Part shown: positions 1 through 35,310 of the stretch, piece by piece
Numbering within the stretch: position 1 is the stretch's first letter
How the letters are laid out: every line of letters starts with the position of its first letter
From: Cyanobacteria bacterium P01_A01_bin.135
GTDB lineage: Bacteria > Cyanobacteriota > Cyanobacteriia > CAKZMO01
Reading direction: 5' to 3'
Length of the DNA: 35,310 nucleotides
Assembly (NCBI GenBank): GCA_039814955.1
Contig: JBCCAG010000001.1
Span: forward strand, 1 to 35,310
Made by a program: the position numbers and the translations under genes
Notes under the pieces: model-generated
Told to the model about the DNA's origin: nothing
Database searches by the model: none
Seen by the model: the letters and a program-made list of their open reading frames with translations, nothing else

Positions 1-1
1 G

Positions 2-2098
2 TTCACGGTGTTCAACGTGCCGATTCACCAGATGTCGGTGACGGGGCTGATTATCGCCCTCGGTCTACTGATCGACAATGCCATCGTCGTGGTGGATGAG
101 ATTCAGGTGGAGATGCAGCACGGCGACCCGCCACTTAAGGCGGTGACGAAAACCGTGAAGTATCTGCAGGTGCCGCTGATGGCCTCAACCCTAACCACGG
201 TGCTAACGTTTTTGCCCATCTATTTGCTGCCGGGAGCGCCGGGCGAATTCGTGGGGGCGATCGCCCTTAGCGTGATTCTGTCGCTAGTTTCATCCCTGGT
301 GATCTCCCTCACCGTGGTCGCTGCCCTAGCAGGACGGATGCTGGGGGATAGCGGTCGTCAATACGAGGAGGCGCAGAGAAAGTCGCAGCCTGGGTTCCGG
401 GACAAGCTTGCTTTGCTGGTGATGAAGCCAGGCGTTTGGTGGAACGATGGCCTAACGCTGCCCGCTTTAGGCCGCCCCTACCGCTGGTCAATTGGGCGCG
501 CGGCGGCGCGTCCCCTATTCGCTGTCGCGCTGACCATGACGATTCCCCTAATTGGCTTTATTGCGGCCTCAACCCTAGAGAACCAGTTTTTCCCCCTGCT
601 GGACCGCGACCAGTTTCATATCGAAATCGAGTTCTCGTCCCAAACGGCGATCGCGCGCACCGAGGAGCAGGTGCTTGAAGCTCGGGAGGTGATCTTGCAG
701 CATGAGAACGTCGAAGATGTCCACTGGTTTGTGGGGGAGAGCGTCGCCAAGTTCTACTACAACCTCACCGGCCAGCGGGAGAACCAGTCGTACTACGCCC
801 AGGCGATGGTGCAGCTGAGATCTGAAGACGGAGTAGAAGCGCTGGTGCGGGAGCTACAGGGGGAGCTGAGCGAGCTGATGCCTTCAGCGCGGGTGCTGGT
901 GCGCAAGTTTCAACAAGGACCGCCGTTTGATGCGCCAGTGGAAATGCGCATTTACGGCCCCAACATTGAGGAACTGCGCCGCTTGGGGATGGATGTGAGA
1001 GCCATAGCGACGACAATTCCCGACGTAATCTCAGTGCGCGATGACCTGACCGAGGGCCGACCAAAGCTCGGTTTGGTGGTCGACAACGAACAGGTACAGC
1101 GGGCCGGGCTGAACAATACCGCGATCGCCCAGCAGCTGGCGGCCTACTCAGAAGGGGTGACCGGCGGCGCAATTCTTGAATCTACGGAGAACCTACCGGT
1201 GAGAGTCCGGCTCACCAACCAAGATCGCGCCAGCCTAGAATCGCTAGCCTCTCTAGATTTACGGCCTGACCAATCCCGCGATCGCGCTTTTCGCCCGACC
1301 TCAGCTTTGGGTGAATTTAACCTGTTACCTGAGCTAGCCAGCATTGCCCGCCGGGAAGAGCAGCGGGTGAATACGGTTCAGCTCTTCATCACCTCTGGGG
1401 TGCTGCCGGAGACCGTGCTGACAGCCCTACAGGACCAGCTGGCCGCAGAGAACTTTGAGCTACCCCCCGGCTACCGCTACGATTTCGGCGGCGAATATGA
1501 AGAGCGCAACTCAGCCGTGGGCGACCTGTTAATCTACGTGCCCCTGCTGGTGCTAGTGATGGTAACGGCGCTGGTGCTGTCCCTGGGGTCGTTCCGGCAG
1601 GCAGGGATTGTGGGGGCTGTGGCCGTGGGCTCCATTGGCATGGCGCTGTTTTCGCTGAAGATATTTGGCTCGCTGCTAGGCTTTATGGCCATCGTCGGCA
1701 CCATGGGCCTGGTGGGCATTGCTATCAACGGCTCTATCATTGTGCTCTCCGCCTTGAATGAAGACGCCGAGGCAAAGCAGGGCAAACCCAAAGCGGTACA
1801 GGACGTCGTGATGAAAGCGAGTCGTCACGTAATCGCCACCACGATCACCACGATGGTGGGCTTTGTGCCCTTACTCTTGGATGGTGACCCATTCTGGCGA
1901 CCGCTGGCGATCGCCATCGCAGGCGGAATTGGTGGCTCTCCCATTCTGGCGCTGTATTTCACCCCAGCCGCTTACATGCTGGTAAGCCGTCGCCAGCGGT
2001 CAGATGTGCCGCCCGATAGTCCTACTCCAGCCGCTGCATCCTCTGACGGTTCTGCGATCGCGCCTGGAGAATTGCATCCCGGTGGCGAGCCTGCCTAA
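2..2098 (+). CDS. RND (AcrB/HAE1-like) efflux transporter permease, C-terminal ~698 aa; the 5' end lies outside the window
   Basis: The frame is open to the window edge. The translation shows the RND TM segment GLIIALGLLIDNAIVVVDEI, a large periplasmic loop, and a second TM bundle (LVLVMVTALVLSLGSF...MGLVGIAINGSIIVLSAL). HIP1 sites are present throughout. Confidence 0.9.
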   Translation, partial: FTVFNVPIHQMSVTGLIIALGLLIDNAIVVVDEIQVEMQHGDPPLKAVTKTVKYLQVPLMASTLTTVLTFLPIYLLPGAPGEFVGAIALSVILSLVSSLVISLTVVAALAGRMLGDSGRQYEEAQRKSQPGFRDKLALLVMKPGVWWNDGLTLPALGRPYRWSIGRAAARPLFAVALTMTIPLIGFIAASTLENQFFPLLDRDQFHIEIEFSSQTAIARTEEQVLEAREVILQHENVEDVHWFVGESVAKFYYNLTGQRENQSYYAQAMVQLRSEDGVEALVRELQGELSELMPSARVLVRKFQQGPPFDAPVEMRIYGPNIEELRRLGMDVRAIATTIPDVISVRDDLTEGRPKLGLVVDNEQVQRAGLNNTAIAQQLAAYSEGVTGGAILESTENLPVRVRLTNQDRASLESLASLDLRPDQSRDRAFRPTSALGEFNLLPELASIARREEQRVNTVQLFITSGVLPETVLTALQDQLAAENFELPPGYRYDFGGEYEERNSAVGDLLIYVPLLVLVMVTALVLSLGSFRQAGIVGAVAVGSIGMALFSLKIFGSLLGFMAIVGTMGLVGIAINGSIIVLSALNEDAEAKQGKPKAVQDVVMKASRHVIATTITTMVGFVPLLLDGDPFWRPLAIAIAGGIGGSPILALYFTPAAYMLVSRRQRSDVPPDSPTPAAASSDGSAIAPGELHPGGEPA

Positions 2099-2114
2099 GC
2101 GGTTGCTGAAACGA

Positions 2115-2141
2115 TTGACTGAAATTAAACGAACGTATGAT
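2115..2141 (+). promoter_or_regulatory. Sigma70-like promoter candidate TTGACT-N15-TATGAT upstream of the small ORF/antiporter pair
   Basis: TTGACT at 2115-2120 and TATGAT at 2136-2141, in the AT-rich spacer after the RND stop. The 15-nt spacing is short, so the call is weak. Confidence 0.25.
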
Positions 2142-2185
2142 TTATTTGCATTGCTCTTTTGCTGTCCTACGACCCATTTCGACCC

Positions 2186-2518
2186 ATGATGTTTCCTATT
2201 TGGCAATACCTTGATCAACCCCTCTGGGATCGCGAGCGGCCCTCCACTTGGAACCCAGTAGACTATTGGCGGCGGTACCGCCGTCAGTATCTCAACCGCT
2301 GCCACAGCAATGCTTTTCTAGAGCAGTGCTGGCAGGTCAATTACCCCGATTTTGTGAATGACCACCGAGACTTTTGCCACCGCAACGCCTTGGAGGAAGA
2401 CCCTCGGTGGTTGCTGGAGCGCTGCTGGTGTTGGCAAAGGCGCAGGCGACGGGCCCACTCCTACCAAGCTCATCGCGCTGTACACCCTGAAAACCATGAT
2501 ACGGAGAGAGAATCCTGA
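2186..2518 (+). CDS. Hypothetical W/R/C-rich small protein, translationally coupled to the antiporter gene
   Basis: The ORF is open from 2159 (TTG); the first ATG is at 2186. Its stop TGA overlaps the antiporter ATG by 1 nt (TGATG at 2516-2520). The composition is unusual (many W, R, C, H) and no family was recognised. Confidence 0.35.
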   Translation: MMFPIWQYLDQPLWDRERPSTWNPVDYWRRYRRQYLNRCHSNAFLEQCWQVNYPDFVNDHRDFCHRNALEEDPRWLLERCWCWQRRRRRAHSYQAHRAVHPENHDTERES

Positions 2519-3870
2519 TGATTTTTACAATTGATTTCTATCCGCTCCTAGCAGAAACGACCCTTACAAACGAGACGGTAATCTTCAGCGCCCTGCTGAT
2601 TGCCGCGTTAGTTATTTTTCTGACAAGTCAGCTATTAGGCGAAGTCTGCGCCTGGCTAAAATTGCCCCCGGTCTTGGGGCAGCTTGTGGGGGGAATTATT
2701 CTTGGCGTCTCCGTACTCAACATCCTGGTGGTGACGGAGAGCGAGGCCGTAATCAACCCCGGCGTTATTAACCTGATTTGCTGGACGACTGGGGCTGGCA
2801 CGGCTGAAGCCGCGATGGCCTATGACCATCAGCTGATAGCGATTTCGGAGGGGGCCGCTAACTTGGGAGTGATTACGCTGCTGTTTCTGATCGGGCTCGA
2901 ATCCGATTTCGAGAGTCTGCTGAAAGTCGGGTCTAAAGCAGCACTCGTGGCCGGAGCAGGAATTATTCTGCCATTTGTCGGCGGTACTGTAGGTTTGATT
3001 ACCTTGTTTAATACGCCAGTCTTACCTGCCATTTTTGGCGGCGCGGCCCTGACCGCCACCAGCATTGGGATTACTGCAAAGGTGCTCAAAGAGCTCGGGC
3101 AGCTCCAGTCAGACGAAGGACAGATCATTATTGGGGCGGCTGTTCTAGACGATTTGCTGGGTATTTTGGTTCTGGCGTTAGTCGTTAGCTTGGTTAAAGA
3201 TGGCTCAGTTGATGTTGCCGGTTTAGGGCTATTGCTGCTGAGTACAGCAGCGTTTATTGGGGGAGTCGCGCTGCTGCGCAAGCCAATCATTCGAGCATTT
3301 ACGGCACTCACTGAAAAGCTGCAGTCAGAAAATACCCCGCTGGTCTTGGCGATTATCTTTGCGTTGTTTATGGCAGCGATCGCCAACGCCATCCACCTCG
3401 AGGCGATTTTGGGAGCCTTTGCAGCAGGCATCATCCTCAGCGGCGTGCCGCAGCGGCAGCACCTGCTGGAGCAGTTTGAGCCCATTGCTGGACTACTGGC
3501 ACCGCTGTTCTTCGTCGTCGTGGGGGCAAAGACCGATCTGAGCGTTCTAAATCCGGCCAATCCCGAGAGCGCAGAGGGCCTTTGGATTGCCGGTTTCCTC
3601 ATCCTTGTGGCGCTATTGGGTAAAGTGGCGGCGGGCTATGTCGTTCCCAATGCTGGCACCCTCAATCGACTTGCGATTGGTATCGGCATGGTGCCGCGCG
3701 GAGAAGTGGGACTGGTTTTTGTCGGCATTGGCTCCTCCATCGGCATCCTATCCCCTGGCTTAGCGGCGGCGATTGTGCTGATGGTGGTTGTCACTACGAT
3801 AGTTGCCCCGCTGCTGCTGCGCTTTGTGCTGCCTGGAGAGGCGCAGCCATCTCTGCTAATGGATAGCTGA
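2518..3870 (+). CDS. Cation:proton antiporter (CPA2 / Na+/H+ exchanger family)
   Basis: 450 aa and polytopic throughout (about 12 hydrophobic segments). Motifs are typical of Kef/NapA-type exchangers (LGQLVGGIILG..., LLFLIGLESDF, ITAKVL.ELG, IIGAAVLDDLLGILVLAL, PRGEVGLVF). Confidence 0.9.
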   Translation: MIFTIDFYPLLAETTLTNETVIFSALLIAALVIFLTSQLLGEVCAWLKLPPVLGQLVGGIILGVSVLNILVVTESEAVINPGVINLICWTTGAGTAEAAMAYDHQLIAISEGAANLGVITLLFLIGLESDFESLLKVGSKAALVAGAGIILPFVGGTVGLITLFNTPVLPAIFGGAALTATSIGITAKVLKELGQLQSDEGQIIIGAAVLDDLLGILVLALVVSLVKDGSVDVAGLGLLLLSTAAFIGGVALLRKPIIRAFTALTEKLQSENTPLVLAIIFALFMAAIANAIHLEAILGAFAAGIILSGVPQRQHLLEQFEPIAGLLAPLFFVVVGAKTDLSVLNPANPESAEGLWIAGFLILVALLGKVAAGYVVPNAGTLNRLAIGIGMVPRGEVGLVFVGIGSSIGILSPGLAAAIVLMVVVTTIVAPLLLRFVLPGEAQPSLLMDS

Positions 3871-3890
3871 TTACAGGTAAACGGTGCTAA

Positions 3891-3918
3891 GGGTTCACCC
3901 TCTGCAGAGGGTGAACCC
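3891..3918 (+). terminator. Perfect 28-nt palindrome / GC-rich hairpin 21 nt after the antiporter stop
   Basis: GGGTTCACCCTC-TGCA-GAGGGTGAACCC is read directly from the sequence (12-bp stem). No U-tract follows, so it may be a terminator or RNA-stability hairpin rather than a canonical intrinsic terminator. Confidence 0.4.
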
Positions 3919-4054
3919 CGAAATAGCGTTCTTCGGATTAATGCCTCTTCTCGAAAGTAGCGCCACGAATGCTGATAGCGGATGGCAGATAATAGAGGAG
4001 AAGCAGACAGAGTTATAGTCTAATTCAGAGAGTGGTAAAAGGAGAAATATCCGA

Positions 4055-4684
4055 ATGTTAAATCTTACCCAGGCATCATGGATCAACGAGCCAAAGACAT
4101 GCGAAGTGACATCAGATAAAGTCGTGATAATAACGGAAGAAGAAACAGATCTTTGGCAACGTTCATACTATGGCTTCAGGAGAAATAATGCTCCTGGCTT
4201 ATTGCTGGAGATCAATGATAACTTTAGTTTTACTACAAGAGCTAAATTCGAATATAGGAACCTCTTTGATCAATGCGGGGTAATCGTTTATCTAGATGAG
4301 GAAAACTGGTTTAAAGCCTCTGTTGAATATGAAAATGAGGATTTCTCACGTCTTGGTAGCGTGGTTACCAATCTTGGTTATTCTGACTGGGCCACAACAG
4401 ATATAAAGCCGCTATCCTGTATTTGGTATCGGCTTAGCCGAAGAGGACCGGACTTTCTGATCGAATCTTCTTTTGATAGCTACTCATTCAAGCAGATGAG
4501 GATTTTCCATCTACATCAGCTGGGCAAAACTACTGTCGCTATGGGGAAAGCAAATCCACCTCGACCTGCAAATTCTACAATTCGATTTGGTGTGTACGCC
4601 TGCAGCCCGCTGCAGTCCTCGTTTATAGCAACGTTCACTGAGCTGTGCCTGGAGCCATGCAAATGGCAGGCACATAAGGCTTAG
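4055..4684 (+). CDS. DUF1349 family protein (concanavalin-like fold family)
   Basis: ATG preceded by AAAGGAGA. The translation matches the DUF1349 pattern (W.NEP...TDLWQRSYYGF...DQCGVIVYLDEENWFKASVEYE...LGSVVTN..SDWATTD). The gene is AT-rich relative to its flanks and has no HIP1. Confidence 0.8.
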   Translation: MLNLTQASWINEPKTCEVTSDKVVIITEEETDLWQRSYYGFRRNNAPGLLLEINDNFSFTTRAKFEYRNLFDQCGVIVYLDEENWFKASVEYENEDFSRLGSVVTNLGYSDWATTDIKPLSCIWYRLSRRGPDFLIESSFDSYSFKQMRIFHLHQLGKTTVAMGKANPPRPANSTIRFGVYACSPLQSSFIATFTELCLEPCKWQAHKA

Positions 4685-4818
4685 TATTTGAGGCGGTTTG
4701 TAACCCCTCATCATCGTCATCATCACCCAGACCGATGCGGACGCTTGAGCGAGGCATCGAGTTTGCCACCAAAAGACTGTCTAGAACTATATTGGCATTT
4801 CACAGATCGTTTAGAAAA

Positions 4819-5526
4819 ATGGCTAATTTAGAGCATGTTCAATGGCTTAGAAAAGGTGCATTCGCCTGGAACAGCTGGCGACAGCAGCACCCGGCTATCT
4901 ATCCAGACTTCAACAGTGCCCACTGCCGCAGCTGCAACCTTGCAGAGGCTCAGCTAGAGAATAGCAATTTTCATGGAGACGACTTAGTCGGCACAAACTT
5001 TAGTGGCGCTAATCTGTCACAGTCTGACCTCAGCAATTCAATCTTGCGAAAGGCGGATTTTAGTCAGGCCCAGCTTTACGGAAGCAATCTTACCCAGACA
5101 GACTTACGAGGCACCAACCTAAATGGCGCTGATTTGATAGAGGTAACGCTGATCAGCGCTGATCTGACAGGCGCCTGCTTGATCAACAGCAATTTTAGTC
5201 GTGCTGCGCTAGTGAGCGCTAATTTAGCGCAAGCAATACTCATTCGAGCTATTGGGTGGGGCGCTGATTTCACGGGAGCTTTCCTGCAAGGGGCTAATTT
5301 CACCCAGGCTGATCTGCGCGGCGCTAACTTCAGTAGTGCTGACTTGAGAGGCGCTAGCTTGATCGGAGCGCGCTTAGACGAAGCGTCATTTGAATATGCC
5401 AATCTGCAAGACGCTAACTTTCAGGGGGCTAATGTCAGCAGTACTTTATCCAGCAGATTAGCACCCACAACACAGCCTTTTTTACCGCAGCATCGCGCGT
5501 TATTCTTACCTGCATCTCAAGATTAA
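4819..5526 (+). CDS. Pentapeptide-repeat protein
   Basis: Long run of A(D/N)LXX pentapeptides (ANLSQSDLSNSILRKADFSQAQLYGSNLTQTDLRGTNLNGADL...). The ORF is open from 4735, but the first ATG with a sensible N-terminus (MANLEHVQWL) is at 4819. Confidence 0.9.
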   Translation: MANLEHVQWLRKGAFAWNSWRQQHPAIYPDFNSAHCRSCNLAEAQLENSNFHGDDLVGTNFSGANLSQSDLSNSILRKADFSQAQLYGSNLTQTDLRGTNLNGADLIEVTLISADLTGACLINSNFSRAALVSANLAQAILIRAIGWGADFTGAFLQGANFTQADLRGANFSSADLRGASLIGARLDEASFEYANLQDANFQGANVSSTLSSRLAPTTQPFLPQHRALFLPASQD

Positions 5527-5560
5527 TTCGCACCACCTCAGAATAGATTATAGATTGCTG

Positions 5561-7480
5561 ATGATACCGCCATTTGAAGCTTTATCTCGCTCCCGATCCC
5601 TGCGCCGCTTCTTGCACGCTTTCCTCCTGACCTTCGCTCTAGTCTTACTGCAGTCCGCGATCGCCTCAGGGCAAGACTTCTCAGCATTTACGGGCCAGGC
5701 CAGCGCTGTTCCACCCGAGGGAGTCACCCGCTACGGCAGCATTGAAGTGGCCTGGGTGCGATCGCCTCTCAGCGGCGAGCGGCTTTTTCAGGTGGCAGCG
5801 CCCACTGTGCTCGATCGCGCCAGCATTAGCGAGGGAACGCTGCCGGTAGACCTGCGGGCCCAGAACATTGCGGCGCAGCTCTCCATCGAGGTGGAACGGT
5901 TTCGAGACAGCGCTATTACCCAACTTCTTCAGTACCTCCGTCACGGAGAAACTCTGACGCCGCGCCGGGCTGAGGTGATTATCTCAACCTTGAATAACCG
6001 ACCCGTTCTGCAGATCAGCAGCTCCGATGGCTCACGACCGCTCACCATTGCCACCGTCACCCAAACGGACGTGAATTTTTACAGCGAGACGCCGGATTTG
6101 CTGGCGGAAGACTGGCGAAACCTGCTGCAGACAGAGGTGGCGCAGCTAGAGCAGCTTGCCACTGTGGAAGCGGCACGGCAGGGGATTCGGGACAGTCTGG
6201 CTATACTGCTGGGAGCGATCGTCGCCACCGGACTTTTCGTGGCTCTATACCGATGGGTGGGGCAGAACCACCGCGCTTTACTGAAGCGAGATGTTGCCAT
6301 GTCCGAAGAGAATGCAACCACTACGACGGGAGATGGCCCATCAAACTCCGCCACGGTAGAAGCAGGCGCAGCATCGGTTGCCCCACCATCCTTCTCGGGC
6401 CTGCTGGCTGATCGCTCCCGGTTTCTGCGCTTTCTGCATAAGCCATCGACCCAGGGGCAGAAGCAGTTTGGTAGGTCCGCGCAGTGGCTGCTGGTGTGGC
6501 TAATTGTCCTAACCTGGTATGGAACCTTAATCGGCTTGAGCCACACCCTGCCCATGCTGATGCAGTGGCGCAGCGCTATCTTGAGTCACCCCTTCCGGCT
6601 GATTTTGATTTGGTTTGCCGTCACGCTTGCACTGCGGGTGAGCCAAGTGCTGATTCAGCGCTTTGTCGATAGGCGAGACGCCCTCGGTATTCTTGTCGGC
6701 GAAGCTCAGCGCAAAGTCCTGCGCAGCAATACCATCGGCGGAGCACTGAAAGGGCTAGTTTCTAGCGTCTTGGTAGTCACCGGCCTACTACTCACCCTTT
6801 CTACCTTTGGAATTTCCACCGGGTCGATTTTGGCCTGGAGCGCTGTGCTAGGTCTAGCCGTGTCTTTCGGAACCCAGAGCCTAGTGAAGGATGTGGTCAA
6901 TGGCTGCCTGATTCTGCTGGAAGACCAGTTTGCCGTGGGCGATGTGATCATTGTTAACGGTATGGCGGGTTTTGTGGAGGAAATGAACCTGCGCATCACC
7001 CGCCTACGAGACCCAGAAGGACAGCTGATCACCATCCCAAACGGAGCGATCGCCGAAGTGCGGAATCTGACCCGTCTCTGGTCTCGGGTGGACTTCACCA
7101 TTGAAGTGGCCTATGAAAATAACCCGGATAAGGTGCTAGGACTGCTTAACAAGATCGCCCAAGACATGTACAACACCCCAGAGTGGCGAGAGAAAATGCC
7201 CGACCCGCCCGAAGTGCTGGGAATTGACCAGCTGACCCATGCAGGCATCTTAATTCGGGTTTGGATCAAGACTGCGCCCCTGCAGCAGTGGCTCATAGGG
7301 AGGGAGTACCGCCTCCGGGTCAGGCGAGAATTTGAAGCCCACGGCATCACCATCGGTAAGCCGCAGTGGATTACCCACACCATCGCCCCAGAGCAGAGTC
7401 GGTCTCAGGGCACTGCAACAGCGATCGCCCTCACTCCCCCACCATCACCTCCAGCTCCCGTAGAACCTGAGCCCGACTAA
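5561..7480 (+). CDS. Mechanosensitive ion channel, MscS family, with a large N-terminal periplasmic and multi-TM extension
   Basis: Signal-like N-terminus, several TM segments, and the MscS core (LVKDVVNGCLILLEDQFAVGDVIIVNGMAGFVEEMNLRITRLRDPEGQLITIPNGAI). ATG at 5561; TTG at 5555 is an alternative start. Confidence 0.9.
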   Translation: MIPPFEALSRSRSLRRFLHAFLLTFALVLLQSAIASGQDFSAFTGQASAVPPEGVTRYGSIEVAWVRSPLSGERLFQVAAPTVLDRASISEGTLPVDLRAQNIAAQLSIEVERFRDSAITQLLQYLRHGETLTPRRAEVIISTLNNRPVLQISSSDGSRPLTIATVTQTDVNFYSETPDLLAEDWRNLLQTEVAQLEQLATVEAARQGIRDSLAILLGAIVATGLFVALYRWVGQNHRALLKRDVAMSEENATTTTGDGPSNSATVEAGAASVAPPSFSGLLADRSRFLRFLHKPSTQGQKQFGRSAQWLLVWLIVLTWYGTLIGLSHTLPMLMQWRSAILSHPFRLILIWFAVTLALRVSQVLIQRFVDRRDALGILVGEAQRKVLRSNTIGGALKGLVSSVLVVTGLLLTLSTFGISTGSILAWSAVLGLAVSFGTQSLVKDVVNGCLILLEDQFAVGDVIIVNGMAGFVEEMNLRITRLRDPEGQLITIPNGAIAEVRNLTRLWSRVDFTIEVAYENNPDKVLGLLNKIAQDMYNTPEWREKMPDPPEVLGIDQLTHAGILIRVWIKTAPLQQWLIGREYRLRVRREFEAHGITIGKPQWITHTIAPEQSRSQGTATAIALTPPPSPPAPVEPEPD

Positions 7481-8087
7481 TCCACCGCTCCTCCCGCCGC
7501 ACCGTGCCACTGTAAGGAGCCCGCACCACTGCCAACGTCGCGATCGCATTGTCCACCTCATCTAGCTTCAGCCGCGTCTGGGAAACCTGAAACGCCCTGT
7601 CTCGCAGGCGCTGTTCATACTCTGCCCACTGCCGCTGATAGGCGAGCATGGCTTGGTTGTAGGCCTCGACGTGCTGGGTCTGGCCTAGCCCGTGGTCATA
7701 TTCCCGGTACTGCCGTTCCTGCTGCGCCTTCTCCAGCTGTCCCTGCCCTAGCTCCTTGAGGTTGGCCTGCTCATGCTCCAGGACGATGGAATTTAACCCA
7801 TCAATGGTCTGCAGCTCCGCTAGCTCCTGCTGCTTGAGCTGCCAGGCCTGCTGCACCGCGGCGAGGGCGGCCTCTTGCTCCAGGTAACTTGCGTCAGGTA
7901 GGGCAGCGATCGCCGGGACGGACTTAGGCGCTGCCGGTGCGCTGATGGCTGAGAACTGTAGCCGATCTAGGGTGAGCTGTAGCTGCTGCCGCTGACCCTC
8001 CAGATGCTGGCGCTCTCGGCCTCGGTCGGCGATCAGGTCCCCAACCACAATGCGATCGCCTTCTTTTACCTTCAGGTCTTCCTGCAA
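7431..8087 (-). CDS. Lipoyl-hairpin plus coiled-coil (HlyD-like) protein fragment; the N-terminus appears lost to a frame break
   Basis: LKVKEGDRIVVGDLIADR (first lipoyl half), a long Q/E/L-rich coiled coil, then VVRAPYSGTVRR (second lipoyl half). The only start is a TTG inside the lipoyl motif. The 3' end overlaps the MscS 3' end convergently by 50 nt. Confidence 0.6.
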   Translation of the reverse strand: MQEDLKVKEGDRIVVGDLIADRGRERQHLEGQRQQLQLTLDRLQFSAISAPAAPKSVPAIAALPDASYLEQEAALAAVQQAWQLKQQELAELQTIDGLNSIVLEHEQANLKELGQGQLEKAQQERQYREYDHGLGQTQHVEAYNQAMLAYQRQWAEYEQRLRDRAFQVSQTRLKLDEVDNAIATLAVVRAPYSGTVRREERWISRAQVLRELEVMVGE

Positions 8088-8323
8088 TCGCTGGCCCAGA
8101 CGCCGGTGATTCTGGCTATCATCTGCCGCTCACTGGCGGAGTCGTTGTAGACCTTCACCGCTGAATCCCGCAGCGCCAGGGAGCGGCCCACTGTTTTGGT
8201 GAGGCCGCCGTCGTTGGCCAGGTGAACGCCGAGGAACAGCAGGGCCGTCGCCGCGGCCAGTATCCACAGCTCGCTGCTGCCGCCCGTACGCAGTCGCCGC
8301 CGAGGGTTGCTGACGCTGATGCA

Positions 8324-8689
8324 CTACACCGGCTCCGGCCAGAAGAGCTGCACCCCCTGTTTGGTGAAGGTGTCGTTGAAGCAGGAGAGCAAATGACCTA
8401 GCGGCAGAGCTAGGCATAACCGTATCTCCCCCAGAACCATGCCGGTAACCAGGGAGGCGATCGCCAGGGCTGCTGAGGTGAGTAGGCAGTGGGTGACGGT
8501 GCGGTGGGGGTAGCGGTCTTCTATCCAGCTCGACAGCGGGAAGCACACCTGGCCGATGATGCTGGTGGTGGAATCGAGGTCGGGGAGCTGGGAGCCGATG
8601 ATGGCCAGACCCAGGGCTATGGGGTTAGAGGTGGAGAGGATTAGGGAGACGCCGGCGGTGCCGATCGCGGCGTGGGTGAGGGTGAGCAC
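8324..8689 (-). CDS. YdjM/DUF457-like membrane-bound metal-dependent hydrolase, ending prematurely at an in-frame TAG
   Basis: GTG start. Motifs THAAIG, LPDLD, HRTVTHC and GHLLSCFNDTFTKQGVQLFWP resemble the YdjM family. The same frame stays open for about 75 more codons after the TAG (8324-8326) and encodes the expected distal TM helix (ELWILAAATALLFLGV). Confidence 0.7.
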   Translation of the reverse strand: MLTLTHAAIGTAGVSLILSTSNPIALGLAIIGSQLPDLDSTTSIIGQVCFPLSSWIEDRYPHRTVTHCLLTSAALAIASLVTGMVLGEIRLCLALPLGHLLSCFNDTFTKQGVQLFWPEPV

Positions 8690-8698
8690 TATGCAAAC

Positions 8699-10033
8699 TT
8701 AATTGAGAAATTTAGTGTTACTATGTCTCCCCTGTAAACGAAGGCTCTTTTCATCACTAGAAGCTTTCATCACCTCTTGTCTAATCCAATTAATAAAGCA
8801 CTTGCAGCAATGCTCATTCTTCAGCTTCCATTTTTCATCACCCTGATACTCTAGCCAACCAAGAGTATGTTGCATTGTTGTAAAGAGGATCTTATAAAAT
8901 TGCACGAGTTCTCTTGACCTTGCATCAGACTCGTTCATTCTTTCAATCAGAACTGAACTATCAATTATGTAATCACCTTTTTCAATCTCCTTAAATAGGT
9001 GCATCAAATGGCCTATAAATAGAGAAACCGAAATCCCAGAGTTATGGACCGTTTTAATAACTTCATCGAGTTTTTCTCGTTGAATATCTATTGGGTGAAT
9101 ATCTACCGGAATCACGATTTCATTTTCCACTTCAGCGATAAATTCTTTACTACCTCTTATTGTACGGATAATGAGCTTTAAAATTCCAAGCTTTTCCTCT
9201 TTTCTTCGGCCTGAAAGGGCAAATCCAAGAGATATGATCATACTATCAAGGCCTATAGCTAGGCCCATAGAAATTAAGGCAGGCTCTTCAAGTTTTTTTA
9301 TTTTATGATACGGAGCTAATAGTGGAATATCTTGATCTTCATCAATGTACTGCGATCGAGATAGACTTTCTTGATTGATCAGATGGGCAGGCCGAAATTC
9401 TGAAGGTACAGATGCTAAAGCGCTTTTGTCTTTTATGAGTATTTCCTCGGGCGTCAAATCTTTAAGTTCATACTCAAACTTTGGCTTGAGTTGATTTACT
9501 AGGCTACTCAATTGCTCATATTGTGTCTTGATAGCAATAGACTCATTCTCTATTTGTCTAGCTACAGGCCCATAACCTGACTCATTCGTATATAACCCCC
9601 TATCTATTTCTATCGCTAATTGTTTTTGCTTTTCAAGATATTCTGAGTTTAATCTATGAATATCATTCTCAATTGGTGTAAACACTTCTTCCACCAAATT
9701 AAAATGCGCAGAGCTAGCTAGATTTCCAGCTAGCTCTGCTTGTTGACTGCTAGTAAGCTGCTCATAGTAAGAAAAGAAACTTGTATAAACACTCAGAGAA
9801 GCTAAAAATAACGAACTAGTTAGCCTTATAAAAGGAGCATCTTTCACTTGACCAGAGGTAAGGAGAAACAGAAGTGCTTGTATAAAAGTTCCAGCCACAC
9901 CTCCTACGAATATTTTTGGAAATATTTGAATAGCTCCGAATACTGTCGTTGTACCGCTTGCAAGGTTACACATTAGCAAGGTAACAAATAGAATCTTTTT
10001 ATCTTTATATTCTTCGAGTATCGGAGTATTCAT
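8699..10033 (-). CDS. Hypothetical 444-aa membrane protein: 3 N-terminal TM helices, a coiled coil, a 4th TM and a ~170-aa C-terminal domain; compositionally foreign
   Basis: Uninterrupted ORF in a strongly AT-rich block. Hand counts give 37-38% G+C in lines 9001 and 9241, against 62% in line 8401. No HIP1 sites. Hydrophobic segments: ILFVTLLMCNLASGTTTVFGAI, FVGGVAGTFIQALLFLLTS, LTSSLFLASLSVYTSFFSYY and ALISMGLAIGLDSMIISLGFAL. No catalytic motif was recognised. Confidence 0.85.
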   Translation of the reverse strand: MNTPILEEYKDKKILFVTLLMCNLASGTTTVFGAIQIFPKIFVGGVAGTFIQALLFLLTSGQVKDAPFIRLTSSLFLASLSVYTSFFSYYEQLTSSQQAELAGNLASSAHFNLVEEVFTPIENDIHRLNSEYLEKQKQLAIEIDRGLYTNESGYGPVARQIENESIAIKTQYEQLSSLVNQLKPKFEYELKDLTPEEILIKDKSALASVPSEFRPAHLINQESLSRSQYIDEDQDIPLLAPYHKIKKLEEPALISMGLAIGLDSMIISLGFALSGRRKEEKLGILKLIIRTIRGSKEFIAEVENEIVIPVDIHPIDIQREKLDEVIKTVHNSGISVSLFIGHLMHLFKEIEKGDYIIDSSVLIERMNESDARSRELVQFYKILFTTMQHTLGWLEYQGDEKWKLKNEHCCKCFINWIRQEVMKASSDEKSLRLQGRHSNTKFLN

Positions 10034-10200
10034 GAGTACATCCCTTGATAGTTATTACTCAAATGCATCCCGCTTCCCTCAAGCAGGATCCGGTAGTAAG
10101 TTAAAAGAGTACTCTCGCGGGTACCTAGCACTAAAGACATCCCACCTGAAAGATAAGCCTGCGCTAACTTCTTGATGCTCAAACGAATATGTAGCATCAT
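10030..10200 (-). CDS. Unlisted 56-aa ORF (MMLHIRLSIKKLAQAYLSGGMSLVLGTRESTLLTYYRILLEGSGMHLSNNYQGMYS), possibly HTH-like, coupled to the 444-aa gene
   Basis: Found by manual reverse-complement translation; it is below the 60-aa cutoff of the ORF track. ATG at 10200 lies 2 nt after the upstream TAG (10203-10205). Its TGA (10032-10030) overlaps the ATG (10033-10031) of the 444-aa gene as ATGA. The ORF fills the whole spacer. Confidence 0.4.
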   Translation of the reverse strand: MMLHIRLSIKKLAQAYLSGGMSLVLGTRESTLLTYYRILLEGSGMHLSNNYQGMYS

Positions 10201-10202
10201 GG

Positions 10203-10823
10203 CTACTGCCCCAACCGCTTTCTGGCCCCCCGCACACCCCCCAACTGCTTCAGCGTCATCCCCGCCACCAGCGTCACCCCACCCGTGATGTAGAGCCCCT
10301 TATTCCCCGTCCCCATCCCAATAAAGCGGGCAATCCCAAACGCCATCAGGCAGGCGATAATGACGGGCATGATGACCACATACTTCGTGTGCTGGGGGCT
10401 CGCCGACTTGTTCAGCCCCAGCTTCTCATTGCGCACCACCTTCCGGGCCAGCATCGGGTTGCGCCCTGCCAGAGACTGCAGCTCTGCCAGCCGCGCCTTC
10501 TCCACCTGCAGGCCCAGCGGCAGGGCAATCTCAATCTCCTGCATCTCCAGGAAAATATCCTTGCCTGGATTGACGGCGGCGAAGCAGCAGACCCGCACCC
10601 CGCGCACCATCAAATCCTCCAGCCAATAGCGGATACCGGTGGTGAGCCGCTTCGCCTCAGGCAGTACCAGCAGCGTCCGGCCATCCACGTTTTGGGCAAT
10701 CTCATCCTTCAGGACATCCATGGTCAGCCCCTTGTCGTTCTCGTCCGTGGTGGGGATTTGCAGCTGCTCGGCCACCACCTGGAAGAAGCGCTTGCCCGAC
10801 CCCTTGTAGATTGCCATGGCCAC
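10203..10823 (-). CDS. Hypothetical protein with an NTPase-like alpha/beta region lacking intact Walker motifs and two C-terminal TM helices; possibly the 3' part of a frameshifted longer gene starting near 11028
   Basis: The segment AIYKGSGKRFFQVVAEQLQIP...TLLVLPEAKRLTTGIRYWLEDL...VRVCCFAAVNP looks like the post-Walker-A part of a P-loop NTPase, with the Walker-B Asp replaced by Pro. C-terminal TMs: YVVIMPVIIACLMAFGIARFIG and LYITGGVTLVAGMTL. An upstream ORF in another frame (ATG 11028 to TGA 10837) abuts it. Confidence 0.65.
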   Translation of the reverse strand: MAMAIYKGSGKRFFQVVAEQLQIPTTDENDKGLTMDVLKDEIAQNVDGRTLLVLPEAKRLTTGIRYWLEDLMVRGVRVCCFAAVNPGKDIFLEMQEIEIALPLGLQVEKARLAELQSLAGRNPMLARKVVRNEKLGLNKSASPQHTKYVVIMPVIIACLMAFGIARFIGMGTGNKGLYITGGVTLVAGMTLKQLGGVRGARKRLGQ

Positions 10824-11035
10824 GGCCAGCTCGCTCTCATAGCGCTGGGCGATCGCTCGCGGCGCGGGGCAGGCAATCGCGGCTGTCGCGGTGGCCGTAG
10901 GGAAAGCTGACGGCTAGACATCTGCGGCTGAGACGAATAGGGTCTACAGTTCCCTTTACTGGCGGGCGTATAACGCCGCCGGAGGCGTAGAGGGGGGCGA
11001 TCGCGTTAGCGTAGCGGCATCGCCCCATGGCGCAC

Positions 11036-11263
11036 CTAGACATCGTCGCTTTTGGAGCGGCCAGGGCCGGTGGCCTTGCCCCCGAGGAGGCCAAAGACGG
11101 TGAGCAAGCCGACCTGGCAAGCCGTGGTGGAGGTCTCGAAGATTCGCTCTTGGTAGGGGTTGAGGTCATCGGAGCTGGACAGGTGCAGGGAGATGCCGCC
11201 GGTGGCGAGGGTGAGGCAGAGGACTGCGCCGAAGACGGGGCGGAACGAGTTGGGGTTGGGCAT
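11036..11263 (-). CDS. Hypothetical small two-TM protein (75 aa)
   Basis: ATG-initiated ORF with two hydrophobic helices (FRPVFGAVLCLTLATGGISL and ACQVGLLTVFGLLGG). It is the first gene of the minus-strand string, divergent from the NACHT gene. The overlapping plus-strand ORF (11027-11296) looks like a GC-rich antisense artefact. Confidence 0.4.
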   Translation of the reverse strand: MPNPNSFRPVFGAVLCLTLATGGISLHLSSSDDLNPYQERIFETSTTACQVGLLTVFGLLGGKATGPGRSKSDDV

Positions 11264-11386
11264 TGGCTAATACCGAGTGAAGAGCATAGGGCGTAAATAG
11301 TCGCGACGGGTGAACGGCCTATGTCTGTATCATCGGCAATTAGCGCTTAGAGTTCAGTCTCTGTAAGGGTTTCGGAATAGGTGACT

Positions 11387-11416
11387 TTGGTACGACTTTG
11401 GGACAACTTCTATACT
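11387..11416 (+). promoter_or_regulatory. Promoter candidate TTGGTA-N18-TATACT for the NACHT gene, embedded in direct and inverted repeats
   Basis: TTGGTA at 11387-11392 and TATACT at 11411-11416, 29 nt before the ATG at 11445. GACTTTGG occurs twice (11383-11390, 11394-11401). CAACTTC (11404-11410) and GAAGTTG (11418-11424) form an inverted repeat that brackets the -10 element. Confidence 0.3.
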
Positions 11417-11444
11417 TGAAGTTGGAATTTATTCTATTTGAGCC

Positions 11445-13979
11445 ATGGCAAAGCGATCGCTCACGGCATGTCCGGCGGGGATTGAGACGGCCACTACCGC
11501 TTTGACGGATAGGGGGTGGAGCCGTGAGGATTTGGCGGCCAGGGTGGTGATTGAGGGCAAGAGCAGGGCCACGACGGGAGTCGGTATCGGGACGGTGAAG
11601 AGATTCTTTGGCAGCGGGAGCTTAGATCGGAAGTATTTTGTGGGGATTTGTCGGGCGCTGGGGCTGGATTGGGAGGCGATCGCTGGGAAGAAAGGCGCTG
11701 AGCCTGGAAAGGGAAGCGGTGCAGGTTCGGAGGCTGAGGGGCGATCGCCCTCTGAGCTACCACAGCAGGCATCAGTTATCTATGACCTGCGGGGCGCAAA
11801 GTTTGGCGGTGGGGCTGCGATGGGTGGTGTCCACCAGTCGGGAGGCATCCTCAACGATTATTCAGGCAGCAAGGGGGCCAGCGCTCTCGATATCGATGCC
11901 CTGGTCCAAACCGTGCGGGAAAAGGTCCACGACAATATCCAGCAGCGGTGCGGCACCATGCGGGTGCTGGACATGAACCACCCCATTGACCTGACGGATA
12001 TCTACACCAGCGTCAATATTTTGGAGAAGATTACTGGACGGCGGCGGCTGGGGCGAAATGAACTGCTGCAAAACTTAGACCTTGAATACTTCGATCACTT
12101 CATGCTGAGCGACATCCTAGAGAAACGAATACCAGTGCTAGCAGCGGTCGAGGCTCACGACAGGTTGATAATTTTAGGGAAACCAGGAGCGGGGAAAACT
12201 ACCCTCCTTAAACGATTAGCGACGCTCTGTAATCGCGGACAGCTTCAGTCTGATGCCGTCCCTGTTTTCGTAACGCTCAAAGACTTTGCTGAGACCGAGG
12301 ACGAGCTAGATTTGCTGTTGTATATCGGACAACAATTGGAGCAGTATGGGGTTGAAGATGGGGCGATCGCTGCAAAGACACTGTTGCAGGAAGGGCGAGC
12401 GCTGGTACTCTTGGATGGCCTGGATGAGGTACCGGAGAGTGACCATAAACGGGTCATTCGAGACATTCGAGGCATCTATGAACGGTTTACGGGCTGTCAG
12501 TTTGTAATCACCTGTCGCATTGCGGCCCAGGAATATACTTTTGAGCCATTTGTGGAAGTGGAGGTGGCAGATTTTGATAATAAGCAAATTACAGAGTTTG
12601 TTGCCAAATGGTTTCAAATCCAGGAGAACCCCGTCAAGGCGCAGACGTTTCTAAAGCGCCTAGAAAATGACAGGCCCATCAGATTGCTGGCTCGCACCCC
12701 ACTACTTCTAACGCTACTATGCTTAGTCTTTCAGGACGCAGCTGATTTCCCGCGCAACCGCTCTCGGCTCTACAAAGAGATGCTGGACATGCTGCTGAAG
12801 AAGTGGGATGCGAAGCGCAACATTGAGCGAGACCAGGTGTACAAAGCGCTATCGCTACAGCGGAAGGAGGACCTACTGAGCCATGTAGCCTTTGAGGCTT
12901 TCAAACGTGGCGAACATTCATTTGAGCAGGGCGACATTGAGCGACAGATTCAAGGCTACATCCAGAACCTACCGGAGGTCAGCACTGATCTAGATTTCCT
13001 GCAGCTCGATAGCGAAGTCGTTCTCAAATCTATTGAGGCACAGCACGGGCTGCTAGTGGAGCGGAGGCGGGGTACTTACTCTTTTTCACATCCGACGTTT
13101 CACGAATACTTTACTGCCAGCTATATCGCCAGCCTCAACCCAGATAATCTACAGCAGCGCCTGAAAAACATGGCAGCGAATATAACGGAGAAGCGTTGGC
13201 GAGAGGTGTTTTTACTCGTGCCCGAAATGATAAGAAGCGCTGACTATCTTGTACGTCTTATGAAGCAGGAGGCTGATCAGCTCTTAGCGAGAGATGAAAA
13301 GCTGCAGCAGGTAATAGCTTGGGTAAGAACCAAGCAGTTGTCAGTCAATGCTCAAGATATAGGCTTTGAAGTTCGAAAATTTTACTTCAACCGGGTTCTT
13401 GATCTTGACTTTTACCGTAAACAAGACCCTACTCTCAGCCTTGCCCTTGCCCTATACCGCGATATCGAGCTTGCTATTTGGCTTGAACTCTATCGTAATC
13501 CCTACCGTGCCTTGGAACTCGAGCTCGAATCCTATTATGGCCTCGGACAAGCCTTCACATTGGACTGTGACCGCGCTCCCGAGTTTACTCTCAATCGCAT
13601 CCTTGGTCGTGCCTATTCTTTCAACGATCCTACCCGTTTCCTCAATAGCTCACTGGTGGAGGGAGCAGTTGAAGGGCTAAGAGACCAGCTTCCTATACCT
13701 AAAGGCGATCGCTCCGAATTCAGGCAATGGTGGCAATCTAACGGTAAAGCCTGGACCGAACAGCTCAGAGCCGTAATGATAGATCACCGCAACATCGGCC
13801 ACGACTGGCAGTTTACCAGCGAGCAAAAAGCGTTGCTAGAGCAGTACTACGATGCTAACCAACTACTCATCGAATGCCTCAATAGCGATTGCTACATCAC
13901 CCGCGACGTAAGAGAAGAAATCGAAGACACCCTCTTCCTCCCCATTGCCGAAATCGAAGCGCGAAAAGCCAAGCCCTAA
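11445..13979 (+). CDS. STAND NTPase with NACHT domain (bacterial NLR-like): N-terminal HTH module, NACHT, and a C-terminal helical domain typical of cyanobacterial NACHT proteins
   Basis: Walker A is LIILGKPGAGKTTLLKRL and Walker B is ALVLLDGLDEV. The pre-NACHT block (CGTMRVLDMNHPIDLTDIYTSVNILEKITGRRR) and the C-terminal block (RNIGHDWQFTSEQKALLEQYYDANQLLIECLNSDCYITRDVREEIEDTLFLPIAEIE) are as I recall them from cyanobacterial NACHT proteins. The N-terminal ~85 aa is HTH-like. Confidence 0.93.
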   Translation: MAKRSLTACPAGIETATTALTDRGWSREDLAARVVIEGKSRATTGVGIGTVKRFFGSGSLDRKYFVGICRALGLDWEAIAGKKGAEPGKGSGAGSEAEGRSPSELPQQASVIYDLRGAKFGGGAAMGGVHQSGGILNDYSGSKGASALDIDALVQTVREKVHDNIQQRCGTMRVLDMNHPIDLTDIYTSVNILEKITGRRRLGRNELLQNLDLEYFDHFMLSDILEKRIPVLAAVEAHDRLIILGKPGAGKTTLLKRLATLCNRGQLQSDAVPVFVTLKDFAETEDELDLLLYIGQQLEQYGVEDGAIAAKTLLQEGRALVLLDGLDEVPESDHKRVIRDIRGIYERFTGCQFVITCRIAAQEYTFEPFVEVEVADFDNKQITEFVAKWFQIQENPVKAQTFLKRLENDRPIRLLARTPLLLTLLCLVFQDAADFPRNRSRLYKEMLDMLLKKWDAKRNIERDQVYKALSLQRKEDLLSHVAFEAFKRGEHSFEQGDIERQIQGYIQNLPEVSTDLDFLQLDSEVVLKSIEAQHGLLVERRRGTYSFSHPTFHEYFTASYIASLNPDNLQQRLKNMAANITEKRWREVFLLVPEMIRSADYLVRLMKQEADQLLARDEKLQQVIAWVRTKQLSVNAQDIGFEVRKFYFNRVLDLDFYRKQDPTLSLALALYRDIELAIWLELYRNPYRALELELESYYGLGQAFTLDCDRAPEFTLNRILGRAYSFNDPTRFLNSSLVEGAVEGLRDQLPIPKGDRSEFRQWWQSNGKAWTEQLRAVMIDHRNIGHDWQFTSEQKALLEQYYDANQLLIECLNSDCYITRDVREEIEDTLFLPIAEIEARKAKP

Positions 13980-13981
13980 CC

Positions 13982-14653
13982 TCACATCAGCACCGCCAAA
14001 ATCCCAGCCACAGGCCGCCGCTCCCCCCACATCTGCTGCACCATGCTACGCTTCCGCACCGGAATAGACTTCCGATGCCGCCCCTCCCCATCATCCCAGC
14101 AGTAGTAATAGCTCACTGAGGAGTTCTTGCGCCGCTTATTCCCCAACCGCTCCTCAATCCAGCCGCAGGCCTGCCCCTTGGGCACATGCCGCCGCGAGGA
14201 GGCCTGACGCGCTGGCGCGACCAGCTCAGACGGCACAGCCTCAACTAGACTTAGCTGCCCACCATTTCCCCCAGAACAGGGCACAGCCACCAGCGCGCCC
14301 CGCTGGAAGTACCGGCAGATAGCATCCCCATCCAGCAGCACCTTCTCATAGCCCGCCAGCTCCCAGGCGGTAGGGGGCTGCTTCACGGTGCCCTGCCGCC
14401 CGATGTCGTCCTCCAGCCAGGAGGAGGCGACCTGCACCCGGCTACCCATGGCAAAGGGCGGGTAATCCTGTTCTGGGGGAGATGACACCCCATCAATGCC
14501 CTCGGCCACGTGGGGCTGGGGGATGCCGCTGCCGTAGTCAGCAAAGATGATGGTCTCCTGGCCTGCGGGCTGCACCTCGGTGACGATCGCCCTCCCAGCG
14601 CGGGTGGTGATCTGGTTCCCGGCGGCAACGTCCAGAACCCCTGAGGCAGGCAC
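13982..14653 (-). CDS. Hypothetical 223-aa protein downstream of the HNH gene (two SH3/Tudor-like beta segments plus a basic C-terminal motif)
   Basis: GTG start 35 nt after the HNH stop. The stop lies 2 nt from the convergent NACHT stop. The C-terminal motif is GWIEERLGNKRRKNSSVSYYYCWDDGEGRHRKSIPVRKRSMV. No family was recognised. Confidence 0.7.
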   Translation of the reverse strand: MPASGVLDVAAGNQITTRAGRAIVTEVQPAGQETIIFADYGSGIPQPHVAEGIDGVSSPPEQDYPPFAMGSRVQVASSWLEDDIGRQGTVKQPPTAWELAGYEKVLLDGDAICRYFQRGALVAVPCSGGNGGQLSLVEAVPSELVAPARQASSRRHVPKGQACGWIEERLGNKRRKNSSVSYYYCWDDGEGRHRKSIPVRKRSMVQQMWGERRPVAGILAVLM

Positions 14654-14688
14654 CTCAATCGTTAGCTCAAATTACCCTTGGTCGAAGC

Positions 14689-15006
14689 TCATAGCTGACC
14701 CTCCTGCAGTAGGTTGAACTGGCCATGGCGCTCCAGCTTGGCGTAGTGGTTCATAGATTGAAAGGGGCGATCGTGGTTGAGGTGGCATCCAGTACAGAGT
14801 GCCCGCAGGTTGTCGGGCGTGTTATTGCTGGGGTCTTGGTCCAGGTGGGCGACGGTGAGGGTCCAGCGCTGGGGATGGGCCATTACAGCAGTGGCATCGG
14901 TCTCCCCCAGAACACGGGTGATGAAAGTAGGGAGGCTCTCGTGGGGGCGACGGCAGGCCCGACCACAGCCCTGGCAGCGCCAGTCGGCCGCTTCTGACAA
15001 ACCCAT
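14689..15006 (-). CDS. HNH endonuclease (the ORF continues upstream to 15120 as an in-frame fusion with a transposase N-terminal remnant)
   Basis: CxxC (WRCQGCG) and the HNH core (TVAHLDQDPSNNTPDNLRALCTGCHLNHD). An internal Met (MGLSEA) at 15006 is the most plausible HNH-only start. Confidence 0.8.
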   Translation of the reverse strand: MGLSEAADWRCQGCGRACRRPHESLPTFITRVLGETDATAVMAHPQRWTLTVAHLDQDPSNNTPDNLRALCTGCHLNHDRPFQSMNHYAKLERHGQFNLLQEGQL

Positions 15007-15120
15007 CACTCGCAATGCTGCGCTCACCGTTCGTTTTCCTGGTGCTAGGACTGCTCCGCTGACCAGCACCACTGCTGAGTGCCATACTGAGTGGGAGAAC
15101 AGGGGGCAGAACAGCAGCAT
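15007..15120 (-). mobile_element. Remnant: the first ~40 codons of a DDE-type putative transposase, fused in frame to the HNH ORF
   Basis: MLLFCPLFSHSVWHSAVVLVSGAVLAPGKRTVSAALRVMGL matches, from memory, the conserved N-terminus of a putative-transposase family (LF.PLFS..VW..A..L..GA.LAPGKRTV..ALRVMGL). The rest of that transposase is absent. Confidence 0.45.
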
Positions 15121-15198
15121 TAGCGTCGTGAAGTCTATTCGAGCCAGGGTTTCAGCGTTTTACCTATTCTCCTCGCTACTGCCTCCCCCCCAACTCCA

Positions 15199-15564
15199 AT
15201 GGATAAAGTCGAGCCAAATGTGGAGATTGACTGGCGCATTTACCCGATGACGCGGGATATCTCCTTTGCCCGGCATGAGCAGGAGGACCGCAAGTACACC
15301 GTAGTAACCCTGACGTGGCCAAATAGGGACAGTTGTCGGCTGTTGGAGATGGGGCGGCCAGATGGCCATCAAATCTCCAGCCTCATGTTTGTCATCACAA
15401 ACTGTTCGATGGGGCCGGATGAGCAGGTTTCCTTGGCGGCCCGAATCCTTGAGCGGTTGCTGAATGACGCGCTTATCCCCGGTGGAAACAAGATGCTTGC
15501 ACTCGTTGAGCAGGCTGTCTCTGAGCAGGCTAACCCACATCACCATCAGTCGTGCGTCAGGTAA
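15199..15564 (+). CDS. Hypothetical 121-aa protein
   Basis: ATG ORF with protein-like composition and codon usage. The overlapping 173-aa minus-strand ORF is R/S/P/W-rich and looks spurious. No SD sequence and no family recognised. Confidence 0.4.
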   Translation: MDKVEPNVEIDWRIYPMTRDISFARHEQEDRKYTVVTLTWPNRDSCRLLEMGRPDGHQISSLMFVITNCSMGPDEQVSLAARILERLLNDALIPGGNKMLALVEQAVSEQANPHHHQSCVR

Positions 15565-15702
15565 GGAACTAGACCATACAGTCGGCAACGACGAAAGCAG
15601 ATATGTCTGTTCCCCCGAGACGCATTCAGGTGAACGCCCAGAAGCGGCAGCGGAAATCCTTCGCACCAATCTGTACTGCACGCTAACTGCGGCGTCTCCA
15701 AG

Positions 15703-18231
15703 CTATCGCTGATTAAGGCAGTAGTCCGTCACCTGCAAGTTGAATGAGAATACCCCGCCAAACCAGTCATCAAAAACCATATTTTCTGCGTCCGACTCTA
15801 AAAATGTATCCACCGTTGCCTTCCAAGTAGAATCATTGTCGGGCAAAATCAATCCATAAAACTCACAGGATAATGGTCGCTCCGGAACCAAGGTGAAGTT
15901 GCTGATATCTTGCCCCTCTCGTATCAGCTCAGCGTAGGATAGAATACCGTCGCCAACAAATGCATCGATCTGTCCAGAGGATACGGCCTGTACTGCCGTT
16001 TGCCGTCCATCCGCGCCACGAAAGGGAATCAGGGTTGCCTGTGGATAGCGATCGCGTACCAGGGTTTCCGCTGTCGTATCTTGTAGTACGCCTAACCGAG
16101 TATCGGCCAGGGGTAAGTTGGGGTTCACTGTATCGGCTTTGCTGCTGGAGATTAGAAAACGTGTGCTAGCCGTTAAAATCGACTGGGAGAAGGTGATATC
16201 CGCAATATCGGTGCGGATTGTGTTCGGCCCGCATTCTAAGTGAACGCTGCCGTCCCTCACTAGGTCAAAGCGATTTTGCAGTGTTGAGGTTAGCTCCACC
16301 AGCTCCACCCGTGTAGGGCTATCGAGCGCATTTGTCAGGTAGTTGCCCAGGGCGATCGCCATTTCCCCACAATAGCCATCCCAAGCGGTGTCTTGATTGA
16401 TGTAGCCGAAGGGTGGGGCGTCTTTGCGGAAGGCGACCTTCAGCACCCCAGTACGCTCGATTTCGGCCAGGATGCTCTCATCTCGGGGCGGTGTCTCGGG
16501 GGCGATCGCTGGTGGGTCAATTGGTATGGGCAGTGAAGCCCCATAGGCCGCCTCAAGCTGCTCGGCGGTCAAAGATTGAATAATATCGAGCCGGAGGGGT
16601 TCGTCTGCGCTCAGAGCGCGGCCTGCGGCGGCAGTTAGGCGAGCTAATTCTGGGCGGCGCGCTTCGTCATCCCTAACCAAATGGTTTTGCAGAAACGCCA
16701 GCACTAGCCCCTTAGCGTAGCGGGCGCCAATGTCCCGGTGTTCCCCCACTAAGGCCTGAAACATCCCCTCGGCATTAACCCGACCGGGCTTAGAGGTGAA
16801 GTGGGTCCCTACCTGCATTAATGCTAGGTACTTCGGACTGGACTGGGCCCAGATAAATGGGTAGATCTGCTCGGGGACCACAGGGGAAAGGATGTCGTTA
16901 CTGCCCGAGATCATCAGCAGCGGAATCGCCACCTGGGCCATTCCTTCTGGCCCATAGAGATGTCCCCCCATGGGGTGTGTCACTACCACAGCGCTGATGC
17001 GATCATCGCGGAGTTGGTAGTTTTCTGGGGGCAAATGCTGGGCACGACACTGCAGGTATAGTGCGATGTTGAGGATAACGTTCTCCTCATGGCAGGCTGC
17101 GGCTAGCCGCAGGTAGTTGATTTCAGCTCCCGCCAGCGCCAGCGCCGTTGAGCCGCCTAAGGAATCTCCCATAACGGCAATACGGCTCAAGTCTAAGCGG
17201 GCGGACCACTCGGGCGATCGCGCGACCAGCCGTTCCAGGTCATCAATGAGAAAAGAGATTTCCTGGGGGCGGTTCAGAAACTCCATTGGGCTCAGCAATG
17301 TGTTCAAGCGTCCCTGCAAAAAGGTTTGGCGATAACTTAAGTCGCTGCCGATGTGGTCTATCAGCATGACGGCAGTGCCATGGGATGCCAGGTGCTCCGC
17401 CATGAAGACGAAGCTCTCTTTCACATCGCCAAACCCGTGGGATAGTAGCAGCACCGGGGCAGGCTCAGTCAAGCCCTGCGGATAATACACGTCTACCGGA
17501 AAGTCGTAGCTGACGGTGAGGCCTGTATCTGTCTGGCGCAGGTCTGGGTTCTCAACCGTAATACTTGTGGTACCAACCGCATAGGAGCCTGGCTCACTCA
17601 AGCGGGTTAGTTCATCAGCGATCGGACCAGAAGCATCAGCCTCGGCCTCTAGCGTTGCCTGCTGCTGAATGGCACTAACGACAGCCTGGTTATAGTCCAA
17701 GTAGCCCGTCAGCGTCTGGCGCAGCTTCAGCAGGTCCTCTAGCTTGATGTAGATATCTTCGGAGGGAAACTGACGCAGCACATCCAGCAGAGTCCAGTTG
17801 TTTGAACCTGCTGCCGCCGCACCAATGAGCGCTGCCCGTAATCCATAGAAGCCGTCGACATCGGGGTGGACCCGAATTACCTTGCCAAGGTTAGAGAGTA
17901 ATTCTCGCCCCAGTGGAGAGTAGGTCAAATTGCCCACCGTCGCCCGATTGAAGGGGATAGGCTGGCGCAGTTGCTGCTGCACGGTCCCTCGGACTTGATC
18001 GGGCAAAAAGCCCACGACTAGGGCGACATCTCCGCTGGCTTCCCCAGTTTCAGCAAACGCCTCTAGATCATCAACGGATAGGGTTAGGGTTAGGGGACCT
18101 TCAACCACCACCTGCACCACTTCTGCACCTGCGGCGGATTTGGGCTGCGTGATTTCTCCAAGAGCGCCAGCGGTGGCTAGACAGGCCGCAGAGAGCACCG
18201 TTTTCCAGAAGTTTGACAGTAGGCGAGCCAT
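15703..18231 (-). CDS. Secreted three-domain protein: DUF1400-like N-terminal domain, alpha/beta hydrolase, and a C-terminal family-3 periplasmic solute-binding domain
   Basis: Signal peptide (MARLLSNFWKTVLSAACLATAGA). DUF1400-like region (LTLSVDDLEAFAETGE...LRQFPSEDIYIKLEDLL). Hydrolase elements (LLLSHGFG, nucleophile elbow VMGDSLGG). SBP_bac_3-like tail (VLKVAFRKDAPPFGYINQD...YCGEMAIALG...IDAFVGDG). Confidence 0.88.
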   Translation of the reverse strand: MARLLSNFWKTVLSAACLATAGALGEITQPKSAAGAEVVQVVVEGPLTLTLSVDDLEAFAETGEASGDVALVVGFLPDQVRGTVQQQLRQPIPFNRATVGNLTYSPLGRELLSNLGKVIRVHPDVDGFYGLRAALIGAAAAGSNNWTLLDVLRQFPSEDIYIKLEDLLKLRQTLTGYLDYNQAVVSAIQQQATLEAEADASGPIADELTRLSEPGSYAVGTTSITVENPDLRQTDTGLTVSYDFPVDVYYPQGLTEPAPVLLLSHGFGDVKESFVFMAEHLASHGTAVMLIDHIGSDLSYRQTFLQGRLNTLLSPMEFLNRPQEISFLIDDLERLVARSPEWSARLDLSRIAVMGDSLGGSTALALAGAEINYLRLAAACHEENVILNIALYLQCRAQHLPPENYQLRDDRISAVVVTHPMGGHLYGPEGMAQVAIPLLMISGSNDILSPVVPEQIYPFIWAQSSPKYLALMQVGTHFTSKPGRVNAEGMFQALVGEHRDIGARYAKGLVLAFLQNHLVRDDEARRPELARLTAAAGRALSADEPLRLDIIQSLTAEQLEAAYGASLPIPIDPPAIAPETPPRDESILAEIERTGVLKVAFRKDAPPFGYINQDTAWDGYCGEMAIALGNYLTNALDSPTRVELVELTSTLQNRFDLVRDGSVHLECGPNTIRTDIADITFSQSILTASTRFLISSSKADTVNPNLPLADTRLGVLQDTTAETLVRDRYPQATLIPFRGADGRQTAVQAVSSGQIDAFVGDGILSYAELIREGQDISNFTLVPERPLSCEFYGLILPDNDSTWKATVDTFLESDAENMVFDDWFGGVFSFNLQVTDYCLNQR

Positions 18232-18251
18232 ATAACCCCTAAGCCTGTGAT

Positions 18252-18274
18252 AAAAAAATCTGCGATCAACTCGC
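18252..18274 (-). terminator. Weak intrinsic-terminator candidate downstream of the YihY gene
   Basis: On the minus strand: GCGA-gttga-TCGC, then AGATTTTTTTA (a U7 run). The stem is only 4 bp, so confidence is low. Confidence 0.25.
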
Positions 18275-18383
18275 TTTTACTTCTATCACGGCGTTACTAG
18301 CTTTGTGGCGATACTCGCTATTCCTTAAGCTTAGCGATCGCCAAGCCGAGCTAAACGAACCAAACTGAGCTAAGTGAGCCACC

Positions 18384-19307
18384 TCAGCGCCTTGATGGCC
18401 TCGATCTACGGCTGCCGTAGAGATGGGTATAGACGTAGGTAAAGACGCTGCCAATTAAGAAAACCTGGCAGGTGAAGTAAATCCACATGAGCAGCACCAT
18501 CATGCCGCCAATTAGCCCGTAGGACTGATACTGGCTGCCAATACGGACGATGCTATTGCTGCTGAACTGCTGCAGCCCTACCAGCAGGCCAGAAGTCAGC
18601 AAACTGCCAAGCCAAATATCCTTAAAGTAAACGACCGTAGACGGTAAGACCTTGAATAGGGTAATGATCACCGAAAATAGAATGAGAAACGTCATGCCGA
18701 TTTGAATATCTTTAAGAATTAGGACCTCATTCAGATTGACAAATGTTGCCATCTCATTGAAATTTGACAACAGTGTCCTGACCATCTTGAGGACCACATT
18801 CGATAAAATCGAGACTAACATTAGGGCCGAGGTCACCAACACGAGGGTGAAGGCAAGAATCCGCTGGTGAACACAGCTAACGATTTTTCCCTGAAACGAG
18901 CAGGGATCGTCTTGCTCGACATGGACTTTCCAAATTTTATCCACAGAGCGGTCTAGGGCCCTGAAGACGTTACTTGAGGTAAATAGAACTAGAAAAAAGC
19001 CGGTAATACCGGCTCCTGTACTGCTTTCGTTGAGGTGTAGGAGGGCATCCGCAAAGACTTGGTAGGCCATGGGCGGCAGCGACATTTTGGCGTAGTCTAG
19101 GAGCTGCCTGATTGTCGCCGTGTCGGGTCCGAGCAAGAAGCCGGCTACACTCAGCACCACGAGAAAAATCGGAAATAGGGAAAACAGGGCGTAGTAGGAC
19201 AGGGATGCGCCCATCTCTAAACACTCATCTTGTTGCCATTTGCGGCAGGTGCGAATGATGAGCTGAGCCGGTCTAGCCGAAAGCATTCGAGTGACGGTTT
19301 GTTTCAT
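18384..19307 (-). CDS. YihY/virulence factor BrkB family membrane protein
   Basis: The N-terminal pattern (CRKWQQDECLEMGASLSYYALFSLFPIFLVVLSV) followed by about 6 TM segments is typical of YihY/BrkB (formerly called ribonuclease BN-like). Confidence 0.88.
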   Translation of the reverse strand: MKQTVTRMLSARPAQLIIRTCRKWQQDECLEMGASLSYYALFSLFPIFLVVLSVAGFLLGPDTATIRQLLDYAKMSLPPMAYQVFADALLHLNESSTGAGITGFFLVLFTSSNVFRALDRSVDKIWKVHVEQDDPCSFQGKIVSCVHQRILAFTLVLVTSALMLVSILSNVVLKMVRTLLSNFNEMATFVNLNEVLILKDIQIGMTFLILFSVIITLFKVLPSTVVYFKDIWLGSLLTSGLLVGLQQFSSNSIVRIGSQYQSYGLIGGMMVLLMWIYFTCQVFLIGSVFTYVYTHLYGSRRSRPSRR

Positions 19308-19370
19308 AGGTCCTTTTGACGGCGAGAATTCCCGATGAATGCAGCGATCGCCGCTCTGGATAGAGGTGCG

Positions 19371-19823
19371 CTACCAGAGGGCACGGACGGTCTGGGGATT
19401 GAACACTAGGGTGCCGCTACCGGCCTCGATCTCATACTCGACGAGCAGTTGACCTTCATCGTTGAGGCCATACCCCTGAGCAGCGTCGAGGGCCGTGAAA
19501 TACTCAAACTCTCGGTCGGAGATCGGTGAGGGGCAAGCCCGCCGCGTTGCTGCCACCGGGCCAATGGTCAAGGCGTTGCCCTCGACCGTTACCTGAGCCG
19601 TATAGTTGTTGCAGCCGCCCGAACCGGCAACCCGGTCATCACGGAACTCTGCCGTAATGTCGGTATCTTCTGCAGGCTGAACGATGCCAGCTTCAGTTTC
19701 AAAACGGACCAGGGTCCAGCGCTGAGCTAGGGTATCTGGAATTTGGGCCTGAGCTGCCATCGCAAATCCCACCTGCGTGCTTGCCAGTGCGGTTATGATT
19801 ATCGGGGTAGCAAACTGTCTCAT
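19371..19823 (-). CDS. META domain protein (HslJ-like), secreted
   Basis: Signal peptide plus META signature (W.LV.FE...RVAGSGGCNNYTAQVTVEGNALTIGPVAATRRAC). Confidence 0.85.
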   Translation of the reverse strand: MRQFATPIIITALASTQVGFAMAAQAQIPDTLAQRWTLVRFETEAGIVQPAEDTDITAEFRDDRVAGSGGCNNYTAQVTVEGNALTIGPVAATRRACPSPISDREFEYFTALDAAQGYGLNDEGQLLVEYEIEAGSGTLVFNPQTVRALW

Positions 19824-19924
19824 GGCTTAAGTCCAAAGGTATTTCTACGCAGAGTTTCTTATGGTCGTCACAACAGGACCGAGTGTAGCAGGTTGAAAAG
19901 CCGTTGAATACTGCGGCAGTGTTG

Positions 19925-19943
19925 CCGGGGAGGCGCTCCCCGG
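19925..19943. other. GC-rich hairpin between the lipase and META genes
   Basis: CCGGGGAG-GCG-CTCCCCGG (8-bp stem). There is no U-tract on the minus strand, so a terminator function is uncertain. Confidence 0.3.
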
Positions 19944-20024
19944 AGCCAATATTTTAGAGACCTTTGCTGCGTATCCGCGGTATTGTGGGGGTCGCTCGGC
20001 GGCCTATAGGCTGGCAGCGGTACC

Positions 20025-21215
20025 TCAGCGCCCCCCTCGACTCAAGTCAACCTGTATCTGCATATTCTTGAAACCATCGTCACTTTGGGTCTCTGCCTCC
20101 TGCTCAATGGCTAGCCGGTAGGTCTCAATTAAGTGATTGGGCAAAATGTCGCCCTGCTGGGACAAAAATGACCACTGCTCACCGCCGTGGACAAAATCCT
20201 GAACCAGCAGCCTGCTCAGCGGCATCATAGGAATCATGTCCGCCAGGTTAACGACGCGATAGTGGTTCGGTAGCAGCTGATTATGGGCGTCGATGAATTC
20301 CGTATCTCCCACTCGGGGGCCGGCATAGGAGTAGATGCGGGTGCTTAGCCGGAACTTAGGCAAGCTGAGGCCGATATCCATTGCGGCGAATGTGGATAGC
20401 GCTGACCCGAGGCTATGCCCTGAAATATACAGCGGAATATCTGGGTCCAGCGACGCTACCGCAGCTTTGACAGCTTCAGCCAATCGCTCCATGTAGAACG
20501 AGTAAAAGCCAAAATGGACTTTGCCCATGGAGCGGCCATTGACGGGGTGAGTGTAATCCTCCTGCAGGGCAATAATGTCCTCAAACACCTCGTACCGCCG
20601 CTGGGTGCCCCGAAAGATGAGCAAGTTTGCCTTCGGAGAAGTCAGCAGGAAGCCGTAATAAACGGGGACCCGCTGGTTGAGCTTGACAGCCTGTTTTACC
20701 TGTCGTCTGATGGAGTCCCGGGTCTCATCCAGCCGCTTTTCAAGAGCGCCCAAGTCCCCGTCAAAGTCTGCTAAATCAGAAATGGGCACCTCAAAATTGA
20801 TGCACTCTTTGACCCGCTGGCTGGTTTTGAAGGTGGCGATTTGCTCAAAATCGGAGAAGCTCTCGGTGTATAGGGGCAGTTCAGACACGCTGCCGTCGTA
20901 CTCAGAGTCATACCGTCCTCTGAGGTACTGCTGGGTGGAAAGCTTGCTGGCTGTGATGAGTAGCTTGGACCACTTCCGACTGTAAGGTGTGGTAGGCGAT
21001 CGCAGACTAGCGCTCTGCTGGATGGAGACCAGCTCCTGAATGGATGCGATGTCTGAGCGGAACGCTTCTTCGACCAGCAGGTCCGGGTCGTACAGCTCCC
21101 GAAGCGCCGCCTGCTCAGCATTCAGCGCCCTGTCCTTTATGACCTCTTGTCCGTATACCGTAGCCGCCGTTGAGCCTAAACCGAGCCAAATTAATTGCCG
21201 ACGACTAAGTTTCAT
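20025..21215 (-). CDS. Class-3 (fungal-type) lipase family protein with a twin-arginine signal peptide
   Basis: The N-terminal MKLSRRQLIWLGLGSTAATVYG is Tat-like. The nucleophile elbow is ISGHSLGSALSTFAAMD, and the downstream YSYAGPRVGD is typical of Lipase_3. Confidence 0.9.
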   Translation of the reverse strand: MKLSRRQLIWLGLGSTAATVYGQEVIKDRALNAEQAALRELYDPDLLVEEAFRSDIASIQELVSIQQSASLRSPTTPYSRKWSKLLITASKLSTQQYLRGRYDSEYDGSVSELPLYTESFSDFEQIATFKTSQRVKECINFEVPISDLADFDGDLGALEKRLDETRDSIRRQVKQAVKLNQRVPVYYGFLLTSPKANLLIFRGTQRRYEVFEDIIALQEDYTHPVNGRSMGKVHFGFYSFYMERLAEAVKAAVASLDPDIPLYISGHSLGSALSTFAAMDIGLSLPKFRLSTRIYSYAGPRVGDTEFIDAHNQLLPNHYRVVNLADMIPMMPLSRLLVQDFVHGGEQWSFLSQQGDILPNHLIETYRLAIEQEAETQSDDGFKNMQIQVDLSRGGR

Positions 21216-21660
21216 CCTGCGGTGCTTTCGTTGTGCTTGCTATGGCGGAGTGGGACTCTAAGACCTGCTCACCAGGCCGACCTATTCCACTTAGGTAATA
21301 GTGATTGACCGTTTGACCAATGCTCCAAAAATAGCAAAAAAGAGCGGTGCCGGGGGCTAGAACATCTAGATTTGGAAACAGTGCCCCCAAAGCAATGGTC
21401 CAAAGCCAGCCCAGTAGACCCAGCGCCACAGCTCCACCCAGTCCAGTCACAAGCCCTAGACGAGCTAAGAAGCCGCCACCCCGCCGCCACCGCCAAAGTT
21501 GACCAATATCCCGAATGAGCCTGTAATGGAGCAGCAGCAGAACGATCGCTTTGAGGACGCGAATTCTTGGGATTGGAAGCAGGGCGATGATTGCAGCCCC
21601 GAGGGCGTAGTCTAGAACTAGGCGTCTGGCTTTGTGGTTAGTGCCAGCAAAGTTTCTCAT
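21205..21660 (-). CDS. Small polytopic membrane protein (possibly DUF697/YcjF-like), overlapping the lipase start by 11 nt
   Basis: 151 aa with 3-4 hydrophobic segments. The 3' end overlaps the lipase start (21205-21215). The family assignment is tentative. Confidence 0.65.
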   Translation of the reverse strand: MRNFAGTNHKARRLVLDYALGAAIIALLPIPRIRVLKAIVLLLLHYRLIRDIGQLWRWRRGGGFLARLGLVTGLGGAVALGLLGWLWTIALGALFPNLDVLAPGTALFCYFWSIGQTVNHYYLSGIGRPGEQVLESHSAIASTTKAPQDET

Positions 21661-21723
21661 ATGGCGACGCTGTAAGTTCCTTCATGCAAATCACGGCCTT
21701 TTTCAGGGCAATAAATTGTCGCA

Positions 21724-22296
21724 CTAGCTCTGAATAGGCTCAAGCAAATCTCCTCTCGCCCAACCCTCAGTTTCAGCATCATAGAAGATAGCTTTGTACC
21801 AGGCATAGCCGTCCTCCTGATTGTTGAAGCGATTTAGAAGCGTACCTGTCATCTGATTGTCGATGGTTTTCTCAATGCCGTGATCCAGTCCTGGACCACT
21901 GCGCACCCTGACACCAGTTCCTGTTGTGGTGACCTGCCCATCCGGAAACAGGTCGCACCCTTTAAAGTTAGAACTATCTAGGCTTCCCTGGGTAAGCGCA
22001 ACTTTCTTCTTATCGTCCACGAGGCTAAACGCGTAATCTCCGCCAGTTTCTATCACGACAAATACTGGATTATCGTCCTCGCTATTTTCAGGTGTTTTGT
22101 AGATGGTGCTGCCATTCTTGTCAGATGTTTTCGTTGCTGACATCTCACATTCGTAGTCTGAAAATTCTGCCTGCTCTAACATGGAAGAATCTGATTTAAT
22201 TGCGATCGCAATCAGTTCCTTCGAGCCATCAGATCTCACGCGTACCCAGAAGTCCTGGGTATTGAACAGTATTGTTGAAGTCATGGCTTGCGACAT
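21724..22296 (-). CDS. Hypothetical protein with a C-terminal SH3b-like domain
   Basis: C-terminal GVRVRSGPGLDHGIEKTI...GTLLNRF...DGYAWYKAIF...EGWARGDLLEP fits the bacterial SH3 pattern. No signal peptide. Confidence 0.7.
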   Translation of the reverse strand: MSQAMTSTILFNTQDFWVRVRSDGSKELIAIAIKSDSSMLEQAEFSDYECEMSATKTSDKNGSTIYKTPENSEDDNPVFVVIETGGDYAFSLVDDKKKVALTQGSLDSSNFKGCDLFPDGQVTTTGTGVRVRSGPGLDHGIEKTIDNQMTGTLLNRFNNQEDGYAWYKAIFYDAETEGWARGDLLEPIQS

Positions 22297-22499
22297 TTGC
22301 TTCCGCTGTGATGGTACATTGAAAAGTGCGCATTGATTTAGAAGAAAAAGTTAAGGAGCTGCCGTAGGATTGGGACCGTAGTGACTTCGCCCCCCCTGAG
22401 AGCGCCGTTTATTTATGGCCTTCTACTTACGGCGTTCCACTTAATCACCTAGGCTGTTAAATAGCGATTAAGTAGCAATAGGTTTTTTGAGCTGGCTTA

Positions 22500-24529
22500 A
22501 TGGAACAGTCAAAAGCGAGACGAAGCCGGGGCGTTACCCTGAGCGCTGGGGGTTTACAGCGGCTCACCCAAGCGATTCAAGCAGCAGAAGCAGAAGAAAA
22601 TGGGGGCGATCGCTTCACTAATGAGGCCCTGAGCGATCGCTGTGGCATATCCAGCAGTACCCTCAGCCGCATTTGGACCCGGCGATCGCGGGTTGACCGG
22701 CGGACGATGCATCTGCTGTTTAGCGCGTTTAGCCTTGAGCTGCGGGATGGGGACGGCACCCTGCTGCAGACCCTAACCGGCCACGACGGATACGTTACCG
22801 ATGTGGTGTTTAGCCCCGATGGCGAGCAGCTGGTGTCGGCGGGGTGGGACGGCAGCGTCCGTATTTGGGACAGGGACGGTGCTCCCGTTGCGGCGATCGC
22901 GGCCCATGACGCCATCGTGCGTTCGGTGGCCGTTAGCCCTGATGGGCAGTGGATCGCCTCGGCGGGGGAGGACAGCCTGGTGAAGCTGTGGACCCGGGAA
23001 GGGGAGCTAGTGCGCACCTTCGCCGGACACCAGAATTTTATTTGGGATGTGGCCTTTAGCCCTGACGGTAAAACGCTAGCCTCGGCAAGCTGGGACAACA
23101 CCGTAATCCACTGGCGCTTAGACGGAGAAATTATCCGCACCTTTGAGAATTCCACCCCAGAGGAGCGCGAAACCCGGCTGGTGAGCGTCGCTTTTAGCCC
23201 CGATGGCCAAACCCTAGCGGCGGGGGAGTGGTTTGGCAGGATTCTCTGGTGGGATATCGACGGTCCGCTCAAAATGACGGCAGCAGAGCATGTCAGCAGC
23301 GTGGTCAGCCTGGCCTTTAGCCTCGACGGCCAAACCCTGGCATCCAGCGCCTGGGACCAGACCATTAAGCTTTGGCGAGATGGGGCATTGGTTGAAAGCC
23401 TCAGCGCCAGAACCTGGGAGGTGGCCTTCAGTCCCGACGGAGCGCGGCTGATTTCCGGGGGAGAGGACACCCTGGTGCGCATCTGGCAGCTCTCCCCGGA
23501 AATTTTGACGGTGCTGCGGGGCCACTTAACGTCAGTGTATGGCGTAACGCTGCTGCCCAATACCGTCCTTTCCGCCAGCACGGACAACACCGTGAGGCTG
23601 TGGGACCAAAGCGGCAAGGTAATCCGCACCCTCTCTGAGCCTCAGGGGCAGGCCTGGGATGTTCAGATGAGCCCGGATGGCCAACGATTATCGCCTCAGA
23701 TGAGGCGGGTCAGATGCACCTGTGGACCGAAACTGGCCAGCACCTGCGCACGATTGCCGCCCACAATGGCCCCATCCGCCGCCTTGCCCCCCATCCCCGT
23801 GAGCCGGTGATTGCCTCGGCGGGCTGGGACGGGGCGACCAAGCTCTGGGACTACGACGGCAGCGTCATCCAAACCCTCGCCCAAGGGGGCGATCGCCTCA
23901 ACGCGGTGGCCTTTAGCCCTGACAGCCAGTATCTCGCGACTGTGGGCCGGGAGGAAATCCTGCGGCTGTGGCAGCGCGGGGCAGACGGGCGGTTTTCAAA
24001 CCAGCCCCAAGTTGAGGCCGAGGGCCACACCGACAACATCTGGGACGTGGCCTTTAGCCCTGATGGGCCGCTGGTTGCCACCGGCAGTAATGATGGGACG
24101 GTTAAGCTCTGGTCTCTAGAGGGAGAGCTACTGCAAACCCTAGAAGGACACCGCGATCGCGTTCACGGGATTACCTTCATCCCAGCTAATTCAGAGCTGC
24201 CACAGGACTGGGGGACAGTGATTGCCTCAGCGAGCTGGGATCGGACTATCAAGCTGTGGAGCCTGGATGGCACCCTGAGACTGACTCTAGAAGGCCACAA
24301 TGAGCGGGTACTGGACCTAGCCTTTCATCCAGCAACGGAGACCAGCGGCCCGCTATTGGCGTCTTCGGGTTTAGACGACATCGTGATTCTGTGGGAGTTG
24401 GACCAGGTAATTGATGACGCGGCTGTGTTACAGCACGGTTGTCGGTGGGTACAGGATTACCTGCGGCTGCAGGATGAGCGGGGCACTGCAGCGCTGTGTG
24501 ATGGCGTTAGCGGGGAGCCTGTGCGCTAG
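22500..24529 (+). pseudogene. HTH-WD40 repeat protein (about 13 WD repeats) interrupted by a 1-nt frameshift near 23681-23690
   Basis: ORFs 22500-23810 and 23714-24529 overlap in different frames. The repeat register continues across them: ...QMSPDGQ in frame 1, then TIIASDEAGQMHLWTE in frame 2. The conserved tail (GCRWVQDYL) is present. The N-terminal ~80 aa is HTH-like and joins the first WD repeat directly. Confidence 0.85.
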
Positions 24530-25002
24530 TACAGATAAATATTACCCGCCTCATCCACCCGAATTGCCCGCGATTCAGCGGCTACCCCCGGCGCTGCCGC
24601 CACGGTGATAATAATTTCGTTATTCACAACCGCCACCTGTAGATTTTCTAGGCTGATGCCGTTGCCCCTCGCAAAGATAGACAAGTCAATGGGGACTGGC
24701 AGGTAGCTGGTGTGAAGGCGTCCAAAGGTGACCGAGCCCTGGGGCTCAGCTATGCGCTCGTCTGAAGCGGGCTGCACTAGCCGACTAGCAATATTGACGT
24801 CGATGTCGGACTGGTTGACGACGCGGATTTGAATGGGCTGATTGGGGTCAACCGCTGCGATCGCAGGGCGGGCTGTGGCGGGCTCATTGGTTTGGGCGAT
24901 GGGGTCGATAGGAGCGGCTAACTCGGCAACGCCCTGGCTTGAAATCGGTGCTGCAGTCAGAAGGAGCAGGCTTACTATTGTTGGAGCGCTGAAGCTGATC
25001 AT
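24526..25002 (-). CDS. Hypothetical secreted protein (158 aa)
   Basis: Signal peptide (MISFSAPTIVSLLLLTAAPISSQG) and beta-rich mature part. No family recognised. Confidence 0.65.
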   Translation of the reverse strand: MISFSAPTIVSLLLLTAAPISSQGVAELAAPIDPIAQTNEPATARPAIAAVDPNQPIQIRVVNQSDIDVNIASRLVQPASDERIAEPQGSVTFGRLHTSYLPVPIDLSIFARGNGISLENLQVAVVNNEIIITVAAAPGVAAESRAIRVDEAGNIYLY

Positions 25003-25068
25003 GCTTGATGTCCTTTTAAGTTGAATTTAACAGTAGAGCGGGCAATACCTTCGAGAGCCAAGGCAATC

Positions 25069-25425
25069 CTATCCAAATACGGCTAATCTTTCAGCAAAGA
25101 TGCGGCTGAGGCTTGCCAGTAGCAGCAGGCCACCGATAAAACAGCTCCCCAGCATAAACACCAAATCTAGCCATAAGAACTGCTGCATGTGCCGATTCTG
25201 CCGCGCTTTAATCGCGCCAGTAGCATAGGCCAGGAAGAAGCTATTTGCCCGCCAGTAGAAAAACCAGCCGGTAGCCGTGAATACTGCTCCCATAACCAGG
25301 TTGATCTGCCAGCTGAGCAAGCTTATGGCGATACTTCCAGCCGTTGCGACACCTAGCCCAGCCCAGAGCAATGCACTGACCAAGGTCACTCTCTTGTACC
25401 ACTGGATTAAGTCAGGCGAAATCAT
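25069..25425 (-). CDS. Hypothetical 4-TM membrane protein (118 aa)
   Basis: Hydrophobic segments throughout. The start overlaps the upstream gene's stop by 4 nt (25422-25425). Confidence 0.65.
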   Translation of the reverse strand: MISPDLIQWYKRVTLVSALLWAGLGVATAGSIAISLLSWQINLVMGAVFTATGWFFYWRANSFFLAYATGAIKARQNRHMQQFLWLDLVFMLGSCFIGGLLLLASLSRIFAERLAVFG

Positions 25426-25820
25426 TGTCTATCAGCCGCCCTGCGCAGGTTGTATCCCAATACCGCTCCCAGGGACTGCATTAACAGACCTCCCCCCAGC
25501 AGCAGCCTGGCCCCCAATCCAAACGTCAACACAGCGAATAGGACAAGCCCGCTGCCCAAGATGCTCCAGACAGCGGCCATTGGCAACCTACCGCGCTGGC
25601 GCAAGAGCCGCCCCACGAGGGCGCTGCCCAGGATCGCCCCGCCGCAGGAGCCCCAGAATGCAGCGTACAGCATGACGACCAGCAGCCCCATACCCAAGCC
25701 AGATCGGGACAGCAAATACCCCACGCTAGCCGCAACGGCAGCCCCAATAATGCCGCCGCTGAGCAGGGCTCCAACAAACTCTGCGATCGCAGCCCTGGCC
25801 ATCCGTGGGTTACCCGCCAA
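25422..25820 (-). CDS. Hypothetical Gly/Ala/Leu-rich 4-TM membrane protein (132 aa)
   Basis: Polytopic. The start overlaps the 3' end of the lipoprotein gene by 11 nt. The large plus-strand ORF on the opposite strand (25450-26202) is P/R/A-rich and looks like an artefact. Confidence 0.6.
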   Translation of the reverse strand: MAGNPRMARAAIAEFVGALLSGGIIGAAVAASVGYLLSRSGLGMGLLVVMLYAAFWGSCGGAILGSALVGRLLRQRGRLPMAAVWSILGSGLVLFAVLTFGLGARLLLGGGLLMQSLGAVLGYNLRRAADRQ

Positions 25821-26652
25821 AAATCACCGCATCGGGAATCTCGTAGCGCTCCTCGCCGATGCGAATAACGCTCAAGTCCCGCTGCTTCTCGGCGCTGAGG
25901 TCGGCGTCGGCGTTAGAACTAACGGCGTTGCCTGCATCAAAGGTAATCGTGCGGATGCCGCCGGTGGGCAGTGTGATAGTGACCATGCCCGAACCGCTGC
26001 CCTGCCGCACCACCCCAAAGGGACAAGCGCCCATGGGCTGGGAGAGCCCCATAGCGCAGGGAACCTGGCCGGTGGCGTTGAAGTTAGTGCCCGCTACCAG
26101 CGCATCTTCCGCTGCGCCGGATACCGGAGGATTGCCAGAACCGATATTCATCTCCAGCCGGTAGTTGGCCACCTCGTCCCGGCGGGCAGCGCTGCGCATT
26201 AGGTAAACCCGCACGGTGTAGTCACCGGTCTCAGGTAGGGTGCCTTCATATTGATTGCCGCTGGTGGAGCCGATGAACAGGGCCTCAGCGGTTTCGCCTG
26301 GAGCCAAGATATTGAAGTAGTTAGCCAGATTATCGGTGGCCATGCTGATGTTGGCGGATTGGCCTTCTTGCACGTCGAGGACATAGTCCACAATCTCGTA
26401 GCCGGTGATGGCATCCTCGACAAAGGCACTGTTGGCACCGGGCTCAAACTGGATACGCTCGGTGCGGATTTCGGGGACAGCTTGCCCATCGACTTCGACG
26501 TCTACTGCTTCCGGGGAGGCGGCATCGTTGTCAGCAGGCTGGGTGGCTTGATTCGCTTGGCCGTTGGTGGTGGCCTCCGTTTGGCTACTGCAGCCCAGCG
26601 GCGCAAGGGAAAAGAGGGCGATCGCCCCCAAGATAATAGAGGAGCGTTTCAT
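25810..26652 (-). CDS. Hypothetical lipoprotein (two beta-rich domains)
   Basis: MKRSSIILGAIALFSLAPLGCSS is a signal peptide with lipobox LGC; the ORF is open from 26700 but this Met is the natural start. The mature part contains GDYTVRVYLMRSAARRDEVANYRLEMNI and ATGQVPCAMG...CPFGVVRQG motifs. I have seen similar motifs in uncharacterised lipoproteins but cannot name a family. Confidence 0.75.
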   Translation of the reverse strand: MKRSSIILGAIALFSLAPLGCSSQTEATTNGQANQATQPADNDAASPEAVDVEVDGQAVPEIRTERIQFEPGANSAFVEDAITGYEIVDYVLDVQEGQSANISMATDNLANYFNILAPGETAEALFIGSTSGNQYEGTLPETGDYTVRVYLMRSAARRDEVANYRLEMNIGSGNPPVSGAAEDALVAGTNFNATGQVPCAMGLSQPMGACPFGVVRQGSGSGMVTITLPTGGIRTITFDAGNAVSSNADADLSAEKQRDLSVIRIGEERYEIPDAVIFGG

Positions 26653-26793
26653 TTGAACTCGGTAAGTCATCAAAGCAAAAAATTGTGGCGCATCTTTCAA
26701 ATTACCGGGCGGCTTGCCCTGCCGTAGAGGTCAAATCTGCCAGTGAAAAAACTGTCTAGGTTTGTTTTTTTGAAACGTGGCACCGCCATGTCC

Positions 26794-28056
26794 CTATGAG
26801 ACTGCGCTCACTTTGGTCTTGCCTCGCAGTTTCGCTAGCTCCTCACGCCACGAAGCAACCAATGGATCGTCATTGACCGATTGTCCATTGTGCTTAAGCC
26901 GCCATTTTCGCAGGGCTAGCTCGTCTTGGGCTCTCGCGATCGCCGCTGCAGTGCGCTTATCTACCCCGCGAACCTGGCGGGTGCGTAAGATTCGGTCTGC
27001 CTTCACCGCATCGTACTCCTCTGGCGTCACAACAGGTTCCCCCTCATCGGCCAACCCCTCCCGAATTACCTGCCGCTCCCAGATGCCGCTTTGCCACAGC
27101 AGGGCGATTGCCGCCACAAAGAAGGGGAAGAGGGTAATCAAACTGCGGAGGCTCCCGATGATGAGCAGTGGGGCAATGGGCTGATCAATCACCATCGGTC
27201 CGACTGCATCCGTCTCCGCTGGAACCGGCCCATCGCTTCCCAGCACGGCCACAAGCCTGATAAGCAGCCCAAGAAGATTGTTGACCAGGTGGGCCGAAAA
27301 ACCCATCAGCCAGCCAACGATAGGGGCAGCGTAGCGGAGCCAGGGCCGGACCGTTTGCCGGGCGAGCCCTAGCCCCAGTCCAAACAGGCCCGTAAATAGG
27401 GCATGTCCCCCAAATCCAAATAGCGCGTGGCGCAGGCCCAGCTGTACGCCCCAAGGCGCAATTCCAGACTCGCTGTATTGGCTAGCCACATAGATAGCGG
27501 ATTCGAGGAAATTGAACCCAACCCCTATCAATGCGCCGTAGATAAAGCCATCTCGGACGCTGTCAAACTCTGCCCGCAGCAGCCAGAACAAAAGCAGTAG
27601 GGCGATGCCCTTTGTAATCTCTTCTACAATAGGGCCTGCCAGGGGAGCGCCGACCAGGTACGTCGCATCTGGCCCCAGCAGCGCCTGGACGTCGGGGTGG
27701 AGCTCCAGGACACTGCCAACGGCGCTGAGAATGCCGGTGTTAATGGGAATAGCGACCCCCGTTGCCACCAGCGCCCCCCATAGAAAGGTAACGACGTACA
27801 GCCACCTTGATTCCTGCTCCCGGCGGTCCAGAAACCATAAAATTGCAATTGGAACCACCGAGAACAGGGCCGACCACAGCAGCGCCAAGAAAAACACCCG
27901 GACCTGGTCGGGCTCCCGGGAGAAGATGAAATCCTGCGCGATGACGCCCAGGCAAATCACCACTAGGACCGCTAGGGCGATCGCCGTAAATTTGGCGACT
28001 TTGGGCTGGCTTAGGGGAGAGCCATATAGAACTCTGGCTCGATTTGTTAGTGACAT
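26794..28056 (-). CDS. PrsW-family intramembrane metalloprotease with a C-terminal cytoplasmic extension
   Basis: Polytopic, with PIVEEITKGIALLLLFWLL (EE..K motif), DGFIYGALIGVGFNFLES and HALFGFGGHALFTG, which are characteristic of PrsW. Confidence 0.82.
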   Translation of the reverse strand: MSLTNRARVLYGSPLSQPKVAKFTAIALAVLVVICLGVIAQDFIFSREPDQVRVFFLALLWSALFSVVPIAILWFLDRREQESRWLYVVTFLWGALVATGVAIPINTGILSAVGSVLELHPDVQALLGPDATYLVGAPLAGPIVEEITKGIALLLLFWLLRAEFDSVRDGFIYGALIGVGFNFLESAIYVASQYSESGIAPWGVQLGLRHALFGFGGHALFTGLFGLGLGLARQTVRPWLRYAAPIVGWLMGFSAHLVNNLLGLLIRLVAVLGSDGPVPAETDAVGPMVIDQPIAPLLIIGSLRSLITLFPFFVAAIALLWQSGIWERQVIREGLADEGEPVVTPEEYDAVKADRILRTRQVRGVDKRTAAAIARAQDELALRKWRLKHNGQSVNDDPLVASWREELAKLRGKTKVSAVS

Positions 28057-28237
28057 TGGTGTTCTTCAGGATTCCAGACGGAATCGATACTACATTGATT
28101 TTTTGGCTGGTGCGCATTAGTCAGGGTAAAAGAAACACACTGCAACGATGTGACGTTGAGAGTCCGCTTTTTGAACTTGAGCTGACGAGATCGATTGCGA
28201 TTGCAATCACGCCTGAATAATCTGCCATCAAGCATCT

Positions 28238-28262
28238 CAGTTAAGCCAGTTAATTCAGTTAA
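28238..28262. repeat. Three direct CAGTTAA heptamers at 9-nt period
   Basis: CAGTTAAgcCAGTTAAttCAGTTAA is read directly from the sequence (28238-28244, 28247-28253, 28256-28262), in the 650-nt AT-rich divergent spacer. Confidence 0.6.
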
Positions 28263-28283
28263 CATGAGCTTTTGCTTTAAGCA

Positions 28284-28320
28284 GATCGAGATCACACTTT
28301 CCCGGGATTGAGATCACACT
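28284..28320. repeat. Two 15-nt direct repeats GAT(C/T)GAGATCACACT spaced 22 nt apart (start to start)
   Basis: 28284-28298 and 28306-28320 are identical at 14 of 15 positions. The spacing is about two helical turns, as expected for a dimeric or tandem regulator site. Confidence 0.55.
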
Positions 28321-28708
28321 CTCAAGACAATCAAATCTTAAGAAATTCCAACGCCGCATCTTAAAATCTGTGAGAATAACCTAATGTGCTAACTAGCGAA
28401 CTGCAATTATCGAATTTCAGCAAAGCTCATGGGTGCTGGTGCTGACTCTCTGTGCTATGGGGCAGTTGATGCTCCATCACGTCAGATGAAAGTGGCGTTT
28501 CATGTTTATCTCTTTGCAAAGCAAGCACGTTTGCTTCTCGTATTTCTCGCGAAGCAAGCGTCTGGATATTGCACATCGAAAATCAGGCCTTCTGCCGATT
28601 TTCCTCTACTATTAAGGGTCAGCCACATTATCATTTACGACGTTTGCGCGTATTGCAGGTTCAAAAAATCCTTCACTAACCCGGACGAGGTTCATTTCAA
28701 TCCAAATT

Positions 28709-29338
28709 ATGGCTATTAGAGCTGCTGTATTGACTTCTTTTCTGACACTGGCATCGGTAATGTTTCCTGTTGCGGTGAAAGCCGACACCGTCAACGCCCG
28801 CTGCGACCTTTACCCCCTGGGTTCCGATCGCGCTTCTGCTGTACTTCCCTGCACCTTTTCACAGCGCCAGGGAAACGTTGGGATTGCGCTAGAAGATGGG
28901 CACCGCTATGACTTTCGCCCGGTTGGGGATCAGCCCGGTAACTTTGTGGACCAAAACGGTCAGGGCGCCTATCGTCAGGCTGGGCTGGGCGATCGCGGTC
29001 AAATCTATCAAACTGCCTACGAGCGGATTTATGTGTATTGGGACACCTCTGGAATTCCGGGTCGTGCGGTAGCTGCTGGTCCCTCCGGACAAGGGAGCTT
29101 TGTCACCCTCAGCGCTAGCGATCCCAATACCCGCATCAATCTACGCAGCAGTGCCACCATCGATTCTGTTCCAGAAGGCTATGGGATTCCTGGCGATCGC
29201 GTCCAGCTGCTGCAGTGCGTTCCCGATCACGATCGATACGAGAGTACGCTGAACTGGTGCGAGGTGAGGTTTCCGCAGTCCCGTGCTGTGGGCTGGGTTC
29301 GGAGCGACTTCATCATTTTTGAGGATGCCGGGGAATAG
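28709..29338 (+). CDS. Secreted protein, paralog A: conserved ~100-aa two-Cys N-domain plus a C-terminal SH3b-like domain
   Basis: Signal peptide ending VKA|ADTV. The N-domain is shared with the next gene (ADTVNARCDLYP...CTFSQRQGNVGIALEDGHRYDFRPVGDQPGNFVDQNG.GAYRQAGLGDRGQIY...IYVYWDT). The tail is INLRSSATIDS...GDRVQLLQCV...WCEVRF...VGWVRSDFI. Confidence 0.85.
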   Translation: MAIRAAVLTSFLTLASVMFPVAVKADTVNARCDLYPLGSDRASAVLPCTFSQRQGNVGIALEDGHRYDFRPVGDQPGNFVDQNGQGAYRQAGLGDRGQIYQTAYERIYVYWDTSGIPGRAVAAGPSGQGSFVTLSASDPNTRINLRSSATIDSVPEGYGIPGDRVQLLQCVPDHDRYESTLNWCEVRFPQSRAVGWVRSDFIIFEDAGE

Positions 29339-29430
29339 GCTGAATTTTTAGGGCCATGGCATCACGATGGCCCTGAGATTTGTCATCACCGATTCATTTA
29401 ATTGTCTACTGTTTTAGATTCAACGCCACC

Positions 29431-30087
29431 ATGCGAATTAAGCCCGTCATTGTTTCAGCGATCGCCACAATAACCGCCATTGGCATTCCCGCTACTGCTA
29501 AAGCAGATACGGTCGATGCCCGCTGCGACATCTATCCCCGTGGTGAAGACCACGCCTCCCTAGTCACCGCCTGCACCTTTTCACAGCGTCAGGGTGCTGT
29601 TGGTATTCAGCTGGAAAACGGGGAACGGTTCGACCTGCGTCCGGTGGGTGACCAGCCCGGTAACTACGTCGATCAAAACGGCGAGGCGGCCTATCGCCAG
29701 TCTGGCCTGGGTGCTCGTGGTCAAATCTACCGTCTGGCCCACGAATCCATTTACGTCTACTGGGACACTGCCGGTATCCAGCACTCTACCGGCCTCAGCG
29801 CCAGCTCAGGGGAGCCGGTTACCTACACCACCTTTGTGGATCCCAACCACATCATCATCCAAATTACGGATAACCACTTCTTCTTCCACGAAACCTTGGC
29901 CAAGCTTCCGGGGCCGGACTATGCGGGGAGCGATAGCCATGCCCGCGTGGTACTAACCCCGAATACGGGACGGGTGTTTGTGTTTAACGAGCGCACTGGC
30001 GAAACCCTGTACGACTACACCATTAATCCGGTGTTCTTTGGCGAAGACCCCAGCACTATGTGCGATCCAGCGGTAGAGCCTTGCTAA
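29431..30087 (+). CDS. Secreted protein, paralog A': the same two-Cys N-domain with a different C-terminal domain
   Basis: The ATG at 29431 gives the signal peptide MRIKPVIVSAIATITAIGIPATAKA|ADTV; the ORF is open from 29380. By eye, about two-thirds of residues are identical to paralog A over the N-domain. Confidence 0.85.
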   Translation: MRIKPVIVSAIATITAIGIPATAKADTVDARCDIYPRGEDHASLVTACTFSQRQGAVGIQLENGERFDLRPVGDQPGNYVDQNGEAAYRQSGLGARGQIYRLAHESIYVYWDTAGIQHSTGLSASSGEPVTYTTFVDPNHIIIQITDNHFFFHETLAKLPGPDYAGSDSHARVVLTPNTGRVFVFNERTGETLYDYTINPVFFGEDPSTMCDPAVEPC

Positions 30088-30104
30088 GTGCGAGGCTCCT
30101 GCAT

Positions 30105-30129
30105 GAAGGGTGGGCAATGCCCACCCTTC
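30105..30129 (+). terminator. Intrinsic-terminator-like hairpin after paralog A'
   Basis: GAAGGGTGGGC-aat-GCCCACCCTTC (11-bp stem) lies 18 nt after the stop. It is flanked by a TGCAT/ATGCA outer pairing and followed by GCTTTTGTCG. Confidence 0.55.
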
Positions 30130-30337
30130 GCTCAATGCAGCTTTTGTCGTCCCGACAATGAATTCAATCTTCGATGCAGTCCGCCGCCTTGCCCAGCTAC
30201 GTTACTGATTTGCAAGCTGCTTATGGCCCGCCCAGCCAAGCCGGCTTTGGTAGTGTTCTACGACACTGTGGACTCCTCAGAGTCCCTTGAGGCGGCGGCG
30301 CTGAAACACTCTCAATTAAACTGCTCTACCCAGCGCC

Positions 30338-32353
30338 ATGACTAAACTATCCCCAAGGCTCGCCGCTCTTCTCGCTGTCCTCGCGACCGGCCTCGCGGCC
30401 CAAGCCTACAGCATGACGCAGGCCAAAAATTTTGGCGAGCAGGTCGCTCAGGCCAGCACAGTGGCCTATCCCACTACTGAAATTCCCTGTCCGTACCCGG
30501 CGATTTTAGAGGGCGAAGTTTATGGCGAAACTTACACCTGCGGTATCTTAGCGGTGCCCGAAAACTACGATGAGCCCAATGGACGCCAGATCGAGCTGTC
30601 TTACACGGTGTTTTACAGCCAGAGCCTTTCCCCGGCTCCCGATCCCGTCATTTATCTGCATGGGGGTCCCGGCGGCGGCAGCCTGATTGCCCTCGATCAA
30701 TACAGTGAGACGTTTGCCGCCCAGCGTCGCATCCGGGATGTGGTCTTGTTTAGCCAGCGCGGTGCCCAGTTTTCTAATCGTTTGGCTTGTGCGCCAGTCG
30801 CCTTTGTGACCTCGATTATCGGCGAGGAGGACAACGAGTATTTCGGTCAGTTCAAAGAACTCCTTGACGCCTTACAAGCGCGCTATCCTGAGGCTTCAGA
30901 AGACGACATTTACAAATATGCCTACTTCCTGCTGTGCGGCCAAATTTTAGAAGGCCAGGGTAATGACCTTGATCAGTACAACACGGCCAATAATGCCCAG
31001 GATGTGGTCAGCCTGGCAACGGCCTTGGGCTATGACGACATCAATCTCTACGGCATTTCTTACGGCACTTACCTGGCCCAGCAGGTGATGCGGGATTACC
31101 CCGATCGCCTGCGCAGCGTGGTCCTCGACTCGACCCTGCCGCAACATGTTCAGATTCACGAAGCGATGGTCAAGGATACCGAAGTGGTGTTGCTCAACCT
31201 GATCGAAGATTGTCAGGCCGATACTGCTTGTGCTGCCGCCTATCCCGACCTTAAAGACCGCACCATTGCCTTAGTAGCCCAGATTGCTGAATCCCCGACT
31301 CCCCTGGCCGAGCCCGTTCCTGACCCAGATAACCCTGACGAGACCATTGACGCAATCACCATCGCCCAGTTCGAGACGGTTGTCGGGTTGCTCAACCAAC
31401 AGCCAGCTTTGGTTTCGCCCTATCTACCCTTGGTGATTCAAGAGTTGGCGCAGGGGGAAACCGCTACCTTTGTCGGGATGTTAAAAGGTGAGCTGTTTGC
31501 AGGGACACCCACTGAACCACAAATTGGCAATGAGGTTGTGAACCTGCAAGTCGAGGCTGAAAAACTGCGCCTGGAGGCCCGACAATTGCGGGTTCAGCAG
31601 GCACTGCAGGCCAACACAGACCGACCTGGCTCGCAGTGGGTGACGCAGGCCATTGCAGCGGCGAAGGCCCTGCCGCCGACCCAGGAGACCCGAGTATTGG
31701 CCAACTTATTTGGGGTGGGCTATCAAATCGGCAAACCCCGCGATCGCCGTACCCTCCTCGCTTTTGTCGCCGAACATTTTGAGGGCGACACGGCGCGCTC
31801 CCTGCGTGAAGGGGTAAATGAGCTTTCTGACATTGAAGTTCGCCATGCCTACGAAGCCATTTCCTATACGGTTGATCAAAGCGTGCTGGATCTCGATGGG
31901 CAAAGCACCCGGGGCATGTACTGGAGTGTCGTGTGTAATGACATCCGGCCCTTTAGTGACCCTGCCGTCAGCGATACTGCGCTAGCGGACATGGCCCTTC
32001 CGGCATTGGGGCAAAGTCGATACGCCGAGGCGGTCGATGCCTACACAGTTTGCGAGACCTGGCCGGTGACGCCAGCCCGCGATCGGCCCTTCGACCCAGT
32101 GGAAAGCACCGTTCCCACCCTGGTGCTGCAAGGGCGCTATGACCTAGCCACCACCACCGCCGTCGGGCCCCAAGTCATGGAGGGACTGAGCAACGGCATC
32201 TATGTCGAGCTGCCGAATGCGGGCCACAGCGTCATGAACTTCTCGCAATGCGCGACCGATATCGGCGTCGCCTTTATCAACAACCCTGATCAGGAACCCA
32301 ACACAAGCTGCACTGCGGATCTAGCGCCTGAGTTTGTGCTGCCGTCCGAATAG
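30338..32353 (+). CDS. Secreted alpha/beta-hydrolase serine peptidase, S33 / tripeptidyl-aminopeptidase (TAP)-like, paralog 1
   Basis: Signal peptide. HGGPGG oxyanion region, nucleophile elbow NLYGISYGTYLAQQ, TAP-like C-terminal block VPTLVLQGRYDLATT, and catalytic His in LPNAGHSVM. Confidence 0.88.
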   Translation: MTKLSPRLAALLAVLATGLAAQAYSMTQAKNFGEQVAQASTVAYPTTEIPCPYPAILEGEVYGETYTCGILAVPENYDEPNGRQIELSYTVFYSQSLSPAPDPVIYLHGGPGGGSLIALDQYSETFAAQRRIRDVVLFSQRGAQFSNRLACAPVAFVTSIIGEEDNEYFGQFKELLDALQARYPEASEDDIYKYAYFLLCGQILEGQGNDLDQYNTANNAQDVVSLATALGYDDINLYGISYGTYLAQQVMRDYPDRLRSVVLDSTLPQHVQIHEAMVKDTEVVLLNLIEDCQADTACAAAYPDLKDRTIALVAQIAESPTPLAEPVPDPDNPDETIDAITIAQFETVVGLLNQQPALVSPYLPLVIQELAQGETATFVGMLKGELFAGTPTEPQIGNEVVNLQVEAEKLRLEARQLRVQQALQANTDRPGSQWVTQAIAAAKALPPTQETRVLANLFGVGYQIGKPRDRRTLLAFVAEHFEGDTARSLREGVNELSDIEVRHAYEAISYTVDQSVLDLDGQSTRGMYWSVVCNDIRPFSDPAVSDTALADMALPALGQSRYAEAVDAYTVCETWPVTPARDRPFDPVESTVPTLVLQGRYDLATTTAVGPQVMEGLSNGIYVELPNAGHSVMNFSQCATDIGVAFINNPDQEPNTSCTADLAPEFVLPSE

Positions 32354-32367
32354 CGCCTTGCCCCCTG

Positions 32368-34713
32368 ATGCATCCAACCCAAAAAACCATGCCCCGCAAA
32401 TTCTGCTTACCGCTCGTCGCCCTAGCCGCCTGCCTCACGGCCCAGGCCTGTTCCAGCACCCAAGCCAATAGCGCTCAGGCCGGTGTCTATCCCACTGCCG
32501 AAATCCCCTGCCCCGACGTTGTCCCACCAGGAGAAACCGAAGGGGAAACCATCACCTGCGGTACCATCACCGTCCCCGAGAACTACGACGAGCCAGACGG
32601 ACGCCAAATCGACATCACCTACGCCAAGCTCCACAGCTTCAGCAACTCCCCAGCTTCAGATCCGGTTGTGGATTTGCGGGGCGGACCGGGGGGAAGCGCG
32701 ATCGCCTTTCCGTCTCTGGAGCAGCGGGCCGGGTTCTATACCGTTCAGCGGCAGACCCGCGACGTGATTCTATTCGACCAGCGGGGGACCCAATTCTCCA
32801 ATCGCCTGGGCTGCGGCCCGGTGGGCTATGCCGTTGTGGTTGCTAGCCAGGACCCCACCAGCGAAATCGCCCAGCAGATTGATGCCCTCCTGCAGCAGGT
32901 GAAAGGGATATTTCCGGAAGCGTCAGAGGATGCGGCCTATGCCTACACGATGCAGCTACTGTGCGGTATTTTACTCGAAGCCAATGGGGCTGACCTCGAT
33001 CAATATGACTCCCCCAACAGCGCCCAGGATGTGGTGAACCTGACCGCTGCTCTGGGCTACGACGACATCAACCTCTACGGCATCTCCTACGGCACCTATC
33101 TGGCCCAGCAGGTGATGCGAGACCACCCCGAGCGCCTGCGCAGCGTGGTGCTCGATTCTACCCTGACAGCCCATGTGGATAAATACGAGGCCATCCCCCT
33201 GGATGCAGAGGTCGCTTTCTTGAATGTGGTGGAAGACTGCGAAGCTGACGCCGACTGCGCGGCAGCCTACCCCAACTTAAAGCAGCGCACCATCGACCTG
33301 CTGGCTCAACTCGAAGCGGCCCCCATTCCCTTCAGTAACCGCTCTGAAGCTCTCCCCCCAGATATTACCGAAGTGACCGCAACGGGAGTGGCGGGTGTAT
33401 TGACAACGATTTCCTCAAATCCCACCCAGCTGCCACAATACGTGCCGCTGCTGATCCACGAGCTGGAGCAGCGCACCACCAGCACCTTGGATAGCCTAAT
33501 TACAGGACAACTGTTTGCGACGGAGCAGACCCCACCGCTGCCCGATAGCCTGGAAGCCTACCGCCTGCAGGAAGAGCAATTTCGACTAGAGGCCGAGAAG
33601 CTCCTCAGGGTGGCAGCCCAAGAGGCCCAGTTCCAGCGGCCCTCCAGCCAGTGGGTGGCGCAGGTGGAAACCCAGTTTGCGGCACTGCCCGAAAGCGAAA
33701 AAATCCTGGAGCTGGTGAACTTCTACGGGGTGGGCTACCAGAGCGACAAGCCCCGCGATCGCGCTACCCTACTGGCCTATGTGAAGGAGAGCTTTGACGG
33801 CGACGCGGCCCAGGCTCTAACGGACAGCCTCAGCGCCATGTCTGAGGTGGAGGTTGACCACATCTACGATGTGATTTCCATGAAAACCGACGAAGTGTTT
33901 CCCCAGGATGATGAGCTGACCATTGGCATGCACTACAGCATGGACTGCCGGGAAATGACGGCGTTTAGTACGGCTGAGGAGATCACGGCGGCCTACGAGC
34001 GCTCCGAACTACCACTGCTGGGGGCGGCACGGTATGATCTGGCTCTCACCGCCGTCAATATCTGTAGTCTATGGCCGGTGGAGCCTGCCCCGGCCAGCGA
34101 GCATGAGCCGGTGGAAAGCGATGTGCCGACGCTGGTGCTACAGGGACGCTACGACGCCATCACCAACACTGAAGTGGGGGCGCGGGTGACAGAGGGCCTG
34201 AGCAACAGCACCTACGTGGAGTTTTCTAGCTCAGGCCATGGGGTGATTGCCTATTCCCAATGCGCTAAGGATGTGGGCGCGGCCTTTGTGGCCAATCCCG
34301 ATCAGCCGCTGGATATGAGCTGCACAGAGAACCTGTTCCCTGACTTTGTGCTGCCCTCTTCTGCCTCCGAGACGGCCCCGCAGCGCGCCAGCAGCCCAGC
34401 CACGACACTAGAGGCCATCCCTGAAGCCGCTCAAACCACCGCTGAAGCTGAGCCTACAGCCACCGCACCCTACTGCCTGCTCGTCAATGCCCCCGTTGCC
34501 GTGTTTGGCAGCTCACCCTCCGCAGCGATCGCCGGACAGTACCAGAAAAACGATATCGCCTACGCCACTACTAACCCACCCACTACACAGCAGGCAGACG
34601 GCAAAACTTTCATTGAAGTGTCGATCTATGACGGGCTGACGGGCTGGGTCCCTCGCACCGTGGCTGACGGCTCACCGGCTCTAATTGATCTCACCCCTGA
34701 CCAGTGCAGTTGA
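32368..34713 (+). CDS. Secreted S33/TAP-like serine peptidase, paralog 2, with an extra Pro/Thr/Ala linker and a C-terminal SH3-like domain
   Basis: It starts 14 nt after paralog 1. It has the same GISYG elbow, VPTLVLQGRYDAITN and SSGHGV. The extra tail is ...APYCLLVNAPVAVFGSS...GKTFIEVSIYDGLTGWVPRTV. Confidence 0.88.
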   Translation: MHPTQKTMPRKFCLPLVALAACLTAQACSSTQANSAQAGVYPTAEIPCPDVVPPGETEGETITCGTITVPENYDEPDGRQIDITYAKLHSFSNSPASDPVVDLRGGPGGSAIAFPSLEQRAGFYTVQRQTRDVILFDQRGTQFSNRLGCGPVGYAVVVASQDPTSEIAQQIDALLQQVKGIFPEASEDAAYAYTMQLLCGILLEANGADLDQYDSPNSAQDVVNLTAALGYDDINLYGISYGTYLAQQVMRDHPERLRSVVLDSTLTAHVDKYEAIPLDAEVAFLNVVEDCEADADCAAAYPNLKQRTIDLLAQLEAAPIPFSNRSEALPPDITEVTATGVAGVLTTISSNPTQLPQYVPLLIHELEQRTTSTLDSLITGQLFATEQTPPLPDSLEAYRLQEEQFRLEAEKLLRVAAQEAQFQRPSSQWVAQVETQFAALPESEKILELVNFYGVGYQSDKPRDRATLLAYVKESFDGDAAQALTDSLSAMSEVEVDHIYDVISMKTDEVFPQDDELTIGMHYSMDCREMTAFSTAEEITAAYERSELPLLGAARYDLALTAVNICSLWPVEPAPASEHEPVESDVPTLVLQGRYDAITNTEVGARVTEGLSNSTYVEFSSSGHGVIAYSQCAKDVGAAFVANPDQPLDMSCTENLFPDFVLPSSASETAPQRASSPATTLEAIPEAAQTTAEAEPTATAPYCLLVNAPVAVFGSSPSAAIAGQYQKNDIAYATTNPPTTQQADGKTFIEVSIYDGLTGWVPRTVADGSPALIDLTPDQCS

Positions 34714-34729
34714 TTGCAGGAGGTATCCC

Positions 34730-34987
34730 ATGCAAATTGAACTCATGTATCAAGCCACAATCGATACGGGGCACCTGGTGGCTTTCCATGAGTCTATGCC
34801 CTTTGAAACCCGCTCCATCGGAGGGATGAAAACCTTTTTGTTCAGCGGTGAAGGGTTTGTGGTGGACTTGACGGGACCCGGTAAAGTGCTAATTCAAACG
34901 CGATGGTCGGAGACCGGCCCAAGGGCCATCGCAGACCAGTTTCTCTCCTGGTTAATTCCCAAGCTGCCGGTAAGCACGAGCAATTAA
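34730..34987 (+). CDS. AIM24-family (DUF124) C-terminal fragment, 85 aa, with its own strong SD sequence
   Basis: TGHLVAFHESMPFE...FLFSGEGFVVDLTGPGKVLIQTR matches the C-terminal third of AIM24/TIGR00266 proteins. AGGAGG at 34718-34723 lies 6 nt before the ATG. The N-terminal ~140 aa expected for the family is absent. Confidence 0.55.
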   Translation: MQIELMYQATIDTGHLVAFHESMPFETRSIGGMKTFLFSGEGFVVDLTGPGKVLIQTRWSETGPRAIADQFLSWLIPKLPVSTSN

Positions 34988-34988
34988 G

Positions 34989-35036
34989 TACGTAGCCACA
35001 ATTAAACGAAAGGGGGCGCTCCCCCTGACAGCTACG
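34989..35036 (+). terminator. Nested stem-loop between the AIM24 fragment and the IS end
   Basis: Outer stem ACGTAGC (34989-34995) with GCTACGT (35030-35036). Inner stem GGGGG-cgct-CCCCC (35011-35024). The function (terminator or IS-proximal structure) is uncertain. Confidence 0.3.
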
Positions 35037-35121
35037 TTTACTTACGGCGCTCGATTTAAGCAACTACTTAAGCAAATAGATTGACACAAGATATTACACC
35101 CGAAGGGTTGGTTAGGCAGGG

Positions 35122-35310
35122 CTATTTCATTCTAAAGATGCGCTTGAGGATGTCTAGGCCAAACTTGCACTTACGCTCAGCCTGAGCCATGTTGTTGAAT
35201 CCGTTAGAGCGGTACAGGTTCAAGGCAAAGTTGCGAGCTACAGCGAAGAGCTGAGGCAACTGGTACATACGAATTCGAGAAGCATCTTCTCCTTGGGTGA
35301 CATCGCGAAC
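35122..35310 (-). mobile_element. 3' end of an ISAs1-like DDE transposase gene (last 62 codons plus stop; the gene continues beyond the window)
   Basis: Not in the ORF track because no start lies inside the window. Manual minus-strand translation gives VRDVTQGEDASRIRMYQLPQLFAVARNFALNLYRSNGFNNMAQAERKCKFGLDILKRIFRMK*. This matches the conserved ISAs1-type C-terminus (RDVT..ED.SRIR....P...A..RN.ALNL.R). Confidence 0.6.

Follow-up and report, generated by a model that had tools for sequence, protein, structure and literature searches.

The AT-rich block of approximately 1.5 kb at positions 8690..10194 (minus strand) of the analysed window, by which is meant the whole 35,310-nt stretch of DNA, is a real horizontal transfer of a gene, and not the two-gene regulator-plus-effector defence cassette proposed in the preliminary description. 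The recent acquisition of one AT-rich gene from a low-GC cyanobacterium is well supported. As an explanation of the locus as a whole, it is considered somewhat probable that one foreign membrane-protein gene occupies a recurrent cargo slot in a decaying module, and that its product is likely a component of conflict or exclusion at the membrane level.

The block comprises a 161-nt leader, a 444-aa gene and a 9-nt tail, and has a GC content of 37% and a GC3 of 0.30, compared with 62% and 0.84 in the flanks. The sharp drop in GC that had been noticed in the sequence was reproduced in a sliding-window profile, with values of 35-39% over positions 8700-10100 and 61-67% on either side and the shift falling inside one 200-nt window, and GC3 was 0.297 in the 444-aa gene as against 0.845 and 0.836 in the two flanking genes. 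The block was also correctly described as free of the HIP1 octamer (GCGATCGC), of which there are 48 copies in the window and none between positions 8465 and 10848, though this absence is weak support for a foreign block because a 1.5-kb gap alone has p of approximately 0.13 at the mean spacing of approximately 735 nt. The claim of a recent foreign origin is upheld by the extreme GC3 contrast, by the low GC of the relatives of the gene, and by the same junction being empty in at least nine related loci. The locus records a clean, recent and datable transfer between lineages, with a cyanobacterium as the recipient; since related genomes show the site in its empty state, it is useful for studying the entry of cargo into mobile-element backbones with no evident recombinase.

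An unannotated membrane-protein family

The intact membrane-protein gene AAF289_00045 (8699..10033, minus strand) belongs to an unannotated family, and its 444-aa product is predicted to be an inner-membrane protein with three transmembrane (TM) helices, a helical hairpin, a fourth TM helix and a cytoplasmic tandem-winged-helix-like domain. In the full-length AF2 model (pLDDT 77), helices at residues 5-37, 41-59, 67-145 and 156-186 (the hairpin) are followed by the fourth TM helix at 250-275 and then by a folded C-terminal domain. The predicted topology, drawn from hydropathy, the positive-inside rule and AF2, has a cytoplasmic N-terminus and a third TM helix, of only moderate hydrophobicity, that extends into an extracytoplasmic helical hairpin of approximately 120 residues. 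The earlier sketch of TM helices, coiled coil, further TM helix and soluble tail was broadly right when set against the AF2 model, whereas the CCKC cluster to which it drew attention is not conserved in the family alignment. The model of the C-terminal domain (pLDDT 80.5, pTM 0.74) resembles a tandem winged helix, its top Foldseek matches being nearly all winged-helix proteins (CooA/CRP, ArsR, MarR, SarA, TubR and MukE/JetB), every one of them at E > 0.1 and not statistically significant. Foldseek with the full model found nothing at E < 0.1 in the PDB, and the top matches, to the TorS sensor helical bundle, ABC exporters and GPCRs, were read as generic helical matches. There was likewise no match to the product in Pfam, NCBIfam, PHROGs, PADLOC-DB v2 (E <= 0.01) or PDB sequences.

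The family extends from 12 close homologs to 206 representative clusters at E <= 1e-3, so that the analysis defines an unannotated membrane-protein family of approximately 200 clusters. Genes of the relatives have a GC content of 34-43% in surrounding DNA of 33-49%, and the source organisms named for them include Symploca, Okeania and Coleofasciculaceae; the source DNA was low in GC, and the nearest relatives occur in filamentous cyanobacteria of marine origin or on mobile elements of these. Genomic contexts across the family are mobile or related to conflict, and include MobA/MobL relaxase, Tn3, integrases, ResT/TelK resolvase and AAA_35 STAND genes. Relatives bearing a Zn ribbon (P0006, P0010, P0011 and P0012), a clade only approximately 30% identical to the 444-aa protein, are encoded by the last gene of dynamin-like/DO-GTPase operons, in the order dynamin-like, DO-GTPase, one or two proteins of approximately 900 aa and the family member, and these long-form operons show 29-50% identity between Okeania and Coleofasciculaceae. 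The proteins of approximately 900-1056 aa have no Pfam match on record and no PADLOC match, and in a PADLOC scan of the long-form operon only the adjacent LeoA/LeoBC-like dynamins were recognised, with the operon genes unmatched. A 203-aa gene upstream of the homolog P0003 was considered as a counterpart of the 206-aa gene upstream of the present one, and the two are not homologous. With one clade fixed at the end of dynamin-like/DO-GTPase operons, the family supplies a testable membrane partner for poorly understood conflict systems.

From these associations, the 444-aa protein likely takes part in conflict or exclusion at the membrane as a component that mobile elements carry, and such a role is plausible. 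Zn-ribbon relatives would act as the membrane partner of dynamin-like/DO-GTPase systems, with the present protein standing alone, and the contexts suggest that it may sense or perturb the envelope during the entry of phages or plasmids. The functional claim rests on association because no defence, Pfam, NCBIfam or PHROGs model matched. A somewhat unlikely alternative is that the protein serves the mobile element itself, in entry or surface exclusion or as an envelope accessory of plasmid transfer, or that it is a physiological membrane-remodelling partner of dynamin-like GTPases, for example in membrane or thylakoid repair. Short-form relatives, found on plasmids and other mobile elements and on DNA bearing a relaxase, T4CP or integrase, would suit this alternative, as would an actinobacterial-type member flanked by an HNH endonuclease gene and TnpB, the similar architecture of eight uncharacterised phage proteins in BFVD (E 1e-4 to 8e-3) and the nature of the host module, itself a plasmid backbone with a T4SS DNA-binding protein next to it. 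However, the DO-GTPases of the long-form operons and the EAD1-trypsin genes, which at locus L005 adjoin the operon together with the LeoA/LeoBC-like dynamins, are assigned to conflict systems in the literature; the family is without similarity to any known exclusion protein, and its rare and patchy distribution argues against housekeeping.

A recurrent cargo slot in a decaying module

The block interrupts a copy of a cyanobacterial plasmid-type module with the gene order HTH, 'ATP-binding protein' (A206), YdjM-like hydrolase, MFP-like (membrane-fusion-protein-like) and nuclease. A206 (10203..10823, minus strand; ATP-binding protein in PGAP), which carries two C-terminal TM helices, forms the left border of the slot; relatives that are 51-70% identical occupy 54 loci, and several such copies occur in each genome. 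The A206 and hydrolase pair is found on 44 cyanobacterial plasmids, and on a Synechococcus elongatus plasmid it lies beside the T4SS DNA-binding protein and near a thermonuclease. Membership in the module is indicated by tblastn identities to intact copies of 64-66% for A206, 57-60% for the YdjM-like gene and 44-53% for the MFP-like gene, and by module synteny, which holds in the 54 loci and on plasmids. Across those loci, the A206/hydrolase junction is either empty or filled with 0.2-5.2 kb of lower-GC cargo (slot length 0 to 5243 nt), GC being lower in the slot than in the flanks in 30 of the 31 occupied slots with measured GC. At the level of sequence comparison, these loci show the junction to be a recurrent slot for lower-GC accessory cargo across cyanobacteria.

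Cargo elsewhere includes NACHT genes (8 loci), Abi_alpha, a CoiA-like nuclease, a 5'-nucleotidase, a DUF676 esterase and the PADLOC candidate families PDC-S08 (2.6e-130), PDC-M44B, PDC-S70 and mad2; the slot is not purely defensive, since TPR, SH3 and SAM-methyltransferase genes are also carried. In a search of the literature on the plasmid module, no description of the A206/YdjM-like junction as a hotspot was found. As a recurrent slot in a multi-copy plasmid-type module that spans many cyanobacterial genera, it is a possible hotspot and, being enriched in NACHT and candidate defence genes, could anchor searches for new cyanobacterial immunity genes. A more far-reaching and rather doubtful proposal is that the 444-aa family is an unrecognised membrane sensor or effector of cyanobacterial dynamin-like/DO-GTPase immunity that can also act by itself when carried as cargo, and that the A206/YdjM-like junction of a widespread multi-copy plasmid-like element is a dedicated capture site, or defence hotspot, which shuffles NACHT, Abi_alpha, nucleases and the 444-aa protein between distant cyanobacteria.

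The copy in the window bears several lesions. The gene at the right border of the slot is a pseudogene of a YdjM-like metal-dependent hydrolase (8087..8689, minus strand; Pfam YdjM E = 1.4e-22) in which the start is GTG, codon 122 (8324-8326) has changed from TGG to a stop and the C-terminal approximately 140 aa are deleted, as read by tblastn and translation against intact homologs of approximately 340 aa. The MFP-like remnant (7431..8189, minus strand) lacks approximately 37 N-terminal and 46 C-terminal residues, and the HTH gene that usually precedes A206 is missing. Upstream of A206 lie a 75-aa TM ORF (11036..11263, minus strand) and, paired with it, a NACHT NTPase (11445..13979, plus strand); in four other genomes (L009, L014, L015 and L032) these two genes occupy the slot itself as cargo, and here they stand outside it, in inverted orientation. 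Genes for a 223-aa protein and a 143-aa HNH-like protein with a weak HNH_3 match (13982..15120, minus strand) are upstream module genes that recur upstream of A206 at 17 loci. What had been described as a GC-rich operon-like string is not a healthy operon but a mobile plasmid-type module of which this copy is in part pseudogenised. The NACHT and HNH neighbours, which the preliminary description noted beside the insert, are components or cargo of the host module and not partners of the insert. Sequence comparison thus shows the host copy to be a decaying, partly pseudogenised and chromosomally embedded plasmid-type module.

Pseudogenised neighbours raise an alternative that is nonetheless improbable, namely that the gene is a hitch-hiker without function, its ORF intact but silent, brought by illegitimate recombination into a dead module with its decay still to come. 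Consistent with this, no sigma-70-like promoter was found on the coding strand of the leader, and the pairing of family and module in the cargo slot is unique among the fetched loci, as no other family locus carries an A206, YdjM or MFP gene. Against it, the ORF is full length and keeps the residues that are nearly invariant (>= 90%) in the 99-sequence family alignment, unselected long frames in AT-rich DNA decay fast, and the geometry of the leader ORF would permit translation from the upstream operon. Under the favoured reading, of a foreign gene in a cargo slot with a likely conflict or exclusion product, read-through from the module operon together with translational coupling probably accounts for expression of the 444-aa gene.

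The leader frame and the junctions

The borders of the block were set by comparing empty and occupied junctions across the 54 related loci. At related junctions the residues ...RKRLGQ and the stop are followed by ATGATGGCnATTACCCAC, in a conserved arrangement of ...RKRLGQ-stop and ATGATGGC; the A206 stop overlaps the hydrolase start in L036, L039, L046 and L057, and the junction in L017 is TAATCATGATG. In the window, ATGATG is kept at the left junction (10195..10200, minus strand), 2 nt past the A206 stop, where junction comparison identifies it as the original start-codon pair of the YdjM-like gene, now displaced. These comparisons show that a single foreign gene entered the A206/hydrolase junction of a decaying chromosomal module copy, its DNA arriving just past the hydrolase ATGATG because A206 and the hydrolase were only 2 nt apart here. 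The insertion left a leader ORF of 56 codons, probably accidental, whose stop overlaps the start of the 444-aa gene in an ATGA. The tight packing reported earlier is accurate, with the upstream stop at 10203-10205, the 56-aa ORF starting at 10200, the ATGA overlap at 10030-10033, and 9 nt between the TAA of the 444-aa gene (8699-8701) and the GTG at 8689.

The 56-aa leader ORF (10030..10200, minus strand) is probably fortuitous. Its first two codons are the displaced ATGATG, from which it reads into the insert, and the ATGA formed by its stop means that it could couple translation to the 444-aa gene. The preliminary description saw in it an HTH-like gene, and in the two genes together an abortive-infection cassette in which this small DNA-binding protein would regulate the 444-aa membrane effector. 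In favour of such a cassette, the ATGA overlap would permit co-translation, 56 open codons in 44% GC DNA have a chance of approximately 0.05 (own estimate), and conflict genes are abundant in the neighbourhood. However, the ORF is an orphan, being its own only homolog among 5.8 billion proteins, and its product has no HTH, Pfam, NCBIfam, PHROGs or PADLOC match (PADLOC E <= 0.01); it starts on the ATGATG of a host gene, and its GC3 of 0.51 fits neither host nor insert. Co-occurrence of the two genes also fails elsewhere, as no counterpart of the 56-aa ORF was present at 11 homolog loci, where the small ORFs upstream are unrelated and 260-280 nt distant. A regulator-effector cassette is thus very unlikely, and the locus is better described as a single-gene insertion. 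The leader is not conserved in the upstream regions of the homologs, DNA similarity being limited to the coding region, and it may be a remnant of the 5' end of a donor YdjM-like gene, residues 18-33 of the 56-aa product scoring 1.1 bits against the YdjM-like N-terminus in a post hoc test in which 33 of 3000 shuffles matched that score.

No terminal inverted repeats, mobility gene or recombinase were found in the inserted block, the inverted and direct repeats that could mark an IS or MITE were at chance level, and an Rfam search of the block gave no match. An insertion sequence or transposon was rejected, as the sole long ORF encodes the membrane protein and neither a transposase nor terminal inverted repeats were found. 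An integron gene cassette was rejected too, there being only 9 nt from the stop to the next gene, where an attC imperfect inverted repeat would lie, and no integrase in the window. The two junctions share an imperfect direct repeat of 8-10 nt, CATGATGCT on the left and CATAGTGCT on the right (7 of 9 positions match), which could be a diverged target-site duplication, microhomology or chance. That the reads of a low-GC organism were joined into a high-GC contig is exceedingly improbable despite the source being a metagenome-assembled genome and the jump in composition extreme, as both flanks come from one conserved module with junctions within a few nucleotides of its gene borders, and a Logan contig produced by another assembler matches 7072-16033 (8962 nt) with 100% identity and spans both junctions, so that neither binning nor assembly can have created them as a chimera.

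Comparison with known systems

A relationship to Pfam DUF4407 (PF14362), uncharacterised membrane/coiled-coil proteins themselves without known function in the literature, had been raised as a hunch, and it stands in part. Weak matches occur in 12 of 12 close members (best E 2.1e-4) and in 12 of the 99 wider members (best E 1.2e-5), but all are below the gathering threshold, the 444-aa protein scoring 15.1 bits (E = 0.015) against the required 31.3. The match pairs residues 108-201 with profile positions 143-229 of 297 and lies in the hairpin between the TM blocks; it is collinear with respect to TM helices, coiled coil and final TM helix, but is confined to sequence of coiled-coil type, where spurious similarity arises easily. 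What sets the family apart is a winged-helix-like C-terminal domain of approximately 130 residues, joined in one clade by a Zn ribbon at the N-terminus. Used as a profile query of a word-indexed database, the 99-sequence alignment recovered known members only and no protein annotated PF14362.

DO-GTPase systems are described as conflict systems with TM-containing components in 67% and N-terminal Zn ribbons on their GTPases, and cyanobacteria are not listed among the main hosts of either subtype (Kaur, Burroughs, Iyer, Aravind 2020; PMC7159879). The likeness lies in the Zn-ribbon homologs, which close operons with a DO-GTPase1/2 protein and a dynamin-like protein. However, family members share an operon with a DO-GTPase solely at L005, L007 and L008, which are loci of distant homologs; no GTPase or dynamin gene is found near the 444-aa gene or in the window (Pfam scans, 28 larger ORFs), and the 444-aa protein has no Zn ribbon. 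The proteins of approximately 900-1056 aa lie downstream of the GTPase, at the position expected of a GAP1 protein (GAP1-N, -M and -C domains), and have no GAP1 Pfam match on record. The TM family is not described in PMC7159879. The anti-phage system Eleos (LeoA/LeoBC dynamin-like, PADLOC model) is approached in the matching dynamin-like genes beside the L005 operon, whereas the operon genes, including the family member, match no Eleos model and nothing Eleos-like occurs in the window. The slot differs from the defence and cargo hotspots of mobile elements in that its backbone is an uncharacterised cyanobacterial module and no recombination site or integrase is tied to it, but shares with them a backbone junction that is either empty or filled with diverse cargo of lower GC.

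Insertion of a low-GC gene into a recurrent cargo slot

The abrupt fall and recovery in GC content reported in the preliminary description around the gene for a 444-aa membrane protein (8699-10033, minus strand) was borne out by a 200-nt sliding window, with 35-39% GC across 8700-10100 versus 61-67% on either side and each transition completed within a single 200-nt span, and by third-position GC (GC3), which is 0.297 in the 444-aa gene, 0.845 and 0.836 in the upstream and downstream flanking genes, respectively, and 0.58-0.70 in the other genes of the contig. The tight packing and overlaps of the ORFs were also as described. HIP1 is indeed absent between 8465 and 10848, against 48 occurrences in the window (~1 expected by chance), but with sites 735 nt apart on average, the gap alone is weak evidence. 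GC3 of the genes of the surrounding module (7431-8689, 10203-10823 and 13982-14653) is 0.74-0.85, exceeding that elsewhere on the contig; by its composition the plasmid-type module, too, seems foreign to its host, and the region is therefore a three-layer mosaic.

The flanks, previously regarded as a GC-rich operon-like string, represent one copy of a backbone module of plasmid type, given the synteny across related loci and plasmids. The 206-aa product of the gene bordering the insert upstream (A206; 10203-10823, minus strand) has no Pfam match, and its relatives (51-70% identity) occur at 54 loci in many cyanobacterial genera, with multiple copies per genome (at least three in Leptolyngbya PCC 7375 and at least four each in Adonisia turfae and L. 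cf. ectocarpi). ORF clustering of these loci gave a collinear module whose core runs from a ~188-aa HTH-like gene through A206 to a ~340-aa YdjM-like hydrolase and then an MFP-like protein. Upstream, an HNH-like gene is often present together with a relative of the window's 223-aa gene (13982-14653), and pentapeptide or NACHT genes sometimes join them; downstream comes a ~260-aa protein and/or a staphylococcal-type nuclease. The A206 and hydrolase pair is present on 44 cyanobacterial plasmids, annotated as 'ATP-binding protein' and 'metal-dependent hydrolase'; on a plasmid of Synechococcus elongatus, a T4SS DNA-binding protein and the MFP-like gene come next, with a thermonuclease nearby, and a Moorena plasmid carries the plain four-gene core.

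Accessory genes, often conflict-related ones, have landed repeatedly at the junction between A206 and the hydrolase. Among related loci, the A206 stop and the hydrolase start are separated by 0 to 5243 nt, with a stop/start overlap (CAATGATGG) in L036, L039, L046 and L057, the sequence TAATCATGATG in L017, and a gap of 25-71 nt in L012, L022, L037, L040 and L042. Cargo GC is lower than flank GC in 30 of the 31 slots for which it was measured, by up to 19 points, and the contrast is largest in the window. NACHT NTPases occupy the slot at eight loci, in four of them paired with a 75-aa TM ORF; further cargo comprises Abi_alpha, a CoiA-like nuclease, a PF06189 5'-nucleotidase, a DUF676 esterase, TPR, SH3 and SAM-methyltransferase proteins and many unknowns, with strong matches to the PADLOC candidate families PDC-S08 (2.6e-130), PDC-M44B, PDC-S70 and mad2. 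At the right border, a non-coding stretch (...CCCTGGGCAACTTAGAnCTGTnCAACAnnGACAGGTCTGGGCCA ATGATGGC) ~60 nt 5' of the YdjM-like start is conserved among L015, L016, L028, L032 and L050, whose cargo is quite different, and other conserved sequences are shared by the pairs L010/L019 and L020/L045; these could be promoters or recombination borders.

Across loci, A206 ends in ...RGARKRLGQ* and the hydrolase then opens with ATGATGGCnATTACCCACGCnGCGATCGC, coding MMAITHAAIA. In the window, the left junction reads GGGCAG TAG CC ATGATG CTACATATT... and the right junction ...AATTAAGTTTGCATA GTG CTC ACC CTC ACC CAC GCC GCG ATC GG, with the hydrolase coding sequence resuming at this GTG. By comparison with empty sites, the ATGATG of a 56-aa ORF (10030-10200, minus strand) is therefore the exact position of the hydrolase start, and foreign DNA (8690-10194) entered directly after the start codons, in a copy whose two module genes had a 2-nt spacing. 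Both junctions carry versions of an imperfect direct repeat (CATGATGCT versus CATAGTGCT), which could be a diverged target duplication or microhomology. Terminal inverted repeats and transposase or integrase genes were not found in the insert, and there is no room beside it for an attC site. These data show a recent horizontal insertion of a single gene into the recurrent cargo slot of a plasmid-type module. A terminator scan also marked a hairpin at the junction (10191-10206; GTAGC-CATGAT-GCTAC, then ATATTCGTTT), with only five pairs and at chance level (three sites in the scan versus 1.5 expected).

The 444-aa protein family

A word-indexed search recovered 12 family proteins, the named ones all from marine filamentous cyanobacteria (Symploca, Okeania and Coleofasciculaceae), and a profile scan of 1.84 billion representatives gave 206 clusters at E <= 1e-3 (104 at E <= 1e-30), including high-GC forms of 750-830 aa with Pro/Ala-rich tails. 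The family genes have 34-43% GC in DNA of 33-49% GC, in agreement with the insert and indicative of a low-GC source. Conserved residues lie in the first three helices (N23, S26-G27, T29-T30, G33, Q36..P39, G44, G48, Q52, S81 and Y83-T84-S85-F86-F87), in the fourth TM (A259, D263 and G270) and in the C-terminal domain (three tryptophans and one glutamate); the CCKC cluster singled out earlier shows no conservation. The gene also contains a near-perfect 32-nt palindrome (GCAGAGCTAGCTGGAAATCTAGCTAGCTCTGC; 9708-9739, codons ~99-109, coding AELAGNLASSA) whose arms pair at 14 positions around a 2-4-nt loop and which precedes GCATTTTAAT; only the window copy has it, the best hairpins in six homologous genes having at most eight pairs.

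The AF2 model (pLDDT 77) places helices at 5-37 and 41-59, a long hairpin at 67-145 and 156-186, and a fourth TM at 250-275 before an alpha/beta C-terminal domain. Hydropathy and charge distribution, with lysines ahead of TM1 and GRRKEEK behind TM4, favour both termini being cytoplasmic and the hairpin outside. Modelled alone (pLDDT 80.5, pTM 0.74), the C-terminal domain is predicted to form two helix-helix-beta-hairpin units, and its best PDB neighbours, at E > 0.1, are almost all winged-helix (CooA/CRP, ArsR, MarR, SarA, TubR and MukE/JetB); a tandem winged-helix-like fold is accordingly a possible lead rather than a result. The full-length model has no significant PDB neighbour, and against BFVD it retrieved eight uncharacterised phage proteins of 270-410 aa (E 1e-4 to 8e-3, low TM-scores). 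Membership of DUF4407, named in the preliminary description as a family to check, is not established: weak matches occur in all 12 close and in 12 of 99 wider family members, confined to the hairpin region, but every one falls below the gathering score. The protein belongs to no annotated family and fails DUF4407, the one family against which it could be tested.

The window protein is a short form of the family. Other short forms lie beside a MobA/MobL relaxase, IS3, an integrase and Tn3 (L001), or beside a Tn5 transposase, a GUN4-domain gene, ResT/TelK and an integrase (Symploca-type L002 and L067), the ~350-aa GUN4-domain gene being directly 3' of the short form (2957-5404 and 80-2485, respectively) and its two products 93% identical. 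The short form of L069 is chromosomal and divergent from two AAA_35 STAND-like genes, and an actinobacterial-type member is encoded between a NUMOD4-HNH gene and TnpB. The long forms, which have a Zn ribbon at the N-terminus, are encoded by the last gene of an operon (L005 1599-9389; L007 and L008 1-9503; L003 1710-9521), after a dynamin-like protein (~720 aa), DO-GTPase1/2 and one or two paralogous proteins of ~900-1056 aa that match nothing in Pfam or PADLOC. Okeania and Coleofasciculaceae share this operon at 29-50% identity, and in L005 it is flanked by a T4SS coupling-protein gene, EAD1-trypsin genes and LeoA/LeoBC-like dynamins. The A206/YdjM module is absent from all these relatives' loci.

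From these neighbours, the other slot cargo, and the predicted cytoplasmic termini and extracytoplasmic hairpin between TM blocks, we infer a role for the 444-aa protein in conflict or exclusion at the membrane level, as a component of mobile elements. A purely mobile-element or physiological membrane role is unlikely, though a serious alternative. The function of the window gene is putative; the family and the hotspot are useful leads.

Module decay and the 56-aa ORF

The module copy in the window is in decay. It lacks the HTH gene found ahead of A206 in 34 loci; the hydrolase is a pseudogene (8087-8689, minus strand) with a TGG-to-stop change at codon 122 (8324-8326; WPEPV*CISVSNP versus WPEPVWAVSVSNP in L012), past which homology stays in frame to ~residue 200, the C-terminal ~140 residues being deleted; and the MFP-like gene (7431-8189) is truncated at both ends and abuts a convergent MscS gene. 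A 75-aa TM ORF and NACHT/NCH2 NTPase pair (11036-13979) lies inverted upstream of A206, in the expected place of the HTH gene; the same pair fills the slot in L009, L014, L015 and L032 (45-53% identity), which suggests a second cargo position or a rearrangement. Elsewhere in the window, adjacent and overlapping WD40-repeat ORFs of 436 and 271 aa (22500-24529) look like one gene split by a frameshift or assembly error. Amid the module's decay the 444-aa gene could be a silent hitch-hiker; by contrast with the module, however, its ORF is full length with the nearly invariant (>= 90%) residues of the 99-sequence family alignment, making this improbable.

The 56-aa ORF had been proposed as a small regulator coupled to the membrane effector in a two-gene Abi cassette. 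It has no protein-family match, its only match among 5.8 billion proteins is an identical sequence from a Logan assembly, and no such ORF adjoins any homolog of the 444-aa gene, the small ORFs 5' of homologs P0003 and P0005 being unrelated and 260-280 nt away. Its GC3 is 0.51, and residues 18-33 (SGGMSLVLGTRESTLL) are faintly like hydrolase residues 11-26 (1.1 bits in a post hoc test, a score reached by 33 of 3000 shuffles). We read it as a by-product of the insertion junction and not a real gene. The regulator-effector pairing does not hold, and a two-gene cassette is very improbable. Since the ORF inherits the hydrolase start and its end overlaps the 444-aa start in an ATGA, translation of the foreign gene could be coupled through it to the operon of the module, which would matter because no sigma-70-like promoter was seen in the leader.

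An assembly artefact has a negligible probability, as the window, the complete contig of the MAG 'Cyanobacteria bacterium P01_A01_bin.135', is matched at 100% identity over 7072-16033 by an independent Logan contig (run SRR22824269), and the junctions are therefore not the product of a single assembler or binning.

Relation to known systems

Hotspots that take up cargo by horizontal transfer are known, and the event here is real and cleanly resolved. Neither the slot nor its host module was found described in the literature. No GTPase gene was found in the window. DO-GTPase systems have been described (PMC7159879) as conflict systems that frequently include TM components and GTPases bearing Zn ribbons; neither the 444-aa TM family nor a cyanobacterial version is described there, and the operon of dynamin-like, DO-GTPase and Zn-ribbon proteins may represent an undescribed cyanobacterial variant of these systems.

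Follow-up and report, generated by a model that had tools for sequence, protein, structure and literature searches.

The window analysed here, a stretch of 35,310 nucleotides from a cyanobacterial metagenome bin, raises the question of whether the genes crowded around a divergent NACHT promoter form one defence system. The first-pass annotation had described such a cluster, with possible NACHT effectors, at 8699-15120. We consider it probable, at a chance of roughly two in three, that the interval is not one system but a mosaic of a decayed cyanobacterial plasmid backbone and two cargo cassettes, in which the NACHT protein is a STAND-type transcription factor. All previously listed elements are present in the sequence, with corrections, and the interval reads as follows:

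7431-8087, minus strand: remnant of an HlyD-like coiled-coil gene (cc294), found by tblastn and covering residues 56-264 of a 294-aa Adonisia protein
8087-8689, minus strand: YdjM-like membrane hydrolase pseudogene (Pfam YdjM, 1.4e-22)
8699-10033, minus strand: low-GC orphan gene of 444 aa (w444), its product predicted to have a coiled coil and TM helices at the N terminus
10030-10200, minus strand: 56-aa ORF, unsupported as a gene
10203-10859, minus strand: pseudo-ATPase gene (AAA-like, two C-terminal TM helices), found by tblastn to P0008
10890-10999: leftover of the stretch that precedes the module's first gene (up182/188) in its closest relative, by homology to Logan contig L044 and to L045
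11036-11263, minus strand: w75, a 75-aa membrane protein with a predicted TM hairpin (alignment, profile and phmmer)
11264-11444: divergent control region, 181 nt, between the w75 and NACHT genes
11445-13979, plus strand: intact 844-aa STAND NTPase, HTH-NACHT-NCH2 (Pfam, profile and fold)
13982-14653, minus strand: 223-aa HNH partner protein (six relatives)
14689-15120, minus strand: chimeric ORF joining a small HNH nuclease (phrog_1571) to an IS701-like transposase start
14983-15209, minus strand: 5'-terminal piece of an IS701-like (DDE_5) insertion sequence whose remainder is gone (repeats in G002 and G004)
15199-15564, plus strand: 121-aa ORF counted with the next feature, with no Pfam or PHROG match
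15210-15700: unassigned 0.5 kb at the right end of the variable segment

The proposed variability and mobile-element origin of the cluster held up. When four genomes of the same genus were compared with window positions 4000-15720, we obtained just short matches of 64-86% identity, and the interval is absent from all four. In the closest relative (G001:C45, 94.5% identity) homology begins sharply at 15701, and the right 19.6 kb of the window are collinear with a contig of this relative at 80-95% identity. The boundaries had to be moved on both sides. The variable segment ends at 15700; its left edge could not be placed, as the closest relative has none of the sequence to the left of position 15701. 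The mobile-element-derived stretch starts at about 7431-7480 instead of 8699, since the plasmid module also includes the YdjM-like and HlyD-like ORFs (7431-8689), and the decayed backbone piece spans 7431-15120.

On the minus strand, the order of this backbone is HNH nuclease, 223-aa partner, an HTH-like gene that is now lost, pseudo-ATPase with two TM helices, YdjM-like hydrolase and HlyD-like protein. The stretch probably came from a widespread cyanobacterial plasmid family, was taken up between the genes for an MscS channel and a DUF1400 hydrolase, and decayed later. The pseudo-ATPase/YdjM pair occurs on 44 PLSDB plasmids, which include pAQ5 of PCC 7002 and a Moorena plasmid of 35.5 kb that bears a CyRepA1 replication gene; no phage record carries it. 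The gene order of the module recurs in the 24 comparison loci that carry it, not counting L045, which is cut short by its own contig end. The pseudo-ATPase family was detected in 48 of 401 cyanobacterial genomes, in none of the four from the same genus and in one of 12 from the same family. Its members (at least 745 cyanobacterial homologues, 63-70% identical across genera) bear out the earlier description of a degenerate NTPase-like/TM gene. The Walker motifs are degenerate family-wide: of 51 full-length members, one has a canonical Walker A, and the Walker B sequence is LLxLPEA.

Decay is evident at several positions. The window copy of the pseudo-ATPase gene is 5'-truncated. Its first start codon lies no earlier than 10823, tblastn covers residues 43-284 of P0008, and about 42 residues of the 284-aa form are missing. 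A further 15 codons are deleted internally (697 alignment columns to L044 versus 652 window bases). A deletion of about 0.8-0.9 kb took the up182/188 gene together with the 5' end of the pseudo-ATPase gene; its site is marked by 10890-10999, which is 81-84% identical to L044 1393-1487 and L045 1451-1560, and pseudo-ATPase homology picks up again at L044 2368. The YdjM-like pseudogene contains an in-frame TAG at 8324-8326, through which a single tblastn HSP passes (residues 1-201, 58% identity). A gene-to-gene deletion truncates it at residue 201 of 339 and has brought it, out of frame, against the gene that follows; up to base 8083 its DNA is 87% identical to L044. The cc294 remnant is 49% identical to the Adonisia protein (E 4e-51) and gives a weak HlyD-type match in NCBIfam; in 19 of the 24 module loci the same gene follows YdjM.

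At the other end, an IS701-like scar has removed the start of the HNH gene. The HNH part (14689-14997) matches phrog_1571 at 7e-18, is missing about 20-25 N-terminal residues (full-length relatives start MPMDRSLYP.NW...ANWCC) and shares its reading frame with the opening 40-odd codons of an IS701-like transposase. The suspected transposase N-terminal remnant is genuine: 14983-15209 is 82-86% identical to repeats in G002, where the matching ORF codes for the N-terminus of DDE_5 (E 2.9e-6), and G004 has weaker copies; both are same-genus genomes. The pairing of HNH and partner was likewise recovered in related plasmid-like loci. A conserved C-terminal domain of the 223-aa protein (about residues 150-223, GWIEER...YYYCWD) adjoins or is fused to HNH in L051, L052 and L047, the last with both in one protein of 253 aa. 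In L047 and L052 the two domains precede the module by 1.9-3 kb, and one or the other is likewise upstream of it in L050 and L051.

The "foreign cassette" of the first-pass annotation is present, its larger ORF supported and the smaller one in front of it not. GC content at 8699-10200 is 0.37-0.42 against about 0.57 elsewhere. The 444-aa protein, with 3-4 hydrophobic segments, has 11 relatives among 5.8 billion protein clusters. All of these lie in mobile-element contexts (relaxase, Tn3, integrases or protelomerase), including a Stanieria plasmid. The 56-aa ORF found no family match in PHROG, NCBIfam or PADLOC searches and is unsupported as a gene because it is not conserved beside the 444-aa relatives: two of these are preceded by unrelated small ORFs and a third has no open frame there. 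As cargo, the 444-aa gene occupies the slot that separates the pseudo-ATPase gene from YdjM, a known variable position of the backbone that holds different genes in other module loci. In 11 loci this slot does not exceed 272 nt; in 12 others it is 0.75-3.3 kb long and contains different genes, and in a single locus it reaches 8.9 kb. In L046 and L049 it is occupied by a w75/NACHT-NCH2 pair, whose NACHT proteins are 45% and 51% identical to that of the window, respectively.

This pair is the second cargo, an intact divergent two-gene unit of about 3 kb and probably the sole functional unit in the interval. The small 2-TM ORF, w75, proved to be a real conserved family: its profile is present in 60 of 401 cyanobacterial genomes (in the same genus just in G002, one of four), and a phmmer search of 1.84 billion cluster representatives gave 51 proteins at E<=1e-3, counting that of the window. 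A hydropathy scan called the first helix alone; the second is predicted from the conserved FGLLGSKA segment. At the best 29 w75 loci of other cyanobacteria a NACHT homologue stands opposite in 21 and its HTH domain alone in two, always divergently. Conversely, w75 adjoins four of the nine best NACHT homologues. Since about half of the close NACHT homologues have no w75 neighbour and solo w75 homologues lie beside purE in three genomes of two genera, the pairing is not obligatory. The other island genes were not found in 20 other w75/NACHT loci (flanks up to 10 kb). Of the neighbours, w75 alone accompanies the NACHT gene.

The NACHT gene was correctly recognised as HTH-NACHT. Pfam places NACHT (2.5e-19) at residues 240-391, with Walker A GKPGAGKT and Walker B LLDGLDEV, and NCH2 (7e-41) at 742-833 behind a helical region; full-length homologues in other genera are 43-57% identical. 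The N-terminal domain (about residues 1-80) is a Cro/C1-XRE-type HTH by profile and fold. Its profile matches HipB and C.BclI, and HTH_31 of Pfam is matched by 9 of 13 family members. For the AlphaFold model (pLDDT 83.7), the PDB matches listed by Foldseek (top 50) are Cro/C1-type HTH domains. In the window's own HTH, which gives no direct Pfam match, 10 inserted residues separate helix 2 from the recognition helix, and this could change how it binds DNA. The XRE-type module also stands at the N terminus of other large cyanobacterial proteins, for example a WD40 protein at 22500-23810 of the window.

The idea of a shared divergent control region stands as far as the divergence itself is concerned, which is real and conserved. 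Its length is 181 nt instead of 180, and within the minus-strand string only w75 is linked to it. The string is composite: behind w75 it consists of broken remnants of a plasmid operon and a foreign gene, which speaks against one cluster around the NACHT promoter. The region contains tandem direct repeats (GACTTTGGTAC / GACTTTGGGAC, 11383-11404), an inverted repeat CAACTTC-N7-GAAGTTG (11404-11424) and promoter-like hexamers TTGGTA (11387) and TATACT (11411) oriented toward the NACHT gene. At homologous loci we measured periodic self-similarity over the 130 nt in front of the NACHT start. The HTH group of the window showed lags of 11 and 22 (z 5.4 and 6.0), and two other HTH groups lags of 9 (z 7.3) and 10 (z 7.5). 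The periodicity persists without the window, and coding controls show none. Two or more copies of GTCAGA are present in 4 of 5 loci (p about 0.001), and two or more of CTGAC in 5 of 5 (p<0.001). For the window's HTH group the exact k-mer test was weak (ACTTT in at least two copies in 5 of 10 loci, p about 0.09), and the window itself has two repeat copies only. Both period and sequence of the repeats differ by HTH type, and an HTH of one type or another is present in every w75 partner examined.

Could the interval nevertheless be a defence island, with the HNH, partner, NTPase-like TM and 444-aa proteins as effectors or accessories of NACHT under one divergent promoter? Defence genes do cluster with mobile debris, antiphage NACHT proteins are on record (bioRxiv 10.1101/2022.07.19.500537), the genes are tightly packed, and the HNH domain gives weak ZorE-type matches. 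However, this reading is highly improbable and largely refuted by the co-occurrence counts: these neighbours occur in 0 of the 20 other loci with their flanks of up to 10 kb, the plasmid backbone is free of NACHT in 22 of the 24 module loci, and most of the neighbours are broken here. Nor does the interval match a recognised defence system, as the PADLOC and NCBIfam scores fall far below their cut-offs (DS8 54 bits versus 790, EruA 44 versus 1000). The alternative that no integration took place is improbable, if less so; here the whole contig would come from a large plasmid or be a chimera within the bin, and the apparent decay would reflect normal plasmid plasticity or assembly error. The bin comprises 961 contigs at 80.6% completeness and 4.1% contamination, and both "absent from relatives" and "chromosomal" are therefore less than certain; the contig could belong to a large plasmid. 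The flanking RND and hydrolase genes are on separate contigs in G003 (20 contigs), and such accessory genes also reside on cyanobacterial megaplasmids. Against this, the right 19.6 kb follow the closest relative, the window's ORFs include no replication gene, and an independent Logan contig supports the junctions, with the plasmid parts common at 87% and the lesions not.

Two further readings concern the pair alone. It might be an NLR-like abortive-infection system in which a phage cue is sensed, w75 is activated post-translationally as a membrane-disrupting effector and the HTH serves autoregulation only. Small TM proteins are common effectors in such systems, the pair is conserved and patchily distributed and travels as plasmid cargo in the module slot, and Cyanobacteria possess many paralogous NACHT proteins that the literature reads as conflict systems. 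We regard this as unlikely, since the two genes are divergent and not co-transcribed, solo w75 homologues sit in housekeeping contexts, and the HTH is always retained in the partners examined although its type varies. The repeat arrays co-vary with HTH type, and DNA binding is therefore indicated as the core output. A non-defence signalling unit, for instance for envelope or stress responses, with w75 as sensor or anchor of an HTH-NACHT regulator and the island location incidental, appears a little less likely again. The solo w75 genes kept beside purE and the occurrence of the XRE-type module on other large proteins would fit, and MalT and AfsR are STAND regulators with physiological roles. 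However, the patchy distribution, the plasmid cargo slots and the high identity between genera, which suggests horizontal spread, are more typical of accessory or conflict functions.

Because the repeats change with HTH type, we favour the reading that the NACHT protein is a transcription factor of the STAND type that depends on a signal and acts on the divergent promoter. Its XRE-type HTH would bind the tandem direct repeats lying just 5' of the NACHT gene; the window has two such copies at a spacing of 11 nt, which overlap the putative -35 hexamer. A signal read by the helical/NCH2 part may trigger NTP-driven oligomerisation and alter the occupancy of the array, which would switch expression of w75 and of the NACHT gene. 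XRE-type HTH proteins usually target inverted and not direct repeats, and the direct-repeat arrays are in this respect a weak point of the regulatory model. A defence role of the pair is plausible and regarded as putative. Taken together, the w75/NACHT pair looks like an NLR-type ATPase employed as a DNA-binding switch on a shared promoter region.

Every element that the first-pass annotation had listed for 8699-15120 is present in the sequence: the drop in GC content, the ORFs, the NACHT/NCH2 protein, the HNH domain and the transposase N-terminus. Its reading of that segment as one system centred on the NACHT gene did not survive, as the minus-strand string turned out to be a wrecked plasmid backbone with cargo. 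The genes concerned are as follows.

Features of the interval (window positions)
7431-8087 (-), HlyD-like coiled-coil gene
8087-8689 (-), YdjM-like gene
8699-10033 (-), 444-aa ORF
10030-10200 (-), 56-aa ORF
10203-10859 (-), pseudo-ATPase gene (206-aa ORF)
11036-11263 (-), w75, 75-aa ORF with two predicted TM segments
11264-11444, control region shared by w75 and the NACHT gene
11445-13979 (+), NACHT gene, 844 aa
13982-14653 (-), 223-aa partner of the HNH gene
14689-15120 (-), chimeric HNH/transposase ORF, 143 aa

The window is an entire contig (C56; 35,310 bp) of a metagenome bin that is 80.6% complete in 961 contigs. It encodes DUF1400, pentapeptide and WD40 proteins, as a cyanobacterium would, and the named relatives are Leptolyngbya, Adonisia and Leptothoe. 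The claim that the segment is variable DNA of mobile-element origin was borne out: positions 4000-15720 matched four same-genus genomes only in short stretches at 64-86% identity, and a plasmid module lies within them. The closest relative, G001, is collinear with the window from 15701 rightwards at 94.5% DNA identity, and its DUF1400 hydrolase protein is 97% identical; left of the position equivalent to 15701 its sequence is unrelated to the window, and its contig stops 650 bp beyond the hydrolase gene. In the more distant same-genus relatives the neighbouring genes differ from those of the window, and in G003 (20 contigs) the RND and hydrolase genes, which bracket the region in the window, are on separate contigs. 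The proposed synteny comparison of the RND-to-YihY interval with same-genus genomes thus fixed the right edge of the variable DNA, 15701, and did not set the left one. GC content is 0.37-0.42 over 8.7-10.0 kb against ∼0.57 elsewhere in the window. The alignments to these relatives mark the region up to 15700 as a variable island.

Several smaller observations concern its surroundings. A second GC dip (0.445-0.48) at 3500-5000 coincides with genes for a DUF1349 protein and a pentapeptide-repeat protein; because pentapeptide genes also adjoin the plasmid module in Adonisia, mobile-derived DNA may reach left of 7431. The final 0.5 kb of the variable segment contains a 121-aa ORF of ordinary-looking composition (15199-15564, +), for which no match was found in Pfam, PHROGs or 20 related loci. 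Right of the island, smaller strain-variable patches at 19324-20023 and 21783-25071 are seen against contig C45 of G001 (locus L022). Between the YihY and lipase genes, G001 has three genes and the window one; the third of the G001 genes (192 aa) corresponds, at 82.5% identity, to the META-domain gene of the window (19372-20006), which leaves G001 with two genes more. G001 also lacks the SH3/WD40 block at 21.8-25.1 kb.

The minus-strand string includes the 206-aa ORF, whose family numbers at least 745 cyanobacterial proteins (226-290 aa) and keeps 63-70% identity between distant genera. The family occurs in 48 of 401 sampled cyanobacterial genomes, in none of the same-genus genomes, and is missing from 11 of 12 same-family genomes. 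Members are present on 44 sequenced cyanobacterial plasmids, including a 35.5-kb Moorena plasmid and pAQ5 of Picosynechococcus PCC 7002; the Moorena plasmid NZ_CP017600.1 is annotated with a CyRepA1 replication protein and also with an HNH gene. Of 51 full-length members one has a canonical Walker A, and the Walker B sequence is LLxLPEA. As the motifs are degenerate family-wide, we regard the protein as a pseudo-ATPase and not as a decayed ATPase. The gene order of the module emerged when 25 further loci were compared with the window by tblastn.

Gene order of the plasmid module
Gene 1: ∼185 aa
Gene 2: pseudo-ATPase with two C-terminal TM helices
Gene 3: YdjM-like (metal-dependent) hydrolase, ∼339 aa, with a long C-terminal extension
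Gene 4: HlyD-like coiled-coil protein, ∼294 aa
Gene 5: 205-aa protein with a weak TolC/OEP match

The window follows the order of the sequenced plasmids, the ORFs at 7431-8689 being module members, and its copies are 68%, 58% (YdjM-like) and 49% (coiled-coil) identical to Adonisia proteins. The module was seen at 7431-10859 of the window, in loci L044-L067 and on plasmids NZ_CP017600.1, NC_010479.1 and NC_019749.1. It is a conserved operon on cyanobacterial plasmids that seems not to have been characterised; a limited literature check returned nothing relevant on such an operon with cargo slots. It looks like a trans-envelope assembly. A phage origin was rejected, with zero matches among 50,697 phage records.

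Unrelated cargo genes are inserted at two positions of the operon. One is the gap between the pseudo-ATPase and YdjM-like genes, which is a variable slot according to tblastn of the module loci.

Size of the pseudo-ATPase to YdjM-like gap
≤272 nt: 11 loci
0.75-3.3 kb, with differing genes: 12 loci
8.9 kb: 1 locus

In the window this slot is occupied by the low-GC 444-aa gene. Each of its 11 relatives stands in a mobile context (MobA relaxase, Tn3, integrases, protelomerase, a Stanieria plasmid), and the Stanieria plasmid bears the module as well; the 56-aa ORF is not conserved beside these relatives. In two loci, L046 (Adonisia) and L049 (genome G089), the slot holds a NACHT-NCH2 homologue (45% and 51% identical to that of the window, respectively) preceded by a divergent w75 homologue. 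The w75/NACHT pair of the window sits on the opposite side of the pseudo-ATPase gene from the slot, and comparison with L046 and L049 revealed no terminal repeats around the ∼3-kb NACHT cassette.

The HNH gene and its neighbour also trace to plasmid loci. In L047 and L052 a small HNH gene is found 1.9-3 kb upstream of the module together with a counterpart of the domain that ends the 223-aa protein, the two being fused into one 253-aa protein in L047; one of them is also found upstream of the module in L050 (HNH) and L051 (partner domain). A search of plasmids with the 223-aa partner as query gave no match. By their placement, the HNH gene and its partner are parts of the same backbone as the module.

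This backbone is broken in several places. Compared with an 87%-identical Logan contig (L044), the window lacks 0.8-0.9 kb that held the first gene of the module along with the beginning of the pseudo-ATPase gene, which has an additional 15-codon deletion. The YdjM-like gene carries an in-frame TAG at 8324-8326 and is cut at residue 201 of 339, with an out-of-frame junction to residue 56 of the coiled-coil gene. The 143-aa ORF contains an HNH domain (phrog_1571, 7e-18) and opens with 40-odd codons that match the start of a DDE_5/IS701-like transposase, one also repeated in two same-genus genomes. The insertion sequence concerned, of which about the first 230 bp are left, has cost the HNH gene ∼20-25 N-terminal residues. 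A functional plasmid would have intact genes and a replication gene; besides the NACHT and hydrolase genes there is no Rep-sized ORF in the window. Given these lesions, the module copy is a captured fragment and not a replicon. Most of the interval thus reads as dead plasmid backbone in ordinary decay, and the intact NACHT/small-protein pair is the single unit that deserves attention.

The w75 family is characterised by LTLxSGGTSL in a hydrophobic helix, QxRIFE in a loop, FGLLGSKA in another hydrophobic segment, and an acidic tail. Its profile matches 60 of 401 cyanobacterial genomes, and a phmmer search of 1.84 billion cluster representatives returned 51 mostly small proteins at E≤1e-3, including w75 itself. 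The first-pass annotation had suggested that neighbours of the NACHT gene might act with it, for example as effectors. It had named as its refutation neighbours that never co-occur with NACHT homologues, and such was the outcome for all of them but the 75-aa gene: among the 29 best w75 loci outside the window, 21 have a NACHT homologue (27-64% identical) facing w75, whereas the other island genes were found in none of the 20 NACHT/w75 loci inspected with up to 10 kb of flank. In two further loci of the 29, w75 faces the N-terminal domain of NACHT only. The partners are divergent in every case, with a gap of ∼0.15-0.75 kb, and 4 of the 9 best NACHT homologues have w75 beside them. No NACHT-type partner was found in 6 of the 29 loci, three of which are beside purE. 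These three (L100, L101 and L102, from three genomes and two genera) have solitary w75 homologues with no NACHT gene within 1.5 kb, so the family may have a role of its own.

The 844-aa protein matches Pfam NACHT at residues 240-391 (2.5e-19) and has a C-terminal NCH2 domain (PF22727, 7e-41). Walker A (GKPGAGKT) is intact and Walker B (LLDGLDEV) fits the D[GAS]hDE signature of bacterial NACHT proteins, and an N-terminal XRE-type HTH makes the protein tripartite. Nearly all NACHT partners of w75 start with an HTH. The HTH of the window has no direct Pfam match; 9 of 13 members of its family match HTH_31 or HTH_26, and a profile of the 13 sequences matches HipB (1.7e-4) and C.BclI (4e-4) in the PDB, so that it is of the Cro/C1-XRE type. 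An AlphaFold model of residues 1-89 reached a pLDDT of 83.7, and the best 50 Foldseek matches listed were Cro/C1-type HTH domains (for example 434 repressor, HipB, HigA, C.BclI, ComR and eukaryotic MBF1). A 10-residue insertion, modelled as a beta-hairpin, separates helix 2 from the recognition helix. The recognition helix of a second subgroup is different (SRQTIWSLLQGN), and the N-terminus of a third, judged by eye only, resembles LuxR/sigma-70 region 4.

The same XRE-type HTH class opens a WD40-repeat protein elsewhere in the window (22500-23810, +; hhalign probability 80%, E 1.5e-5). This shared HTH is visible in profile comparison only, BLASTP of the NACHT N-terminus against the WD40 protein being negative. 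The WD40 gene may be split, because the next ORF (23714-24529) also encodes WD40 repeats.

Tandem direct repeats occur within 130 nt of the NACHT start codon, on its upstream side, and their sequence and period follow the HTH subgroup.

Direct repeats upstream of the NACHT start codon, by HTH group
Group of the window: core (G/A)ACTTTG-like; 10 loci; peak lags 11 and 22 nt; z 5.4 and 6.0
Second group: core GTCAGA; 5 loci; peak lag 9 nt; z 7.3
Third group: core CTGAC(T); 5 loci; peak lag 10 nt; z 7.5

All remaining lags stayed at z≤3.2, and coding-region controls gave no |z| above 2.6. The peaks for the group of the window persisted when the window was omitted (z 3.9 and 5.9). The k-mer recurrence test was significant for the second (p∼0.001) and third group (p<0.001) and weak for the group of the window (p∼0.09). 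A strict test for repeat chains in each single locus (7-mers with no more than one mismatch, spaced by 10-12 nt), superseded by the unbiased windowed autocorrelation and k-mer recurrence, was significant in 3 of 20 loci only. The promoter regions thus hold repeated, HTH-type-specific candidate sites (z 5.4-7.5). In the window the direct repeats GACTTTGGTAC/GACTTTGGGAC at 11383-11404 overlap a promoter-like -35 hexamer; after these repeats comes a 7-bp inverted repeat that encloses a -10-like TATACT.

Of 15 loci whose partner is of XRE type, 9 (window, 11349-11357; L081, L082, L086, L090, L092, L098, L104 and L105) share another conserved element, GTTCAG(T/C)C, situated 20-30 nt from the direct repeats in the direction of the small gene, to whose promoter or leader it may belong.

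From domain order and repeats we infer that the NACHT protein is a STAND-type transcription factor, following the logic of MalT and AfsR with a NACHT engine; its putative targets would be its own promoter and that of the small membrane-protein gene. We assign a probability of roughly 0.4 to the fuller reading, in which w75 and HTH-NACHT-NCH2 form a widespread mobile cyanobacterial module: an NLR-type ATPase would directly be a transcription factor, it would turn on a small membrane protein by oligomerising on an array of phased direct repeats, and recognition helix and operator would co-evolve in at least three specificity groups. If true, bacteria would have in this pair an equivalent of the NLRs that control transcription, and bacterial NACHT immunity or signalling would gain a new class of output. 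The pair is a conserved case of a NACHT protein whose output appears to be binding to DNA at a divergent promoter, where the operator arrays co-vary with HTH type, and it offers a simple system for how NACHT oligomerisation couples to gene control. The conserved plasmid operon with its two cargo hotspots bears on cyanobacterial plasmid biology and vector design. A vague label of defence island is thereby replaced by a testable anatomy of the locus.

The proposed PADLOC search, together with NCBIfam, recognised no defined defence system. The NACHT protein scored far below the cut-offs for DS8_antiphage (53.9 against 790 bits) and EruA (43.8 against 1000), and PADLOC PDC-S60 matched its NTPase core alone (E 8.7e-12). 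For Zorya type II, the HNH motif alone matched ZorE models (E 1.4e-6 over ∼55 residues), and none of the ten region ORFs scanned matched ZorA or ZorB. The 444-, 206-, 223-, 75-, 56- and 121-aa ORFs obtained no family from Pfam, PADLOC, NCBIfam or PHROGs. No close NACHT homologue with a tested phage-protection phenotype was found, and we know of no defence phenotype for this NACHT clade.

P2/P4-like prophages and integrative elements have hotspots of defence-gene cargo, fixed backbone positions at which unrelated accessory genes are swapped. The backbone in the window is likewise conserved with fixed cargo positions. It differs in being a plasmid operon, in having NACHT in only 2 of 24 slots, and in that most cargo lacks a recognisable defence domain. 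CyRepA-type plasmids (PMC10079941, PMC10899382; e.g. Moorena NZ_CP017600.1) share the string of pseudo-ATPase, YdjM hydrolase and coiled-coil genes with the window, which, unlike them, has no replication gene. The small HNH/partner pair itself was found by the module in related genomic loci. pAQ5 of PCC 7002 also shares the module, with no CyRepA gene in the portion of pAQ5 read.

The prevailing view of known bacterial NACHT proteins is that fused enzymatic effectors provide most of their output. Kibby et al. (bioRxiv 10.1101/2022.07.19.500537; later in Cell) catalogue these proteins and define the NCH domains; in the passages available, HTH/transcription-regulatory domains are counted among the N-terminal 'adaptors' and many NACHT paralogues are noted in cyanobacteria. 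As far as these passages go, the architecture in the window is therefore of a known kind: a central NACHT NTPase with D[GAS]hDE Walker B, an N-terminal output/adaptor domain and a C-terminal helical NCH-type domain. It differs from the catalogued proteins in having no enzymatic effector domain. The same passages contain no mention of a divergent 75-aa membrane-protein gene or of HTH-type-specific repeat arrays, and a limited literature check found no description of a conserved divergent w75 gene, HTH-covarying operator arrays or a plasmid operon with cargo slots.

MalT of E. coli and AfsR (SARP-NB-ARC-TPR) of Streptomyces are STAND transcription activators that combine a DNA-binding domain, a STAND NTPase and a helical sensor arm. 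In the promoters they act on, several short repeats are spaced by about one helical turn, as fits an oligomerising activator. The window protein likewise joins a predicted DNA-binding domain, fused to a STAND NTPase, to a helical arm, with repeats upstream. Its NTPase is of the NACHT clade, theirs of the MalT or NB-ARC clades; since Pfam assigns NACHT and neither NB-ARC nor a MalT-like domain, it would work like these regulators from outside their families. Its DNA-binding domain is N-terminal and XRE-type (LuxR-like in the sister group), whereas that of MalT is C-terminal and LuxR-type and that of AfsR an N-terminal SARP winged helix. A further difference is the putative target, a single small membrane-protein gene. 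CIITA and NLRC5 are mammalian NACHT proteins that control transcription, CIITA lacking a DNA-binding domain of its own and working via an enhanceosome. CIITA is also mentioned in the available passages of the NACHT survey (bioRxiv 10.1101/2022.07.19.500537). Both proteins share with our reading of the window a NACHT output that is transcriptional and not enzymatic, an analogy alone that implies no homology beyond the NACHT module.
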